From assembly GCA_965208425.1 (NCBI GenBank), contig OZ242335.1, positions 6,151,181 to 6,215,180 of the forward strand: a DNA stretch of 64,000 nucleotides, in the 5' to 3' direction. Shown here piece by piece: positions 1-64,000 of the stretch. Position numbers and translations under genes: made by a program. Source of the stretch: Candidatus Poribacteria bacterium. GTDB taxonomy: Bacteria; Poribacteria; WGA-4E; PCPOR2b. The notes beneath the pieces were generated by a model. It made no database searches, had not been told where the DNA came from, and saw only the letters and a list, made by a program, of their open reading frames with translations. Position 1 is the stretch's first letter. Every line of letters begins with the position of its first letter.

Positions 1-430
1 CCACCTTCGTTCTAAATGCCTCAAATTCCCGCTCACCGTATTCGTAGAAACCGTACATCAGGTAGGAACGATCGTAGGTATCTACCTCACCCAAGTGAAG
101 CACAACGATTGGAACTTCAATTTCGACTGCCAACTCCATCGTCCGGATCGTCTGTTTAACCGCTTCGTTCCGCGTATCCGCATCAAGACTTGCCAAATGA
201 ATAGGATCATTCTCCGCTTGTGATTGTGGGAGACCGTGTAGAACGGGACAAAAGTTGTGGATCGAGCAGATCTGCGTCGTTGCTAGGTGGGGCTTAATCT
301 GCTCAATCTGTCCTCGTGTCAGATGTCGGCTGAGTTCAATCGCATCAAATCCAAGTTCCTTGAGTTCGTCAAGCAACGCGGCTCCATCAGGGCGTCTCAA
401 AGCGTTCCACATTGTCGAAATTGCTAACAT
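1..430 (-). CDS. Sugar phosphate isomerase/epimerase (xylose-isomerase-like TIM barrel) family protein, 5' part only. The gene runs off the window start. ATG at 428-430 is 1 bp from the purN stop.
   Basis: Manual minus-strand translation from the ATG at 430 gives MLAISTMWNALRRPDGAALLDELKELGFDAIELS...IEVPIVVLHLGEV with no stop down to position 1. The AP-endonuclease/xylose-isomerase TIM-barrel flavour is recognised by eye. It is not in the supplied ORF track because it is truncated by the window edge. Confidence 0.5.
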   Translation of the reverse strand, partial: MLAISTMWNALRRPDGAALLDELKELGFDAIELSRHLTRGQIEQIKPHLATTQICSIHNFCPVLHGLPQSQAENDPIHLASLDADTRNEAVKQTIRTMELAVEIEVPIVVLHLGEVDTYDRSYLMYGFYEYGEREFEAFRTKV

Positions 431-431
431 T

Positions 432-1082
432 TCATGACTCCCTCACAACGACTTTTCTGCCAACAACTTCGAGTTTGCCGGCTGCATACCACCGAACGAC
501 CTGTGGATACAGTTTATGCTCTTCAGTATGAATCCGCTTGAACAGGCTTTCTTCGTCATCATCGTCGAATATAGGCACCGAAACCTGTGCGATGATAGGT
601 CCAGCATCAATCCCTTCATCCACAAAAAAAACGCTTATGCCGCTGACCTTAACGCCATACGCTAGCGTATCGGGTACAGGGTGCGCCCCCGGAAACGCAG
701 GCAGTAGAGATGGATGAATATTGACGATACGGTTGCGGTACTTCCGCACAAACGCTGGCTGGAACAATTTCATAAAGCCTGCTAGAACAATTAGCTCCAC
801 TTCACACTTGTCAAGGATTTTTGAAATTTCCGCATCAAACGCATCTCGATTCGGAAAATCCCGGACTCTCACAACATGGGTGGGAATCCCGGCTTCCTTG
901 GCACGGGTGAGCGCGTAGGCTTTCCTTCGATCACTCATCACTACAGCGATTTCAACTCCACTATTTTCGTCATGGTGGAGCTGATCGATTAATGCCTGTA
1001 AATTGGTTCCGCTGCCAGAGGCTAATACTGCAATTTTCATATTCGCTGATTGATTCCTCGCGCAACCTTTGAGTGGGCTCAT
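432..1082 (-). CDS. purN: Phosphoribosylglycinamide formyltransferase (GAR transformylase). The conserved N-terminus MKIAVLASGSGTNLQAL starts at the internal ATG at 1040, so the true start may be 1040.
   Basis: 216-aa ORF with the PurN hallmark motifs (MKIAVLASGSGTNLQALI, NIHPSLLPAFPG, formyl-transferase fold). Confidence 0.85.
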   Translation of the reverse strand: MSPLKGCARNQSANMKIAVLASGSGTNLQALIDQLHHDENSGVEIAVVMSDRRKAYALTRAKEAGIPTHVVRVRDFPNRDAFDAEISKILDKCEVELIVLAGFMKLFQPAFVRKYRNRIVNIHPSLLPAFPGAHPVPDTLAYGVKVSGISVFFVDEGIDAGPIIAQVSVPIFDDDDEESLFKRIHTEEHKLYPQVVRWYAAGKLEVVGRKVVVRES

Positions 1083-1129
1083 AGCCTCTATTATACCCTA
1101 TTTTTTGACCATGTTGTAAGTGCTAACTT

Positions 1130-1235
1130 TGTCTGAATCGCGGATTATCGCGGATTAAGGGATTACACGGATTCAAAAATCCGCGCTATCTATTTCATCT
1201 GTTTAATCTGTGATCCAGACATTTTCCGCCCCCGC
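1130..1235. repeat. C-family hairpin repeat copy ('ttgtctgaatcgcggattatcgcggattaagggattacacggattc' arm). Related copies are at 2338, 8365, 12128, 17281 and 39175.
   Basis: Direct sequence comparison between copies. Confidence 0.6.
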
Positions 1236-1290
1236 CCCAATAGCAATTTCTTCAGGAGTCAAGTTGTATAATGAGTAACTGGTCAATCTC
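1203..1290 (-). pseudogene. Decayed 3'-terminal fragment of a type IIG RM gene. It encodes ...YSLYNLTPEEIAIGAGAENV with the stop lost. It is about 94% identical at the nucleotide level to the true 3' end of the 12170-15802 gene.
   Basis: 1215-1277 aligns to 12171-12233 with 4 mismatches in 67 nt. The peptide matches the C-terminus ...VYSLYNLTPEEIAIVEGAENV* of the 1210-aa protein. Confidence 0.7.
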
Positions 1291-1702
1291 ACTCCTCGGC
1301 TCCGCCTAAAGCGTCCGGGGATGGCGTTCTTGAAACGAATTTTGACCGTAGTGCGAGTTGAGTCGCTAAAAATAAAATGTCGTCCCGTCCATCTGGCCAC
1401 GGTATAATATCAGCATGTAAAGGATGTATAGAAGTTTCGGGTTCAACCTTTTGCTGGAGAGCGTAAACATCTTTTGCCAAAAGGTCAGCTCGACCGTACA
1501 AGGTCTTACCTCTCGGTTCAGCCACAAACTCATTACCAATTGACCAAATCGTGCTTTCGCTCAGTGTTGAGGTACGGTAAACGGACAATCGTTTGTTTTT
1601 TGGTGGAACAAATGCTTTAGCTTTAACAGTCTGATCCGACGGGCGAAACTCATTTCTACTCAGTATGAAACGACTAATTCTTTCATTTGGATCAATTGTC
1701 AT
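1289..1702 (-). CDS. Hypothetical protein of 137 aa, the distal gene of a two-gene overlapping module.
   Basis: ORF with start-stop overlap (1692-1702) with the upstream 205-aa gene. No recognisable motif. Confidence 0.45.
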   Translation of the reverse strand: MTIDPNERISRFILSRNEFRPSDQTVKAKAFVPPKNKRLSVYRTSTLSESTIWSIGNEFVAEPRGKTLYGRADLLAKDVYALQQKVEPETSIHPLHADIIPWPDGRDDILFLATQLALRSKFVSRTPSPDALGGAEE

Positions 1703-2309
1703 AACGGAGGTAAAGACCTGTAATCATGCCAATAACGGCGATAAGGTGAGGCATTGAAAAGGTTAATATCCCACGCGCTTGATTCCCCGCGCCGAAGATT
1801 CCAGCAAAAACGATGTGCCCATCTCCACCAAAACTCAAGGTAAATATCTTTTGTCCTTCTCGCCATTCGAGGCAGATTTCACCGTTGTCTAAGGGCATAA
1901 TATCCGGTAAGGGCACGAATTTGTTAACCGTTTTCAAAAACCTGTCCACATCTTCGTAAGCCGTTTCTGGGATGGCATCTAGCTCTTGATCAAGCCTCCT
2001 TTCTTCTTCCGCTTCTGCTCGTACTTTTTGGAGTATCTTCTCTATATCCTTTGGGGCGGGGTCATCTAAATCTGTGTGAACAGCACTTCCTTCTATCTGA
2101 GGTGCTTTTGCCAGTGCTTTCCATGCTCGATCGTAGTTTCTTAGTATCTCGTCCAAGGCGATTTCTGGATCACTCGCTGATTCAGGCGCGGCTTCGCAGT
2201 CTTCTTGATTCTGAAGATAGATCAGATAGTCAACGACTGCTTTCAGGTTTTCTGTTGAGAGTTGTTTGATTAATTCAACTGCTTGTTGTTGTAGGTCTAC
2301 TTTTCGCAT
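1692..2309 (-). CDS. Hypothetical protein of 205 aa. It carries a 'VVDYLIYLQ' motif shared with the TPR-TRD protein at 4162-6453.
   Basis: ORF. The N-terminal LKAVVDYLIYLQNQ resembles IGKIVDYLIYLQGQ in the 763-aa protein. The acidic middle and the C-terminal domain are unrecognised. Confidence 0.5.
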   Translation of the reverse strand: MRKVDLQQQAVELIKQLSTENLKAVVDYLIYLQNQEDCEAAPESASDPEIALDEILRNYDRAWKALAKAPQIEGSAVHTDLDDPAPKDIEKILQKVRAEAEEERRLDQELDAIPETAYEDVDRFLKTVNKFVPLPDIMPLDNGEICLEWREGQKIFTLSFGGDGHIVFAGIFGAGNQARGILTFSMPHLIAVIGMITGLYLRYDN

Positions 2310-2337
2310 GGTATTCCCTCTTTTGTTCTGTTTGCCT

Positions 2338-2480
2338 TTATTGTCAGAATCGCAGATTATCGCAGATTAAGGGATTACACGAAGACATTCTATAGACATA
2401 GCACTCCGCTGGAGTGCGGGACTTGGACCTACCACCGTTCTATAGACATGCCGCCCCGCTGGGGCGGAATACATACGGTT
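2338..2480. repeat. C-family repeat arm followed by two D-family units ('ttctatagacat..ccgctgg..' hairpins 'gcactccgctggagtgc' and 'gccccgctggggc').
   Basis: Sequence comparison with 17195-17280, 17810-17900 and 52698-52745. Confidence 0.55.
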
Positions 2481-2565
2481 GTCAAGATAGGCATAGGATT
2501 TGTATATCAGTTCAATAATTTCCAAGACTTACGCACTTCAGATTACGTGACTTATAAAAAAAGAT

Positions 2566-2660
2566 GGCTCATATAAAAAGAAAGTGCAAAGCACGAAAAG
2601 AAACCGAGTTTTCAAGAAAAAACTCGGTTTCTTTGCACTAAATCTTAACATGAGCGAAAA
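2566..2660. mobile_element. A-family MITE-like element. It has terminal 'ggctcatataaaaag' and a core perfect inverted repeat GAAACCGAGTTTT-caagaa-AAAACTCGGTTTC (2600-2631) nested in gtgcaaag/ctttgcac. It lies downstream of the 472-aa ATPase gene and is a likely terminator.
   Basis: Nine related copies in the window (15948, 19459, 39320, 40873, 53295, 55918, 60352, 62994). The 53295-53388 copy shows both TIRs (ggctcatg.../...catatgagcc). Confidence 0.7.
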
Positions 2661-2703
2661 AGATATAATGTGTGACGAATTGTGCGTATGTAGGGAACGC
2701 AGA

Positions 2704-2733
2704 TCTGCGTTCCCTACGAATATGTTCAACTGC
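2704..2733. repeat. Perfect 28-bp palindrome gtagggaacgcagatctgcgttccctac. A second copy is at 43071-43098.
   Basis: Exact match of the two copies. The sequence is self-complementary. Confidence 0.7.
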
Positions 2734-2746
2734 GTAAGTTCTACCC

Positions 2747-4165
2747 TTAATTTGCCGCTAATTCAGCTTCAAGTGTTTCCACCACTTTCATTGCCTCAGA
2801 AAGTTCTTTTTTGACCACAGTTACAGTGCGAGCATGGCTGAGTGGGTTCAGGATAATACTTCGATACAGTTCAATCTCGTTAATGAGGCTCTGCCCTAAA
2901 AAGGGTGTGCCATCCCTTAATGTTCCTGTTTTTATTGGACCCCAGAAATCTTTGCTTGTCAGATCTTTCGGATTTTCGCAGTATCTGACTTGAAGATTCT
3001 TCTTATCACAGAATCTCTTGATAGCCGCTTCAAAGGCGGTGCGAAGATAAATGACGCAGGCTTTGTAGTCGTTGGTGGTGAAATATTCCTTCGCCTTTTC
3101 AAGATATGCCTTATTTTTCGCGTAGATTGGGATCTCGTATTCGTCAGTTTGATCGGAATAGAATTCGGCGTATTCCCACTCTGCATCAGATGTTCGTTGT
3201 CTGACAATCTCATACCACGCCTTATCATACGTCATCAAAAAGATTTGGTAGTCTGAGAAATACTCATCTAGGATATCAAGCACCGGCAGGCGGTTTGACA
3301 TATCTAAGCCAATCAACACATCATCTAGGCCGAGAATCTTCAGGCGGCTTTCTGGCTGAATCAGGATTGATGAAAAGTAGATAGCGATAGCAATCGCCGA
3401 TAATCTCGCCTCGTTTAGGAAGAGGTGATGCCTAGGAATATTTCTGTTGAAGAAATCAACCGTTAAGAGAATTTGTTGATTATCAAGCTTCTTTGTCTTG
3501 TTGTTATATTTAACTCTTGGAAAATCGAAGTTGAGTTTAATGTTGTTTTCAAATTTGCCAAGAATTTCAGATGCCCTCGGCTGCAGTTCTGCTAATCTGT
3601 TTGTTAATTCATCGTTGAAATTCGCTATCTGTCTTTCAAGGATTGCAATTTGACCTGCTGCATTTCGGCGTGGATATGGTGGTTGAATGTCAGCCCAATC
3701 ATCCGCAAGGCTCCGACCCCCAATGTTGATGGTATTTGCCAAAAGCGTCTCAACCAGCAAATTGAACACATTCACAGCGTTACTTTCACGATGGATGTAG
3801 TGCGTCTCTAGAAGGGACTTATAGTCGAGAAAACCCTTTGTTTTTGATGCTTCAATAATCAGTTGGTCATCCGTCTCTCTAACGTTTTCCGACCATTCGT
3901 AGATCTCTTTTCTTGACCGTTCATTAGCACGGAGACCTAGTTTGATATAGCCCGCATCTGTGATAAAGATGTTCCGGTCGTTTTCAAATCTATGGGAAGG
4001 ATCTTCGCCGGATTCCAAGAACAGCTTTAACGCAAAATACAGGGACGATTTTCCGCTCCCATTTTCACCGTAAATTAGTAGGTTCTTCCCTGACTTGCGT
4101 AGGTCAATTCGGTAGGTTCCGTAAAAGGCTCTGAAGTTTTTGATTTCAATCTCAGTAATTCTCAC
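2747..4165 (-). CDS. ABC-type (AAA_15/AAA_21-like) ATPase, abortive-infection type. It is translationally coupled (GTG start overlapping the upstream TGA) to the TPR-TRD gene. The C-terminal ~140 aa may be a PrrC/HEPN-like effector (NPLSH motif).
   Basis: N-terminus ITEIEIKNFRAF, Walker A IYGENGSGKSSLYFAL and Walker B/D-loop RLKILGLDDVLIGLD. The tail ...YRSIILNPLSHA is an inference. Confidence 0.75.
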   Translation of the reverse strand: MRITEIEIKNFRAFYGTYRIDLRKSGKNLLIYGENGSGKSSLYFALKLFLESGEDPSHRFENDRNIFITDAGYIKLGLRANERSRKEIYEWSENVRETDDQLIIEASKTKGFLDYKSLLETHYIHRESNAVNVFNLLVETLLANTINIGGRSLADDWADIQPPYPRRNAAGQIAILERQIANFNDELTNRLAELQPRASEILGKFENNIKLNFDFPRVKYNNKTKKLDNQQILLTVDFFNRNIPRHHLFLNEARLSAIAIAIYFSSILIQPESRLKILGLDDVLIGLDMSNRLPVLDILDEYFSDYQIFLMTYDKAWYEIVRQRTSDAEWEYAEFYSDQTDEYEIPIYAKNKAYLEKAKEYFTTNDYKACVIYLRTAFEAAIKRFCDKKNLQVRYCENPKDLTSKDFWGPIKTGTLRDGTPFLGQSLINEIELYRSIILNPLSHARTVTVVKKELSEAMKVVETLEAELAAN

Positions 4166-6453
4166 GCCTTGTCCTCAATGATACGGATCGGTTTAACGCT
4201 ATTGAGAAAGAAAAGGTTCCGCCGGATCGGATGTGTTCTTTCATACAATCGCTCGAAGATCTCCTGTAACGCGGCCATTTTATCTCCCCGAATTTCTTCA
4301 AGCTGCGGCAACCGTTCATCCAACAACGGTTTGAAGAACTGCTTTTTCCCTTGATGCAGTGCTTCAGGTAGATAGGAGTCATAAACCAGTCCGTCAATGA
4401 TCCGCTCAAAGTACCCGAGCATTATGAAGTCGCGGGCGTGTGCCAAATCCACCCCACTCGTCGTCGGTTGTCCCTGAAGGTAGATGAGGTAATCGACAAT
4501 TTTGCCGATCAGGGATTTCTGCGTTGGTGTAAGATCGGGAATAGGGATTTGTTGCATATAGCGGCTGCGCGCCCGTAGATAATCGCCTGACAACTGGTTT
4601 GAAGTCTGCGAATAGAACCACTCCACAACGCGGGAATTGAGGAGACCGCACAACCACGTTTCCTCGGTCGGGATAAGGTAGCATGTATCCCCACAGTAAA
4701 ATCCTTCTGTATCAACGGCAAAGGTTTGATGGTCGTAGTTATTTGGGCAGATCAACTTCGTTTGCGTAAAGAGTTCAGCGTTGCTTCTGGTGGTTGGCAG
4801 TTCGTACCATTTCTGTTTACCCGCCCTTTTGCTCAAGGCGGATTTATATTTTTCCAAATGTTTTCGGATGGCGGGATAACGGTCTATCTCTATGCGACGG
4901 TAGGCAAAAATTAACCATGAGTCCCCGATAGATCGGGATTTATCAACCGGTTTCGCTACCCCCCAGCGTCTGATGTCTCGTCCATGCAAAAACGGTTTCA
5001 AAATATCGGCGGATGCAGGATGATCGGCAATGAGTAGATCTCGCGTCGCACTATCCACGACAAAGGCTCCGCTCCCGCCGGTCCTGATTCCGAAAGTAGG
5101 GCGCGTTTGAACATATTGCGACAGGGGTGGGCCTGCATCACGAAGCTTTGCAAGTAGATTCAATATATCGGGCGATTCAAAGGGTGTACCATCGGGTCTC
5201 AAGAATTTTTCTGTCTTGGGATAACGGCTCCTTCGCCGTTGTGTTAGCATCGCGGCAATGTCTTCGGGCAATTTAATACGATTTGCCCGCTCATACGCCT
5301 CAATGCTTCTGTAGTCATTATGAAATGCAGCGACGATATCCATTCCCAAGTCTTTGGCAGTAGTCAGATCTGATTTGGCTTCTTCCCACTCTCTCAAGTG
5401 CAACCACGCCCGGCCGCGATTGTTATAGGCGTTGACGAAAACGGGATTTAGGGCTATCGCTTTAGTATAGTCTACGATCGCACGGTCATAATCGCCTTTT
5501 TCACTGTAAGCCACTCCACGATTGTTATAGACGTTGGTATCATTGGGATTGAACTTTATTATTTTATTAAAATCTTCAATGGCGCGGTCAAAATCGCCTT
5601 TGTTGAAATAAGCAGCCCCACGATTGTAGTAGGCACCGACAAGGCGTAACTCTAATTGTATTGCAGTGTTATAGTTTTCAATGGCGCGGTCAAAATCGCC
5701 TTTGTTGAAATAAGCAATCCCGCGGTTGTTATAGGCCTCAGCATAATTAGGTTTGCGTTTTATCGCCGTGCTATGGTCTGCGATAGCACGGTCAAAATCG
5801 CCCTTTTTGTCGTAGGCAACCCCACGATTGGTATACGGCTCGGCATAATCAGGGTTAAGTTCTATCGCTTTGTTGTAGTCTTCAATGGCACGGTCAAAAT
5901 CGTGTTTTTTGTCATAAGCAGCACCACGATTGTTATATGGCTCAGCATAATTAGGTTTGCGTTTTATCGCCGTGTTAAAATCTGAGATAGCACGGTCAAA
6001 ATCGCCTTTTTCACGGTAAGCAATTCCACGATTGTTATATGGCTCGGCATAATCGGGTTTGCGTTTTATCGCCGTGTTATAGTCTGCGATGGCACGGTCA
6101 AAATCGCCCTTTAACCCGTAAACAACGCCACGATTGTTATAGGCTTTGGCATAATTGGGATTGAGTCTTATCGCTGTGTTAAAATCTTCAATGGCACGGT
6201 CAACCTCACCTTTTTTGCCGTAAGCAATCCCACGATTGTTATAGGCTTCGACAAAATCAGGTTTGAGTGCTATCGCTTTGCTAAATTCTGCGATTGCTTT
6301 GTCCTGATCCCCGTTTTCGCTATAGGTGATGCCGCGGGTATTATGTGCCTCGGCATCTTCAGATATCAGGGCTATTGCTTTGGTAGTATCCCTGTTAGGT
6401 ACACTTGTATGAGTGTAATCAAAGCTAGCAGTTGCTAAGTTGGGTACTAGCAT
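4162..6453 (-). CDS. Protein of about ten TPR repeats fused to a type-IIG/TaqI-like C-terminal TRD. It has no nuclease or methyltransferase motifs.
   Basis: Repeated AYNNRGxAYxxKGDFDRAIxDYNTAI units. The C-terminal 330 aa align block-by-block with the C-terminal region of the 1210-aa RM enzyme, sharing the CGLLNSR(V/L)xxFY motif. Confidence 0.75.
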   Translation of the reverse strand: MLVPNLATASFDYTHTSVPNRDTTKAIALISEDAEAHNTRGITYSENGDQDKAIAEFSKAIALKPDFVEAYNNRGIAYGKKGEVDRAIEDFNTAIRLNPNYAKAYNNRGVVYGLKGDFDRAIADYNTAIKRKPDYAEPYNNRGIAYREKGDFDRAISDFNTAIKRKPNYAEPYNNRGAAYDKKHDFDRAIEDYNKAIELNPDYAEPYTNRGVAYDKKGDFDRAIADHSTAIKRKPNYAEAYNNRGIAYFNKGDFDRAIENYNTAIQLELRLVGAYYNRGAAYFNKGDFDRAIEDFNKIIKFNPNDTNVYNNRGVAYSEKGDYDRAIVDYTKAIALNPVFVNAYNNRGRAWLHLREWEEAKSDLTTAKDLGMDIVAAFHNDYRSIEAYERANRIKLPEDIAAMLTQRRRSRYPKTEKFLRPDGTPFESPDILNLLAKLRDAGPPLSQYVQTRPTFGIRTGGSGAFVVDSATRDLLIADHPASADILKPFLHGRDIRRWGVAKPVDKSRSIGDSWLIFAYRRIEIDRYPAIRKHLEKYKSALSKRAGKQKWYELPTTRSNAELFTQTKLICPNNYDHQTFAVDTEGFYCGDTCYLIPTEETWLCGLLNSRVVEWFYSQTSNQLSGDYLRARSRYMQQIPIPDLTPTQKSLIGKIVDYLIYLQGQPTTSGVDLAHARDFIMLGYFERIIDGLVYDSYLPEALHQGKKQFFKPLLDERLPQLEEIRGDKMAALQEIFERLYERTHPIRRNLFFLNSVKPIRIIEDKA

Positions 6454-6613
6454 GACCTCTTCTCCTTCGCGATACGGATTTTTTTTGGTGCCATAATAAT
6501 CTGCTGATGGATAGGTGTCACCTAAATTTCACGGAGTAGACTGGCTGCACATTCTGTTTGATGCTTGGAAACGATCCGGAAGTCGTGAACTTGGGTTAAA
6601 ATGAATATCCTAA

Positions 6614-8278
6614 TTATTCGATTGGCGTGTTTTCTATCTGATCTAGCGTTTCAGAAAGTGGCAGAATACGGCTTTTGAGGGCTTGAGCCAACTGATTGTC
6701 TTTCTGAATTAGGGTGAGAACCATGCGCTCATAATCCTTTTGGTTGCGACATCTAAGGGTTGTTGCGATGATTTCAAAAGTTCGACTTTTACGCAGTGAG
6801 TAACGAGCAATAAGCTGATCTAGCTTACCCTCGTCAACGAGCTTATTGAAGCGATGCAGCTCCTCAGAATAGGGGCTTGGATCAATAGATACACAAATTG
6901 GTTGATTTGGGTTATCCATAATTGACTCCTTGGACGGAATTTGCAATAAGACTCTTTCACGTATTTGGCGTTCACATCGTAGTGAGGCCATTCGTTCAGC
7001 CGTTTTCTCCGCTTCCACTTTCAGGGCTTCAATCGCTTTCTGCTTGGCAGATTTGATGAGTTCGTCGGCATCGTAGCCAAGGGAATCCTCTTGTTGGCGA
7101 GCAACAGCGGCAATAGCGTCTGAGCAATAATAGAGAGCTTCAACCGAGTACACATCCAAGGCAAATACACCCTTTTCGGCGAGTTCCTTCACGTCGTCGT
7201 CCGTCCGGTTATCTCGGTCAATGAGGCCAAAGATCTCTACATGTACAGGGTGGATTCCTTGAGATCCACGCCACCCAAGCACCGCTTTTTGGACAGCCTC
7301 ACAACTCTCTTGCGGAACTACAGAAAGCTCGGGAAAGAGAGTAGTGTAAAGGGAAAAATCTGGACCGTCAGGCTTGCCTTCCACGAATAGAATCTTTTTT
7401 CTGGATCCAAGGATTGCAAGTTTAAGTTCTTCCGGGAGTTCAGCGTTCGGCTCCAGGACATAGGCATCCCAAGCTATACATTGATCGCCGCTCCATCGAC
7501 AAGATCTGAGCATGAGAATTTGTGCCTCTGGGTTAACAACTGGAAGTGCTATCTCATGAGTTGCAACAATAAATATGCAGTCCTCCCTTCTTTTGGCGAA
7601 TAATGCCGAGAGAAATGGTTGGATGATAGATCGGTGGAGATGTCTTTCCGGTTCGTCGATTAGAAGCACCTTTCCGGGTTCAGCCGTGATGACATGCGCT
7701 GCGATGATCATTGCGTTCCGTTCACCATCTGACATTTCTGCAACACTGAAGGGATCTCCCTGGGGATGCCTTGCGAGTAGATTCCGGTCATCGGGATTTT
7801 CGACCGTAACTGTCAGCGTACCGAGAGCAAGCAATTCATTTATCTGATCGAACGGAGAAGGCGATTCAGCAGAAATATCTCGTGCTTTCGTGAGATCTTT
7901 ACTATCTACATGACGAGCAATGGCACGGGCACGGGTGTTTTCTTTGGCAACCAAGTCAAATAGGATAGCAGATAAATCCTGCTGTGCCCTGAGATCTTTC
8001 CAGCGAGCCGCATTGGTTATGTGATAGCCTAGTGTTTGATCCTCATGTTGCTGGCGTTGTTCAGATGTAAAATCGCTGCTTCCTGAATTGAACCATGTTT
8101 GTCTGTGTGCAGCTATCCATTTAACCCGGTTATTCCTATTCTCTGAAACAAACCGCTGTATTAACGCCGATTTGCCAGAACCATTAGGTCCTACGATGAA
8201 CAATGGATTACCAATCTTTAGTGTTAGTTGTATTGGATCGCTCGATATTCTCGGAATTTGCCAGTTTATGTCTCCCAT
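6614..8278 (-). CDS. Fused ABC ATPase + DUF4435/TOPRIM nuclease, of the PARIS AriA-AriB fusion type or an OLD-family enzyme.
   Basis: Walker A FIVGPNGSGKSALIQ, signature-like MSDGERNAMI, Walker B KVLLIDEPERHLH. The C-terminal TOPRIM shows KKILFVEGKPDGPDF and GLIDRDNRTDDD. Confidence 0.7.
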   Translation of the reverse strand: MGDINWQIPRISSDPIQLTLKIGNPLFIVGPNGSGKSALIQRFVSENRNNRVKWIAAHRQTWFNSGSSDFTSEQRQQHEDQTLGYHITNAARWKDLRAQQDLSAILFDLVAKENTRARAIARHVDSKDLTKARDISAESPSPFDQINELLALGTLTVTVENPDDRNLLARHPQGDPFSVAEMSDGERNAMIIAAHVITAEPGKVLLIDEPERHLHRSIIQPFLSALFAKRREDCIFIVATHEIALPVVNPEAQILMLRSCRWSGDQCIAWDAYVLEPNAELPEELKLAILGSRKKILFVEGKPDGPDFSLYTTLFPELSVVPQESCEAVQKAVLGWRGSQGIHPVHVEIFGLIDRDNRTDDDVKELAEKGVFALDVYSVEALYYCSDAIAAVARQQEDSLGYDADELIKSAKQKAIEALKVEAEKTAERMASLRCERQIRERVLLQIPSKESIMDNPNQPICVSIDPSPYSEELHRFNKLVDEGKLDQLIARYSLRKSRTFEIIATTLRCRNQKDYERMVLTLIQKDNQLAQALKSRILPLSETLDQIENTPIE

Positions 8279-8364
8279 GAAAAAATTCTTCCTTTCCCTC
8301 CTGTCCTTCAGTACGGTGTATCAGTAACGAATTTTAGGATTCCCAAGATTTTTGGACGCCCTCC

Positions 8365-8480
8365 TACCTATCCTTTAATCCTGAAAATCCTGATTCTGAC
8401 GGTTTTCCTATTGTCAGAATCGCTGATTATCGCAGATTTAAGGATTACACAGATTCAAAAAAACCCGTCATACCATCATA
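8365..8480. repeat. C-family hairpin element with both arms (aatcctgaaaatcctgattctgac ... gtcagaatcgctgattatcgcagatttaaggattacacagattc).
   Basis: Sequence comparison. Confidence 0.6.
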
Positions 8481-9423
8481 TTGAATACTCATCAAACGCA
8501 TCGTCAAATGAAATTTTGCCTTCACACATTTGCTGCCGGACTTCCAATATCTTCCGTGCCGTAGGTAGTCCCTTCACTACAATTTTTGCCTCAATGTGCA
8601 ACCGTTGAAATAATTGATTAAGTTCGTTTACAATATGCTCCCGCATACATGCCTGCGTCCACCTCAATGTTATATTTCTATAATTCCAGTAGAACTCATT
8701 TCGGTATTCTAGGTTGTCATCCCCGTGATTCCAGCCCCACCGCGTCATAATCCTTGCTACGAAAATTTCTATCTCCCTGACGTAAAGTTGGAAGTTGAAA
8801 TATACAGGCCACTCTTGCATGCTCACTTCCTCCATTAAAAAAGGTGGGGTGGGATCCGGACAACGAGCTAGCTTCCTCAGCATTGCACGGTAACCTTGGT
8901 AACCACCCAACCTCTTCGGTATTGCGATATCCCAGATATCCTCCTCCGGTATCATAATGCAGCACCTTTCCCATACGCTACGGTCAGCCTTGGGAATTAC
9001 CTGGATGTACCTCCCAAAGACATGAAACAACCGCAGGGACGTGAAATTATACAATCGGCGTGCTTCGCCAGTTTCCACATCTCGGATAATCTCATGTACG
9101 ACACGACCATGCGATATAAGATAACGAGCAAGCTGCTCTACTGAATCACTCAACAACTCCTCCAATCTACGCCAGTCATGCCAATCCGTACTAGTGAGTG
9201 ATTCCAGAATTGCAACCGCGTGGGATTTATGTTCCGAATCGCCTTGTATGTCCACAGAGAAATTTGGGGACTGAAGCGATTCACCGCCAATTGGCATTAC
9301 CGCTAGGGAAGCATGTCGTTTGAACACATGTGTATTTGTATTGAAATCAATTTCTTCTCGTAAACTTGGAAAGTACTTGGCAGCGCGTGGTGCTTTCAAT
9401 TGTTCACAGGATTCAGATCTCAT
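8476..9423 (-). CDS. Hypothetical protein of 315 aa, distal gene of a three-gene operon (ATGA overlap with the upstream gene).
   Basis: ORF with operon context. No motif recognised. Confidence 0.5.
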   Translation of the reverse strand: MRSESCEQLKAPRAAKYFPSLREEIDFNTNTHVFKRHASLAVMPIGGESLQSPNFSVDIQGDSEHKSHAVAILESLTSTDWHDWRRLEELLSDSVEQLARYLISHGRVVHEIIRDVETGEARRLYNFTSLRLFHVFGRYIQVIPKADRSVWERCCIMIPEEDIWDIAIPKRLGGYQGYRAMLRKLARCPDPTPPFLMEEVSMQEWPVYFNFQLYVREIEIFVARIMTRWGWNHGDDNLEYRNEFYWNYRNITLRWTQACMREHIVNELNQLFQRLHIEAKIVVKGLPTARKILEVRQQMCEGKISFDDAFDEYSI

Positions 9424-11090
9424 GATGATTCGTCCATCGTATCGCGACTTTCCTCCCTTCTAATTGCTTCTTCGATATCCCCATGCCGCAGCAGCCTACC
9501 GAAATCCAAGTTTTTCCCATCTTCTCGCTGGCAAACATATTTCGCGATAAAAATGTCAATCCCATCGTAAAATAAAAAGTCGTCGTTTCTTGCGAATACT
9601 CTCACCAACGGACTTTTGTGTATCACAACAGTCTCGGTACCACCAAGGATGCCACCATAATCGAGGGCAATCTCTTTACGTTCCACATCCCCCAGTCGTC
9701 GTTGTATCATCTGCATCCATCTGGTTCTATTTGTGCTTCGGTGTGCTATCTCGAACGCTGATTCGGTGAGCGAGACAGCTTCAGCGAGAAACTTAAGCAG
9801 CGGAAGCTGCGACTGAGCTGAATCCTGGTCGAGATAATTGTCCCACTCCTTCACTATCGGTTCCTTCAGGCATACTGTATCGTGATAGTCAGAAAGTAGG
9901 TATGCGTAACCGCTAACTTCCATTAGGTCCAAAAGAGGCGCAACAGCGATTTTTAGATCTCTTTCAATTTGCCATACCGACATGTTTTCTTTAGGTTTCA
10001 GTTTTTCAAACTGTAGTGAGCTGCCATAAAAGTAACTTTTGAAAAGTGCGTCAACCATATCGCAATCATTTTCACACATAGCAGTAAGTAACGCTTCTCC
10101 AACGTTGTGCAGAAATTGTCCCGCAAAGTCTGGATACGATTCTGGTTTTGAGATCAAAGATAGTAGGATATTCTCAGTGGACATGAGCTTTAGAAGTTTT
10201 TTTTCTCGCTGCTTCCCTTTTTCTATTAACTTATCAATGTCCAAGCTTGGCCAGAGAAGATTTTCTATTCTTCGATCAGAATTGAGATCGCTCCAAAGAT
10301 GGTCCAGAGTATTTGTGTGATGATCCAGTTTGTTCCAATACTCTAACTCTGTTGATATCATTACCGCTGCCAACCATGGATGCTTTGAAGATGTTGCGAT
10401 CTCTATCCAATGCTTATAGAGATCGCCTGCTTTTTCATAAAAAAAACTCATTGCAGTCAGAAGGTTCTTTGCCTCCTGTTGTGCTATCAGCTCTTGAATA
10501 TACCAAGAAGGACTGATGACGCACCCTTCAACTCTTTCCTCGAATTCAAGCCTTGAGCGCAGCCATTCAAGTTGTGTCAGAATATGTACAGCAAATCCGG
10601 CTTTGTAGATTGATTGCTCTGACTTCCATGTAATACGATGGATACGCTGAAGTATCTCAGCCCGTCCATAAGATTCAATAGCACTAATATAGGCCAGAAG
10701 AACATTAATCGGCATCATTGCCAACTGTTCACAAATTTGCATGTGTTCCAGGGGTTCTTCTGCAACAACCTTATCCTTCTTGACAAAAATAAGAGCTTCA
10801 CAATGGGAAAAAATATCGCGTATCAGGTCGAATGCAAATTCCACCTGCTGCTCTTTTACAAGTTGTTGGATATAAGCGTCAAGATCGCCGAGGAGTTTGT
10901 CAGCTAAAGCATAACGTTTGTTTCTTATGTTGATTTCCAGACAACCTTTCACGATTGGTAATATTGCAGCTTCAATCCATCTTGGGTCGCTTACGAGTTT
11001 TGGCCGCAGTCCGGTAGCAGTCTCGTGTGCCAGAGATGTTTCTGTATCACCTGATACCAATCTGGATGCATGACTCGCTTCTCGTACCAT
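9420..11090 (-). CDS. Hypothetical protein of 556 aa, predicted all-alpha, middle gene of the three-gene operon. Its annotated start overlaps the upstream gene by about 100 bp, so the true start may be internal (for example the GTG for ...IVKGCLEIN).
   Basis: ORF. No motif recognised. Confidence 0.5.
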   Translation of the reverse strand: MVREASHASRLVSGDTETSLAHETATGLRPKLVSDPRWIEAAILPIVKGCLEINIRNKRYALADKLLGDLDAYIQQLVKEQQVEFAFDLIRDIFSHCEALIFVKKDKVVAEEPLEHMQICEQLAMMPINVLLAYISAIESYGRAEILQRIHRITWKSEQSIYKAGFAVHILTQLEWLRSRLEFEERVEGCVISPSWYIQELIAQQEAKNLLTAMSFFYEKAGDLYKHWIEIATSSKHPWLAAVMISTELEYWNKLDHHTNTLDHLWSDLNSDRRIENLLWPSLDIDKLIEKGKQREKKLLKLMSTENILLSLISKPESYPDFAGQFLHNVGEALLTAMCENDCDMVDALFKSYFYGSSLQFEKLKPKENMSVWQIERDLKIAVAPLLDLMEVSGYAYLLSDYHDTVCLKEPIVKEWDNYLDQDSAQSQLPLLKFLAEAVSLTESAFEIAHRSTNRTRWMQMIQRRLGDVERKEIALDYGGILGGTETVVIHKSPLVRVFARNDDFLFYDGIDIFIAKYVCQREDGKNLDFGRLLRHGDIEEAIRREESRDTMDESS

Positions 11091-11959
11091 AGGCTATCGG
11101 TCGGAATCAATTTTTTTCCTGTTTCATAGTACATGAGAAATAAGAGGAGACGTTTGCACAGATTGGCAAATGGCTGGCCATTCAGATGCAGTTCTTTTTC
11201 CGCTATTTCAGACACAGCAGTAAGCGTTTCTATGGCCCTTTGAGCAACTCTATAAGCATGATTTTGGAATGATTGATCAGACCAGCGATAACCACCAGCT
11301 TGCATTTGTAGATAATACCGTCGTAACTGTTTGAACAAGCGATCAGAGAGGGTCGTGGGATCAGACAGATAAAACGCGCGTGCTCCCAATCGAACGAATC
11401 CAATAATTGTCAATCCTGCCCCTAGTAGAAGTAGTGGTATTGCCAGTATGATTGGTTCGCGACCTAGGGCGTGGAAAATGAGTAAGCATACACCGAAATA
11501 GGTAAATACAGCGATGCAGCCCATGTAAGCGTTACCGACTTGTTCTTTAGCTAGTAAGCTTCGGATGTTATTGGGGACCTTCGCATAGATAGCACCACCT
11601 AGAACGCTAATGGCAGCATAATAAAGACCGATGAATAAACCTCCGGCACCTACGACGGTAGCGAGCAGAGTTCCGTAGTGGTTCTCTTTGGGGATGGTAA
11701 AGCCTATTTCTGTGAACAAGGAAACGAAATATGAGTTAGTAATTTGGAGACCGAAGACTGTGAGGGGCACCAAGACCAGTTCGACTAGCGTGGACTTCAG
11801 TAGAGACAATAGAAATTTTGTTGTTGTACTCTCCTCCCGCATCCAGTGTTTCATTCCGAACAGCATTCGATAACTGACGAATACGAGATGTGAAAGAGCT
11901 CTTTTGGTCCTCCAGAAGAGCCGGGTTTGGGCGAAAAAAAGAAACAAGGAATTAAGCAT
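10991..11959 (-). CDS. Integral membrane protein (about 4 TM helices) with a ~130-aa cytoplasmic C-terminal domain. First gene of the three-gene operon.
   Basis: Hydrophobic segments LLATVVGAGGLFIGLYYAAISVLGGAIY, YMGCIAVFTYFGVCLLIFHAL and IILAIPLLLLGAGLTIIGFVRL. Confidence 0.5.
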   Translation of the reverse strand: MLNSLFLFFAQTRLFWRTKRALSHLVFVSYRMLFGMKHWMREESTTTKFLLSLLKSTLVELVLVPLTVFGLQITNSYFVSLFTEIGFTIPKENHYGTLLATVVGAGGLFIGLYYAAISVLGGAIYAKVPNNIRSLLAKEQVGNAYMGCIAVFTYFGVCLLIFHALGREPIILAIPLLLLGAGLTIIGFVRLGARAFYLSDPTTLSDRLFKQLRRYYLQMQAGGYRWSDQSFQNHAYRVAQRAIETLTAVSEIAEKELHLNGQPFANLCKRLLLFLMYYETGKKLIPTDSLWYEKRVMHPDWYQVIQKHLWHTRLLPDCGQNS

Positions 11960-12127
11960 TGTTGGTCACTATAGGAGTTAGATTCTGTTGACATTTGGGG
12001 ACAAAACAGATGGTAAAAAACAGGCAATAAGTATACCCCACAAATGTTAAGAATTCCACATAAATATTAAGTATTGCAAATGGCACGAACAAGTGGATAT
12101 GGGGATCCCCTTTACAAAATCGTTCCA

Positions 12128-12185
12128 AAGGACTTATCCTGTTAATCCTTCAATCCTGAAAATCCTGATTCAGACATTTTCCGCC
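12128..12185. repeat. C-family repeat arm (aatcctgaaaatcctgattcagac) abutting the stop of the RM gene.
   Basis: Sequence comparison. Confidence 0.55.
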
Positions 12186-15100
12186 CCCTCCACAATAGCG
12201 ATTTCTTCAGGAGTCAAGTTGTATAATGAGTATACTTGTTGGTTGATTTTCTCTTCAAGAGCATCTGTGTCTCCATCATAGTTTAATTTTTTAATACATA
12301 GAATTTGCTCTACTAGGGTTACGATTCGATCGTGCTTTACTTTTCCACCTGAACTAGCGAAGTCTAGAGAAGGAAGTGGCAATTGTTCAATGTACTGTTT
12401 ACTCGCAGCAAAATAGCCACTCCTGAAATTCGTTGAAACTTGCTTTAGATAAAAATCAAGCAAACGGGAATTTAATAAGCCGCATAAAAAAGCCAAACTT
12501 CCAAACGAGCGACGGATTGTGATTCCATAGCCACCTGTAGTTACATTGATAAAATAATAGTTATCATCATAGTCTAAATACGCCGATAATTCTGTAATCA
12601 TATAAGGTATCATTAATTTTGGCTGCTCCCAAAGCCCAAGATTTTGAGTCCGACCAAAACGATACCATTGTTCATCTGTAAATTTACCCTTTTCGCGTGC
12701 TTCCAGAACTTTTCTGTTACGATTTAGATATGCCCAAGCTAATGGATAATTCTGTTGCATTTCATTTTCAGAGAACAGTCTTGCAGAGTGATTTTTAATT
12801 TCATAGGGAAAAAGGACAAAAGCTGACGGTCTCGCTCTATATCGATGAACGTGACCACTACGAATAACAGGTTTTAGCACTTCTAACTCAACCGGAACCC
12901 ACTCCATGAGAGATTCAGAATATATATCAATTATGTCCTCTTCTTGATTAATCTCATATTTTTTGAAGAGAAGAACCTTGTCTGTACTTGTAATTAATCC
13001 CTGATAAATCCTATTTGACACATCCGCTAATTTTAAGGGCATTTTACGTAATTTATCAAAAACCCTTCCCTCTTTTCCCACCACAAAATTCCACGCTGCA
13101 CTCGTGACCTCTGTAGCCGAAACCATTCCTTCAACAGTCTCCCCTCTGTTACGCCACGCGAGTATATCGTTCACTTTGATGAAGCGAAAATCATTACTAC
13201 CACCTTTATTCAAAAAGAGCAAACAAGTATAGTTAGTTGCCCCCTCGAAAATCTGCTCATCTCCAAAGTGAACGATACTTTTCAGATATTTCCCTCTTGC
13301 GATCAACCTTCGCAAACCTTCGCCATATTTTGCATTGAAAAACTTATGTGGCAAAATATACGCTAATTGTCCATGACCATTTAGTAAAGCCAACCCTTTT
13401 TCCGCGAAGATCACATAAACATCATAGCTGCTAACTGCCGATTTATAATATTCATTATACAATATTTTCAGTCCCGGGTCCAAACTTTGCACTCGAATAT
13501 ACGGCGGGTTCCCAATTACTACATCAAACCCCTCCGCCACACCAAACATCCACTCCGGATCAAACCACTCCGCGCTTGAGTTCTGGTCGTAGGGGTCCCA
13601 AGCGGCGACTTTATTCGCATCATCGGCGGGCATACCGATATGCTTTAATTCCGTTGCTAACGCTTGACGCAATTTCTTGTCTTCTCGTTTACACGCCAGT
13701 TTCTGTGGGCGGGTTGTGGCATGGAAATGCCGCTCACGATTTTCGCCCAATTCTACCTCCAGAGCTTTCGCTTGGGGACTGGTCAGAGTTCGCTCTCCCT
13801 CAAGGCCGATGAGTGTGTTCGCTGCGATAAACCGCGTCTCCAGATTCGGCAGCGGCTTAATCCCAAAGTTATCGGCATTGTTATCCGGCTCCTGCTCAAT
13901 GGCGAGGGAGATGAAGAAGCGGAGTTTAGCGATTTGGCAGGCGATGGATTGAATGTCCAAGCCGAAGATGCTATTTTGGATGAGGTATAACTTCCGTCCG
14001 AAATCCCCCGAATAGTTTTCAAAGATTCTGCTAATTTCCTTGAGCTCTTCGTCGCGGGTCTGTCTATCCTTTGTATCAAACGCAGCCGCCGCCCGCTGGA
14101 TGGCACGTTCTTTCTGTAGCTGCTCCCACCGGGCGTTATCGGGGTCAAGCCGCCGCAGTGCGAGGGTCAATTTGTGCAGCACCCCCATCGGAAACGCACC
14201 CGACCCCACCGCCGGATCTAGTATTTTGAGTTCTGAAATTGCCCGCACCACCGCGTCGGCTTCGCGGCTGTCGAAAAATTCGCTCGCATCGTCAAACGCC
14301 TTTGCGTAGTCGAACAGATAGCGCAGCCGCTCGTCCGTTGACGACACCTGCGCTGCGAGTGCTGCCACCAGTGCCTCCTCCACCATATAGTCCACGATGG
14401 GGCGCGGGGTGTAGTAGGAGCCGGTCTGTTTCCGTGCTGTTGCGCCGGTTTCGGGGTTATAGGCGGCGAGTAGGTTTTCAAACACCTTGCCGAGTAGTTC
14501 CGGATCTAACGCGACCTCTTGCTCTATCGGTGTGTTCTCCTCAACGGTGAACTTGTAGCCTTTCAACAGAGGAATCAGACCGCGATCGACATCAAAGAAT
14601 AGATGGTTGGGAAGGCTTAACTTTTTGTAGTGTTCATCGGAAAAGCAGTCAATCCGATAGCCGCCGTCGCGTGTCGCTTCCTCGCTATCAAGGCAGTCAA
14701 ACAAGCCGCCGTTGATAAATGGTGTTTTTTCAAATAGCGTCAACAGTTTATCGGGGTCGGTTACCTGATCTTTGTAGCGATACAGTGAGAAATTGCGATG
14801 CCCTGTGTTTCCGCCTTTGGTGAACCGACGCTTCTCTATCTCGGTGTTCAGTGTCGCAAAAAACAGGTTCTGTAGCACGGCGCGATAGTAGGAATCGCCG
14901 GTGTCCTGATCGTAATCCTTCAGCAATGGGGCGATTTGTGTCTCACTGAACAGTGCATCGGCGATCAGTCCCTTCTCCTTGATGAACCAGACGAACAGCA
15001 GGCGCGTGATTAGGCGAATGACGTGCTCCTCCGGCTTCAAAGCGCGCTTTTCATTTGTTGGAAACTTCCCCTCAGCAACCGCCCATTCAAACCAGGTGAA

Positions 15101-15802
15101 CAACTCCCGGTAGAATTTCCTGTTGAGTTCTTCGGTGTCCAGTGTCTTTGCCCAGGCACGATGCAGCTCGACAAAATTGTGGATACCGTGCGTTTGGTTC
15201 AACGGTTCAAGGGCAAGATCGAAGAGGATGTCGATGTGGGCGCGGTGGGGGTCCTTGAAATCAATATCCTTGATGAGGGTTACTTTTTCGAGGACATCGC
15301 GGGATGGGTCGGAGGTGTGCAAACGGCGATCGATAATTGACAACGTGAGCGTCTCGCCGTGCTGAAAGAGCAGCATCGCGGGCATTATGAACAATTTGTT
15401 GATTTCGCGGGTGATTTGTGACAGTTGGGTGCGGTTGTAATTGCTGCCTTCCAACCGGAGCGCGAAGAAAAGGTAGGATTGGATGATGGTGTTATCCACC
15501 TGCGTCTGGCTGGGATCGAACAGCCATCCGGTTGCATCTGTGAGCGTCAGGTCATCGCCGCTGAGTTGGAAAAGCAGGTCAATGGAGCTCCACTCCCCTG
15601 TCAATGCCCTATCGTGATTTAGTTTGCCTTGCGAATCGTACGCGGCGATAAACGCCTCGGCGGTGTTCGATTCAAGGGCTAGGGTCCTTTCGCTCTGATA
15701 GCCGAGTGTGTTGAGCAGGTTTCGGGCGTTTTGGACGAGGCCCCCCGTGGTGAAGCGGTTTAGGGCTTTCGTGATGGCGGCTTTGTGTTGTGGGTCGTTC
15801 AT
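12170..15802 (-). CDS. Type IIG restriction-modification enzyme (Eco57I/MmeI-like fused endonuclease, gamma-class N6-adenine methyltransferase and TRD).
   Basis: 1210 aa. Motif I LDPAVGSGAFP, motif IV VVIGNPPYIRVQ, C-terminal TRD with CGLLNSRLLDFY and terminal ...LYNLTPEEIAIVEGAENV. No BREX partner genes nearby. Confidence 0.85.
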   Translation of the reverse strand: MNDPQHKAAITKALNRFTTGGLVQNARNLLNTLGYQSERTLALESNTAEAFIAAYDSQGKLNHDRALTGEWSSIDLLFQLSGDDLTLTDATGWLFDPSQTQVDNTIIQSYLFFALRLEGSNYNRTQLSQITREINKLFIMPAMLLFQHGETLTLSIIDRRLHTSDPSRDVLEKVTLIKDIDFKDPHRAHIDILFDLALEPLNQTHGIHNFVELHRAWAKTLDTEELNRKFYRELFTWFEWAVAEGKFPTNEKRALKPEEHVIRLITRLLFVWFIKEKGLIADALFSETQIAPLLKDYDQDTGDSYYRAVLQNLFFATLNTEIEKRRFTKGGNTGHRNFSLYRYKDQVTDPDKLLTLFEKTPFINGGLFDCLDSEEATRDGGYRIDCFSDEHYKKLSLPNHLFFDVDRGLIPLLKGYKFTVEENTPIEQEVALDPELLGKVFENLLAAYNPETGATARKQTGSYYTPRPIVDYMVEEALVAALAAQVSSTDERLRYLFDYAKAFDDASEFFDSREADAVVRAISELKILDPAVGSGAFPMGVLHKLTLALRRLDPDNARWEQLQKERAIQRAAAAFDTKDRQTRDEELKEISRIFENYSGDFGRKLYLIQNSIFGLDIQSIACQIAKLRFFISLAIEQEPDNNADNFGIKPLPNLETRFIAANTLIGLEGERTLTSPQAKALEVELGENRERHFHATTRPQKLACKREDKKLRQALATELKHIGMPADDANKVAAWDPYDQNSSAEWFDPEWMFGVAEGFDVVIGNPPYIRVQSLDPGLKILYNEYYKSAVSSYDVYVIFAEKGLALLNGHGQLAYILPHKFFNAKYGEGLRRLIARGKYLKSIVHFGDEQIFEGATNYTCLLFLNKGGSNDFRFIKVNDILAWRNRGETVEGMVSATEVTSAAWNFVVGKEGRVFDKLRKMPLKLADVSNRIYQGLITSTDKVLLFKKYEINQEEDIIDIYSESLMEWVPVELEVLKPVIRSGHVHRYRARPSAFVLFPYEIKNHSARLFSENEMQQNYPLAWAYLNRNRKVLEAREKGKFTDEQWYRFGRTQNLGLWEQPKLMIPYMITELSAYLDYDDNYYFINVTTGGYGITIRRSFGSLAFLCGLLNSRLLDFYLKQVSTNFRSGYFAASKQYIEQLPLPSLDFASSGGKVKHDRIVTLVEQILCIKKLNYDGDTDALEEKINQQVYSLYNLTPEEIAIVEGAENV

Positions 15803-15837
15803 TGAAAACCCCTTGGCTCATTTCAACTGTCGCTCAT

Positions 15838-15950
15838 ATTATGGTAGATTTTAGGATTAATGAGACACTCCAAATCGGCGCAGTTGCAAACAGCGCCTAC
15901 CAAACATGGGGAGCGAAAGTGTTTATTTATTTTTTCAATTCACTATAAGA
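15838..15950. mobile_element. B-family MITE copy (inverted orientation: ...ttaggattaatgagacactccaaatcgg ... gcgaaagtgtttatttattttttcaattcactataag).
   Basis: Ten copies share the termini 'ctatagtggatcttagaattaatgagacactccaaa' and its reverse complement. Confidence 0.7.
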
Positions 15951-16050
15951 AATCGTGCAACAGAAACCAAGTTTTCAAGTCCCGATTCTCGGGATGATCG
16001 ACTAGTCGGCAAAAAACTCGGTTTCTATAACTGTTTCATGATTGCACGAT
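15948..16050. mobile_element. A-family MITE copy with an inserted cccgattctcggg sub-hairpin. It overlaps the last ~8 codons and the stop of the 16025-17170 gene.
   Basis: Core gaaaccaagtttt...aaaactcggtttc flanked by cgtgcaa/ttgcacg. Confidence 0.65.
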
Positions 16051-17170
16051 CTGCCGCCCATGCACCGGAGGATGTATTAGAGATTACGGTTATAATTGTA
16101 TCCTTCGCAGGGCATGTGCTCTTGAAAGAAACGCCGGCATCCCAACCGATGAGAAAGTGAACTGGATTTCCGCCCTCCTCATGGTCAATCCAGATACCGT
16201 GACCGTAAAATCTATTATCTTTGTCTTTGACCGCCTTTTCCAGAAACAGATTCGTCAACTGTTTAGAAAGGATTTTTTCGTCAAAAAATGCCCTCCACAA
16301 CTTGTCCATATCTTTTACTGTTGTGAAAGCCCCCGCATCAGATGATCCGACAATTGGCAAGGTAAAAATGTTGGTTCTCCAACCGTCGTCCTCGTCAATA
16401 TATCCGAAAGCCGTGCGTTCTGGCAAACGGTCCATCGCAAAAAATCCCGAATCACTCATGTCGCATAACTCAAAGATATTTTCTTGTATAAAGTCGATAT
16501 AGGGCGTTCCTGAGATTTCTTCAATGACGATTCCTAGTAGAATAAACCCTCCGTTTGAGTAGGAAAACCTTTCCCCTGGGTTAAACTTCATTTTTCCATC
16601 ACGAAATAGCGGTATGTAATCCTTGAGATCTCTTAGTTCAAAACAGGGGATAGCCAATTGAAAATTATCGACATCCGCAATAAGTTCCTCATCATAATAG
16701 TCGTAAACCCCAGAGGTATGGGTTAAGAGGTGGTGGATAGTGACATCTTCTGAAATATTCGGAAAATCAATATTTACACAGTCACACAACCTTGAAGTTA
16801 AAGAGAGTTCGCCACGGTCGATCAGTTTTCCGATTCCGAGCGCAGTCAGAAACTTTGTTCCTGACGCTATTCCGAAACGGGTGTCGATAGTATTCGGAAT
16901 TTTATTGCTCCTATCCGCATAGCCGTAGGCTTCTTCAAATTCTACGTTTCCGTCAAGTTTAACGAAAATCACGCCTGAAAAGCTAGTCTCACTGACGGTT
17001 TGTTCTATCACCTGATTTAACTGAGGGGCGTACATAAATACCTTTCCATGTGTCCGTGCATCAGCAGAAGGATCGCTTGCCCGCTGTAGGAGAGGCGGCT
17101 TCGCCTCAATGCACACTCTCGAATGCTTCTTAGCTGTGATGCAGCCGATAACCCGTGCAATATACACCAT
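16025..17170 (-). CDS. Serine hydrolase of the beta-lactamase/PBP (class C-like) fold. The likely true start is the internal Met MYAPQL at about 17035.
   Basis: SxxK motif GIASGTKFLTALGIGKL and overall beta-lactamase-family features. The first 45 codons of the ORF-track model read into the repeat region. Confidence 0.7.
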   Translation of the reverse strand: MVYIARVIGCITAKKHSRVCIEAKPPLLQRASDPSADARTHGKVFMYAPQLNQVIEQTVSETSFSGVIFVKLDGNVEFEEAYGYADRSNKIPNTIDTRFGIASGTKFLTALGIGKLIDRGELSLTSRLCDCVNIDFPNISEDVTIHHLLTHTSGVYDYYDEELIADVDNFQLAIPCFELRDLKDYIPLFRDGKMKFNPGERFSYSNGGFILLGIVIEEISGTPYIDFIQENIFELCDMSDSGFFAMDRLPERTAFGYIDEDDGWRTNIFTLPIVGSSDAGAFTTVKDMDKLWRAFFDEKILSKQLTNLFLEKAVKDKDNRFYGHGIWIDHEEGGNPVHFLIGWDAGVSFKSTCPAKDTIITVISNTSSGAWAADRAIMKQL

Positions 17171-17194
17171 CCGTTTAAGCGATTGAGATAAATG

Positions 17195-17280
17195 ACACCT
17201 GTCGCCCCGCTGGGGCTTGGCAGAAGTTTTATCGCCCTTCTATAAACATATCGCCCCGCTGGGGCTAAATACATGCTTCA
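17195..17280. repeat. D-family pair of hairpin units (gtcgccccgctggggc, about 47 bp apart).
   Basis: Sequence comparison. Confidence 0.55.
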
Positions 17281-17390
17281 CGTCCTCTATCCTGAAAATC
17301 CTTAAATTCTGAGTATCCTGATTCAGACAATAATCCGTGTCATCTGTGTCATCTGCTTAATCCGCAATTCAGACAAAAAAAGTAATTATG
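17281..17390. repeat. C-family repeat copy.
   Basis: tcctgaaaatcc...atcctgattcagacaa...aatccgcaattcagacaa. Confidence 0.5.
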
Positions 17391-17809
17391 CACACCCCCA
17401 TCTAAGTAGCAGCACCTTTTCGACTGGAACTTCGCTCAACTTGCCAGCACGAGCATGGAGAACGTAGGAGTTATGGTACATCGTTTTGAGGGTATCGACG
17501 GAGGAGATATCCACGCCACCGAGGCGATCAGTTTTGAGGTTTGGTTCAGCCATGATGGGCATCGGTGTTTCTCGCTTTCTGCGTGTATCATCGGGGCTAG
17601 GAAGCCCCTCCCACAATCGATAAAAATATATCACGCACTATGAACAGCGTCAAGGTTAAATCTACCATTGGCGGGAAAGGATGGTGCACTACCCGAAGGA
17701 GCGTCAGTGTTTCGTACTTGACCGCCTTCCAGGTATGTGATACAGTGATTTGGAATCTGCAGCCTCGTTGAAACGGTTGGTTCATTCATTCTTCTTACGT
17801 TCCACCCTT

Positions 17810-17960
17810 CGGATACACATGTCGCCCCGCTGGGGCTTTAGGATATTTGTTTATCCGTGTCCTATAAACATGTCGCCCCTCTGGGGCTAAATGAACCGCT
17901 GAACCAATGATTTTCACGTATCACGTTATTAACAGCTGCAAACTAGTGCTCAGTCAGATA
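17810..17960. repeat. D-family pair plus a ~95-bp extension that recurs inverted at 52640-52745.
   Basis: Sequence at 17850-17955 is about 90% identical to the reverse complement of 52640-52735. Confidence 0.6.
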
Positions 17961-17964
17961 AGTT

Positions 17965-18110
17965 TTACAATTATAGGACTTACGCATTCCAGATTGTAGT
18001 TGCCCGATTCATCGGGCGTATCGGGGCAGGTCCCGATTTATCGGGATCCTCGCTTCGCGGGAGATGCCCCTCCCACACACCCCTCAGTGCCCGCTAAAGG
18101 GGGCGAAAGG
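17965..18110. repeat. E-family composite repeat (ggacttacgcattccagatt ... cccgattcatcggg ... atcggggcagg..gatgcccctcccac).
   Basis: Related copies at 2524-2560, 17560-17625 and 59064-59215. Confidence 0.5.
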
Positions 18111-18235
18111 GCTTTGACCGTTCGGCTGGGCAAGTCCTGATATGTTATTGTTTGCTTGCAATCAATATACACAAGCATAATTTGCCTGACAGGGTACTAG
18201 CACTATTGGTCAATAGGCCGAGGTAAGAAACGATT

Positions 18236-19444
18236 ATGTCCAAACTCCGAATTGCTGTCATCGGGGTGGGAGCCAACCGCGGCTCTCGCGCTCGTCAGTA
18301 TATAGAAGCAATTACACGCTTGACCGAGCACTACGAACTCGCTGCTATCTGCGACCGCAATCCTCAAGTGCTTCAGGAGGTGGCAACCCAGTATGGGATA
18401 AAGGCGCGCTACGAAAGCGTGGCTGCCCTTTTTGATGCTGAGAAGCCAGATGTCATACTTAGCTTGGCACCGAAGGATTCCCATATTGTCATTGCCCTTA
18501 CCGCAGCGCGGCACGGCGCACATATCATCACGGAAATACCAGTGGCGTTGACACGACGCTACGCCGCAGCAATTGCCGAAACGTGCCGGTCAGCGGGGGT
18601 ACTTTGGGAGGTAGCAGAGCAGGTTTGGCTCTGGCCCGCAGAGCGTCTCAAGAGACAGATTATTGAGGCCGGGGGTATTGGTAAACTCACCCATGCCCGG
18701 CTGTGGTATCTGACCGGACAGTATCACGGTTTCAATGGGGTCAGGTCGCTTTTGGGGGCAAGGGCAACTCGCGTTCTCGGCTACTGTGGAGAGGTGGAAA
18801 CCGAACCCTATATTGCCTACGGTGGAGAACCCGAGTCAACGATAAAATGGGACCAAGCGGTAATTGAGTTTGATAATGGTGTGACCTGCCTGTTTGAGAA
18901 ACCGCCGCGCGCCTTTCCATTGCGGGAACAGACTTTTTCAACGGGTTGGCAGGTCGAGGGCACAAAGGGGCATTTCGATCGAAACCGGCTCGCGCTGTAT
19001 GGAGAACCCCATCCTTACGAAATTACAGAGCAGTACACCGAAATGGAGGGAGAACGTATACTTGAGGCGGTCCGGGTGGACACTGACCCGCCGATGGTTT
19101 GGGAAAATCCCTTCAAATCGTTCCGTATCGGCTCACCGGATGACGTTGCGAAGGCGAGCATCCTCGTCAGCTTTCACCGTGCAATTACACAAGGAGGAAC
19201 GCCACAGTACGGGGCAGAAAACGCACTACATGATTGGGAGATCTGTCTTGCGATTCGCGAAAGTGCCCGTCTGGGAAACACTTGGGTGACGTTACCCTTA
19301 GAAGGTCCGACTGAGTTAGAGGGTCAGATCGAGGCGGAGTTTGCCCGACGCTATGGACACGACCCGATTGAGGAGACTGAAGCCCTTCTGGACACCTCTT
19401 TTGGCCGGTCAGCCACACTATGGCCCTTCGCGCATTGGCTTTGA
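18236..19444 (+). CDS. Gfo/Idh/MocA family NAD(P)-dependent oxidoreductase.
   Basis: N-terminal Rossmann LRIAVIGVGANRG and family-typical length and layout. Confidence 0.75.
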   Translation: MSKLRIAVIGVGANRGSRARQYIEAITRLTEHYELAAICDRNPQVLQEVATQYGIKARYESVAALFDAEKPDVILSLAPKDSHIVIALTAARHGAHIITEIPVALTRRYAAAIAETCRSAGVLWEVAEQVWLWPAERLKRQIIEAGGIGKLTHARLWYLTGQYHGFNGVRSLLGARATRVLGYCGEVETEPYIAYGGEPESTIKWDQAVIEFDNGVTCLFEKPPRAFPLREQTFSTGWQVEGTKGHFDRNRLALYGEPHPYEITEQYTEMEGERILEAVRVDTDPPMVWENPFKSFRIGSPDDVAKASILVSFHRAITQGGTPQYGAENALHDWEICLAIRESARLGNTWVTLPLEGPTELEGQIEAEFARRYGHDPIEETEALLDTSFGRSATLWPFAHWL

Positions 19445-19458
19445 ACTGTCAGAAACAC

Positions 19459-19612
19459 GGCTCATGTGAAAAGAAAGTGCAAGTCCCGATTCATCGGGAT
19501 TCCGCTGCCGTTCCGAGCATCCCGAGAATGGGGACTTGCGGAACACGAAGAGAAACCGAGTTTTCAAGAAAAAACTCGGTTTCTTTACACGATTTCTTAA
19601 CGTGAGCGAAGG
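19459..19612. mobile_element. A-family MITE copy (long form with cccgattcatcggg insertion) between convergent genes. Probable bidirectional terminator.
   Basis: Core 19552-19583 gaaaccgagttttcaagaaaaaactcggtttc. Confidence 0.7.
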
Positions 19613-19639
19613 ACGCTGGCAGGGATCAAAAGCTGATTC

Positions 19640-21043
19640 CTACACATCCGGAGGCCGATTGTGCCACTCGGTGGCTCCTTCGTAGGCGTGACCAATCTGG
19701 CATAACAACGGTTCTGACAGGTGCTTACCCACCCACTGAATGCTTAGAGGAAGCCCTTCGTTGTTGAATCCACACGGTACTGATAATGTTGGTGCCCCGT
19801 TGAAATCAAACGGCGCGGTGAATCGTTGGAATTTCGGTTCTCGGTTTTCCGGCAGGGGTCCATATAATTCTTCTGGCTTGACGAGGTGCGGTGGTGCGGA
19901 TGTTGACGGACAGACCAATACATCAATCTCCTCAAACACACGGCGGAGATGCCCTGTGCAGGCAGCGCGTAAGTTGTTGGCTTTGGCGTACTCTGCCCCT
20001 GTCACCCTCGCCCCTTTATCCAGCCACCCACGAAACCAAGGACCGTAGTCGTCTCTTCGGGAGGGGTAGGTCGCTTCGTGGGCGGCAACCGCTTCAGCGG
20101 AACACAAAACGGGCCACGCAGCGACGTACGGGTCCATATCCGGCAGCTGCACATCGACAATCTCAGCACCCAAACCTTCCAGAACCTTTACGCCAGCTAG
20201 CACCGCTTCTGCGAGTTCAGGGTCAATATCTTGGGTAGCGTATTGCAAGTCCAATCCGATACGAACACCTTTTACACCCTTGTCTATATCTTCGAGCATG
20301 TCTGGTACAGGAGCCGGCAGGGATGTGGGATCATTCGGATCGAAACCGGAGATGGTTTCAAGCACAATGCCTGCGTCGGCGGTGCTCCGTGTCAGGGGTC
20401 CAACATGGTCGAGCGATTCAGCCAAAGCCAACACGCCGTACCGACTGACTCGCCCCCATGTGGGTTTGAGACCTACTGTGCCGCAATGTGCGGCGGGGAA
20501 ACGAATCGAACCACCGGTATCGCTGCCCAGAGACCCGAAACACAGACCGGCTGCTGTTGCGACGCCGGATCCACTGGAGGAAGCACCCGCAAATCGTTCG
20601 GCATTCCACGGGTTGATGGGAATCCTGAATTTGGGATTGTAACCGCCCATCGCGCCTTCCGTAAGATTGAGCTTGCCTAGTAGCACCGCTCCAGCCGACT
20701 CTAGCTTTGCTACAACGGTAGAATCGAAGTCAGGGACATGCTCGGCGAGTGCCTGTGTTCCTCCCATCGTGTGGACACCCTTGGTAAAACATAGATCTTT
20801 TACGGCTATCGGTACGCCATGGAGCGGTCCGCGATACACGCCAGATGTGATTTCCGCCTCAGCTTTCTGAGCTGCCGTGATCGCGTGGTCTGCCATAACG
20901 GTGGCGTAGCTTTTGAGGTGGCTATCAAGTTGGTCAATGCGATCCAGTATTGCGGTGGTAACCTCTACAGGCGATATATGTTTCGCTTTTATTAGTTCGG
21001 ATACTTCAGTAATCGTTTTGAAGTGAAGTGGTATTTTGCTCAT
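19640..21043 (-). CDS. Amidase-signature family amidase.
   Basis: Signature-region GGSSGG-type motif GASSSGSGVATAAGLCFGSLGSDTGGSIRFPAAHCG and a 467-aa length. Confidence 0.85.
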   Translation of the reverse strand: MSKIPLHFKTITEVSELIKAKHISPVEVTTAILDRIDQLDSHLKSYATVMADHAITAAQKAEAEITSGVYRGPLHGVPIAVKDLCFTKGVHTMGGTQALAEHVPDFDSTVVAKLESAGAVLLGKLNLTEGAMGGYNPKFRIPINPWNAERFAGASSSGSGVATAAGLCFGSLGSDTGGSIRFPAAHCGTVGLKPTWGRVSRYGVLALAESLDHVGPLTRSTADAGIVLETISGFDPNDPTSLPAPVPDMLEDIDKGVKGVRIGLDLQYATQDIDPELAEAVLAGVKVLEGLGAEIVDVQLPDMDPYVAAWPVLCSAEAVAAHEATYPSRRDDYGPWFRGWLDKGARVTGAEYAKANNLRAACTGHLRRVFEEIDVLVCPSTSAPPHLVKPEELYGPLPENREPKFQRFTAPFDFNGAPTLSVPCGFNNEGLPLSIQWVGKHLSEPLLCQIGHAYEGATEWHNRPPDV

Positions 21044-21378
21044 TTTTTTATTCCCTCACAGAAGTTTGTCGCTAGGGCGTGTTGACATTTTGAAGTTGCT
21101 GATTCGGCAACCGGTGTAATCATCAGGCAATCTGCCATAAGTAGCGCGAACTGTTAGTTTGCAGGCTGGATCACAATCTAACAGATCGTGGTACAAAAGA
21201 GCATTTTTACGAAACAGCTTTTTGAACAGGAGGCATCCCGATGGAAAACGGAGTTGGGTTTCACTCTATCTGTCTATAAACAGGTGTTGTTGGACGACGG
21301 AGCCTCTATTGGACTTGATAGGGATTGCCGTTTAACCGTTCAACCCAACCTACGGACTCTTGCCATGTGCAGTATCCA

Positions 21379-21450
21379 ACTATAGTGGATCTTAAAATTA
21401 ATGAGACGCTCTAAACCGGTGCGGTTAGAAACCGCACCTACCGGGGGCCG
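21379..21450. mobile_element. B-family MITE, short form (ctatagtggatcttaaaattaatgagacgctctaaaccggtgcggttagaaaccgcacctaccggggg).
   Basis: Sequence comparison. Confidence 0.65.
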
Positions 21451-21636
21451 TGTGAGTGTTCAATCGCGCATCAATTCTACACGAAAATCGGAGGAATGAC
21501 GAGAAAAAACAGTTTTGCGATACCTTATGCGATTCGGCTAAAACACTTGTAATTGAGTTTTTGCACCTAACATGATATACTAAACACATCATAACAAATA
21601 AGCAATCAAAGGTTTATTCCAAAGACGGAGAGATAT

Positions 21637-23715
21637 ATGCCACGGGAATATGGGATTGAACAGGTACGAAATATCGGCATCATGGCGCATATCGATGCCG
21701 GCAAGACAACGACCACTGAACGCATCTTATTCTATACCGGCAAAAAACATAAAATCGGTGACATCGACGATGGCACCACGGATATGGATTGGATGGTTCA
21801 AGAACGTGAGCGCGGCGTGACTATCACTGCGGCAGCGACAACCTGCTTTTGGCGCGACCACGCGATTCACCTGATTGATACACCGGGGCACGTTGACTTT
21901 ACTGTCGAAGTTGAGCGCTCCCTACGTGTACTTGATGGAGCGGTTGCCCTATTTTGTGCTGTCGGCGGCGTTGAACCCCAATCCGAAACGGTATGGCATC
22001 AAGCAGAGCGTTATCACATTCCACGAATCGCTTTCGTGAACAAGATGGACCGGTTGGGGGCGAATTTTCCCCGTGTTATCGAAATGATGAAAGAACGATT
22101 GGGAGCCAATCCGTTGATTCTCCAACTGCCAATCGGTGCTGAAAGTCAGTTTTCAGGTGTCGTGGATCTTATTCGTATGCAAGCCCTCCGTTGGCATGAA
22201 AAGGACCAAGGACAGACCTTTGACGTGACGGAGATCCCTGCGGAATTGGGTGCAGCAGCGGAGGAAGCACGTGAGGAGTTGGTCGAAACCGTTGCAAGCG
22301 AAGATGATGCCCTATTGGAAAAATACCTCGAAGGCGAGGAAATCACAGAAGCAGAACTTCTGGCGGGGATTCGTCGCGCAACCTTAAAAAATAGACTCGT
22401 CCCGGTGTTGTGTGGAACGGCTCTGAAGAATCAAGGCGTCCAACCGTTACTCGATGCCGTTATTGATTTCCTTCCGGCGCCGACTGATGTGCCTCCGATT
22501 GAGGGCATCGTCCCGCGCAAAGACCACAAGGAAGAGCGAGAGTCGAAAGATGATGCGCCGTTTGCTGCGTTAGCATTCAAGATTGCCAGAGATCCGAATG
22601 TGGCTAAGATAGTTTACTGCCGTATCTATTCGGGGACGCTCAAACGTGGGGAGGTCGTTTACAACGTAACAACAGACACAAAAGAGCGGGTAACACGAAT
22701 CTTGCAGATGCACGCGAACAAACGGGAAACCTGTGATGAAGCCCACGCAGGAGACATCGTCGCACTTGTTGGATTGAAAAACACCACCACCGGGGATTCG
22801 TTGACGACTGCCTCGCAGCCAATTCTGTTGGAATCAATGGTATTTCCAGAGCCGGTTATCTCTGTCGCGATTGAACCGAGGTCCGAAAGGGATAAAGATG
22901 CGCTTGAAGAAACACTTGATTTCATGATGGAAGAGGACCCAACCTTTACTGTGCAGATCGACGATGAAACCGGGCAGCGTGTGATCTCAGGTATGGGAGA
23001 ACTTCATCTAGAGATTTTGACGGATCGGATGCTGCGCGAATTTCAAGTCAATGCGCGTGTCAGCAAGTTACAGGTTGCCTACCGTGAGACAATCAGCCAA
23101 GTCGCTGAAGCGCAAGGCAAATATATTCATAAGATTGATGACGAGGGCATCTATGGAGATGTCATACTCAAGTTGGAACCGCTACCGAGAGGGATGGGAT
23201 TTGACTTTGTGGATGAAAGCAACGAACTAGACATGCCTCGCCAATACGTCGCCGCCGTTGAGCAAGGGGCACGAAACGCGATGTCAAACGGGGTGTTAAG
23301 TGGATTCCCCATGCAGGATATCAAAGTGGTTCTTATCGGTGGTTCATACCATGAAACGGATTCATCGGAAACCGCCTTTGAAGCTGCCACGGTCATCGCT
23401 TTTGAGCAGGCTGCCCAAAAGGCATCGCCCGTCCTGTTAGAACCGATTATGAAAATTCAGGTGATTGCACCAACTGAACATATTGGTAAGGTGATTGGCG
23501 ACCTCAATTCACGACGCGCGCAGATCCACGAAACCGGGGCAGTGGGAACATCGGAATCCATTGATGCCCATGTTCCGTTAGCGCAGATGTTCCAATATAC
23601 AACGGAATTGCGTTCATTGACTCAAGGACGTGGGTTGTTCACGATGGAATTCTCTCATCACGACGTTGCTCTCGCCAGCACACGAGATGCTGTTGTGAAT
23701 AGACCATTGTTTTAG
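21637..23715 (+). CDS. fusA: Translation elongation factor G, standalone and not in a str operon context. It could be an EF-G2 paralog.
   Basis: G1 [10 protein letters not shown]3 DTPGHVDF, G4 NKMD and a full five-domain length of 692 aa. Confidence 0.9.
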
Positions 23716-23726
23716 TACCTGAACAA

Positions 23727-23858
23727 CTATGGTGAATTCTAAAAATAAATGAACACTTTCGCCTCCCGGTAGGTGCGGTTTGTAACCGCACCGAATCGGC
23801 GCAGTTAGAAACAGCGCCTACCAATTTGGAGTGTCTCATTAATTCTAAAATTTACTAT
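23727..23858. mobile_element. B-family MITE, full form with internal hairpins (ggtaggtgcggtttgtaaccgcacc ; ggcgcagttagaaacagcgcc).
   Basis: Sequence comparison. Confidence 0.7.
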
Positions 23859-23879
23859 AAATCAATGAAAGGAGCACCG

Positions 23880-24896
23880 ATGAGCAAACCTAAAATTTTA
23901 TACCTGCCCACATCAGGGCATACCGCAGAGGTTTTTCCCCCAGACGTTTTCGCACGATTTCAGGAGCAATTTGATGTAACGTTGAATGAAACTGGCTCAA
24001 GCTATACAAGCGACGAAATTGCCGAGCGTGTTGCCGGGTTTGAAGGGATAGTCACCGGTTGGGGCGTGTCACCGATAACCGAAAAGGCGATGGCTAACGC
24101 AGACGCACTCCGAATCATCGCTCATTCGGCAGGTTCTATAAAACGTCTTGTCGGTGAGGTCCTTGATAAATACATCATGCCGCGCCAGATCTGTGTGTTC
24201 AGTGCCAACGAAGCAATCGCCTACAATGTCGCGGAATATACGATCGGCGCAATGATTATGACCACCCGCCGATGGGTTGACTTTATCTTGCACACCCGAT
24301 CAGGGAGGTGGAATCGTAGCGAAGTGGCTTCCAGCGCGCCTTCTTTACGCGGAAGCACTGTTGGGATAGTCTCGGCAAGCAAAGTTGGACGACAGGTGAT
24401 TAAACTTTTACAGTCTTTCGAGGTCAGAAAACTGATTTACGATCCGTATCTCTCAGATTGGGAGGCGGGCACGCTCGGTGTGGAGAAAGTTTCGCTCAAC
24501 GATCTTTTTGCCACAGCCGATATTGTGACCGTTCACACACCGAGTATTCCGGAAACAGATAAGATGATTGGTGAGGAACAACTAAAATTGCTTCGGGATG
24601 GAACCACACTGGTCAATACCTCACGGGGCAGCGTCATCGATCATGATGCTTTACTAGCTGAAGCGCGGACTGGTCGTATTTTTATCACACTTGATGTCAC
24701 AACTCCAGAACCATTGCCGCCAGATAGTCCGTTTTTAGGGCTGCCAAATGTTTTTGTGACACCCCATGTTTCTGGAACAGGTGCTTACGGCTACGCCAAA
24801 ATCGGTGAATCGACACTTGCAGCGTTAGAAGATTTTTTCGCAAATAGACCCGTTGTAGGTGCAGTTGACTTTAACCGATTCGATTTGATAGGGTAA
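23880..24896 (+). CDS. D-isomer-specific 2-hydroxyacid dehydrogenase family protein. The ORF-track start at 23826 lies inside the MITE. The ATG at 23880 follows aaaggag.
   Basis: NAD-binding domain GSTVGIVSASKVGRQV and catalytic region ...VTPHVSG. Confidence 0.75.
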   Translation: MSKPKILYLPTSGHTAEVFPPDVFARFQEQFDVTLNETGSSYTSDEIAERVAGFEGIVTGWGVSPITEKAMANADALRIIAHSAGSIKRLVGEVLDKYIMPRQICVFSANEAIAYNVAEYTIGAMIMTTRRWVDFILHTRSGRWNRSEVASSAPSLRGSTVGIVSASKVGRQVIKLLQSFEVRKLIYDPYLSDWEAGTLGVEKVSLNDLFATADIVTVHTPSIPETDKMIGEEQLKLLRDGTTLVNTSRGSVIDHDALLAEARTGRIFITLDVTTPEPLPPDSPFLGLPNVFVTPHVSGTGAYGYAKIGESTLAALEDFFANRPVVGAVDFNRFDLIG

Positions 24897-24964
24897 TCCC
24901 TTCTTCTGACTCCATTCAATCGACAATGTATGAGCACATCCGCTCATATCTGTAGGATTGACGA

Positions 24965-25025
24965 GAAAATTGCACCAAATGGTGCAATTTCAAAAATTCA
25001 TTTTACACCATTTGGTGCAGAAAAT
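24965..25025. promoter_or_regulatory. Two related dyad sites, TTGCACCAaaTGGTGCAA and CACCAttTGGTG, about 35 bp apart, upstream of the DUF4159 gene. Candidate operator.
   Basis: The palindromes are seen directly in the sequence. Confidence 0.3.
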
Positions 25026-25192
25026 CGATTAATTGGCGACAGGAAACCTGCGTTTCGTGGGTATTCTTGATTTATAAGAAATGGCACAATAATTGCTACT
25101 ATTGCCGACATATTACGGCTCACTTTTGCATACACATGATGTGAGGGTTTGCTCAAATCTTTACACACAAACAAAATTTTTGGAGGAAAAAT

Positions 25193-26671
25193 ATGAGTGC
25201 CAAGAAGACTTCAGGGGCTTTGATGACCTCGTTGATTGTTCACGGAGTCGCCTTCGTCATCGCGGGTATCTATCTCGTTACCCAGACCCAGCAGTTCAAA
25301 GACTTGGTCGGTGCCGAAGTTCTGCAAGCCAAAGAACCCCCCAAACCTCAAGTTCGTAAACCGGTTATCAAGCCGGTGGTAAAACCAACCGTTCCAACCA
25401 CAAATACAGTGGTTGTCGAGCAGGTTCAGGTCCAACCCAGAGTGACGACAGCAGCGGTCGTGCGTCCGACCTCCGTACAGCCACAAACCGTTTTGGAATT
25501 TTCCAATAAAGTGGTGAAGTTGGATGCTCCCATAAACCCCAACGTGCCTAAAGTGGTCAGTGCTAATGCACCAGTGCCGCAAGTTGTGACCCATGCTGAC
25601 TTGCCTGTTTCTGACGCTCCCGGCGCACTAGCATTTAGTGCTCCAGTAGCAACGGCTCCAAGTGCTGCGCCCGCTAACATTGGTCGTGGTATTGGTGGTG
25701 TCGTACAGGTAAAAGTCGCCTTTGAGCGTCCGGCTGGACTCGCTATGGTCGAACACGTTGGTGCAACCCGCGATGCCTTGGGTGATGTTGTTGAGAACAT
25801 TACGCTGGGTAACGTAGAAGTACCGCCACTGCCCCGTGGCGAACCCGGTGGTCGTGTCATTGGACGTGGTGCTGACATTCGCGGTGTGTTCCGGTTTACC
25901 CGTGTCCGTCACAGTCTCTCCGACTGGTGGGCTGATGCCTCCTCGCTGAACGCGTGGACGAAGTGGATGAACGAACGAACCAAGATTAAAACAGACATGA
26001 ACGTCGAAGGCGGCGCTTTGAAGTTCACCGATGCGAACTTGCAAAAAGCTCCTATGCTCTTCATGACGGGTCATGACCCAGCACTTACTCGTTCCAAGAA
26101 CCTGATGAGTCGTCAGTATGGCGGTGGCAAATTGGACAATCGTCTGTCTGAAAGCGAAGCAGCGGCACTCCGTCGGTATCTCGTTGAAAGAGGCGGCGTC
26201 CTTGCTTTTGATGACTGTGGCGTGAACGCACCAGCGCAGGCAATGATTCGTCTGTTCCTCGCTCAGATGCGGTTTGTTATGCCTGAATATCAGGTCACAC
26301 GAATTCCGAATGACCATGAGATGTACAGCAACTTCTACGAGATGGGTGGACCACCGGTTGGATTCGACCTGTGGTGGTGGGGAACTCACCCGCCGAAACG
26401 GAACTATCTTGAGGGAGTTATGGTTGGCGACCACGTTTCCGTGTTAGTATTCCGTCGTGATTATATGTGTGCGATGGAGTCGGTTAGTTTGCCAACCCGT
26501 AGTGTCCATTATTCACCAGGTGTTTATCGTTTCATGACCAACGTTGCAGTTTACGCATTGACGCACGGCTCGATTTCTGACTACTCCGGTTATGTGCCAG
26601 AAGATACAATGGCAAAGAAGAAACTGCCGACCAGTGCTCCTGAAGCTGCGAAGATTGGTGCTGTTGAATAA
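25193..26671 (+). CDS. N-terminally membrane-anchored protein with a Pro/Val-rich linker and a C-terminal DUF4159-like domain.
   Basis: TM segment LIVHGVAFVIAGIYLV. The C-terminal region resembles DUF4159 by recall. RBS ggagg 7 nt upstream. Confidence 0.55.
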   Translation: MSAKKTSGALMTSLIVHGVAFVIAGIYLVTQTQQFKDLVGAEVLQAKEPPKPQVRKPVIKPVVKPTVPTTNTVVVEQVQVQPRVTTAAVVRPTSVQPQTVLEFSNKVVKLDAPINPNVPKVVSANAPVPQVVTHADLPVSDAPGALAFSAPVATAPSAAPANIGRGIGGVVQVKVAFERPAGLAMVEHVGATRDALGDVVENITLGNVEVPPLPRGEPGGRVIGRGADIRGVFRFTRVRHSLSDWWADASSLNAWTKWMNERTKIKTDMNVEGGALKFTDANLQKAPMLFMTGHDPALTRSKNLMSRQYGGGKLDNRLSESEAAALRRYLVERGGVLAFDDCGVNAPAQAMIRLFLAQMRFVMPEYQVTRIPNDHEMYSNFYEMGGPPVGFDLWWWGTHPPKRNYLEGVMVGDHVSVLVFRRDYMCAMESVSLPTRSVHYSPGVYRFMTNVAVYALTHGSISDYSGYVPEDTMAKKKLPTSAPEAAKIGAVE

Positions 26672-26710
26672 AGCATACTGATTTGGACAGACCTTCATAT
26701 TATGTCACAT

Positions 26711-26746
26711 AAGCAGCCAAGCCGTTCGCTTGGCTGCTTTTTTTTT
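26711..26746 (+). terminator. Intrinsic terminator: stem agcagccaagc/gcttggctgct, loop cgttc, followed by T9.
   Basis: Directly visible hairpin and T-tract downstream of the 25193-26671 gene. Confidence 0.8.
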
Positions 26747-27014
26747 GGAATATTCCGCAGTCATGCAATCACTTGGATACAGATCTGGGTGACTTTGACA
26801 ATTCCTATCTTTGTGATATAATGCCCTACCTGTGAGACCACATAGTACCTTTGCAAACGGGATGAGATTTTTTTTATCTCAGTCCATTTTTTCCCGAACA
26901 AAATCTGAATTTATCGTCCTAAATGTAATGAATAGTATAACTATCGATCTATAACGTCTATTCATCAGAACACGAGCCCTTGATTCAGACCCCAATTTCT
27001 AAACGAGGTGAACA

Positions 27015-27464
27015 ATGATGAACCGAATCAGTTTGAAGAATGTATGTGTTGGATTTATTTTTATCTGTATCCTAGGAATAGGTATATCATTGATAGCTAA
27101 AGCGCAACAGGAAGATACCTCCAAATACACTATCTTGGTTTTCGCCAAATTACACCTGACCCCCACTGGAGATCCGGAAGTCGCTGAGAAACTGATGAAG
27201 GAGAAGTTGTTATCAGCAGCAAAAGGAATTGAGGGGTTGAAGATTACCGCACTCAAGCGGATGCAACTTCCGGGACCAGAAGCACCCACGAACTCCAGTC
27301 AACCTGACTTTGTAATGATGGCTGAACTGACGGATGAGGCGGTCTTTGCCAAACTCATTACAGCAACACCCACAGCCTTAAAAGAATATGGTGAGGGGAT
27401 GAAGGCGCAAGCCGGCGCACCTCAATTTGAATTGTATCAAATTTTGGGTAGATCAACAGAGTGA
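27015..27464 (+). CDS. Small secreted or membrane-anchored protein of unknown function.
   Basis: Signal/TM segment VCVGFIFICILGIGISLIA and RBS gaggtg. Confidence 0.45.
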   Translation: MMNRISLKNVCVGFIFICILGIGISLIAKAQQEDTSKYTILVFAKLHLTPTGDPEVAEKLMKEKLLSAAKGIEGLKITALKRMQLPGPEAPTNSSQPDFVMMAELTDEAVFAKLITATPTALKEYGEGMKAQAGAPQFELYQILGRSTE

Positions 27465-27511
27465 ACTATACGCGATATGACACCCTCAAAATACGCATCA
27501 GGAGAGCATTG

Positions 27512-30500
27512 ATGAAACCAATCTTTCAACACATCTATCAAGTTCTGATAATCACTTTCGCGTTCGCTGTGTTACTCACAAGTTGTAGGCAGGAGGCTAC
27601 CCGCAAAGCGGATTGGGAAACCCATTTCACGGACCTGCACTTCGCCAACCCCAAGTACGGCTGGATTGTTGGGGAAAAAGGATTCATCATCCACACAAAC
27701 GATGGTGGCAAAACATGGAATCGGCAAGAAATAGAAACAGAGGAAGACCTTAAAGCTGTCTACTTTACAAACCTAAAATACGGCTGGGTAGTGGGGGACA
27801 ACGGTGTTATTGCTGCAACGGATGATGGCGGCAGATACTGGTATCTCCAGAAAAGCCGCACATCCGGTATGATCAGAGATGTAATCTTTGCCAACTCTAA
27901 CGAGGGCTGGGTTGTAGGGGAAGACAACTACGTAATTGCCACAAAGAATGGTGGAAAGACGTGGGAACGCCAAAATTATACGAGCAATTTCCCCCTCAAC
28001 GGTGTTTGGTTTATCAATGATCAGCATGGCTGGACTGTCGGCGAATATGAGCGTATCTTTCACACGGAGGATGGTGGAAAGACATGGCAAGAGCAGACTA
28101 CCCGTCACCAGTTCGCACGAACCCGATTGGTCAACGACAATCGACGTGTTATCTTCATAAATGAAAATGAAGGTTGGCTAGCAGGCACGGATGGTTCAAT
28201 CTTCCACACACAGAACGGTGGCGCTAAGTGGGATATGCAAGATAGCCGTATTCCGAATATTAACGGTCACGTCAAAGAAACCGTCAACGGTATCCACTTC
28301 GTCGACAACAAGCGTGGTTTGGCGGTCGCCGACATCGGGTTTATCACGTTCACCGAAGATGGCGGAGATAACTGGCGGCTGCTCGATAGCGTCACAGAAA
28401 ACAATCTGATGGCTGTTCAGTTCACGAGTCAGACCGAAGCATGGGCAGTCGGCTGGCACGGCACAATCGTACACTCTACTGATGGCGGACACACATGGAC
28501 GATGCGGAGTGGTACTACGGCAAACGACCTAGAAAACATCCAATTCACTTCGGAGGACCGTGCTATCGCTGTCGGACAACGTGGTGCTATCGTGGTCTCC
28601 GAGGATGGTGGACAGACATGGCAGGAGATCGATACCGATATATGGGATAATATTCGTAACATCTTTTTCATCTCCGACAAAGAGGGTTGGTTGATTGGCG
28701 AACGGAACATGATTGGTCATACCACCGATGGCGGACGGACATGGGAGCGTCAATACGCCGGCATGGGACATATGCTCAACGGTGTTTACTTTGTAACACC
28801 GAAGAAGGGCTGGGTGGTCGGCGAACTTGGTACAGTCTTGTTCACCGCTGACGGCGGTGCCTCGTGGGTTCCTCAGACTCCAACGGAATTTAACTCGCTC
28901 AAAGGTGCTTTCTTCCTGAATGAGAAAGAGGGCTGGGTGGTCGGTTGGCCCGGGGTTGTCTATCACACGAAGAATGGTGGGCTATCCTGGACATCACAGA
29001 CTTCTGGAACCTTCAACGAACTCTACGCAGTTCACTTTACAGATAGCAATAATGGTTGGGTCGTCGGTCAATTCGGTGAAATTCTGCGCACAAAGGATGG
29101 TGGCCAAACTTGGAGGTTTCAACCGAGCGGTGTTCAAGAAAACCTAAACAAGGTCTACCTCGCTGACACCTTGCACGGCATTATCGTTGGGGATAAGGGC
29201 ACAATTCTGACTACAACCAACGGTGGCGCGAAATGGGAAAAACAGGAAAGTGGCACAGAGAACGATCTCTTGGGATTCTCGCTCTCGCCAGAAGGGATGG
29301 TTGCGGTGGGACGCGGTGGGGTTGCAATGCACTATTCGATTGATCCAGAACAACTCCCTGTGACTTTGCCACCTATAGCCGAGATCATTGAAACACCCGA
29401 AATCCCTGAAGAGGAGGTAACCGTCGAGGAGGTAACCTACCATTGGGATATTATCCGTCGTGCCACATGGCAGACCGATTTTTCAGATACCTACTTTCTT
29501 GATGAGCACACCGGCTGGGCGGTTGGGGGAGGTGGCGTTATCGCTCACACGACCGATAGTGGAAAAACATGGCTGCCACAACACAGCAGCGTCGAGGCAG
29601 ATCTGTATCAGGTTATGTTTGTTGATAAATCCCACGGTTGGATTACCGGCAGCCGTATGCTGCTCCGCACCGAGGATGGCGGAAAAACATGGCAGGTAGT
29701 GAAAGGTGTTCTACAAAACTTCCGTCGCGTCAACACGATGCAATTTATCAACCCCAAAGAGGGTTGGCTAGGGGTCGGTGCCGCAGAGATGCTGCACACC
29801 GCCGACGGCGGACTGACGTGGGAACGTCAGCGAACCGGAATGAACGAGAACCCTATTGTCGACCTGCATTTCATCAACGGTCTGGAAGGTTGGGCGGTCA
29901 TGCTAGAACGCCTCGACGGTGGAGCAAGGGAAGGTGGAGTTATCCTGCACACCACCGATGGAGGCGAATACTGGAAGGTCCTTGACAACACCAACCAACC
30001 CGCCATTGCCGTCCATTTTGCAGACTCAAAATCGGGGTGGGTCGTGTTGAGAAACGGTGTATCGATCGCAACCCATGACGGAGGCGCAACTTGGAAGCGG
30101 GTCCTGTCCGATTCAGATAGCGGCTGGCCACCCCGGCGAATTGGTCGCATCACCTTCCAAGACCATCAAACAGCGTGGGCGCTTGGAGGAGATGGTAGAC
30201 TCTTCATCACACGCAACAGCGGTCAAACATGGAAAGGGGCGAACGTTCCACAGCATGAAAGTTCGGTCAACTCCGGAATTGCATCCGAAGAGGACACCGA
30301 TTGGCTCGCGCTCTGGCTGGAAGAGGAAGGAGAATCAGGCAATCGTGCCGACGACCAATCCAACAACACCAACACTTCAGAATGGGATCAGGATTTCGCA
30401 GAAGAATTCCAAACAGAAATGACAGATAGACGTCAACGCGCCGGACGTTTCACGCCAGAGGGCGATCTCGGTGAGGAAAATGGGGATTTTTCCAACGAAA

Positions 30501-31579
30501 CGCAAAGACGGCGGAGGCCTGCCCAACAAGACCGCCCACAACCACGACGAAACAGGAGACGCGGAAATCGTTTAATTAACAACATCCATTTCGTTAATGA
30601 CCAAATTGCGTGGGCGGCCGGTGAAGCTGGGCATATCTTCCACACCACAAACGGTGGAAAGACATGGGAACGACAACTCGGTGAGCAACTGGACGATTTC
30701 CGAGATGTACTGTTTCTTAATGACCAACAGGGCTGGATTGCTGGGGATAACGGACTTTTGATAGAAACACAAGATAGTGGAGCTACATGGACTACGCTGC
30801 AAAGCGGATCGCGGCAGCGATTAATTGGTGTTCACTTCCCCAGTCTCGACCCAAAATGGGGCTGGGCGATGCAGCGCGACGGCACAGTTCTCTACACAAC
30901 TGATGGCTCAAACTGGTCGGCTGGGCAGACACCGATGCGCCCCGGTTTCATGGAAGATGACCCACCGAGACCTTTTGCAATCAACGACGTAGCCTTTAGA
31001 CAGTTCTCCGAAGGCTGGGCAGCTGGTGGCGACGGACAGATTATACACAATCAGGATGGTGGACCCATCTGGACGCCACAACGGACATCAACCGGGAAAG
31101 ACCTTTACGGGATCGAGATGAGGTACGCACCGCTTGGATGGGCGGTGGGCGATGACGGCATCGTTCAACGCACCATCAACGGCGGCGGCTACTGGAAATT
31201 CCATGAAACAGATACGGGCTACAGCCTGTATGATGTCTCATTCACTACCAAGCGTAAGGGTTGGGCGGTTGGAGCCTATGGCATCATTCTCCGAACCATC
31301 GGCGGTGGATTTAAGTGGGAACCCTTGTCCAGTGGCGTTACAGCAGACCTTTACAGTGTTACTGTACTGTCTGACGATGAAATCTACGCTGTCGGTGCCA
31401 AAGGTACTATTGTCCGTTCAACGGATGGCGGAAAAACATGGGAGCAAGAGCATACTGATATTGGCAATGACTTGTACCGGATTGTCCGTGCGAAGGAAGG
31501 GGATACGCTCTGGGTTGTTGGACAATGGGGTGTCGTGCTGCGTCGAAAGATTGATGACACAAAGGTGTCAATGCGGTAG
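27512..31579 (+). CDS. Giant lipoprotein of tandem Ycf48/BNR-like beta-propeller repeats, with about 26 Asp-box D-G-G-x-T-W blades and a ~100-aa charged low-complexity linker (aa ~940-1040).
   Basis: Start at 27512 follows aggaga, and the lipobox LLTSC is present. The blade pattern GWxVG..G.I..T.DGGKTW recurs. Confidence 0.8.
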   Translation: MKPIFQHIYQVLIITFAFAVLLTSCRQEATRKADWETHFTDLHFANPKYGWIVGEKGFIIHTNDGGKTWNRQEIETEEDLKAVYFTNLKYGWVVGDNGVIAATDDGGRYWYLQKSRTSGMIRDVIFANSNEGWVVGEDNYVIATKNGGKTWERQNYTSNFPLNGVWFINDQHGWTVGEYERIFHTEDGGKTWQEQTTRHQFARTRLVNDNRRVIFINENEGWLAGTDGSIFHTQNGGAKWDMQDSRIPNINGHVKETVNGIHFVDNKRGLAVADIGFITFTEDGGDNWRLLDSVTENNLMAVQFTSQTEAWAVGWHGTIVHSTDGGHTWTMRSGTTANDLENIQFTSEDRAIAVGQRGAIVVSEDGGQTWQEIDTDIWDNIRNIFFISDKEGWLIGERNMIGHTTDGGRTWERQYAGMGHMLNGVYFVTPKKGWVVGELGTVLFTADGGASWVPQTPTEFNSLKGAFFLNEKEGWVVGWPGVVYHTKNGGLSWTSQTSGTFNELYAVHFTDSNNGWVVGQFGEILRTKDGGQTWRFQPSGVQENLNKVYLADTLHGIIVGDKGTILTTTNGGAKWEKQESGTENDLLGFSLSPEGMVAVGRGGVAMHYSIDPEQLPVTLPPIAEIIETPEIPEEEVTVEEVTYHWDIIRRATWQTDFSDTYFLDEHTGWAVGGGGVIAHTTDSGKTWLPQHSSVEADLYQVMFVDKSHGWITGSRMLLRTEDGGKTWQVVKGVLQNFRRVNTMQFINPKEGWLGVGAAEMLHTADGGLTWERQRTGMNENPIVDLHFINGLEGWAVMLERLDGGAREGGVILHTTDGGEYWKVLDNTNQPAIAVHFADSKSGWVVLRNGVSIATHDGGATWKRVLSDSDSGWPPRRIGRITFQDHQTAWALGGDGRLFITRNSGQTWKGANVPQHESSVNSGIASEEDTDWLALWLEEEGESGNRADDQSNNTNTSEWDQDFAEEFQTEMTDRRQRAGRFTPEGDLGEENGDFSNETQRRRRPAQQDRPQPRRNRRRGNRLINNIHFVNDQIAWAAGEAGHIFHTTNGGKTWERQLGEQLDDFRDVLFLNDQQGWIAGDNGLLIETQDSGATWTTLQSGSRQRLIGVHFPSLDPKWGWAMQRDGTVLYTTDGSNWSAGQTPMRPGFMEDDPPRPFAINDVAFRQFSEGWAAGGDGQIIHNQDGGPIWTPQRTSTGKDLYGIEMRYAPLGWAVGDDGIVQRTINGGGYWKFHETDTGYSLYDVSFTTKRKGWAVGAYGIILRTIGGGFKWEPLSSGVTADLYSVTVLSDDEIYAVGAKGTIVRSTDGGKTWEQEHTDIGNDLYRIVRAKEGDTLWVVGQWGVVLRRKIDDTKVSMR

Positions 31580-31775
31580 CCTGCTGTAATATGAACGCAG
31601 CCACATAAACGGATAGTGATCAATCAAGATTTTTTCGGCTTTGTCTATTTTTTCCGAACTAATGTGAGGTCTATCTGCCTAATGAATCAAATCCGAATCC
31701 GTTCAAACAAGCATCTAAAGGACACAAAATGTTCAAATGGAACATAGACAGATTCGTTAGGAAATAAACCAATCG

Positions 31776-32432
31776 ATGGACATAATCCGAGAAATTTTTG
31801 CTCCATACTCCCTCGCAACGCTAGGGACCATTATTCTCAACCTGATAATCGCATTTGCACTCGGTCTGGTCATTGCTACTGTTTACCGGTGGACCGCCGA
31901 TATGGCAGAAAACGCAATGACTGATGCACTCATCATTCTCTGTATGCTCATTGCGGTCGTTATGGTGGTAATTGGCGATAGTGTGGCGCGTGCCTTCAGT
32001 CTGGTGGGTGCCCTGTCAATTATCCGCTTTCGCACCGTGGTACAGGATGCACGAGATATTGCCTTTGTCTTTTTCTCCTTAGCTGTTGGCATGGCAATCG
32101 GTGCCGGTAATCCGCCTGTGGCTGTTATTGGGACATTTCTGATAAGCGTTGTCATTATTGCACTCCATCGCTGGCATATGGCACCAGCCAATGATGGGGA
32201 TTTTCTCCTGACTTTCCAAATGCCACTTGAGACCGAGCACGAGCAGAGTTATAAACCGATTTTTAGTGAGCAGGTGGCAGCCAGCCAACTCCTCGGTCAG
32301 AGGACAACAAAATCGGAAACCGCTGAACTGAAATTTCATGTAAAATTGAAAGACCCGAAACGCTGGACCGGTTTTGTCCAAGAACTCTCTGCATTAGAAA
32401 ACATCACCGGTGTGAGGTTAGAGAAGCAATAA
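31776..32432 (+). CDS. DUF4956-like membrane protein.
   Basis: Two TM helices and the motif ALSIIRFRTVV. Confidence 0.5.
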   Translation: MDIIREIFAPYSLATLGTIILNLIIAFALGLVIATVYRWTADMAENAMTDALIILCMLIAVVMVVIGDSVARAFSLVGALSIIRFRTVVQDARDIAFVFFSLAVGMAIGAGNPPVAVIGTFLISVVIIALHRWHMAPANDGDFLLTFQMPLETEHEQSYKPIFSEQVAASQLLGQRTTKSETAELKFHVKLKDPKRWTGFVQELSALENITGVRLEKQ

Positions 32433-32467
32433 ATTTTTCCGCAGAAGTTGATAAAGGCATATCAGAG

Positions 32468-33367
32468 ATGAGCAAGAAGATCCTTATATTAATTCTGGTT
32501 GTCGTCGTCAGTGTGCTGCTGATATTCCTTCTGCGCCAAACGCAGCGGTTTGCACATAAACAGAATCCATTATACGGATTGGCACCGATTCAATTGCCAC
32601 ACAAGTCAATCGGTAATATTGCCCCAATCCCGATGCGTGAACTATCGGGGGCGACTTATCACCCACAACGCCAGACCGTGTTTGTTGTCGGCGATGAGGG
32701 GGATATCTACGAGATACGGACCGATGGCGGATTGATACGAAAGGGATTTTTGAAACATACCGACATCGAAGGGATTACAGTCCATCCGGAGACAGGGTTC
32801 CTATACGCCGTAGTTGAAGGGGACGAAGAAATTCTTGAAATTGCCCCTCAAAACTTTCACATCACGCGGAAATTCAACGTTAACCGGCAATTTGAGGGCA
32901 AAGAACTGCTAAAAAAGGGAGGCATGGGATTGGAGGCAATCGCTTTTATTCCAAACGCCTTCCATCCCGAAGGCGGTACATTCTGGGTTGGAAATCAATC
33001 TTTCAGCCTAAAGCAGGGGAAAGAGCCGTCGGTCATCTGTGAAGTCGTTGTGCCGCTCGTTTCGTCAAAGGGCACTTGGGGTGCGGATAAAACCGGAACA
33101 AAGACAGTAGAAGGACAGATTTCTCGTTTTTTTTCGCTTTCAATCATTGATATCTCCGGGCTTGCTTACGATCAGGAACGTCAGTGCCTGCTTGTTATGA
33201 GCGATACGACCAACCTGTTACAAGAGATGACGCTGGAGGGAAACGTACGCCACCAATACCTGATACCGGGACATGATCAGGAAGGAATTGTAATAGACAA
33301 GATGGGGTTTATGTACATCGCCCAAGAAAATGGGGAAGTTATTAAACTCGAAGACCACCGGAATTGA
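32468..33367 (+). CDS. Membrane-anchored putative beta-propeller protein (SdiA-regulated/phytase-like). Low certainty.
   Basis: N-terminal TM KKILILILVVVVSVLLIF and repeated hydrophobic/Gly-rich blade-like segments. Confidence 0.35.
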   Translation: MSKKILILILVVVVSVLLIFLLRQTQRFAHKQNPLYGLAPIQLPHKSIGNIAPIPMRELSGATYHPQRQTVFVVGDEGDIYEIRTDGGLIRKGFLKHTDIEGITVHPETGFLYAVVEGDEEILEIAPQNFHITRKFNVNRQFEGKELLKKGGMGLEAIAFIPNAFHPEGGTFWVGNQSFSLKQGKEPSVICEVVVPLVSSKGTWGADKTGTKTVEGQISRFFSLSIIDISGLAYDQERQCLLVMSDTTNLLQEMTLEGNVRHQYLIPGHDQEGIVIDKMGFMYIAQENGEVIKLEDHRN

Positions 33368-33401
33368 GCAACCAGGAAAATCTTTTGACAAGGGTATTAC
33401 G

Positions 33402-33944
33402 ATGAAGAATCATGATCGCATTCAAAACCAACTCTCCGCATATTTGGACAATGAGCTAAGTCCAGAACAACGCACGGTTGTCGAAACACATCTGAGCGAA
33501 TGTCGTGAGTGTACCGAGATGCTTGCTGACTTTCAACGAAATCGTCAGTGGATTGGCGCGTTAACGCATGAAGCTCCCCCAATTGCAGACGTAGTTCTCC
33601 CACAGTTGGCAGACCGAGGTCCTGTTCGACGAAAACTGCTCCCCAGCTTTGGTGAACTCTGGGACTGGGTGTGTCGTCCAGCCATCAGTGGTGTTGGGGC
33701 ATTAGCGATGGTTGGCTTGGTTTTGGCGCTCGTCTATTTCAATTTGATGATGCCGGAATCTCAAGATACGTATACTTCCGATTCCCTCGATTTCTACCTG
33801 ACGGTTCACACCGAGGACGCAGTGTACAATCCTTTATACTCATACGCTGTTACCGATTCGTTTAGTGTAGATACCAACGTACCGGACACCACTGTTGAAG
33901 ATAACACCGACTTTCTTCTGGAAGTTCATTTAGGAGATCAATAA
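33402..33944 (+). CDS. Zinc-finger (zf-HC2) anti-sigma factor with one TM helix.
   Basis: Motif HLSECRECTE and TM ISGVGALAMVGLVLALVYF. No sigma-factor gene is adjacent. Confidence 0.55.
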   Translation: MKNHDRIQNQLSAYLDNELSPEQRTVVETHLSECRECTEMLADFQRNRQWIGALTHEAPPIADVVLPQLADRGPVRRKLLPSFGELWDWVCRPAISGVGALAMVGLVLALVYFNLMMPESQDTYTSDSLDFYLTVHTEDAVYNPLYSYAVTDSFSVDTNVPDTTVEDNTDFLLEVHLGDQ

Positions 33945-33946
33945 CC

Positions 33947-35032
33947 ATGATTGCAAAGCCAAGATACATGGATTGGTTATCACCAATCGTGTTTATGCTG
34001 CTGATTTTGATAGCAAATCCGATCGCCGAAGCATCGCCTGAATCGCTGAAGATCCTCAAGCGCATAATGAACGCAGAGGAAAAAGTTGCTTATGCCGGTA
34101 CTCGCATGATTGTTATAAATACGCCGCGTGGGACGGTCGCTCGTGAGGAAGCTGTGATCCATCAACCTCCGGAGATTCATGCCGTCACCGTGTTGCCAAT
34201 TTTGGAAGATGGCCGTTCCCTAAAACCTCGCGATCAAGAACTACACAAAGGTAACGAACGAAATCGACGGGATGGCAGACGCGACGACAGGCGTGGAGAT
34301 CGAAGAAGATTCTCGCTGGATCGGAAACGGATGTCAACCCTTTCTCAAAAAGAGGTCGAACTGCTCGTGCAGAATTATACATTCGATTCGGTTCCCACGG
34401 ATCCGATCGCAGGAAAGGAAACCGATCTGGTAACAGTTTCTCCACGATTTGAGGCACGACCAACAAAACGTCTCTACCTTGCACGCGACACAGGAGTCAT
34501 CTTGCGAATAGAAGACTTTGATGCGGACGGAAACCTCCGTTTTATGTTTGTCTACACACAGATTAGCTTCAAAGAGGAAGCAATCCAGCAGAAGTTAGCC
34601 GAATGGAATCGTAACGGAAAATCCCCGGCTGAAAAAAGACGTCGTCGAAGTCAGCCGATCACGCTCGCTGAAGCGAAAAAGGTGTTGGATAATAAACTCA
34701 TTGAACCTACCTATCTTCCATCCGGTTTTCAACTCCTAGAAGCCCGATATTTCAAGCATCGCTCGGACACAGTCTATCTGCGATATACAGACGGTATGCT
34801 GACTTTTACAGTGTTTGAATCGAAAAGGAAACAGGGAAACAGTCGGAACGGTGAACGGAGGGGCGTGGAACATTTACAGATCCAAGGGATAGAAGCGCGA
34901 CACGAAAAGCGCGGACCAACGCATATTCTACAGTGGCATATTTCTGACCTGAATTTTACGGTGATGGGTGAACTTCACCAAGATGAACTCATAAAAGTTG
35001 CCGAGTCATTGATTCTTGCCGCTAAACAATAA
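33947..35032 (+). CDS. Periplasmic MucB/RseB-like (LolA-fold) protein, possible anti-sigma-factor modulator, with an Arg-rich insert.
   Basis: Signal peptide, position downstream of the anti-sigma gene, and RBS aggaga. Confidence 0.35.
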   Translation: MIAKPRYMDWLSPIVFMLLILIANPIAEASPESLKILKRIMNAEEKVAYAGTRMIVINTPRGTVAREEAVIHQPPEIHAVTVLPILEDGRSLKPRDQELHKGNERNRRDGRRDDRRGDRRRFSLDRKRMSTLSQKEVELLVQNYTFDSVPTDPIAGKETDLVTVSPRFEARPTKRLYLARDTGVILRIEDFDADGNLRFMFVYTQISFKEEAIQQKLAEWNRNGKSPAEKRRRRSQPITLAEAKKVLDNKLIEPTYLPSGFQLLEARYFKHRSDTVYLRYTDGMLTFTVFESKRKQGNSRNGERRGVEHLQIQGIEARHEKRGPTHILQWHISDLNFTVMGELHQDELIKVAESLILAAKQ

Positions 35033-35057
35033 GTCTGTTTACTCTGTTAGGGTCATT

Positions 35058-35166
35058 TATAGTGAATTCAAAAAATAAATAGACACTTTTGCCCCCCGTA
35101 TTTGGTAGGCGCTGTTTGTAACTGCGCCGATTTGGAGTGTCTCATTAATTCTAAGATCCACTATAG
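35058..35166. mobile_element. B-family MITE copy.
   Basis: Sequence comparison. Confidence 0.7.
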
Positions 35167-35400
35167 TTTTACCGTAGGAGGGATCTCCGAATCCCGACAT
35201 CTCACTGTAGGTACGATTCCCCGATTGCGACTTTCCAAACAAAATGGTTAAAAAGCCGAAAACTGAATAGCCCTATTTACTCTGTAGAAGTCCTTGATTT
35301 TATATGGCAGTTGGTTTAGAATTGTATCCTAGAAGGGTATTGGTGTGTGACACCGCAGACAACCAACACAAATCAAGTTTAACAGAGGAAAACAAGACCT

Positions 35401-36360
35401 ATGAGAGATTGGAATCAAAGCATTGTCAGGTATCCAGACCCGTCCATTGAAGAAATTGACTCACGTTTCTCCAAATACAAAATTGGTAACGCAGCAGTAG
35501 AACGACTGTGGACAGGAGCGCGATGGGCGGAGGGACCGGTCTGGTTTGGAGATGGTCGTTATCTGCTTTTCAGTGACATTCCAAACAACCGGATAATGCG
35601 CTGGAGCGAGGAAACGGGTGAAGTCAGCGTTTTCCGCAGTGCTTCCAACAACAGCAACGGCAACACCCGCGACAAACAGGGACGACTCATCACCTGCGAA
35701 CACGGTTCACGCCGAGTCACTCGTACCGAGTATGATGGCAACATTACGGTATTGATCGGCAGCTTTGAGGGCGGACGCTTGAACGCTCCGAATGATGTGA
35801 TCGTTCATCCGGATGGACATGTGTGGTTCACCGATCCCGGATACGGCATCCTCATGAACTATGAAGGACATCGTGCTGAGTTTGAGTTGCCGACCAATGT
35901 CTATCGGCTCAACCCGGATACCGGCGAGGCGACAGTCGTTACGGACGAACTCGACAAACCGAACGGTCTCTGCTTCTCACCCGACTTTTCCAAACTCTAC
36001 ATCTCTGATACCGGCATCTCACACGCCCCTGATCATCCGAGTCATGTCTATGTCTATGATGTCGTGGATAACGCTCGCTTAGCAAACGGTAGACCGTTTT
36101 GCGACATGGGATCAGGGTTCTCGGATGGCATCCGCTGTGATATTGATGGTAACCTCTGGTCAAGTGCGGGTTGGGTAGGTGAAGGGTTCGATGGCGTGCA
36201 TATTTTCGCTCCTGATGGCGATCTCATCGGCAAAATCCATCTCCCGGAGGTCTGCTCGAACGTTTGCTTCGGCGGTGTCAAACGGAACAGGCTGTTCATG
36301 ACCGGCAGTCAATCGCTTTACTCCGTCTATGTAGAAACACAAGGCGCCCAGATCCCATAA
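35401..36360 (+). CDS. SMP-30/gluconolactonase/LRE family protein.
   Basis: Characteristic six-bladed propeller motifs (NAPNDVIVHPDGHVWFTD, NGLCFSPD). Confidence 0.8.
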   Translation: MRDWNQSIVRYPDPSIEEIDSRFSKYKIGNAAVERLWTGARWAEGPVWFGDGRYLLFSDIPNNRIMRWSEETGEVSVFRSASNNSNGNTRDKQGRLITCEHGSRRVTRTEYDGNITVLIGSFEGGRLNAPNDVIVHPDGHVWFTDPGYGILMNYEGHRAEFELPTNVYRLNPDTGEATVVTDELDKPNGLCFSPDFSKLYISDTGISHAPDHPSHVYVYDVVDNARLANGRPFCDMGSGFSDGIRCDIDGNLWSSAGWVGEGFDGVHIFAPDGDLIGKIHLPEVCSNVCFGGVKRNRLFMTGSQSLYSVYVETQGAQIP

Positions 36361-36436
36361 TCAGTAGGTCGAAACTCACATCTCGACACGGCGATCGTCG
36401 AGTTTGGAAACTCGACCTACAAGATTTTTACCCGAT

Positions 36437-36565
36437 TATAGTAAATGCTAAAAATAAATAGACACTTTCGCTCCCCAGTAGGTGCCGTGGTCGGTTGAAA
36501 CGGCGCAGTTGGAAACAGCACCTACCAATTTGGAGTGTCCCATTAATTCTAAGATCTACTATAAT
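36437..36565. mobile_element. B-family MITE copy between convergent genes.
   Basis: Sequence comparison. Confidence 0.7.
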
Positions 36566-36597
36566 TCTTCAAATTTCATCAGAATAACGGTGCTTGC

Positions 36598-37809
36598 CTA
36601 CATCACGACGGTTTCATGCTGGCGGTAGACCCGATCATAGCGTTCCTGATCGATTTCTATCCCTAACCCCGGCGCGGAAGGCACTTGGTAACAGCCGTTT
36701 TCAAATTCGTATCCCTGCATGTTGTAGAGATCAAAATGCAGGGTCGAATCCTCAGCAATGACAAACCGCTCTGTCACCGCACCGAACTGGATATCACCGC
36801 GTAAACCAATTGCTGCAGCGTTGTAGTTGTGCGGGCAAATCATTGTCGCATAGCCAGAATCTTCGATGTCGCGAGCGAGCGTGTGGAAGGGCCAGAAACC
36901 CATGTCTAACATATCAGGCTGTATGCCATCCAGGAGCCCTTCCTCCATCAGCTGCCAGTAGATCGTATTACGACCACGATGCCCCTCGCCGTCTACCAGC
37001 ATCGTCTCTGGCGACCACCGGTCCCGCCACTCCTTAAGCTTTCGGTAGTCTGCCACGTTCTCAGTGATCATCTCTTCCATCCAGAACGTCTTAGCTGGAC
37101 CCGTTTCACGCACAAAGGTTTCTAGGAGCGGCAATTTGCCATCGTAACCGTTGTTTGCGTCAACAAGGATTTTGATCTCTGGACCCACCGCTTCCCGCAC
37201 AGCGTGCACCACTTCAATGTCACGTGCTACGCCGGCATTCGGCTCAAACCAGCGACCCGGTCGACCAAGTTTCAACTTCATTGCCCGCCAACCGTTGGCG
37301 ACAGCGTCCTTCGCTTCACGAGCCACAGCACTGGCACCCGCTTCGGGGTGCACCATGTCTTGGAAGTAGAGGGTGGAGTCGTAACTTTCAACCCAGTCAC
37401 GAACACGATCGCCCAGCAGACGATATGCGGGAATATCCAGTGCCCGACCCATCAAGTCAAAGATGACGAAATCGATGAAACCGTTCTCTCGTAGTAACTC
37501 CTCCCAGCGAGGGTTCACCCCTGTAACGCGATCTCCGCTTACGCGATAAAACTCGAACACGTCTCTGCCCAGCAGCAACTGGAGTGTGGTGTAGAGTGCC
37601 GTCAACTTGTCCCGGTTCATTGCTGGTCGAGCGTTTGTTACACCGGTGAGACCGCTGTCAGTAGTTACTTGCAGCAGCCATTCACGCTGATTGTGACCAT
37701 AGTTTTCACCCTTCGAGTTACGACCGACAATTCTGCCAATGCCGGGTGCACCGAAGTATGTCTCGACCGGTGCTATCCGAATGTCTTTGATGATGTGTTT
37801 TTCTGACAT
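36598..37809 (-). CDS. Enolase-superfamily (mandelate racemase / muconate lactonizing enzyme-like) sugar-acid dehydratase, paralog 1.
   Basis: MR/MLE fold layout with KxK and the Asp/Glu metal ligands region LVDANNGYD. Confidence 0.75.
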   Translation of the reverse strand: MSEKHIIKDIRIAPVETYFGAPGIGRIVGRNSKGENYGHNQREWLLQVTTDSGLTGVTNARPAMNRDKLTALYTTLQLLLGRDVFEFYRVSGDRVTGVNPRWEELLRENGFIDFVIFDLMGRALDIPAYRLLGDRVRDWVESYDSTLYFQDMVHPEAGASAVAREAKDAVANGWRAMKLKLGRPGRWFEPNAGVARDIEVVHAVREAVGPEIKILVDANNGYDGKLPLLETFVRETGPAKTFWMEEMITENVADYRKLKEWRDRWSPETMLVDGEGHRGRNTIYWQLMEEGLLDGIQPDMLDMGFWPFHTLARDIEDSGYATMICPHNYNAAAIGLRGDIQFGAVTERFVIAEDSTLHFDLYNMQGYEFENGCYQVPSAPGLGIEIDQERYDRVYRQHETVVM

Positions 37810-37842
37810 AGTTTCCTTCGGGTTAGGCAGGACTGAAAAACC

Positions 37843-39024
37843 TCACTCCACCTGCCATTCGTGTAAAGCATACTTTTCTTGGAACAGGTCTTCGTCAATA
37901 GAGATACCGAGTCCGGGGCGTTCCTCCACCTGATATGCTCCGTCCTTGAAAGTGGGAAACGGACCAAAGATGTGGGGGAGGTTGCGTTCGTCCTCCAGCG
38001 ACACGAAGGTTTTAGATGCTGCACCGAACACCAGCGTCGCGAAGGTGCCGAAAGTGCCGTTGCCGAAGTTGTGCGGAATTGAGCGCACTTCTGTTCCGCG
38101 CAACGCCCCTTCAATCTCTATCCAACGGAGGTAACCGGCACCCACGATGTCCGGCTGGTAGCCGTCAATCAGACCGTCTTCGATGAGATGGCGGAAGGTC
38201 TCGCTGATGGGGTCGCGGTCTGTTTCGCCGCACACGAGAAGGGCTTTGGAACCGTGTTTTGCCTGCATCTCTCTCATGGCGCGGTAGCCTGCCACGTCGT
38301 GTGTTATCATCTCCTCCAACCAGTAGATGTTAGCGGGGATCGTCTCCCGAATGAAATCTTCGAGCAGGTCGAGCCGGTCATCATAGCCGAAGTTGGCGTC
38401 AACGTAGATATGGAAATCTTCTCCGACAGCTTCTCGCACGCCCAAAACCACATCGACATCCCGCTGCATACCGGCTTCCGGCATCATCCAACGGCCACCG
38501 CGTCCAGTTTTTATCTTGAGTGCCCGATACCCAGCAGCCTTCGCCTCGGCAGCCTCTTCGGCGACCTGCTTCGCGCCTTTTTCAGGGACAAGGAAATCTT
38601 GGAAGTAGAGTGTAGTGTCATAGGCTGGCACGGCATCTCGCACTTTTCCTCCGAGTAGACTGATAGCGGAAACGTTGTGAGCTTTGCCGTAGAGATCAAA
38701 GGCAAGGGCATCCATCCATCTAGTGCTGCGGAAGGTGCGTGCTACGTCTGTGCCTGGTCCGGTAACAACCCCGTTTTGTACCTGCAGCAGCGAGTCTACT
38801 TCTCTGCCTAACAGCGACGTTTTCAGTAGTTCGAGCAGATCTTCTACCCGTCCCTGCCGTACCGATCGGTTGGCGATGGACACACCTTCTATACCGCCAT
38901 CCGTTCGGGCGCGTACGATCCATTCCAGTCGTTGTTTACCAATGTTATCTGAAAATGCGTTTTTGCCTAGCTCCTTTGGGTAATACGAAGGAACCGGTGT
39001 TACAGATATGTCTGTGATTTTCAT
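37843..39024 (-). CDS. Enolase-superfamily dehydratase, paralog 2, in tandem with 36598-37809.
   Basis: Same architecture (IYVDANFGYD). Confidence 0.75.
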   Translation of the reverse strand: MKITDISVTPVPSYYPKELGKNAFSDNIGKQRLEWIVRARTDGGIEGVSIANRSVRQGRVEDLLELLKTSLLGREVDSLLQVQNGVVTGPGTDVARTFRSTRWMDALAFDLYGKAHNVSAISLLGGKVRDAVPAYDTTLYFQDFLVPEKGAKQVAEEAAEAKAAGYRALKIKTGRGGRWMMPEAGMQRDVDVVLGVREAVGEDFHIYVDANFGYDDRLDLLEDFIRETIPANIYWLEEMITHDVAGYRAMREMQAKHGSKALLVCGETDRDPISETFRHLIEDGLIDGYQPDIVGAGYLRWIEIEGALRGTEVRSIPHNFGNGTFGTFATLVFGAASKTFVSLEDERNLPHIFGPFPTFKDGAYQVEERPGLGISIDEDLFQEKYALHEWQVE

Positions 39025-39174
39025 TGTTTGTATTCTGCACGTTTGTTATTCCAAGATTAAGTTTCAATTTTCACTGCCTATCAGTTAAAAACTTTAGACA
39101 TTTTACTAGTACTCCCACATCACGGTCAATAAAAATATTGGGATTATATGCGCTACTAGATAAGTGAGAGGTGT

Positions 39175-39235
39175 GCATGATTGTTGTCTGAATCAGGATT
39201 CTCAGGATTTAAGGATTTACAGGAGGCTATGACTG
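39175..39235. repeat. C-family repeat copy in inverted orientation.
   Basis: The reverse complement reads cctgtaaatccttaaatcctgagaatcctgattcagacaa. Confidence 0.5.
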
Positions 39236-39319
39236 AAGCTGATGCCTATGCGTATCCGCGGCGAGGGCATAAGGGTTGTTTGAATAACAGATTAAACAGA
39301 TCACTCACACGACACGGAC

Positions 39320-39415
39320 GCTCATGTGGAAGAAACTGTGCTAAGAAACCAAGTTTTGCAGAAAAAACTCGGTTTCTCTGAACTGTTCTGCACTTTCTTT
39401 TGATATGGGCGAACC
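39320..39415. mobile_element. A-family MITE copy in inverted orientation.
   Basis: agaaaccaagttttgcagaaaaaactcggtttc plus ..catgtgg/..atatgggcgaa ends. Confidence 0.6.
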
Positions 39416-39556
39416 TATTACCTATTTATGTACACCCCTCAAATAAGCGTTGTATGCGCGGACAATATGCGTGAGAAATGAAGATTGAGGATTTATGTTG
39501 ACGCGGATTTGCGAATGCGTATAATGTGAAATAATCTACTAAGCAATAGGGAAAAA

Positions 39557-39988
39557 ATGGTCGAAAAGCAAAAAGTGCTGTTTCTGTGTACAGGGAACTC
39601 GTGCCGGAGTCAAATGGCGGAAGGCTTTTTGAGGGATATAGCTGGCGATCGCTTCAAGGTCTATAGTGCGGGGCTGAAGCCATCAGCCGTTAATCCGTTG
39701 GCAATCAAGGCGATGGATGGTGTCGGGGTTGATATTTCATCGCATACCTCTGATTCGCTCAATAAATACCTCGACCAAAATTTCCATCATCTGATTACTG
39801 TCTGCGACCATGCGAAGGAGAGTTGTCCAATTTTCCCTAGTGCTGGAGAAAGTCATCATTGGGGATTTGACGATCCGGCGGAGGCGGAAGGGACCGAATC
39901 GGAACGGTTCACCGTTTTTTGTCGAGTCTGCAATGAGATTCAGGAAAAAATCCAACAGTGGTTAAAGACGCTTGCCCCATCTCAATAG
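39557..39988 (+). CDS. arsC: Arsenate reductase of the LMW-PTP fold (thioredoxin-coupled).
   Basis: CTGNSCRS P-loop with MAEGF, plus downstream Cys residues. Confidence 0.8.
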   Translation: MVEKQKVLFLCTGNSCRSQMAEGFLRDIAGDRFKVYSAGLKPSAVNPLAIKAMDGVGVDISSHTSDSLNKYLDQNFHHLITVCDHAKESCPIFPSAGESHHWGFDDPAEAEGTESERFTVFCRVCNEIQEKIQQWLKTLAPSQ

Positions 39989-40029
39989 GATGGAATCTCC
40001 ACATTCAACCGAGAAAGACAGGGGAGACA

Positions 40030-40863
40030 ATGTTACCGCGCTTTTTAGCCATCGGTCATTTCTGCTACGATGTGGCACCAGATGGATATGTGCTAGGCGG
40101 GGGTGCGGCGTACTCAACGATTACGGCTCGCAACCTCGGCTGCGATGCCTGTGCGGTCACTGCTGTCGGTTCAAATTTTGACCGACAACAGTCGATCCTA
40201 AATGGGGTTGATGTTTCATATCACGAATCGCCTGAAACCACCATTTTTGATAATCGGTATGACTCGCATGGCAAACGTCAACAGCTAATCTTGGGGGTCG
40301 GTGGTGAGTTGCGGGAACACCACATTCCAACCAAGTGGAAAGACACAGACATCGCCTATCTTTGCCCACTTACCGGCGAGGTGGATTCCCCCGTTGCCCA
40401 ATTCTTCAACCGTGCATTAATCGGCGTCACGCCGCAAGGGTGGATGCGTGGGTGGGACGAGAATCATCGGGTGCACCCCAAGCGATGGCACACCGCCGAA
40501 GCCATCCTACCTCACGCAGACGTTCTGATTTTAAGTGAGGAGGATATCGCTGCCTCTCCCGAAGACCTCGAAAAGTATATTCAGTGGACTCGAATCGTAG
40601 TGCTAACGAAGGGACGGCACGGTGCAACGTTGTACGAGAAAGGTCAAATCTTGGAGTCCATCGGCTATCCCGCAGATGAAGTTGACCCGACAGGTGCGGG
40701 GGATGTGTTCGCTGCGGCATTCCTAATCAAATATCACGAGACCCGTTCGCCCCAAGCAGCGTTGAACTTCGCACACTGCACAGCATCATTTGCGGTCGAG
40801 GGGCATGGAACGACAGGAATCCCAACGCTGAATCAGGTCAACACACGCCTCAGAAAAACCTAG
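40030..40863 (+). CDS. PfkB-family carbohydrate/sugar-acid kinase. The start was chosen at 40030 after gggga. The ORF-track start at 39958 overlaps arsC.
   Basis: C-terminal anion-hole motif DPTGAGDVFAAAF. Confidence 0.7.
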   Translation: MLPRFLAIGHFCYDVAPDGYVLGGGAAYSTITARNLGCDACAVTAVGSNFDRQQSILNGVDVSYHESPETTIFDNRYDSHGKRQQLILGVGGELREHHIPTKWKDTDIAYLCPLTGEVDSPVAQFFNRALIGVTPQGWMRGWDENHRVHPKRWHTAEAILPHADVLILSEEDIAASPEDLEKYIQWTRIVVLTKGRHGATLYEKGQILESIGYPADEVDPTGAGDVFAAAFLIKYHETRSPQAALNFAHCTASFAVEGHGTTGIPTLNQVNTRLRKT

Positions 40864-40872
40864 GAATCAAGA

Positions 40873-40965
40873 ACGCTCATATAAAACGAAAGTGCAAAGC
40901 ACGAAGAGAAACCAAGTTTTCAAGAAAAAACTCGGTTTCTTTGCACTAAATCTTAACATGAATGA
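40873..40965. mobile_element. A-family MITE between convergent genes. Probable terminator.
   Basis: About 90% identical to the copy at 2566-2660. Confidence 0.7.
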
Positions 40966-41011
40966 TCAAGAAAATCTCCTTCCATATCCTCCCGCCGACG
41001 CATGATAGCCG

Positions 41012-42976
41012 CTACCACGGTTCTGAATAGGACGGTTCATTCACATAACGTTCAGTAGTCAAATCCAAGGTAATCTCAGCACCCGGCGGAAGCGTGAGAC
41101 GCAGATGTTTGTCGTTTATAGCGGCTGTCTGCGCCTCGGTTGTCAATGGTGGCGGGGCATAGCTGCCGGCGTATCCGCCCAGTTCTCCGGGCCAGTCACT
41201 CGTACGCGTTATGTATTCCGCCGTGCCAAATCGGTGCTCACCGAAACCACCTGCTTGGATGATTAGCTCCCGTCCCTCGTTGGGGTTGAGATTGACTAGA
41301 CGAACAACCGTGCGTGCCGCTTCCAATTTTTCGACCAACGCACCCACATCTTCGGGTAGACCAGGGCGACGACGATGAACATCGAAGTAACGGAGGCGAC
41401 AGTGCAGCAGCCCTCCATTGTAGATCGGCTGTGGAGCACCGAGCGTCAATTGGATTAACGCCTCCGACGAGACCGGGTTGCCCCACTGCCAGTGATGGAC
41501 GTGGTGATGCGTTCCTACCGCTTCATCTTCCCGAAGCAAGGCAAGCCGTCGACACACTATCTGGTGACTGGCGTGGAGGGTGTGTTCAGGATAGGTCGCA
41601 TTCTGTCCCGCCAAATACCGCACCCACGGTTGCTCATGCCCAGAATCCTCCTTGTTGTGGAAGGCAAAGGTTGCGTTCCAGTCGAAAGCCTCCGCACCCC
41701 GAACCCGCTCCATACTCTCCCAGTCTTCGTTTGCCATCGAGAGGTTCCACAACGTTACCATATACACAGGGGAGATAGGCTGCCAGTCAAACCAGCCAGC
41801 ATCTCCGTATCGGTAAGGCACCAAGAAGGTCTCGTACTGATCGCCCATGGAGGCAAACTGGCTATTCCAGCGTTCACTGACGCTCATGTCGAAGTCGCGG
41901 ATGTCCTTCACCTCGCCAAGCTCCAGAATACGATTCATCTGCTGTCGTGGAAGTTCAAGATAGGCGTCGTCGCGGGTCAGCAGATAGGCGTTCGCAGCGG
42001 CGTCAAGCGTTGCTTTCTGAAGCGTCAGGAAGCCGTGCGGAAATGTCCAGCCGTAACGACCGCCATACCACTTGCCGTTACAGTATTCGCCTACCTCTCC
42101 GGAATGTCCGACATTATCTGGCAGGAGTCCGTTGTTCCGCCGGGCTCGCTCGACCCAAGCGTCGGTGTACTCCACCACCCAATCGCGGTACTTCTCCTCA
42201 CCGGTCAGGAGAAAGGTATTCGTAACCAGTGAAGTTATAGACAAGTTTGTCGGCGTGTCTCCCTTCCTCCAGCGATCAAACAGTGCCTGTCCCATGGCGC
42301 GGGCGTTATCTGGATCCCCTAGATCCTGCACAGTGGAGATGCCGGGCAGATCGAAAAAGGGTAAGCTATACCGTTCCATGGTGCTGCCGAGGGGCGCATA
42401 GTTCGCTGTTTCCCGCTCTGACATCGGTGCATAATACGCCCCTTTGCTACCGTTGAGTCCAGAAAGGACGATTTTGTGCTCAGGGTCGTAGTTGATGGCG
42501 TCGGGATCCTCGTTGAGGTAGAAACCCGCAAAACGTTTGGCGCGCTCACGACGCCTGTGTTCATTCGGATGTGCTAGGCAGAGGTGGAAAAAGAGGATGT
42601 CGCTCTCAGACTGGTGCATCTGGTCTTCGCTGATGCCATACTCTTTGTAGACCGTACCGAGGCGCGTCAGCTGCTTGGTGACTGCCTCCCATTGGCGATC
42701 TGCCAACGTGAGTAGATGGTCTCCACCGCCCATCAGGTAGACAAGGGGCCAATTGAAGAAAGGTTCGTAATAGTCGTCGGGACTGCCACCGCCCCATTCG
42801 TCGTTCCAGATGAACTCTCCATCTCCCCGCGTGAAGTGGTTGAGGAAGAGTTGGACAGACTGATTCATTGTATCGAATAGTTGTCGTTCCCAGACCGCCC
42901 AGGAGGGTGGCGTCATGATCGGTACATTAGCAGATATGTTAATCATCAGAAATGCGTGCTCCTTGTGTGGTATCAA
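41012..42976 (-). CDS. Hypothetical 654-aa protein, possibly a glycoside-hydrolase-like fold. Unknown function.
   Basis: Long ORF. No motif recognised. Confidence 0.45.
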   Translation of the reverse strand: MIPHKEHAFLMINISANVPIMTPPSWAVWERQLFDTMNQSVQLFLNHFTRGDGEFIWNDEWGGGSPDDYYEPFFNWPLVYLMGGGDHLLTLADRQWEAVTKQLTRLGTVYKEYGISEDQMHQSESDILFFHLCLAHPNEHRRRERAKRFAGFYLNEDPDAINYDPEHKIVLSGLNGSKGAYYAPMSERETANYAPLGSTMERYSLPFFDLPGISTVQDLGDPDNARAMGQALFDRWRKGDTPTNLSITSLVTNTFLLTGEEKYRDWVVEYTDAWVERARRNNGLLPDNVGHSGEVGEYCNGKWYGGRYGWTFPHGFLTLQKATLDAAANAYLLTRDDAYLELPRQQMNRILELGEVKDIRDFDMSVSERWNSQFASMGDQYETFLVPYRYGDAGWFDWQPISPVYMVTLWNLSMANEDWESMERVRGAEAFDWNATFAFHNKEDSGHEQPWVRYLAGQNATYPEHTLHASHQIVCRRLALLREDEAVGTHHHVHHWQWGNPVSSEALIQLTLGAPQPIYNGGLLHCRLRYFDVHRRRPGLPEDVGALVEKLEAARTVVRLVNLNPNEGRELIIQAGGFGEHRFGTAEYITRTSDWPGELGGYAGSYAPPPLTTEAQTAAINDKHLRLTLPPGAEITLDLTTERYVNEPSYSEPW

Positions 42977-42979
42977 CTC

Positions 42980-43098
42980 ATATATGGTAGATTTTAGAAT
43001 TACTTAGACACTCCCAATACACGCCAACCCCCTAAATCCCCCTTGTCAGGGGGACTTTGGAAACCTCGTAGGGAACGCAGATCTGCGTTCCCTACTGC
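42980..43098. mobile_element. B-family MITE variant carrying a ccccctaaatccccc-ttgtca-gggggactt hairpin and the 28-bp palindrome.
   Basis: Sequence comparison with 45526-45665. Confidence 0.6.
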
Positions 43099-43102
43099 CG
43101 CT

Positions 43103-43996
43103 TTACATATCGCCCCGGTACGGGGTTGGACCCTCCGGTCGATTTTTACGTGGGACCTTTGTCGGATATTTTTCGAGTGCCGCGATCCAAGCCTTCCGCC
43201 ATTCCTCGTACTCGGTTTCGGAATCCGGAGCCAGACGGCTACGGGCATCAAAACTGGGCCAGAAAGCGCGCCCGGTGGGCGTTCCTCTTTTCTGGTAGCG
43301 TATATCCAGACTCCAACGGATGGCATCTGTGCTATTCGTACCCGACGAATGGGGGGTTAGCTTGTGAATAAAGATAACATCTCCCTTTTTCATCGGCACC
43401 GAAACCCAATCCCCATCTGGCAGACTGTCGCCCCAGTATACCGTGCGGTGTTTGTGTATCCGGGGCATCACGCGCAGGCAGCCGTTCTCCTCTGTGGTAT
43501 CGCACAAAGGGATCCACACGGTCAGGACAAAGGTCGCATCCGCTTCCTCATGGAAGAATATTGCATCTTGGTGCCAGAAGACCACATTCGAGTTCCGTCC
43601 CTGCTCTAGGTCCGAAGGCAGCTTCGCCCGTATATGTGTCATAGGACTACAGCAGATCTCTGGACCGATAAGCCCCTCTATTAGATCTAACAATCGCCGG
43701 TTTCGCATAAAGTGAAACGTGCCTTTGCCTCGGATATGCCCTACATCCAAAAATGTATCCGATTCAAAATAGGTTGCTTCGTCTTCATCACATATCCGAG
43801 CGAGACGCGTTTCAAAGGGTTCGTCCTCGTACAGTTCGCTGATTCGACCTTCAGCGTATAGGTCTTTGGCGAGCTTGTCTATAACTCTCTCATAATCCTG
43901 AACCACCGGCTCGAAATCGACATCTTGTAATGCTGCTTCTAGCACCACGTACCCCTCTTCTTTGAAATGCTCAAGCTGTTCCCTTGTCAGTGTCAT
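43103..43996 (-). CDS. Phytanoyl-CoA dioxygenase (PhyH) family Fe(II)/2-oxoglutarate oxygenase.
   Basis: HxD...H pattern (VVFWHQDAIFF ... HSSGTNSTD) and PhyH-like length. Confidence 0.75.
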   Translation of the reverse strand: MTLTREQLEHFKEEGYVVLEAALQDVDFEPVVQDYERVIDKLAKDLYAEGRISELYEDEPFETRLARICDEDEATYFESDTFLDVGHIRGKGTFHFMRNRRLLDLIEGLIGPEICCSPMTHIRAKLPSDLEQGRNSNVVFWHQDAIFFHEEADATFVLTVWIPLCDTTEENGCLRVMPRIHKHRTVYWGDSLPDGDWVSVPMKKGDVIFIHKLTPHSSGTNSTDAIRWSLDIRYQKRGTPTGRAFWPSFDARSRLAPDSETEYEEWRKAWIAALEKYPTKVPRKNRPEGPTPYRGDM

Positions 43997-44318
43997 TCGT
44001 CAGTCCTCTCAGTCAGCAAAAAACATGATTCTATATCTGATTTTAACGGCAGCAAGCCTTGAAACTTTAGGGCAACATTATACGCGGAAGCCATGAAGCT
44101 GTAAAGGGAAATTAGACGCAGCTTTCCACGCTTCTATACCGCTTGCATTTAATATTAGGACGTGATATAATGCCGTATATAGCTGCCAAGCCGGTTCTGG
44201 TAGCAAAGAATAATTCGCTCCCAGATTTTTGGGAGTTTTTTTGTGTATCCAACAAACAGGAGAGATTGACGGAATCGGTGCTGTCCTATCAACAATCTTT
44301 CCTCAACATGAATTCTAT

Positions 44319-44535
44319 CTATAGTGGATCTTAGAATTAATGAGACACTCCAAACCGGTGCGGTTAGGAAAACGAAACTACCCTTCTACCGTTTGGTAGG
44401 CGCTGTTTCTAACTGCGCCTATTCGGTGCGGTTGAAAACCGCACCTACCGGACCCGATAATTAGTTTACCCCGATTTATCGGGGGGATCGAAACCGAGGG
44501 GCGAAAGTGTCTATTTATTTTTAGAATTCAACATA
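44319..44535. mobile_element. B-family MITE. This is the longest copy and carries all sub-hairpins.
   Basis: Sequence comparison. Confidence 0.7.
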
Positions 44536-44551
44536 ATAATCAAATAATAAA

Positions 44552-45541
44552 ATGTACGATAAACTGACAGATGTTAAACTGAAAACTGGCGAGAAGATGG
44601 AAGTCGGCGTTATTATTGCTCCGGACGAAGTGCATGCGGAACAGATTAAACCGTTCTTAGCACACAAGGGAGGTGGCTTCAAATGGCATCTTGAACGCTC
44701 TGTTGTCGAAACACTCGATGATTTGGAGACCCGCTTCTACGTCGGCAAAGTGGACGGAGAAATTATCGCAAACATCATGATAGTTGAACACGGGCACGTC
44801 GGTATTCTTGGGCATGTGTTTACAACACCGACCCAACGTCGTAAGGGCGCTTGTAACTCGGTGATGCGGTTTCAAATGGAGGACTTCCGTCAGCGGGACG
44901 GTGAAGCACTCTACCTCGGAACAGGGTACAACAGTCACCCTTACTATATCTACAACAGTTTTGGCTTTGAGAGTGTTTTCCCCGGTTCGGGCTTCATGAA
45001 ATACCGTGCGGTCGATGACTTCGATGACCGGTACTTTGCCGCGAGTCCTGTTCACGCAAAGGATGTGGTCTGGCACAATTGGTCCAAGATGACTGCCCTA
45101 ACTGGGATCGTAGAGGGCGACTATCTCCGCAGTATCGCATTTGGCATCTACGGACCGGCAAATTTCGAGGGCGGCTTCCTTGGGTTCAAACAAGCGTTGG
45201 AAGATGGGAATATCTACCACGACGCCAAGCTGTTGGAATCGGAGTCCGGGGCAATTGTCGGCGTGGCAACAGTCTCTTGGGATACGCGCTGGCAACCCGA
45301 CACAGCGGTGTTGGACCTATTCGTCCATCCGAACTTTTATGGATCAGCATCGACCCTGCTTGAAGCGATTGATCTCCCAGACACCAAAATCCAGTGTTAT
45401 GTTGAGTCAACCTCAACGCACAAAGCTGAAGCGGTCCAAAATGTAGGATTTCACCACGAAGCGACGTTAAAAAACCAAATCCAACATCAGGATAGGGGTG
45501 TTGATGTGCTGGTTTTTGCACACAACTATAGTGGATTTTAG
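44552..45541 (+). CDS. GNAT-like acyltransferase-fold protein (tandem GNAT halves). Its last 6 codons and stop lie inside a B-family MITE.
   Basis: GNAT core-like segment HVFTTPTQRRKGACNSVM. The ...HNYSGF* tail is encoded by cacaactatagtggattttag. Confidence 0.45.
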   Translation: MYDKLTDVKLKTGEKMEVGVIIAPDEVHAEQIKPFLAHKGGGFKWHLERSVVETLDDLETRFYVGKVDGEIIANIMIVEHGHVGILGHVFTTPTQRRKGACNSVMRFQMEDFRQRDGEALYLGTGYNSHPYYIYNSFGFESVFPGSGFMKYRAVDDFDDRYFAASPVHAKDVVWHNWSKMTALTGIVEGDYLRSIAFGIYGPANFEGGFLGFKQALEDGNIYHDAKLLESESGAIVGVATVSWDTRWQPDTAVLDLFVHPNFYGSASTLLEAIDLPDTKIQCYVESTSTHKAEAVQNVGFHHEATLKNQIQHQDRGVDVLVFAHNYSGF

Positions 45542-45665
45542 AATTAATGAAACACTCCCAGTGCACAACCAACCCCCTAAATCCCCCAACCCCCTAAATC
45601 CCCCAACCCCCTAAATCCCCCTTGTCAGGGGGACTTGGGAAACTCAGGGGGACTTGGGAAGCTGC
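45526..45665. mobile_element. B-family MITE variant carrying a 17-bp tandem repeat (caaccccctaaatcccc x3) and duplicated cagggggacttgggaa units.
   Basis: Seen directly in the sequence. Confidence 0.65.
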
Positions 45666-45748
45666 GCGAAGATCGGAGTTGTTGGCAAATGTCCGCTCAT
45701 TTGTCTAATTCACCATAAATAACCCCGGCACCCGATGCAGCGTATACG

Positions 45749-46774
45749 GTGCCATCAACTATTATGGGGAGAGATCAGATGCTTGGTGTCCAACTTTTGG
45801 GAAATGAGACAGTCACCATCAAAGAATATCCAGAACCAACACTCACCTATAAGAACGATCTATTGATTCAGGTTACGGCGTCAGGAATCTGTGGCAGTGA
45901 GATGCACGGCTACCGCAGCCCAACTCCTCACACATCCAACGGCGGACACGAAGTCGCAGGAGAGGTCATTGACGCGGGCAGATCAACAAAATTCAAGGTT
46001 GGAGATCGCGTTGGCATTCACGCTGTTTGGGGGTGCGGGGATTGTCGGTGGTGCGGAGTTGGACAATATACCTCTTGTAAAAACCGCATAGGCCGCGATT
46101 TGGGAACTCATGTGGAACGGTTCGCTGCGCCAGATCACGTTTGTCTCAAGCTGCCTGAAGATGTTCCGTTTGATATAGGAGTGCTCCTGACCGGCGATGG
46201 CTGTGGGGTGCCTTATCGCGTTAGTCAACGCCTTAGCACCAAAGGCGGGGATTTTGTGTGCGTCTTGGGAGCCGGTCCCGTAGGGCTTGGAAATACCATA
46301 GTGCAATCGTTCTTGGGTGCAGAAGTGATAGTTATTGACATCAACGACTATCGACTCTCCCTTGCAAAGGAAGCCGGTGCCGCACACACTATTAACTCAA
46401 AGAATACCGACCCCCTTGAGGCGATCACGGAAATTACCCACGGCATGCTTGTGGACAAGTGCATCGAGGCAGCTGGACGTCCGGAGACGCTTAAGCTAGC
46501 CTTCACCTTAGCTGCGGTGGCAGGGACTATTATGTGCGTTGGCGAGCAGGGCGAGCTGCCGATCAGTCCAAGCCGTGATCTTATTCGGAAGAACCTCACA
46601 TTGATGGGGAGTTGGTTCTATCACTATTCAGAATATCCTGCTATGCTTGATCTGTATCGACGCGGTTTACCTATTGGACGGATGATTACCGATCATTTTC
46701 CACTTGTCGAAGCACAGACAGCGTTTAGCAAATTTGCCAATGGCGAAGCGGGCAAGGTAATGCTTGAACCGTAA
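45749..46774 (+). CDS. Zinc-dependent alcohol/polyol dehydrogenase (MDR family).
   Basis: GICGSEMHGY catalytic-Zn motif, structural Cys cluster CGDCRWC, and GAGPVGLG Rossmann. Confidence 0.85.
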   Translation: MPSTIMGRDQMLGVQLLGNETVTIKEYPEPTLTYKNDLLIQVTASGICGSEMHGYRSPTPHTSNGGHEVAGEVIDAGRSTKFKVGDRVGIHAVWGCGDCRWCGVGQYTSCKNRIGRDLGTHVERFAAPDHVCLKLPEDVPFDIGVLLTGDGCGVPYRVSQRLSTKGGDFVCVLGAGPVGLGNTIVQSFLGAEVIVIDINDYRLSLAKEAGAAHTINSKNTDPLEAITEITHGMLVDKCIEAAGRPETLKLAFTLAAVAGTIMCVGEQGELPISPSRDLIRKNLTLMGSWFYHYSEYPAMLDLYRRGLPIGRMITDHFPLVEAQTAFSKFANGEAGKVMLEP

Positions 46775-46892
46775 CTGGTAAATTTGATGTTGACACGGTT
46801 TTGGTGCAATGATATATTTTCTTTTGGATTATAGATAGATACGAGCTTTTCTCATAAGCAGTACGGAACGAGCAATACGTAAAGGAGAAGTA

Positions 46893-47684
46893 ATGGATCT
46901 CGGACTCAAGGATAAAGTTGCAGTCATTGGGGCATCAAGCAAAGGGCTCGGCAAAGCCATCGCGCTCGGTCTAGCGGCAGAAGGCGCGAAGGTGACAATC
47001 TGTGCGCGGGAAGCGGATACGTTGGAGGCGACCGCTGCTGAAATTGATAAAAAAACGGGGGCGGAAGTCTTGGCAGTCCCAGCGGATGTTAGCCAACCAG
47101 ATCAGGTTAGTGGGTTGATTGCCAAAGCCATCGATCGATTCGGCGGAATTGATATTCTGGTCAGTAACGCCGGCGGTCCCAGAGCGGGTCGGTTCGCAGA
47201 TCTATCTCCCGAAGATTACCAAGCCGCACTGCATCTTAACCTGCTCAGCACAATTAATCTGTGCCGTGGTGTTGTGCCGAGCATGAAGGCACGAGGAGGG
47301 GGTCGCATAATCAATCTCACCTCTATTTCCGTCAAACAGCCGGTAGATGGATTGATGCTATCCAATATGGCGCGGACCGGCGTCATCGGGTTCGCCAAAA
47401 CACTTGCGTCCGAACTTGCATCCGAGAATATTCTTATAAATAATGTCTGTCCGGGGGTCATCTTTACCGATCGAATTAAACAGTTAGCCACTGTGAGGGC
47501 AGAGGAGGCGGGGATCACGTATGAGGAAGCCCTCGAAAATATGACCCAAGATATACCACTTGGTCGGATCGGTGATCCGAAGGAATTCGCCAATCTCGTT
47601 GTGTTCCTCGCCTCCGACCGCGCGAGTTATATCACCGGCACCACAATCCAAGTGGATGGCGGTATGGCAAAGGGGCTGTTATAA
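46893..47684 (+). CDS. SDR-family oxidoreductase.
   Basis: VIGASSKGLGKAIA glycine motif, NAG, YxxxK region. Confidence 0.85.
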   Translation: MDLGLKDKVAVIGASSKGLGKAIALGLAAEGAKVTICAREADTLEATAAEIDKKTGAEVLAVPADVSQPDQVSGLIAKAIDRFGGIDILVSNAGGPRAGRFADLSPEDYQAALHLNLLSTINLCRGVVPSMKARGGGRIINLTSISVKQPVDGLMLSNMARTGVIGFAKTLASELASENILINNVCPGVIFTDRIKQLATVRAEEAGITYEEALENMTQDIPLGRIGDPKEFANLVVFLASDRASYITGTTIQVDGGMAKGLL

Positions 47685-48437
47685 TTGAGAAAGCCGGGAC
47701 AACCGGTGAGTGGAGATACCGCACACCGTCCCCCAACCCTGTCGGTCATCATCCCAGCCTTTAATGAGGCAAGGACAATTCGGCAGGTTGTTGAAGCGGT
47801 TAAGGAAATACCAATCGACACGGAAATCATCGTTGTCAACGATGGCTCGACCGATGAGACATCTGAGATCTTGGAGCAGATGCGCGATGAACCGAAGTTA
47901 AAAATCCTTCAGTGCGCAGAGAATCGTGGAAAAGGGGGCGCGATTCGGCTTGGACTGGAACAGATCACCGGTGAGTTTGTGGTCATTCAAGACGCCGATC
48001 TTGAACTCTGTCCGAGAGATCTGATACTAATTCTAGAAACGTTGCAAAAAGGTATTACCAAAGTGGTCTACGGTTCAAGATTCCTGAACGGTAAAAAACG
48101 GGCAAGCCTGAAAACCTACATAGCGAATCGTATGCTTGCTAGTTTTACAAATCTGTTGTATCATGTTCGCATCACTGACGAGGCAACATGTTACAAAGCA
48201 TTTAACACAAGGCTGATAACCAGTCTCAATCTTACCGCTCAGGGGTTTGAGTTTTGCCCAGAAGTAACGGCGAAGGTGCTACGCGCAGGTTATCATATCC
48301 ATGAAGTGCCCATTTCCTATTTTCCACGCACAAAGGGTGGTGGAAAAAAACTCCAATTCTGGCGGGAGGGCATTCGCGCAGGGTGGATCCTGCTCAAATA
48401 TCGTTTTGTCCCCACGTCGAAAATCCTTAAAAAATAA
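47685..48437 (+). CDS. Family-2 glycosyltransferase (polyprenyl-phosphate sugar transferase-like). Probable TTG/GTG start.
   Basis: LSVIIPAFNEA ... VVNDGSTDET ... QDADL. Confidence 0.8.
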   Translation: MRKPGQPVSGDTAHRPPTLSVIIPAFNEARTIRQVVEAVKEIPIDTEIIVVNDGSTDETSEILEQMRDEPKLKILQCAENRGKGGAIRLGLEQITGEFVVIQDADLELCPRDLILILETLQKGITKVVYGSRFLNGKKRASLKTYIANRMLASFTNLLYHVRITDEATCYKAFNTRLITSLNLTAQGFEFCPEVTAKVLRAGYHIHEVPISYFPRTKGGGKKLQFWREGIRAGWILLKYRFVPTSKILKK

Positions 48438-48446
48438 GCAGTGTTT

Positions 48447-48516
48447 GTAGTGGACCTTAGAATTACTGAGACACGCCAAACCGGTGCGGTTGAAAACCGC
48501 ACCTACCGGGGGACGC
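48447..48516. mobile_element. B-family MITE, short form.
   Basis: Sequence comparison. Confidence 0.65.
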
Positions 48517-48663
48517 TTAAAAAAACAGGTTGTGTCAAATAAAAAAATAATCCAATTTTAGCAAAGTTGAATGACTGCCACCTATCCGAATTGTATTTCG
48601 TCAATTTTGCTGTGAAATGTAACCGACGGAACACCCCTAACTCAAATAAGGAGGGAGACGCAA

Positions 48664-49086
48664 ATGGCAGAACAAGTGAAACGCGAAGTGACTTTGAACA
48701 TTCCGATACACCCCAATATGGAATTAGTCGCTGCGCATACCGCTTCTATCCTCGCGGAAATCATGGAGTTTGAAGAGAATCACATTGATGAGATTCAGTT
48801 GGCTATTATTGAAACCTGTATCAACGCTTTTGAACATAGTAATAGCAAAGACAGTAAAGTGACAGTCACCTATGTTCTCACCGATGATGAGTTGGAGCTA
48901 AAAATTACAGATCACGGCATCGGATTTGGTATGGAACAAGCCAAGTTTTTAACGGGAGAAGCTACGGCTCGCGCCATGCAAAAACGTGGGTGGGGCTTGG
49001 AGATTATTCGGGAGATGATGGATGAAGTGGGCATTGACAGTAGTGATGAAGGCACAACCATCACAATGCTGAAAAAAAGGATTTAA
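48664..49086 (+). CDS. Anti-sigma regulatory factor / Ser-protein kinase (RsbW-like HATPase_c).
   Basis: N-box ETCINAFEH and G-box DHGIGF. Confidence 0.75.
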   Translation: MAEQVKREVTLNIPIHPNMELVAAHTASILAEIMEFEENHIDEIQLAIIETCINAFEHSNSKDSKVTVTYVLTDDELELKITDHGIGFGMEQAKFLTGEATARAMQKRGWGLEIIREMMDEVGIDSSDEGTTITMLKKRI

Positions 49087-49140
49087 TTAAAAATAGAAGA
49101 CACATTCACCACCCAAAAATTTTGACGAAGGAGGACACAA

Positions 49141-49485
49141 ATGGCAACATCTTTCAATGTCAACACCCGCACCGAAGACGGTTACGCCGTTATTGAAACG
49201 GATGGATACCTCAACGGTCCCACGGGTGAAAAACTCGCCGAAACTGCTAAAGATCTACTGAATCAAGGATACGGCACACTTGTGATTAATCTTGAGAAAA
49301 CCCGACTCGTTAACAGCATCGGTATTTCCATCTTGATTGAGGTTATTGAATTCCTTCAAGAGCACGGCGGGGCGCTGCATTTCTGCCACTTAACACCCGT
49401 CATTGAGCGGACGTTCAAAATGATGGGGCTTGCTCAACATGCCGAGATCCATCCCGATGAGGCGTCTGCAACCACCGACCTTTAA
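49141..49485 (+). CDS. STAS-domain anti-sigma-factor antagonist (RsbV/SpoIIAA-like).
   Basis: STAS fold features, conserved phospho-Ser region NSIGISILIEV. Confidence 0.8.
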   Translation: MATSFNVNTRTEDGYAVIETDGYLNGPTGEKLAETAKDLLNQGYGTLVINLEKTRLVNSIGISILIEVIEFLQEHGGALHFCHLTPVIERTFKMMGLAQHAEIHPDEASATTDL

Positions 49486-49594
49486 TTGGATTGTTTGGGC
49501 ACGACTGATCCGAATCAACCGATAACGCTATCGGTATCTTCACAATCTGCGATGAATTATCAATCTCAATCAACCAGTCAGAGGTAATTAAGAG

Positions 49595-51409
49595 ATGCAA
49601 TCCGTTTCTGCTGAAGAGACAATACAACGCTTGATTTTTAGCCTTTCTGAGATTGAACAACTGGGTGAAACAATCATCTCTGGGCGCGGTAACTTTAACG
49701 TATCAAGTCGGACCTATCTACGAATCATCCACGGCACCTTGCAGGTAAACCGTTGCGCAATTTTGCTCTTTCAGCCCACCGAGAATTGCCTCACTATCGA
49801 AGCGGCAATTAATGTCGAAGATGAATCATTGAGCATTCCAGTGACTGACGACGACATCGCGGTGATGCTCGAATCTTCAACCATCGATCCCTCTAGCCCT
49901 CCGCCTACGTTGGATAACTTTTTCAATCAGATCCAACCCCAATTAGAACTCCTCGGTGCCAATTTATGGGCACCCCTCAAGATACGCGATGAATTTCTGG
50001 GGGTTATCAGTCTGGGCAGTTTTAGGCTGCAGGACGATTTGGAGGACTGGAATCGAGAACTATTGCCGGTGCTGGCAAATCAGGTCTCCGTTGCCATCGC
50101 TTACTCGCGCCTCTTAGACAAGACTCGCGCGGAACAGTTCCGCCTATTTATGCTGTCTGACACTGCCACCCAGATCTGTAAATCACTCGACACTGAGGCT
50201 GTGCAGGAAGAGGTTGTGACGCATGCAATCACGCTGCTGGACGCGAGTACAGGGGGATTGTTGATAGTTGATCCGGTCACACAACGCCTTGAAATGAAAT
50301 CCATTTTTACCCTTGAACCGCAAGCCAACACCGAACTGGAAAACCTATCGATCCCTTTACAAACGGATCAGGATGCCCCATCGGCGCTATCACCCCTTGC
50401 TGAAGTCGCAACGCCAGAAGGCGAAACGCTAATCTCCAATAATAGAGGAAATGGGGTACTGCTCGGTCGCAGAAATTTGATGGCGGTCCCGATGCGTGGC
50501 CGTGAAGATACGCTAGGCGTGTTGATTGTTGCGGACAAGGAAGGACGAGGAGGAGCTACTCTAGATTTTACGGATGAGGATAGGGTTCTACTTGAAGCTT
50601 TCGCCAATCAGGCAGGGGTGTCAATCGAAAACGCACAACTCTACCAAGAAGCACTGGAAGGACGGCAACTGCAGGCAGAGATGGAAGAAGCGGCAAAGAT
50701 TCAGCAGAATCTGATTCCCGATAGGCTTCCCGACATCTCTGGCTATGAGGCGACCGGGCTTTACTTTCCCCGCGGCGGCGTCGGTGGAGACTACTACGAC
50801 TGCCTCCCAGATGTAAACAACACATGGGGCCTTGCAATAGCCGATGTCTCTGGGAAAGGGATGCAAGCCGCGCTGCTCATGGCGACATTACGGGCGGGGC
50901 TGCACTCGGAAGTCACGCGAAAAGAAGATCTGCCAAGCATGGCTGAGGCACTCAACTCATTGCTTTATGCAAGTAGTACCGATGGCAAATTTGCAACCTT
51001 CTTCTACGCTCAACTACACCCGGAAATGGATCAGATTACTTCAATCAACGCCGGACACAACTACCCGCTCGTCATCCGGAGTGCCGGCGGTTGTGACGAA
51101 CTGGAAAAGGGTGGAGTGATGTTGGGCATGTTTCCTAACGATGTTCTGTCTCAAATTTCAGAGTATGAACAGGAGACAACCCAACTTTCCAGCGGAGATG
51201 TCGTGCTCTTCTACACCGATGGGGTAACAGAAACTGTAAACCCCGATGGGGAACTGTACGGGGAAGAGCGTCTGGAAGAGGTTGCGACACGCGTGAAAGA
51301 TGACAGTGCGGACCAGATATGCCAAGCCATCTACGATGACGTTATCGCATTTCAGGGGGAAGCCCAGCAGTTTGATGACCTAACAATGATGGTGCTAAAG
51401 AAAACATAA
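49595..51409 (+). CDS. GAF-domain(s) + PP2C (SpoIIE/RsbU-type) phosphatase.
   Basis: C-terminal PP2C motifs GDYYD, ADVSGKG, TDGVTE and N-terminal GAF-like regions. Confidence 0.8.
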   Translation: MQSVSAEETIQRLIFSLSEIEQLGETIISGRGNFNVSSRTYLRIIHGTLQVNRCAILLFQPTENCLTIEAAINVEDESLSIPVTDDDIAVMLESSTIDPSSPPPTLDNFFNQIQPQLELLGANLWAPLKIRDEFLGVISLGSFRLQDDLEDWNRELLPVLANQVSVAIAYSRLLDKTRAEQFRLFMLSDTATQICKSLDTEAVQEEVVTHAITLLDASTGGLLIVDPVTQRLEMKSIFTLEPQANTELENLSIPLQTDQDAPSALSPLAEVATPEGETLISNNRGNGVLLGRRNLMAVPMRGREDTLGVLIVADKEGRGGATLDFTDEDRVLLEAFANQAGVSIENAQLYQEALEGRQLQAEMEEAAKIQQNLIPDRLPDISGYEATGLYFPRGGVGGDYYDCLPDVNNTWGLAIADVSGKGMQAALLMATLRAGLHSEVTRKEDLPSMAEALNSLLYASSTDGKFATFFYAQLHPEMDQITSINAGHNYPLVIRSAGGCDELEKGGVMLGMFPNDVLSQISEYEQETTQLSSGDVVLFYTDGVTETVNPDGELYGEERLEEVATRVKDDSADQICQAIYDDVIAFQGEAQQFDDLTMMVLKKT

Positions 51410-51700
51410 TCGCCCGAGTTGCTAGGCTTTAGTGACATTTTTCTATTACCAATTCAGTAACGCTGTAAACATCTGTCAACAAAGTCCGTAGGTCGAGATT
51501 TATATCTCGACACCGAAATTTCAATGTTGGGCAATTGACCAATGGCAGGGCAACCACAAGGGTTGCCCCTACAGAAATCTACCCAATGTTGGGACAAGTC
51601 CCCGATAAGACCGGGATTCCAAGCGACTTGTGCCTGCCCAAGATACAGGCAGATGGAAGACTGAAGTAAGATACCCCTGATATAGACAAGGACAAAATTG

Positions 51701-52603
51701 ATGCAAGATCGAGAAGGGCAGCGTTATCTGGATCCCGCCGCATTGGCAAAAATTGGGAATCTCGAACTCATTGCAAAATTTGTCGTCGAAGGATTTATCT
51801 CAGGTCTCCACAAAAGCCCCTATCACGGTTTCAGCGTCGAGTTCGCGCAGTACCGACAATATATGCCCGGCGATGATATCAAACATCTCGACTGGAAAGC
51901 CTATGGACGGACCAATCGGTACTACATTAAGCAGTTTGAGGAAGAAACGAACCTCAACTGCTACCTCCTCCTCGACACCAGCGAGTCGATGACCTACGGT
52001 TCCGGCGGGCTGACGAAGCTGCAATACGCCAGCTACCTTATCGCTTCAATCGCCTATTTCATGGCAAAGCAACGGGATGCCGTCGGATTCGCCTACTTCG
52101 ACGAAAGACTTCACGAATACCTTCCTGCCCGAAGTTCTCCCGCCCATCTCCACGCAATTCTGCTGACACTTGAACGGATCCAAACCAGTAAACTCACGCA
52201 CATGGGCGAACCCATCCACCAGATTGCTGAACGTCTCACCAAGCGCGGATTGGTTATCCTGATCTCCGATCTCTACGAAGAAGATCCCGACACGGTTGTG
52301 AACGCGCTTGAACATCTCCGCTATGACGGACATGAGGTGATTGTCTTTCATGTTTTGGATCATCAGGAGCTGGATTTTGCGTTTGACCGCGTGGCGCGTT
52401 TCGTCGATGCCGAAACGGACGAAGAAATCATCGCAACGCCGCAGGCGATCCGGCAAAGCTACCTCACTCATCTACACGATTTCATCAACTACTACAAGTT
52501 GGAATTGAGCCGAGCCGACATCGACTACAACACAATCGACACCGCAACCCCCGTTGATTATGCACTGTCAGCCTATCTTGCTAAACGGGAAGGATTGATA
52601 TGA
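51701..52603 (+). CDS. DUF58 (vWA-like, MoxR-associated) protein.
   Basis: GFSVEFAQYRQYMPGDDIKHLDWKAY and the LLLDTSESM vWA MIDAS-like start. Confidence 0.7.
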   Translation: MQDREGQRYLDPAALAKIGNLELIAKFVVEGFISGLHKSPYHGFSVEFAQYRQYMPGDDIKHLDWKAYGRTNRYYIKQFEEETNLNCYLLLDTSESMTYGSGGLTKLQYASYLIASIAYFMAKQRDAVGFAYFDERLHEYLPARSSPAHLHAILLTLERIQTSKLTHMGEPIHQIAERLTKRGLVILISDLYEEDPDTVVNALEHLRYDGHEVIVFHVLDHQELDFAFDRVARFVDAETDEEIIATPQAIRQSYLTHLHDFINYYKLELSRADIDYNTIDTATPVDYALSAYLAKREGLI

Positions 52604-52639
52604 GAGCCTAAGTTGCGACCTAAAATCCCAACAGGATAA

Positions 52640-52745
52640 TAACCAATGGTGCTAGTTTGCAGCTGTTGATAACGTGAAACGTAAAAATCATTAGTTCAGT
52701 GGTTCATTTAGCCCCAGCAGGGCGACAGGTCTATAGTACACGAAT
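52640..52745. repeat. D-family extended repeat (inverted copy of 17850-17955).
   Basis: Sequence comparison. Confidence 0.6.
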
Positions 52746-52914
52746 AAACAAATACCCGAAAGCCCCAAATACCCGGCGGGTTATCCATCAATTCTTGGCT
52801 CATTGAGCCTAGCACCTTATGCAACATTCCGGGTATTTTCGACATGTGTATCCGAAGGGTGGAATTTGACATACTCCGCAAACCTAAAGGCTTGGGATTC
52901 TTAAAAGCCCGCTT

Positions 52915-53290
52915 CCGATAGAAGAGCTAATTGTGCGATCAACAACGATGCGTGTGATCAAACCACGTCTTACTTCGTCTCCTGCAATGGACGATGCCCC
53001 GCCCACTCCCCCGCCTGTTAGGCAAAGCCTAACAGGCATTGGGGAACTTTGGCGAAATGGAAAGCACCGCACCGTCGCCGCCGGGAGGCTGACACTCGGT
53101 TGTGGATTTGACCCCGACTCACCGTGAGGCAATGCTTCGATTTCTGATGCGTATTATACCAGAAACGAACACAAAAAGTGTAAGGTAGATTACACTTTTT
53201 TACTTTTTGGCAACTTTAATGCTAAAGCCGTCTGTATAGGCTTCGCCCCAACTGCTCCAAACATAAATGTTGGGGTTTTAGACCTAAAGG
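52915..53290 (+). ncRNA. Candidate small RNA or 5' leader element X1. It has a conserved 5' block (ctaattgtgcgatcaacaacgatgcg...gacgatgccccgccc), a 10-bp perfect hairpin (cctgttaggc-aaa-gcctaacagg), and a 3' hairpin + T-run (ccaaacataaatgttggggtttt). It is paralogous to 57420-57650.
   Basis: Nucleotide-level similarity to X2 without protein-level conservation of the overlapping ORFs. Confidence 0.3.
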
Positions 53291-53294
53291 TTTT

Positions 53295-53388
53295 GGCTCA
53301 TGTAAAGAAATCGTGCAACAGCAACCAAGTTTTCAAGAAAAAACTCGGTTTCTCTTCATGCTCTGCACCCTCTTTTTATATGAGCCAA
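53295..53388. mobile_element. A-family MITE, the copy with both terminal inverted repeats visible (ggctcatgtaaag.../...ctctttttatatgagcc).
   Basis: Seen directly in the sequence. Confidence 0.7.
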
Positions 53389-53845
53389 GGTTTTTTCGAT
53401 AAGGTGTATATAAAATTCTGCTATACACATTGCGCTCCTCCCCGATACATCGGAATGCAAAACTGGAGCGAAAGCCTGAACACTTCAACTGGAACAGAAA
53501 GAAGATGCCCTTGACTCAATTCTGTTGATGCAACATACCCTAGTATTGGTGTAGCATTTTTGCGACGACGGTGTAGCACTATTCCCACAACCTCCTCGTG
53601 AATAAGCCCCGCCCTTTAAGATCACAATCCACCCCAAAAGCAAACCCAAAGTCCCCCAGAGAAAGAATTTGCCGAAAAACTCAGTTTTTTGTACAATCTC
53701 TTTAGGCGATCTGAGATAACAGTGGTATTGAAATTGCGCGTACTTGATGAACAGAGTGCATTGTATTGGGTAACGATACACGTCAAATCCTATCCGGCTC
53801 TATTGAGATGTTCATAGAGCCTAACGGGCAGAATAGGAGGAAATC

Positions 53846-54985
53846 ATGTTACACGTCTTGCGCCGTTCCACACTGTTCTTCACATTATTCGCTCTGGGGA
53901 CTGCATGGATTGGGTGCACACAAGAGAACGCTCCGGTCAACATACCGGATGCCAACCTCCGCACTGTCATTGAGCGTGCCCTTGACAAGCCTGAGGGTGC
54001 CACAATCACAAGCACTGCCATGGCAACCTTGACGGATCTCGGAGGAGATAGGGCTGATATTCGCGAGTTAACCGGCCTTGAGTTTGCCACCAACCTGATA
54101 AGTCTACACCTTAGGTCCAATCAACTATCGGACCTGTCACCCCTTGCGGGCCTAACAAATCTGAAACTCCTAGATATCAGTGAGAGTAGTGTAACAGATC
54201 TCTCGCTCCTCGCAGGATTAACAAACCTAGAGTCCCTCAATATCAGCAACAGCTCGCTATCAGACCTATCGCCGCTCGCAGGATTAACGAATTTGGACTC
54301 CTTGAGTATCAGCGATAGCGGTATATCAGACATATCATCTCTCGCAGGATTAAAAAAACTGAAATGGCTAAATCTGTTCGAGAACCAAATCTCAGACCTA
54401 TCACCTCTTGCTGGATTAAAAAATCTGGAAGAGTTGGAACTTGACGTTAACTGTGTCTCGGACCTGTCACCCTTGGCGGGATTGGTAAATTTGCAGAGAT
54501 TATACCTTACCGTTAACAGGGTATCAGATATATCGCCACTGGCGGGATTAACCAATCTGAGGTCAATTTGGCTCATGGATAACCGCGTTTCAGATTTGTC
54601 GCCCTTGGCACAACTTTCCCAACTTGAAACTTTGCTACTTGCTGACAACAACGTATCAGATATATCATCTCTCCCAAAATTAACCAATCTGAAACTCCTC
54701 CAACTTACCGATAATCAGATCTCGGACCTCTCGCCGATAGTGGAATTAACAAACCTAGAACAACTGGGGCTTTACGGTAACTACGTCTCGGATCCGTCGC
54801 CCTTGGTACGGCTAACCAATCTGAAAGAGCTGGGACTTTCCGCCAATCGTGTGTCAGATTTATCATCCCTACTGGAATTAACCAATTTGAAGGAGCTAGA
54901 TGTTCTATCGAACCCCTTGAGCTCAAAAACAGTCACCGTTGACGTGCCGATCCTCAAAGCCAAAGGTGTTTCTGTCAGGCATTAG
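53846..54985 (+). CDS. Secreted leucine-rich-repeat protein (about 22-residue LxxLSPLAGLTNLxxLxLxxNxISD repeats).
   Basis: Signal peptide, RBS ggagg, LRR periodicity. Confidence 0.8.
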   Translation: MLHVLRRSTLFFTLFALGTAWIGCTQENAPVNIPDANLRTVIERALDKPEGATITSTAMATLTDLGGDRADIRELTGLEFATNLISLHLRSNQLSDLSPLAGLTNLKLLDISESSVTDLSLLAGLTNLESLNISNSSLSDLSPLAGLTNLDSLSISDSGISDISSLAGLKKLKWLNLFENQISDLSPLAGLKNLEELELDVNCVSDLSPLAGLVNLQRLYLTVNRVSDISPLAGLTNLRSIWLMDNRVSDLSPLAQLSQLETLLLADNNVSDISSLPKLTNLKLLQLTDNQISDLSPIVELTNLEQLGLYGNYVSDPSPLVRLTNLKELGLSANRVSDLSSLLELTNLKELDVLSNPLSSKTVTVDVPILKAKGVSVRH

Positions 54986-55017
54986 TATCGGTAAATCCTA
55001 TTGATTGGAGGAAAATC

Positions 55018-55911
55018 ATGTCGCACTTCTTGCGTCGTTCAACACCGTTCCTCATGCTACTTGTTCTCGGAGTTATATGGGGCGGGTGTGCGAAAGCGAT
55101 TCTTTCTGTCCAACCGGTCAATATACCGGATGCGAATCTCCGCACTGCCATTGAAGATGCCTTACACAAGCCTGCGGGTGCCACAATCACAAATGCTGAC
55201 ATGGCGACTTTGACGAGTCTTGAACCGGGTTGGGGCGATATCCGTGAGCTAACCGGTCTTGAATTTGCGGTCAATCTCACGTACGTGCGCCTAGGCCACA
55301 ACCAGATATCGGATCTGTCGCCCTTCGCTGGATTGACAAAACTGCAATTCCTATATATCGAAGAAAACAGGATAACAGACCTATCACCTCTTACGGGACT
55401 AACAAAACTGAGAGAACTGGATCTCTACGGCAACGAAATATCGGATCTATCGCCTCTCGCTGGATTGATAAATCTGAGATTCTTGAGTATTAGTGATAGC
55501 AAGGTATCCGACCTTTCACCACTCATAGAATTAACAAACCTAGAAAATCTAGGTATCGACGGCAGCCAGATATCGGATCTATCGCCTCTCGCTGGATTGA
55601 CAAAGCTAGCGTTCCTGAGTATTAACGATAGCCGGGTATCAGACCTGTCGCCCCTTGCAGAATTAACACATCTAAGGGAGCTAGGTCTTTACGGAAACGA
55701 AATATCAGATCTTTCACCTCTCGCTGGATTAACAAAGCTAGAAGGCCTAGGACTTAATGTTAACCGCGTATCGGACCTGTCGCCTTTGGTCGGATTAACC
55801 AATTTGAGAAGTCTGCACGTGCAATCAAACCCGCTGAATCTAAAGACAATCGCCGTTGAGTTGCCGTTTCTTGAAGCCAAAGGTGTTCATGTCTGGCATT
55901 CGCATCAATAA
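55018..55911 (+). CDS. Secreted LRR protein, tandem paralog of 53846-54985.
   Basis: Shared N-terminal block NIPDANLRTAIEDALHKPAGATIT and the same LRR consensus. Confidence 0.8.
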   Translation: MSHFLRRSTPFLMLLVLGVIWGGCAKAILSVQPVNIPDANLRTAIEDALHKPAGATITNADMATLTSLEPGWGDIRELTGLEFAVNLTYVRLGHNQISDLSPFAGLTKLQFLYIEENRITDLSPLTGLTKLRELDLYGNEISDLSPLAGLINLRFLSISDSKVSDLSPLIELTNLENLGIDGSQISDLSPLAGLTKLAFLSINDSRVSDLSPLAELTHLRELGLYGNEISDLSPLAGLTKLEGLGLNVNRVSDLSPLVGLTNLRSLHVQSNPLNLKTIAVELPFLEAKGVHVWHSHQ

Positions 55912-55917
55912 TCCTGT

Positions 55918-56040
55918 GGCTCATGTAAAAAGAAAGTGCAAGTCCCGATTCATCGGGATTCCGCCTTGCGGAACACGAAGAGAAACCGAGTTTTAAAGAA
56001 AAAACTCGGTTTCTTTGCACTAAATCTGAACATGGGCGAA
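55918..56040. mobile_element. A-family MITE, long form. Likely terminator after the LRR gene.
   Basis: Near-identical to 19459-19612. Confidence 0.7.
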
Positions 56041-56078
56041 GATAGATTCTATTTTTCATTTCCGAAGGAGATTCAAAT

Positions 56079-57140
56079 ATGATTGGTTTCAAGCGCATCA
56101 TGATATTCGTATTTGGTTTTGTTTTCCTCGTTTTATCAATTGTCTCCGCCGTTGCACAGGTTGATACTCCCGCTGTCTGCCTGATTGATGACCATCCGGG
56201 CATCCTCGAATCAGACGCACAGACCGCAGCGATGCTGGTGTGTGATGCGCTGCGTAAGCAGGGTATATCGGTCAGCGATCCCGTTTACGAAGCACCCACT
56301 TCAGCGAATGCGTATCGCGTTATTTTACGCCGGTTAGGTGAGAAGATTATCGTGCGCCTGAGCCAGGAAAATCCCATCGGCACAATTATCATCGAGCGGC
56401 AAATTATATTGGCAAATATCGAAGAGATGATCCCAGCAGCACCGAGACTGGTTGACGCACTTGTTCACGACAAGCCGATCGATGATACGGTCGATATGGA
56501 AACCGTCACTGAACAGGAGGCTCGCGAACTCAGGAAGATATCGGGTGAGTCCCTGTGGCATGTAGGAATCTTTGGAACCTTTGTTCCCGGCACAGACATA
56601 TCCGCAGAACCCGGCTTTGAGTACGGTTGGTCTTATCAGACACCATCGTACGCTGTGGGAACCGAGTTCCGAACAAGTGGACGCGATACGTTTGAGGAGT
56701 CTGTGGGAACCGGGATTCAGGATAGTGACCCCGAAGGTTTTTCCTTCTTCGCTTGGTCAATCGGTGGACGCTACTTCTTTAACAAACAGAATATTTCACC
56801 CTATGTGGGCGGCGGACTCGCCATCGTTAACACCAGCTATGAAACGACGGTAAGGAGACGCAAAGAGTGGTTCGGTTCTGCAGAAAGGTATAGTCAGTTG
56901 TGGGGAGAGGAGTGGGAGTGGACCGATGAATCTGAGTCAGATACCGGTTTGGGCACCTATGCCATCGTTGGAATAGAGGCACTGCGCCTCACTCAGAGTC
57001 GCTTAAATCTTGAACTACGAGTAGATAGACCGTTATTTAAGCTGCCAAGCCAAGATATAATGCCGATAACATTTGGTATCTCCTTTTCTCGGAATTATGT
57101 TCCCGGCGGCTCGGGCTGCTTGTCGGGTTGCCTGTTTTGA
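56079..57140 (+). CDS. Secreted protein of unknown function with a possible C-terminal beta-barrel-like domain.
   Basis: Signal peptide IMIFVFGFVFLVLSIVSAVA, RBS ggag. Confidence 0.45.
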   Translation: MIGFKRIMIFVFGFVFLVLSIVSAVAQVDTPAVCLIDDHPGILESDAQTAAMLVCDALRKQGISVSDPVYEAPTSANAYRVILRRLGEKIIVRLSQENPIGTIIIERQIILANIEEMIPAAPRLVDALVHDKPIDDTVDMETVTEQEARELRKISGESLWHVGIFGTFVPGTDISAEPGFEYGWSYQTPSYAVGTEFRTSGRDTFEESVGTGIQDSDPEGFSFFAWSIGGRYFFNKQNISPYVGGGLAIVNTSYETTVRRRKEWFGSAERYSQLWGEEWEWTDESESDTGLGTYAIVGIEALRLTQSRLNLELRVDRPLFKLPSQDIMPITFGISFSRNYVPGGSGCLSGCLF

Positions 57141-57141
57141 T

Positions 57142-57247
57142 TTATAGTGGATTTTAGAATTAATGAGACACTCCAAACCGGTGCGGTTGGAAACCGCACC
57201 TACCGGGCGGGTGAAAGTGTCTATCGATTTTTTGAATTTACTATAAG
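57142..57247. mobile_element. B-family MITE copy.
   Basis: Sequence comparison. Confidence 0.7.
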
Positions 57248-57419
57248 TCCCCGCTTGAATCAGATTTCCCCTCAACGAGTTATCCCTTCTGCAATGAATT
57301 GGCTGAGTCAATCTTAGTCCATCTAGCCCGCACTTTAGACACTCGGCATTTTTTTTGTAAATAGTTTTTGACGTACTCCAAAAGCTGAAGCATTTGGATT
57401 CTTGTTAGGAATCCACTTT

Positions 57420-57650
57420 CTACTTTCTAATTGTGCGGTCAACGACGCTGCACCCCGTCGGGTGTCTTAATGCGTCTCTCGCAAGGGACAACGCCCTGCC
57501 CCTATACCAGCGTCTATATCCTGCTCCCCGGTGCCGGTAACTGTAGAAAGTATACTATATTTGTTCAGGAACATCAAACAAAAAATGCGCTAAAGCATGG
57601 GTGTATCCCAAAGGTAAACCTTGGGGTTTTACCCCTAAAGGAATTTTTAT
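57420..57650 (+). ncRNA. Candidate small RNA or 5' leader element X2. It has the conserved 5' block ctaattgtgcggtcaacgacgctgc...gacaacgccctgccc and a 3' hairpin + T-run (cccaaaggtaaaccttggggtttt). It is paralogous to X1.
   Basis: About 70% identity over ~85 nt with X1, plus a shared upstream 'ggattctt' segment and a shared 3' terminator-like end. Confidence 0.3.
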
Positions 57651-57839
57651 GATAAAAAAAACTTGACAAACGTTTTGCAGCAATTTATAATACTATAAAA
57701 TCTACATGCGAATGAGTCTCAATATCATTCATTAGCGAGGTCAATCGGGCAAAAGATGCCCGTTTTTATTTCAGACTATATTGAAATTGAGACTCTATAT
57801 CAACAACTCCGAGGGTTAGAATTGCGAATCTGCTGTTGT

Positions 57840-59063
57840 GTTATGTTTCTGTTTCTGATGGTTCAAATCGTACCCGCTGAATCCAAACGGTTTAGTGTCT
57901 CCGGTTACGGAGTAATCAATTACGCTAACTTCTATTGGGAGACCGATCCAGAGCGACGTGCCCACATTGACGTTGAACGGCTTGTCGTTGCGCCGAAGTT
58001 CCGGATGAGTGAGACTATCCGGCTTGAAGCGGAACTCGAGTTTGAGCACGGTGGGACCGGCACCACAATGGAGTTTGACAAATTTGAGGAATTTGGCGAA
58101 TTTGAGACAGAAATCGAAAAAGGCGGCGAGGTCATCGTAGAGAAACTCGCCGCGGTCTTTGAGGTTCGCCCGACACTTAACTTTCGGATAGGTCACATCA
58201 TCGTGCCGGTCGGCTTAACCGCCAAACGGCATCGTCCCCAGCACTACTTCACAACCACCCGCCCTGAATCTGAATCAAATCTGATTCCAACCATTTGGCA
58301 TGAAAATGGGATTGAGCTATTCGGCAAATTCGGTGCACTCAGTTATCAAGCGCAAGTTGTCAACGGCTTGGATTCCACCGGCTTCAGTTCGCGTCGTTGG
58401 GTTTCCAGCGGTCATCAACTGCGTTTTGAAACTGCCAATGCGGAAGATTTCGCGCTGGTCGGTCGTGTCGATTATACAGTTATGGATGGAGCAGTTCTCG
58501 GTGTCTCTGGCTATTACGGAGACAGCGCGGACAACCGTCCGAAACCGGACTTCGATCTCGATGCTCATGTTTCAATTGTTGACCTGCACGGTTTTTATGA
58601 GGTCGGTGCGGTGAAGGTTCGTGGACTGTTCCTTTACGGAACGCTCGAAAATTCGGAACTGATCTCCAAAACCAATCGAAATCTATCAAACAACCTGAAC
58701 GTCAAGCGGACACCCGTCGGCAGCCAAGCCGTTGGGGGATACCTCGAAGTCGGTTACAATGTGCTCACGTTTTTCAAATCATCGTTGAACACAGAAGCAG
58801 GGCTTGATTTTTTCGTTCGCTACGACAACTACGATACGATGGCTGAGGTCCAGGGCGATATCTTTGATAATCCGCGTTGGGAACGGCAGACGTGGACACT
58901 TGGCCTCAATTATCACCCGCATCCACAACTTGTTTTTAAGGGACATTATTCCGCACGGGTATTGGGTTCCAAACCTGTAGAGGTATTGGACACCATACCC
59001 ATATTGGACACCGAATTTGAGGATGAACACACCCTCGCACTCGGCTTCGGGTTTCAATACTAA
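57840..59063 (+). CDS. Outer-membrane beta-barrel porin-like protein. The start was chosen at the signal-peptide Met. The ORF-track start is 57756.
   Basis: Signal peptide MFLFLMVQIVPAES, alternating amphipathic strands, C-terminal ...LGFGFQY aromatic end. Confidence 0.5.
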   Translation, partial: VMFLFLMVQIVPAESKRFSVSGYGVINYANFYWETDPERRAHIDVERLVVAPKFRMSETIRLEAELEFEHGGTGTTMEFDKFEEFGEFETEIEKGGEVIVEKLAAVFEVRPTLNFRIGHIIVPVGLTAKRHRPQHYFTTTRPESESNLIPTIWHENGIELFGKFGALSYQAQVVNGLDSTGFSSRRWVSSGHQLRFETANAEDFALVGRVDYTVMDGAVLGVSGYYGDSADNRPKPDFDLDAHVSIVDLHGFYEVGAVKVRGLFLYGTLENSELISKTNRNLSNNLNVKRTPVGSQAVGGYLEVGYNVLTFFKSSLNTEAGLDFFVRYDNYDTMAEVQGDIFDNPRWERQTWTLGLNYHPHPQLVFKGHYSARVLGSKPVEVLDTIPILDTEFEDEHTLALGFGFQY

Positions 59064-59215
59064 CAGGACTTACCCACTTCAGTTCGTAGTAGCGCAATTC
59101 GTTACGCGCATATCGGGGCAGGGATGCCCCTCCCACGCCTAGTGGCGATAAATCGCCGAACTACAAGACACTAAACTTTTAACTGCGTAAGTCCTAACTA
59201 ATTTAACTTCAAACT
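59064..59215. repeat. E-family composite repeat with inverted ends (ggacttacccacttcagtt ... aactgcgtaagtcc).
   Basis: Seen directly in the sequence. Confidence 0.55.
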
Positions 59216-59231
59216 AAAAAGGAGGAATCCA

Positions 59232-60335
59232 GTGAGATTAAATCAGTATTTGGCAAAATTCTTTTGCTGTACCCTATCGACCCTTCTGGTCCTATCAATT
59301 GGTCTCATCGGTTGCAGCCTCACCGGCTGTGGCAGCGACGAAGAAGATGATGTTACTACTGTAAGTGAAAGTGAAGAAGAAGCGTTTGATGCCAGCCCTA
59401 TCTTGGACAACTTCGCCGATGCAATCGTAACCGCAACCTACACCGATTTGGACAACAAAGCAGGTTCTCTGCTAGGCGCTGTCCAAGCGTTGGGAGCTGC
59501 TACCAATCAAGCGCATTTAGAACTAGCACAAGATGCTTGGAAAGCAGCCCGGATACCGTGGGAACAGAGTGAAGCGTTTCTGTTCGGTCCTGTTGATACA
59601 CAGGGTCTTGACCCGGCACTCGATAGCTGGCCCGTCAATCGAGTTGACCTTGATGGCGTTCTTGGGAGTGGGCAAGCGTTGACTGAGGCGTCAATCGACG
59701 CGCTTGAAGATACGCTGAAAGGGTTTCATACCATCGAGTATCTCCTCTTCCGTGAGGGCAATCAGCGCAAAGCTGAAGATATTACCCCCCGTGAGTTGGA
59801 ATACCTCGCTGCATCAACGGAAAATCTGAAAGCAAAAACCGCTCAACTAGCTAACGCATGGGCTGCGTCAGGCGAAAATTATGCTGGAGAGATCGCCAAC
59901 GCCGGCACCACCAGCACTATTTACAAATCACAGAAAGACGCGATGCAGGAAATGGTCAACGGCATGATTGTCATCGCTGATGAAGTCGCGAACGGTAAGA
60001 TCTCCGACCCGTTCAATGAGAAGGATACAACCCTTGTCGAGTCGCAGTTCAGTTTCAACTCGATTAGCGACTTCCAAAATAATATCCGCGGAATCCAAAC
60101 TGTCTACGCGGAGCTTAGCAAATTTGTAAACGGTGCGAACGCTGACCTGGACGCAAGGTTCAAAACCGAAGTTCAGACTGCTATTAACGCCATCGGTGCA
60201 ATTCCAGACCCGTTCCGTGATTCAATCACTGCGAATCGTGGTGCTGTCCAAGCAGCAATCGATGCGGTTAGCACGGTTCAAACAACACTGGAAAACGATA
60301 TCTTGACGTTGGTGCTAGAGAGCGATTTTAACTAG
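59232..60335 (+). CDS. Imelysin (peptidase M75 / IrpA-like) lipoprotein.
   Basis: Lipobox LIGCSL and GxHxxE motif KGFHTIEYLLF. Confidence 0.7.
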   Translation: MRLNQYLAKFFCCTLSTLLVLSIGLIGCSLTGCGSDEEDDVTTVSESEEEAFDASPILDNFADAIVTATYTDLDNKAGSLLGAVQALGAATNQAHLELAQDAWKAARIPWEQSEAFLFGPVDTQGLDPALDSWPVNRVDLDGVLGSGQALTEASIDALEDTLKGFHTIEYLLFREGNQRKAEDITPRELEYLAASTENLKAKTAQLANAWAASGENYAGEIANAGTTSTIYKSQKDAMQEMVNGMIVIADEVANGKISDPFNEKDTTLVESQFSFNSISDFQNNIRGIQTVYAELSKFVNGANADLDARFKTEVQTAINAIGAIPDPFRDSITANRGAVQAAIDAVSTVQTTLENDILTLVLESDFN

Positions 60336-60351
60336 CGCGGACTAATGCATG

Positions 60352-60395
60352 ACAGAGAAACCGAGTTTTTCCAAAAAACTCGGTTTCTTTACACG
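60352..60395. mobile_element. A-family hairpin core only (gaaaccgagtttttccaaaaaactcggtttc). Terminator-like.
   Basis: Seen directly in the sequence. Confidence 0.6.
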
Positions 60396-60412
60396 GTTTA
60401 GAGGTAACAGCA

Positions 60413-60997
60413 GTGATACCGAAAAACGCCCCCGATAAGATCGGGATTCAGAGCAACTTTCCAAACCTGTTTGGGCGCACCAGTTGGGGAACTGTAACCT
60501 GTGAGTTTGAATGCCTCAATGAGATGCCACCTCTCAACTTGATTAGCAATGTTAACCTTGTTCCGTTCAAAGGAGATCGGTGGTTAATCCTTCGCTTACA
60601 AACAGGGGAATGGGAAATTCCGGGTGGTACGTTGGAGCCGGGCGAAAGCTACTCGGATGCAATAAGTCGTGAGTTAATTGAAGAGGCTGGAGCACGTCTG
60701 ATAACCTTTGAACCGCTCGGTGCTTGGCACTGTTTTTCGACTGCCCCAAAACCGTATCGTCCGTATCTGCCACATCCCGAATTTTATCGGCTTGTGGGTT
60801 ACGGAGCGGTAGAAATCACCGGCAGCCCTGAAAATCCTGAGAGTGGCGAGCAGGTAGTAAGCGTAGATTTCGTCCCTATTGAGGAAGCCATTCAGCGATT
60901 TCGTGACATAAATCGGTTTGAGTTAGCAGAGCTATATCAGTTAGCGGCAAGAATGCGTAACGCCAGAAGTGAAAGCAGGCGAGAGATTGGCGTTTGA
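60413..60997 (+). CDS. NUDIX hydrolase with an N-terminal extension (GTG start in the ORF model).
   Basis: Nudix box GGTLEPGESYSDAISRELIEEAG. Confidence 0.55.
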   Translation: MIPKNAPDKIGIQSNFPNLFGRTSWGTVTCEFECLNEMPPLNLISNVNLVPFKGDRWLILRLQTGEWEIPGGTLEPGESYSDAISRELIEEAGARLITFEPLGAWHCFSTAPKPYRPYLPHPEFYRLVGYGAVEITGSPENPESGEQVVSVDFVPIEEAIQRFRDINRFELAELYQLAARMRNARSESRREIGV

Positions 60998-61001
60998 AAT
61001 C

Positions 61002-62405
61002 ATGAGATCAAATCAGCCTTCATACATGCTATTCTTTATAATAATATTACTTTGTATCTCGATTTCTGCTTGTGATTCGGAGGATCCGACCGATCCGTCG
61101 AAGATGGATTATTCAAATAAAGCGCATTTAGGCGGCGAAACGACGGTTTTTGACGCGACGAGTCATGCATTTTCAACACCTGCGCCGAACCTCTCAGCAG
61201 ACGGACTAGCAAAGCATCTCGATGGCGATGTCGAATTTGAGGCGGTTTTCGTCACGGTTCCGGCGGAAGTTAATCCGGGGCTCGGTCCTGTTTACAATAA
61301 TATCGCGTGCATCAACTGTCACGCGAGAGATGGGCGGGGACGTGCACCGACATCGGGTGAAAAACTTACATCAATGCTTTTCCGCGTGAGCCTCCCAAAC
61401 CCGGAGGGCGACGTTACACATGGACCTGTGCCAGTTCCCGGTTTTGGTACACAACTCAATAATCGCGCGATCTTCGGTGTACCCCCGGAGGGAACAGTAA
61501 CGATCAATTACACCGAAGGTGAGCTCACGACAAGTGACGGGGCGAAGGTGTATCTCCGCACACCTAGCTACGAAATCAAAGATGCGTACCAACCGTTGCC
61601 AGACAATGTTGAACTCTCGCCCCGTGTTGCACCGGTTGTATTCGGCTTAGGGTTACTTGAAGCGATACCTGAATCAACAATCCTCGCCTTGGCGGACGAA
61701 GACGATCAGGATGGCGATGGAATTTCAGGGAAAGCGAATTATGTCTGGGATGTCCAGAAGAATGGATCGAGCCTCGGTCGATTCGGGTGGAAAGCGAATC
61801 AACCGACACTGATCCAACAGGTCGCTGCCGCCTATCACGACGACATAGGCATTACGACCTCGCTGTTACCGATAGAGAGTTCGGATGGGCAAAGGCAATA
61901 CGACGGACGGGGTGACGATCCAGAACTCAGTGATGAGATTTTGGATGTGGTTACATTTTATGTCCAAACCCTCGCTGTACCTGCTCGACGCGACCTTGAC
62001 AACCCAGTCGTTCAACGTGGCGAGGAACTTTTTGAGAGCGCGGGTTGTTCCAGTTGCCATATTCCAACATTGGAGACAGGATCGTTATCGGATGTGCCGG
62101 AGGTCTCCAACCAGACGATTCATCCGTACACCGATCTGTTGTTGCACGACATGGGTCCGGGGTTGGCAGACTATCGCCCTGATTTCCTAGCGAGTGGGTC
62201 AGAATGGCGTACACCGCCCCTGTGGGGTATCGGGTTGCTTAAAGTGGTCAATGGGCACACCAACCTTCTCCACGATGGTAGGGCAAGAGGATTACTAGAA
62301 GCAATTCTGTGGCACGGTGGGGAAGCAGAACAATCACGTGAGGCAGTTCAGCAGATGTCCGCAAGCGACAGAGACGCGCTCATCACTTTTCTGGAATCAT
62401 TATAG
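61002..62405 (+). CDS. Di-heme cytochrome c DUF1111-family protein (putative thiol oxidoreductase/peroxidase), lipoprotein. The ORF-track start at 60969 overlaps the NUDIX gene.
   Basis: Two CxxCH motifs (CINCH, CSSCH) and the lipobox ISISAC. Confidence 0.7.
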   Translation: MRSNQPSYMLFFIIILLCISISACDSEDPTDPSKMDYSNKAHLGGETTVFDATSHAFSTPAPNLSADGLAKHLDGDVEFEAVFVTVPAEVNPGLGPVYNNIACINCHARDGRGRAPTSGEKLTSMLFRVSLPNPEGDVTHGPVPVPGFGTQLNNRAIFGVPPEGTVTINYTEGELTTSDGAKVYLRTPSYEIKDAYQPLPDNVELSPRVAPVVFGLGLLEAIPESTILALADEDDQDGDGISGKANYVWDVQKNGSSLGRFGWKANQPTLIQQVAAAYHDDIGITTSLLPIESSDGQRQYDGRGDDPELSDEILDVVTFYVQTLAVPARRDLDNPVVQRGEELFESAGCSSCHIPTLETGSLSDVPEVSNQTIHPYTDLLLHDMGPGLADYRPDFLASGSEWRTPPLWGIGLLKVVNGHTNLLHDGRARGLLEAILWHGGEAEQSREAVQQMSASDRDALITFLESL

Positions 62406-62421
62406 CATACACGGACGCAAG

Positions 62422-62907
62422 CTACGCTCCCTCTTCTTCATTGATAATTTGTTGCGCGAGATAGTTTTGGATGCCTACTTGACTAATCTGGTCGCGTTGA
62501 GCCTCTATCCAGTCAATATGTTCTTCCTCGTCTCTGAGGATCTGTTCAAGAAGCTCTTCCGAACCAAAGTCTTTGTGGGTATGGGCAAGCTGGATAAATT
62601 CATTAAGTCGCTCGATCGCTTCTGCCTCAAGAGCAAGGTCGTATTCCATCATCTCTTCAACAGTCGTGCCGATTTTAATTTCAAAATAGCGTGCCATGTT
62701 CGGCATGGCATTGAGATATAGGACACGGGCGATAAGTTCTTCAGCGTGCTTCATCTCTCCGATGGCATGTTCACGTATCGCTTGGTGGAGACGCTCATAT
62801 CCCCAGTTTTCGCAGATTTCGGAATGGGCAAAATATTGGTTGATAGCAGTAAGTTCAGCGGTTAAAACTTCGTTAAGCACTTCAATAATTTCAGGATGTC
62901 CGTCCAT
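62422..62907 (-). CDS. bfr: Bacterioferritin. The probable start is the MDGHPEII Met. The ORF track begins at 62943.
   Basis: Ferritin-like di-iron ligands (E..ExxH pattern) and the heme-ligand Met region. Confidence 0.85.
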   Translation of the reverse strand: MDGHPEIIEVLNEVLTAELTAINQYFAHSEICENWGYERLHQAIREHAIGEMKHAEELIARVLYLNAMPNMARYFEIKIGTTVEEMMEYDLALEAEAIERLNEFIQLAHTHKDFGSEELLEQILRDEEEHIDWIEAQRDQISQVGIQNYLAQQIINEEEGA

Positions 62908-63058
62908 TGGTTTCTCCTTATATTTGAAATGAGGTAGAATCAATTAAAACTGTACATAATAACGCTGTGAAAGAGTGAAGGGTTGACCCAAGGTGAAAAC
63001 TCGGTTTCTCTCAGCAGCTCTGCTCCTGTTTTTGATATAAACCAATTAGAGGAGGCTT

Positions 63059-63478
63059 ATGGCTTTACAAGTTCAAGAGGTACAACGAAATCCGGGAGTC
63101 TCCCGATTCGTAAAAGCAGCCAAAACAGATGAGGTAAGTCCCGGCAACTGTATCAGCGCGAAGTTGGAAGGCAATTTCATCGGCATCCACAATGTCAATG
63201 GAAAGTATTACGCGGTGAACAATATCTGCCCCCATGTCGGTGGTATCTTACACGCGGGTCAGTTAGAAGATGACGTTATCGTTTGCCCGATTCATCAGTG
63301 GAAGTTCGATGTTAAAACAGGCAAGTGCATCTGGCCTGGCAAATGCGGGATTGCGACCTATCCCGTGAAGGTTGACGGGGAGGATATTTTTGTTGATATC
63401 AACTCACCCAGCCAGCCGATCCAACACAATCCCATTCGCGTTTACCATACGAAACCAGAACGGAGGTTAACACCGTGA
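63059..63478 (+). CDS. Rieske [2Fe-2S] domain protein.
   Basis: CPH...CPIH motifs (NNICPHVGG ... VIVCPIHQW). Confidence 0.7.
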   Translation: MALQVQEVQRNPGVSRFVKAAKTDEVSPGNCISAKLEGNFIGIHNVNGKYYAVNNICPHVGGILHAGQLEDDVIVCPIHQWKFDVKTGKCIWPGKCGIATYPVKVDGEDIFVDINSPSQPIQHNPIRVYHTKPERRLTP

Positions 63479-63831
63479 TAACTGTCGCAAATCGAATCTA
63501 CGTCGCACTCGAATATCGGGAAGCCTTTGAGGAAAGGTTTCGCAATCGCGCTCGACTCATTGACGGGATGCCCGGGTTCATCTCAAATCAGGTGTTACGT
63601 CCGGTCAATGACGATGACCCCTACGTCGTGTTCACACTTTGGGAATCGCGGAAAGACTTTGAAAATTGGGTCGAGTCAGAAGAATTTCGCAAGGGACATG
63701 CCCAATCGGGAACATTGCCCCAAGAAGCGTTTACACAGTCAAACAAATTGGAACTTCACGAGGTATTCCTCGATTCTGCTCGTCCTGACCTTGAGGAGGA
63801 GCCGGCAGGTGGTCCGTTCAGGGTACACTAA
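63475..63831 (+). CDS. ABM (antibiotic-biosynthesis monooxygenase)-fold protein, possibly an IsdG/HmoB-type heme-degrading monooxygenase.
   Basis: ABM dimeric alpha+beta barrel features (about 100 aa, FTLWESRKDFENW). It overlaps the Rieske gene by 4 bp. Confidence 0.6.
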   Translation: MITVANRIYVALEYREAFEERFRNRARLIDGMPGFISNQVLRPVNDDDPYVVFTLWESRKDFENWVESEEFRKGHAQSGTLPQEAFTQSNKLELHEVFLDSARPDLEEEPAGGPFRVH

Positions 63832-64000
63832 TGTGTATGAATCAACTCTGTCTGGCAAATCCAAGCGAGCGGGAAAGACGGGTAAAAATGAAAACCAAAC
63901 TGATTTTAGCTAAACATACTCGCGAAGCATCTAAGAACGTTTTTATTACCGCGGCAAGTATCACTTCATAAAGTTGCGCATTTATTGAGACTGAGACTCA

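Follow-up and report, generated by a model that had tools for sequence, protein, structure and literature searches.

Two related elements upstream of secreted-protein genes

Two related elements, X1 and X2, lie in the window (the whole 64-kb stretch of DNA that was analysed), and their features are listed in Table 1. X1 is separated from the first of the LRR genes downstream by 545 nt, a stretch that includes another repeat, and X2 precedes a porin-like outer-membrane-protein gene, whose own perfect promoter (TTGACA-17-TATAAT, positions 57663-57691) is found downstream of X2. A preliminary description had regarded the two as paralogous small RNAs or leaders sharing a conserved block. Their paralogy was borne out by three shared motifs whose matches in the window were confined to X1 and X2, with 0 expected from shuffled sequences: CTAATTGTGCGRTCAACRACGMTGC (52927-52951 and 57427-57451), GTCTTAMTKCGTCTCYYGCAAKGGACRAYGCCC (52967-52999 and 57464-57496), and TTGGGGTTTTANNCCTAAAGG (53270-53290 and 57621-57641). 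The block is real and unique to the two elements in the window, while the positions first given for it in X1 were about 10 nt off. The similarity exceeds this block, reaching from TTGACRTACTCC (52866 in X1 and 57368 in X2) to CCTAAAGG...ATG (53301 and 57650), and both elements contain the ggattctt segment described earlier (GGATTCTT at 52895-52902 and 57396-57403). The aligned cores of X1 and X2 are 69% identical including a variable hairpin and ~80% identical without it. We also confirmed the perfect 10-bp stem of X1, and the ~130-nt extra segment of X1 in which it lies is unique among the sequences compared.

Both ORFs said to overlap the elements exist, and their translations are unrelated, so that conservation is at the nucleic-acid level and not at the protein level. 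No protein-coding gene was found inside the elements, each of the six reading frames being either interrupted or without a related counterpart in the other element. Besides, a protein database search returned one spurious 75-aa ORF and nothing else.

Table 1. Features of X1 and X2 (positions are those of the window)
Feature	Position	Strand	Basis or remark
X1, complete 436-nt copy	52866..53301	-	Ends set by alignment with 8 other copies; R1 model score, 112 bits
X1 target motif TTAC, abutting the left end on its 5' side (minus strand)	53302..53305	-	Boundary ambiguous by one base
X1 left-end subterminal hairpin (hairpin and T-run in plus-strand reading)	53255..53279	-	Covariation; "terminator" of the preliminary description
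X1 11-bp hairpin followed by a minus-strand T-run, just upstream of the internal -10 box	53173..53200	-	Read from sequence
X1 extended -10 box TGGTATAAT	53153..53161	-	All 9 copies have a -10 box at the corresponding position
X1-specific perfect 10-bp stem	53014..53036	.	Inside the ~130-nt segment missing from X2-type copies
X1 conserved RNA core: hairpin H1 and three-way junction (P2, P3, P4)	52927..53006	-	Structure alignment
X1 right end: hairpins, then terminal GGAGTATGTCAA	52866..52926	-	Copy alignment
X2, complete 283-nt copy	57368..57650	-	Clean insertion relative to L001, L002, and L024; R1 model score, 169 bits
X2 target motif TTATC, abutting the left end on its 5' side (minus strand)	57651..57655	-	Pentamer identical in 8/8 X2-type copies
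X2 left-end subterminal hairpin (hairpin and T-run in plus-strand reading)	57607..57630	-	Covariation
X2 internal promoter-like site TTGATG-17-TATACT	57549..57577	-	9/12 consensus positions; -10 box conserved in all copies
X2 conserved RNA core: hairpin H1 and three-way junction (P2, P3, P4)	57427..57503	-	Structure alignment
X2 right-end-proximal hairpin GGATTCC/GGAATCC, including ggattctt	57396..57414	-	5/6 pairs compensatory
X2 right-end hairpin CCAAAUGC-UUCA-GCUUUUGG, then 10 nt ending in TCAA	57368..57397	-	Read from sequence

Further copies and empty insertion sites

Nine copies were found in total: two in the window, four in OZ242315.1, two in OZ220744.1, and one in a JGI contig. The seven additional copies are all in Ca. 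Poribacteria assemblies; six came from a scan of genome contigs, in which every copy outside the window fell in two Ca. Poribacteria chromosomes, and the JGI contig supplied one more. They are solitary and adjoin unrelated genes, such as recA, hisB, phoX, and those for hydantoinases.

The site of X2 is empty in three relatives (L001, L002, and L024), where TTTTTTTTAC is joined to AAATT at the insertion point, directly upstream of the same conserved promoter. These relatives keep both the outer-membrane-protein gene and its perfect promoter, which lies downstream of the supposed X2 terminator, without X2. As for X1, a paralogous repeat at 17792-17825 runs uninterrupted across the insertion point and confirms the boundaries of the element. 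At both kinds of empty site (paralogous for X1 and orthologous for X2), the flanks are joined directly, and the sole discrepancy is a single base: the occupied X2 site has TTATC, whereas the three orthologous empty sites have TTAC, and the left boundary of X2 is therefore uncertain by one base. Because the X2 site is empty in relatives keeping the promoter and the other copies lie beside unrelated genes, X1 and X2 are not leaders of the neighboring secreted-protein genes. That they precede the LRR and porin-like genes is literally true but misleading, given the distance and the repeat that separate X1 from the former and the promoter that intervenes between X2 and the latter.

Ends of the element and resemblance to IS608

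On the minus strand, X1 reads 5'-ATGAGCC...GGAGTATGTCAA-3' and X2 reads 5'-ATAAAAATTCC...GGAGTACGTCAA-3', and all nine copies end in GGAGTAYGTCAA, with GTCAA at the terminus. The flanks are unrelated across the nine copies except for the motif on the 5' side, TTATC in all eight X2-type copies and TTAC in X1; the upstream bases beyond this motif and all 3' flanks have nothing in common. The two ends (ATAAATTCC... and ...GTACGTCAA) are not inverted repeats of each other, and flank duplication was not seen in the aligned copies. Subterminal hairpins occur at both ends on the same strand. The helix of the left-end hairpin is 92% paired across copies, with compensatory changes at three pairs, and the right-end hairpin stands 10 nt from the end of the element (in X2 DNA, CCAAATGC-TTCA-GCTTTTGG and then 10 nt ending in TCAA). 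The right-end-proximal GGATTCC/GGAATCC hairpin is swapped wholesale for GTCCCGAT/ATCGGGAC in the four copies of OZ242315.1. The hairpins with T-runs noted in the preliminary description are therefore present, but they are better read as left-end subterminal hairpins that covary among copies than as terminators.

In IS608, a guide tetranucleotide 5' of each hairpin pairs with the cleavage site, and that for TTAC is AAAG. In our alignment the 4 nt 5' of the left-end hairpin are AAAA, and those 5' of the right-end hairpin are GAAT in four copies and GGGA in the OZ242315.1 copies; the pairing rule could not be consistently recovered across copies. In other respects the geometry of IS608 of Helicobacter pylori and of IS200/IS605 elements is reproduced: terminal inverted repeats and target duplications are lacking, empty sites are scarless, insertion is 3' of a TTAC-like motif on one strand, and imperfect hairpins of the same strand lie at both ends. 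IS608 is cleaved 3' of TTAC at its left end and, at its right end, at a TCAA that is 10 nt 3' of the hairpin (PMC3201880), and the right end of our element has the same TCAA terminus at the same distance. The 5' motif, the GTCAA end, and the subterminal hairpins indicate that the elements are PATE-like, and they are, like PATEs, multicopy and without genes. They differ from IS608 in the use of TTATC (or TTAT) rather than TTAC by X2-type copies, in the distance from the left-end hairpin to the cleavage site (22 to 24 nt versus 19 nt), in having no cognate TnpA identified, and in their host phylum, Poribacteria. IS200 of Salmonella and Yersinia likewise has compact ends and a terminal hairpin that can double as a terminator shielding the element or its neighbors; unlike our element, it encodes TnpA, and the terminator-like left-end hairpin found here reads on the bottom strand. 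We conclude that X1 and X2 are most likely diverged copies of a non-autonomous IS200/IS605-type, IS608-like PATE, the top strand of which is the minus strand of the window, and this identity is well supported. The preliminary description had allowed that a known repeat family might explain the similarity, and in kind this appears to be so, the repeats belonging to a mobile family of a known type.

Repeats of another kind were also considered, namely attachment-site repeats bounding an LRR island, an IS110-type element with a bridge RNA, an IS91-like element, or REP/RAYT. X1 and X2 are direct repeats that bracket the LRR genes, the region from the DUF58 gene to the outer-membrane-protein gene is variable among relatives, and REP-like hairpin repeats abound in the window. 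Nevertheless, such an origin is very improbable, since L001 and L024 have the LRR genes but neither element, the other copies stand alone, and the flanks share 4 to 5 nt on one side only, whereas an IS110 element would share ~14 nt of target and IS91 inserts at GTTC/CTTG. Moreover, REP units do not resemble an element of 270 to 440 nt that contains both a promoter and a three-way junction.

A covarying scaffold on the minus strand

The covariation analysis that had been proposed revealed a conserved secondary structure with compensatory changes. The scaffold comprises 29 pairs, and 98.7% of the pair cells are paired, compared with 37 to 48% when the partners were slid; 11 pairs showed compensatory changes, and none of 500 shuffles reached the observed values. 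The scaffold was captured as the model R1. Canonical pairs occupy 228 of the 231 cells on the minus strand versus 201 of 231 on the plus strand, and 28 cells are G-U pairs. A minus-strand -10 box is present in all nine copies (exact TATAMT in eight and TATAGT in L009), although X1 has no -35 box. From the -10 box (TATACT or TATAAT) to the right end there are 174 to 181 nt (287 nt in X1); the scaffold, ~140 to 170 nt long and longer in X1, runs up to the right end, and its three-way junction lies 60 to 140 nt inside that end. Judging from two features, conservation of the -10 box and the strand bias of the G-U pairs, transcription would proceed toward the flank. The 11-bp hairpin and T-run of X1 look like an insulating terminator, a function suggested by their sequence and position.

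An RNA from the plus strand, as first proposed, is probably on the wrong strand, given the G-U cells and the -10 box of the minus strand. The idea of a pair of small-RNA genes or 5' leaders on the plus strand, each with an intrinsic terminator and regulating the downstream LRR and porin-like genes, draws on the plus-strand hairpins with T-runs, on the conservation and structure of the block, and on TTGACR at its plus-strand start. However, no -10 box follows this TTGACR at 16 to 18 nt, and 27 pair cells of the scaffold become C-A mismatches on the plus strand. Together with the empty X2 sites, the unrelated neighbors of the seven other copies, and the separation of X1 from the LRR gene, this makes such regulators highly improbable.

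No Rfam 15 family (including small RNAs, riboswitches, leaders, IS605-associated motifs, and HEARO) matched at its gathering score anywhere in the window, and at E values up to 10 only subthreshold chance matches appeared. A UUGAC in the junction can pair with the terminal GUCAA in 8/8 sequences; the change seen is a one-sided C>U, and none is compensatory. The omega RNA of ISDra2 provides a pseudoknot precedent for this terminal 5-nt pairing (PMC10097598).

Search for partner proteins and possible roles of the RNA

Neither TnpA nor TnpB genes were found in the window or in the 8- to 21-kb loci around the other copies, and tblastn with ISDra2 TnpB and IS608 TnpA (approximate query sequences) over the collected sequences gave no match. 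Among 5.8 billion proteins, none overlaps the core in any minus-strand frame, and an autonomous parent with an overlapping tnpB ORF thus went undetected. In phage and plasmid collections no record had sequence similarity to the element, and our literature search found no paper pairing Poribacteria with IS200/IS605-type elements.

Omega-RNA-bearing PATEs have reportedly been described in Geobacillus stearothermophilus by Meers et al.; those PATEs, like our element, have no nuclease of their own, so that any nuclease would act on them in trans. PATEs "often encode omega RNAs" acted on by TnpB in trans (PMC10055086), and TnpB omega RNAs are laid out as scaffold, right end, and flank (PMC10097598, PMC10055086). 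As in the omega RNA of ISDra2, a structured scaffold of ~120 to 170 nt with several stems directly abuts the right end, an arrangement that would let the flank act as guide, and the last 5 nt before the guide may form a pseudoknot. The present scaffold differs in that it comes with a promoter-like -10 box of its own, preceded by a terminator-like hairpin, instead of lying within the 3' end of tnpB, and in having no Rfam match, no TnpB partner found, and no overlapping ORF. Among the roles considered, that of a TnpB-type omega (guide) RNA is the likeliest for this RNA, at odds of about even or slightly less.

Alternatively, the element may be a PATE whose internal structure is a passenger small RNA for host or element regulation (e.g., an antisense or outward transcript) or a single-stranded DNA structure for transposition or replication. 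No TnpB was found in the sequences or proteins searched, no described omega-RNA family is similar, and covariation alone cannot separate RNA from folding of single-stranded top-strand DNA. On the other hand, the needs of TnpA in IS608 are limited to ~50 nt per end, comprising the subterminal hairpins and the guide tetranucleotides close to them (PMC3201880), whereas the covarying junction lies farther inside. Furthermore, the -10 box precedes the junction in the right orientation, G-U pairs are conserved, and the layout is that of TnpB omega RNAs. We consider this alternative rather unlikely. Less likely still, the RNA might serve a still undescribed RNA-guided effector of Poribacteria or be a domesticated dispersed regulatory RNA, for example one guiding a nuclease-dead TnpB-like repressor; an undescribed effector is suggested by the fold, which belongs to no described guide-RNA family, and by the lack of an overlapping nuclease ORF among the 5.8 billion proteins.

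Taken as a whole, a PATE with an omega-RNA-like gene, mobilized by TnpA and served by TnpB in trans, is a reasonably probable reading. TnpA (a Y1 transposase) encoded elsewhere in the genome would mobilize the top strand in single-stranded form, by excision and insertion ("peel and paste"). On the same strand, each copy would carry a self-contained RNA gene, consisting from 5' to 3' of a small terminator-like hairpin, the -10 box, and a scaffold running out of the right end, with the flanking DNA that immediately follows GTCAA supplying the guide of the omega RNA. The empty donor site (TTAYC and flank) would be cut by a TnpB nuclease acting in trans, and recombination would restore the element. 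Plus-strand transcripts could end at the left-end hairpin and T-run, and the internal promoter would read outward on the antisense strand; for the neighboring LRR and outer-membrane-protein genes, any such effects would be incidental.

The present analysis removes a false lead, that of a conserved leader or small-RNA regulon controlling the secreted-protein genes of this region. Instead, it delimits a new PATE family in Candidatus Poribacteria, an uncultured phylum of sponge symbionts. The target motif and the ends of this family are defined, its scaffold is supported by covariation, and its copies are recent insertions usable as strain markers. Should the RNA prove to be a TnpB guide, the element would be a compact omega-RNA cassette that has its own promoter and acts naturally in trans; such a cassette would help to find the cognate nuclease and to annotate Poribacteria genomes.

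Two paralogous segments

X1 and X2 had been read in the preliminary description as plus-strand small-RNA or leader elements upstream of LRR and porin-like genes. Three degenerate patterns taken from its shared block each gave exactly two matches in the 64-kb window, with none expected in shuffles. The common GGATTCTT segment, a hairpin followed by a T-run in both segments, the 10-bp stem in X1, and the two overlapping ORFs were likewise recovered. By pairwise alignment, the likeness starts upstream of the block, at TTGACRTACTCC, and runs past it to just beyond CCTAAAGG, with about 150 extra internal bases in X1. Thus, the observation stood, and the segments were rightly described as paralogous, noncoding, and structured; the leader role and the strand were not upheld.

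The Rfam scan proposed there matched no family at gathering score in the window, nor, at E values up to 10, in the X1/X2 region or either element alone. A cyanobacterial small RNA or riboswitch was rejected on this result and on the Poribacteria-like host. A template/variable repeat (TR/VR) pair of a diversity-generating retroelement was also rejected, as the differences between X1 and X2 are not restricted to adenine.

Positions of the features (window coordinates unless a locus is named)
Feature	Positions	Remark
X1	52866-53301	436 nt, minus strand
X2	57368-57650	283 nt, minus strand
Pattern 1	52927-52951 / 57427-57451	Pattern search of window
Pattern 2	52967-52999 / 57464-57496	Pattern search of window
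Pattern 3	53270-53290 / 57621-57641	Pattern search of window
10-bp stem in X1	53014-53036	
Left-end segment of X1 and L012 copy	~53236-53254; L012 ~2075-2115	18 nt
Weak matches to model R1	17979-18088; L012 6182-6220	E = 0.24; E = 0.88
REP-like tandem units	2380-2474, 17230-17274, 17801-17896, 52700-52865	Around hairpin GCCCCGCTGGGGC
Unbroken paralogue of X1's array	17792-17946	
Variable island	52604-57755; L001 1888-10000; L002 1-10000; L024 2639-10000	DUF58 gene to outer-membrane-protein/imelysin cluster
Conserved cluster	57756-62405	Also L001, L002, L021, L024
Beta-barrel gene	57756-59063	
Its promoter	57663-57691	TTGACA-17-TATAAT
~42-nt hairpin repeat	2596-2637, 19548-19589, 39341-39382, 40904-40945, 53317-53358, 55978-56019, 60352-60393	GAAACCGAGTTTTCAAGAAAAAACTCGGTTTC; intergenic
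Second dispersed repeat	15838, 21379, 23763, 35104, 36493, 44318, 48444, 57141	...TAGAATTAATGAGACACTCCAAACCGGTGCGGTTGnAAACCGCACCTACCGG; ~67 nt each, both orientations
102-nt tandem repeats	5350-6363	Within ORF 4162-6453(-)
123-nt-periodic repeats	27647-30793	Within 1372-aa ORF 27461-31579(+)
17-nt tandem repeat	45554-45621	CCCCCTAAATCCCCCAA

The X2 site is vacant in relatives

The gene following X2 has outer-membrane beta-barrel proteins as homologues, the named ones being from Candidatus Poribacteria, and leads an imelysin/NUDIX/di-haem oxidoreductase cluster. Its perfect promoter is kept with the gene in all three syntenic relatives, namely, L001 (90% protein identity), L002, and L024. X2 lies within an A-tract, 12 bp upstream of the -35 box. 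In these relatives the site is vacant and reads ...AATTTGTAAAAAAAAC-TTGACA, whereas the window holds 283 additional bases between TTT and GATAAAAAAAAC. X2 is an insertion. Model R1, built on the conserved scaffold, found no copy in the orthologue loci (L001, L002, L021-L023, and L024). A leader function is contradicted by the relatives, which keep gene and promoter without X2, and by the other copies, which stand beside unrelated genes.

Between X1 and X2 lie genes for two LRR proteins and for a third product, of 353 aa and without a Pfam match. That the segments are attachment-site repeats of an LRR island was rejected, since relatives carry LRR genes without X copies and the remaining copies are solitary. 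The region belongs to a variable island, which contains the LRR genes in the window, additionally HicB and HNH genes in L001 and L024, and the defence genes DndB, DUF4007, and BrxC/PglY in L002. The adjoining conserved cluster comprises the beta-barrel protein, imelysin (Peptidase_M75), NUDIX, and di-haem oxidoreductase (DHOR) genes and is followed in relatives by ferritin, Rieske, ABM, and TonB-receptor genes, which suggests an iron-acquisition locus.

Dispersed copies

A 22-nt core pattern, searched against a single genome per species, gave 16 matches. Six of these were true copies and lay on two Ca. Poribacteria chromosomes, four in OZ242315.1 and two in OZ220744.1. With another on a JGI contig, reached via a spuriously called ORF, seven copies were found beyond X1 and X2. 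Five matches in Planctomycetota lie inside a conserved coding motif (D-S-I-V-R-S-T-T-M-R, translated by eye), which we take to be that of amidophosphoribosyltransferase (purF), and the five other matches outside Poribacteria are due to chance; the idea that the pattern is shared throughout the PVC superphylum was rejected on these grounds.

Full-length identity among X2-type copies is 80 to 99.6%. The adjoining genes include recA, hisB, phoX, hydantoinases, DUF1028, and a glyoxalase, so there is no link to secreted-protein genes. Neither extra copies nor an autonomous parent were found in two metagenome scans (no match and one chance match), one viral scan, or blastn searches of phages and plasmids, and model R1 detected no further copy in any locus examined, giving weak matches in the window and in L012. 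Besides, an 18-nt left-end segment (AGCAGTTGGGGCGAAGYCT, top strand) is common only to X1 and the L012 copy, and the L017 copy joins an X1-like left-end hairpin to a core of X2 type, which makes the subfamilies mosaic.

Element ends and target site

IS608 inserts 3' of TTAC with a scarless donor joint, carries subterminal imperfect palindromes on its top strand, and is cleaved at its right end at TCAA, 10 nt 3' of the palindrome (PMC3201880). The nine copies resemble it in lacking inverted terminal repeats and target duplications. On the window minus strand, all nine end in GGAGTAYGTCAA, followed by unrelated sequence; the 5' flank is TTATC in all eight X2-type copies and TTAC at X1, with unrelated sequence further upstream. 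The X2 right end likewise consists of a hairpin, CCAAATGC-TTCA-GCTTTTGG, and then AGTACGTCAA, 10 nt ending in TCAA. The IS608 guide-tetranucleotide rule showed no consistent agreement across copies when the ends were compared.

Empty sites join the flanks directly. Orthologous X2 sites read TTTTTTTTAC followed immediately by AAATT. The joined X1 flanks give TTCTTTAC next to ATTCCACCCTTCGGATACACATGTCG, and a paralogous REP-like repeat at 17792-17825 reads TTCTTACGTTCCACCCTTCGGATACACATGTCG, unbroken at the X1 insertion point. X1 itself sits inside one of the REP-like arrays. The X2 target is TTATC when occupied and TTAC when empty, so the left boundary is uncertain by one base (after TTAT or after TTATC), and the expected donor joint is TTAT(C) abutting AAACTATT.

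The hairpin with T-run previously placed at the end of each segment is real but is the left-end hairpin, 22 to 24 nt from the cleavage site. It occurs in GG/CC, CA/TG, and GCG/CGC variants, with 92% of cells paired and three compensatory pairs. An alternative, CCTTTAGGGG/CCCCAAGG, is not kept in X1 or L019, and the downstream hairpin was preferred.

Gene-less members of the IS608 family are known as palindrome-associated transposable elements (PATEs; PMC10055086). On these end, target, and hairpin features, we file X1 and X2 as putative IS200/IS605-type PATEs. An IS110 bridge-RNA element or IS91 does not fit in target length and motif. Both segments represent a mobile IS608-like element without genes, lie on the strand opposite to that first assumed, and are not leaders of their neighbours.

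Other repeats in the window

One of seven copies of a perfect-hairpin repeat, possibly a bidirectional terminator or an element of the REP or MITE kind, adjoins the left-end flank of X1. A copy of a second dispersed repeat (57141-57207) immediately follows the 353-aa gene and stands 160 nt away from X2. The two ORFs containing long tandem repeats encode repeat proteins, and a short 17-nt tandem repeat was also noted.

Predicted internal RNA and its possible function

All copies carry a minus-strand -10 box (TATACT, with TATAGT in L009 and TGGTATAAT in X1), preceded on the same strand by a small hairpin with T-run and, in X2-type copies, by TTGATG 17 nt upstream. The box lies 174 to 181 nt from the right end (287 nt in X1). 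RNAalifold and explicit pair counts placed hairpin H1, a three-way junction (P2, P3, and P4), and a right-end-proximal hairpin in this interval. Across 29 pairs, 98.7% of cells are paired, versus 37 to 48% with the partners slid. The covariation previously called for was evident in 11 pairs changed on both sides, and none of 500 shuffles reached the observed values. In one subfamily the right-end-proximal hairpin is swapped wholesale, from GGATTC/GAATCC to GTCCCGAT/ATCGGGAC. Long-range RNAalifold helices (columns 2-5/150-153 and 131-137/143-149) are badly preserved in X1 and were not used.

With 28 G-U cells, the same helices are canonical in 228 of 231 cells on the minus strand versus 201 of 231 on the plus strand; this bias and the promoter-like -10 box point to the minus strand, against the plus-strand reading. 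Furthermore, a terminal GUCAA can pair with the junction UUGAC in every copy, the only change being one-sided (C>U), which is compatible with a pseudoknot. In the TnpB omega RNA of ISDra2, a conserved pseudoknot links the nucleotides immediately 5' of the guide to a stretch some 100 nt upstream (PMC10097598).

Omega RNAs that serve in trans are reported to be common in PATEs (PMC10055086), and X1 and X2 share the layout of a TnpB omega RNA, i.e., promoter, structured scaffold, right end, and a flank in guide position. The internal RNA would then be a TnpB-type omega RNA, with the flank past the right end as its guide. Neither TnpA nor TnpB was found in the window ORFs or the loci of relatives and copies examined. 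A remnant of the TnpB C terminus was rejected, as the translations showed nothing convincing and a concatenated six-peptide query, made up of every minus-strand frame of X1 and X2, matched no protein in a large database. Because overlap between tnpB and its omega RNA is not obligatory (PMC10097598), the absence of an overlapping protein is a weak negative. We infer that a guide-RNA role is the best-supported mechanism for the internal RNA. The element family represented by X1 and X2 is new, although of the already known IS608-like type.
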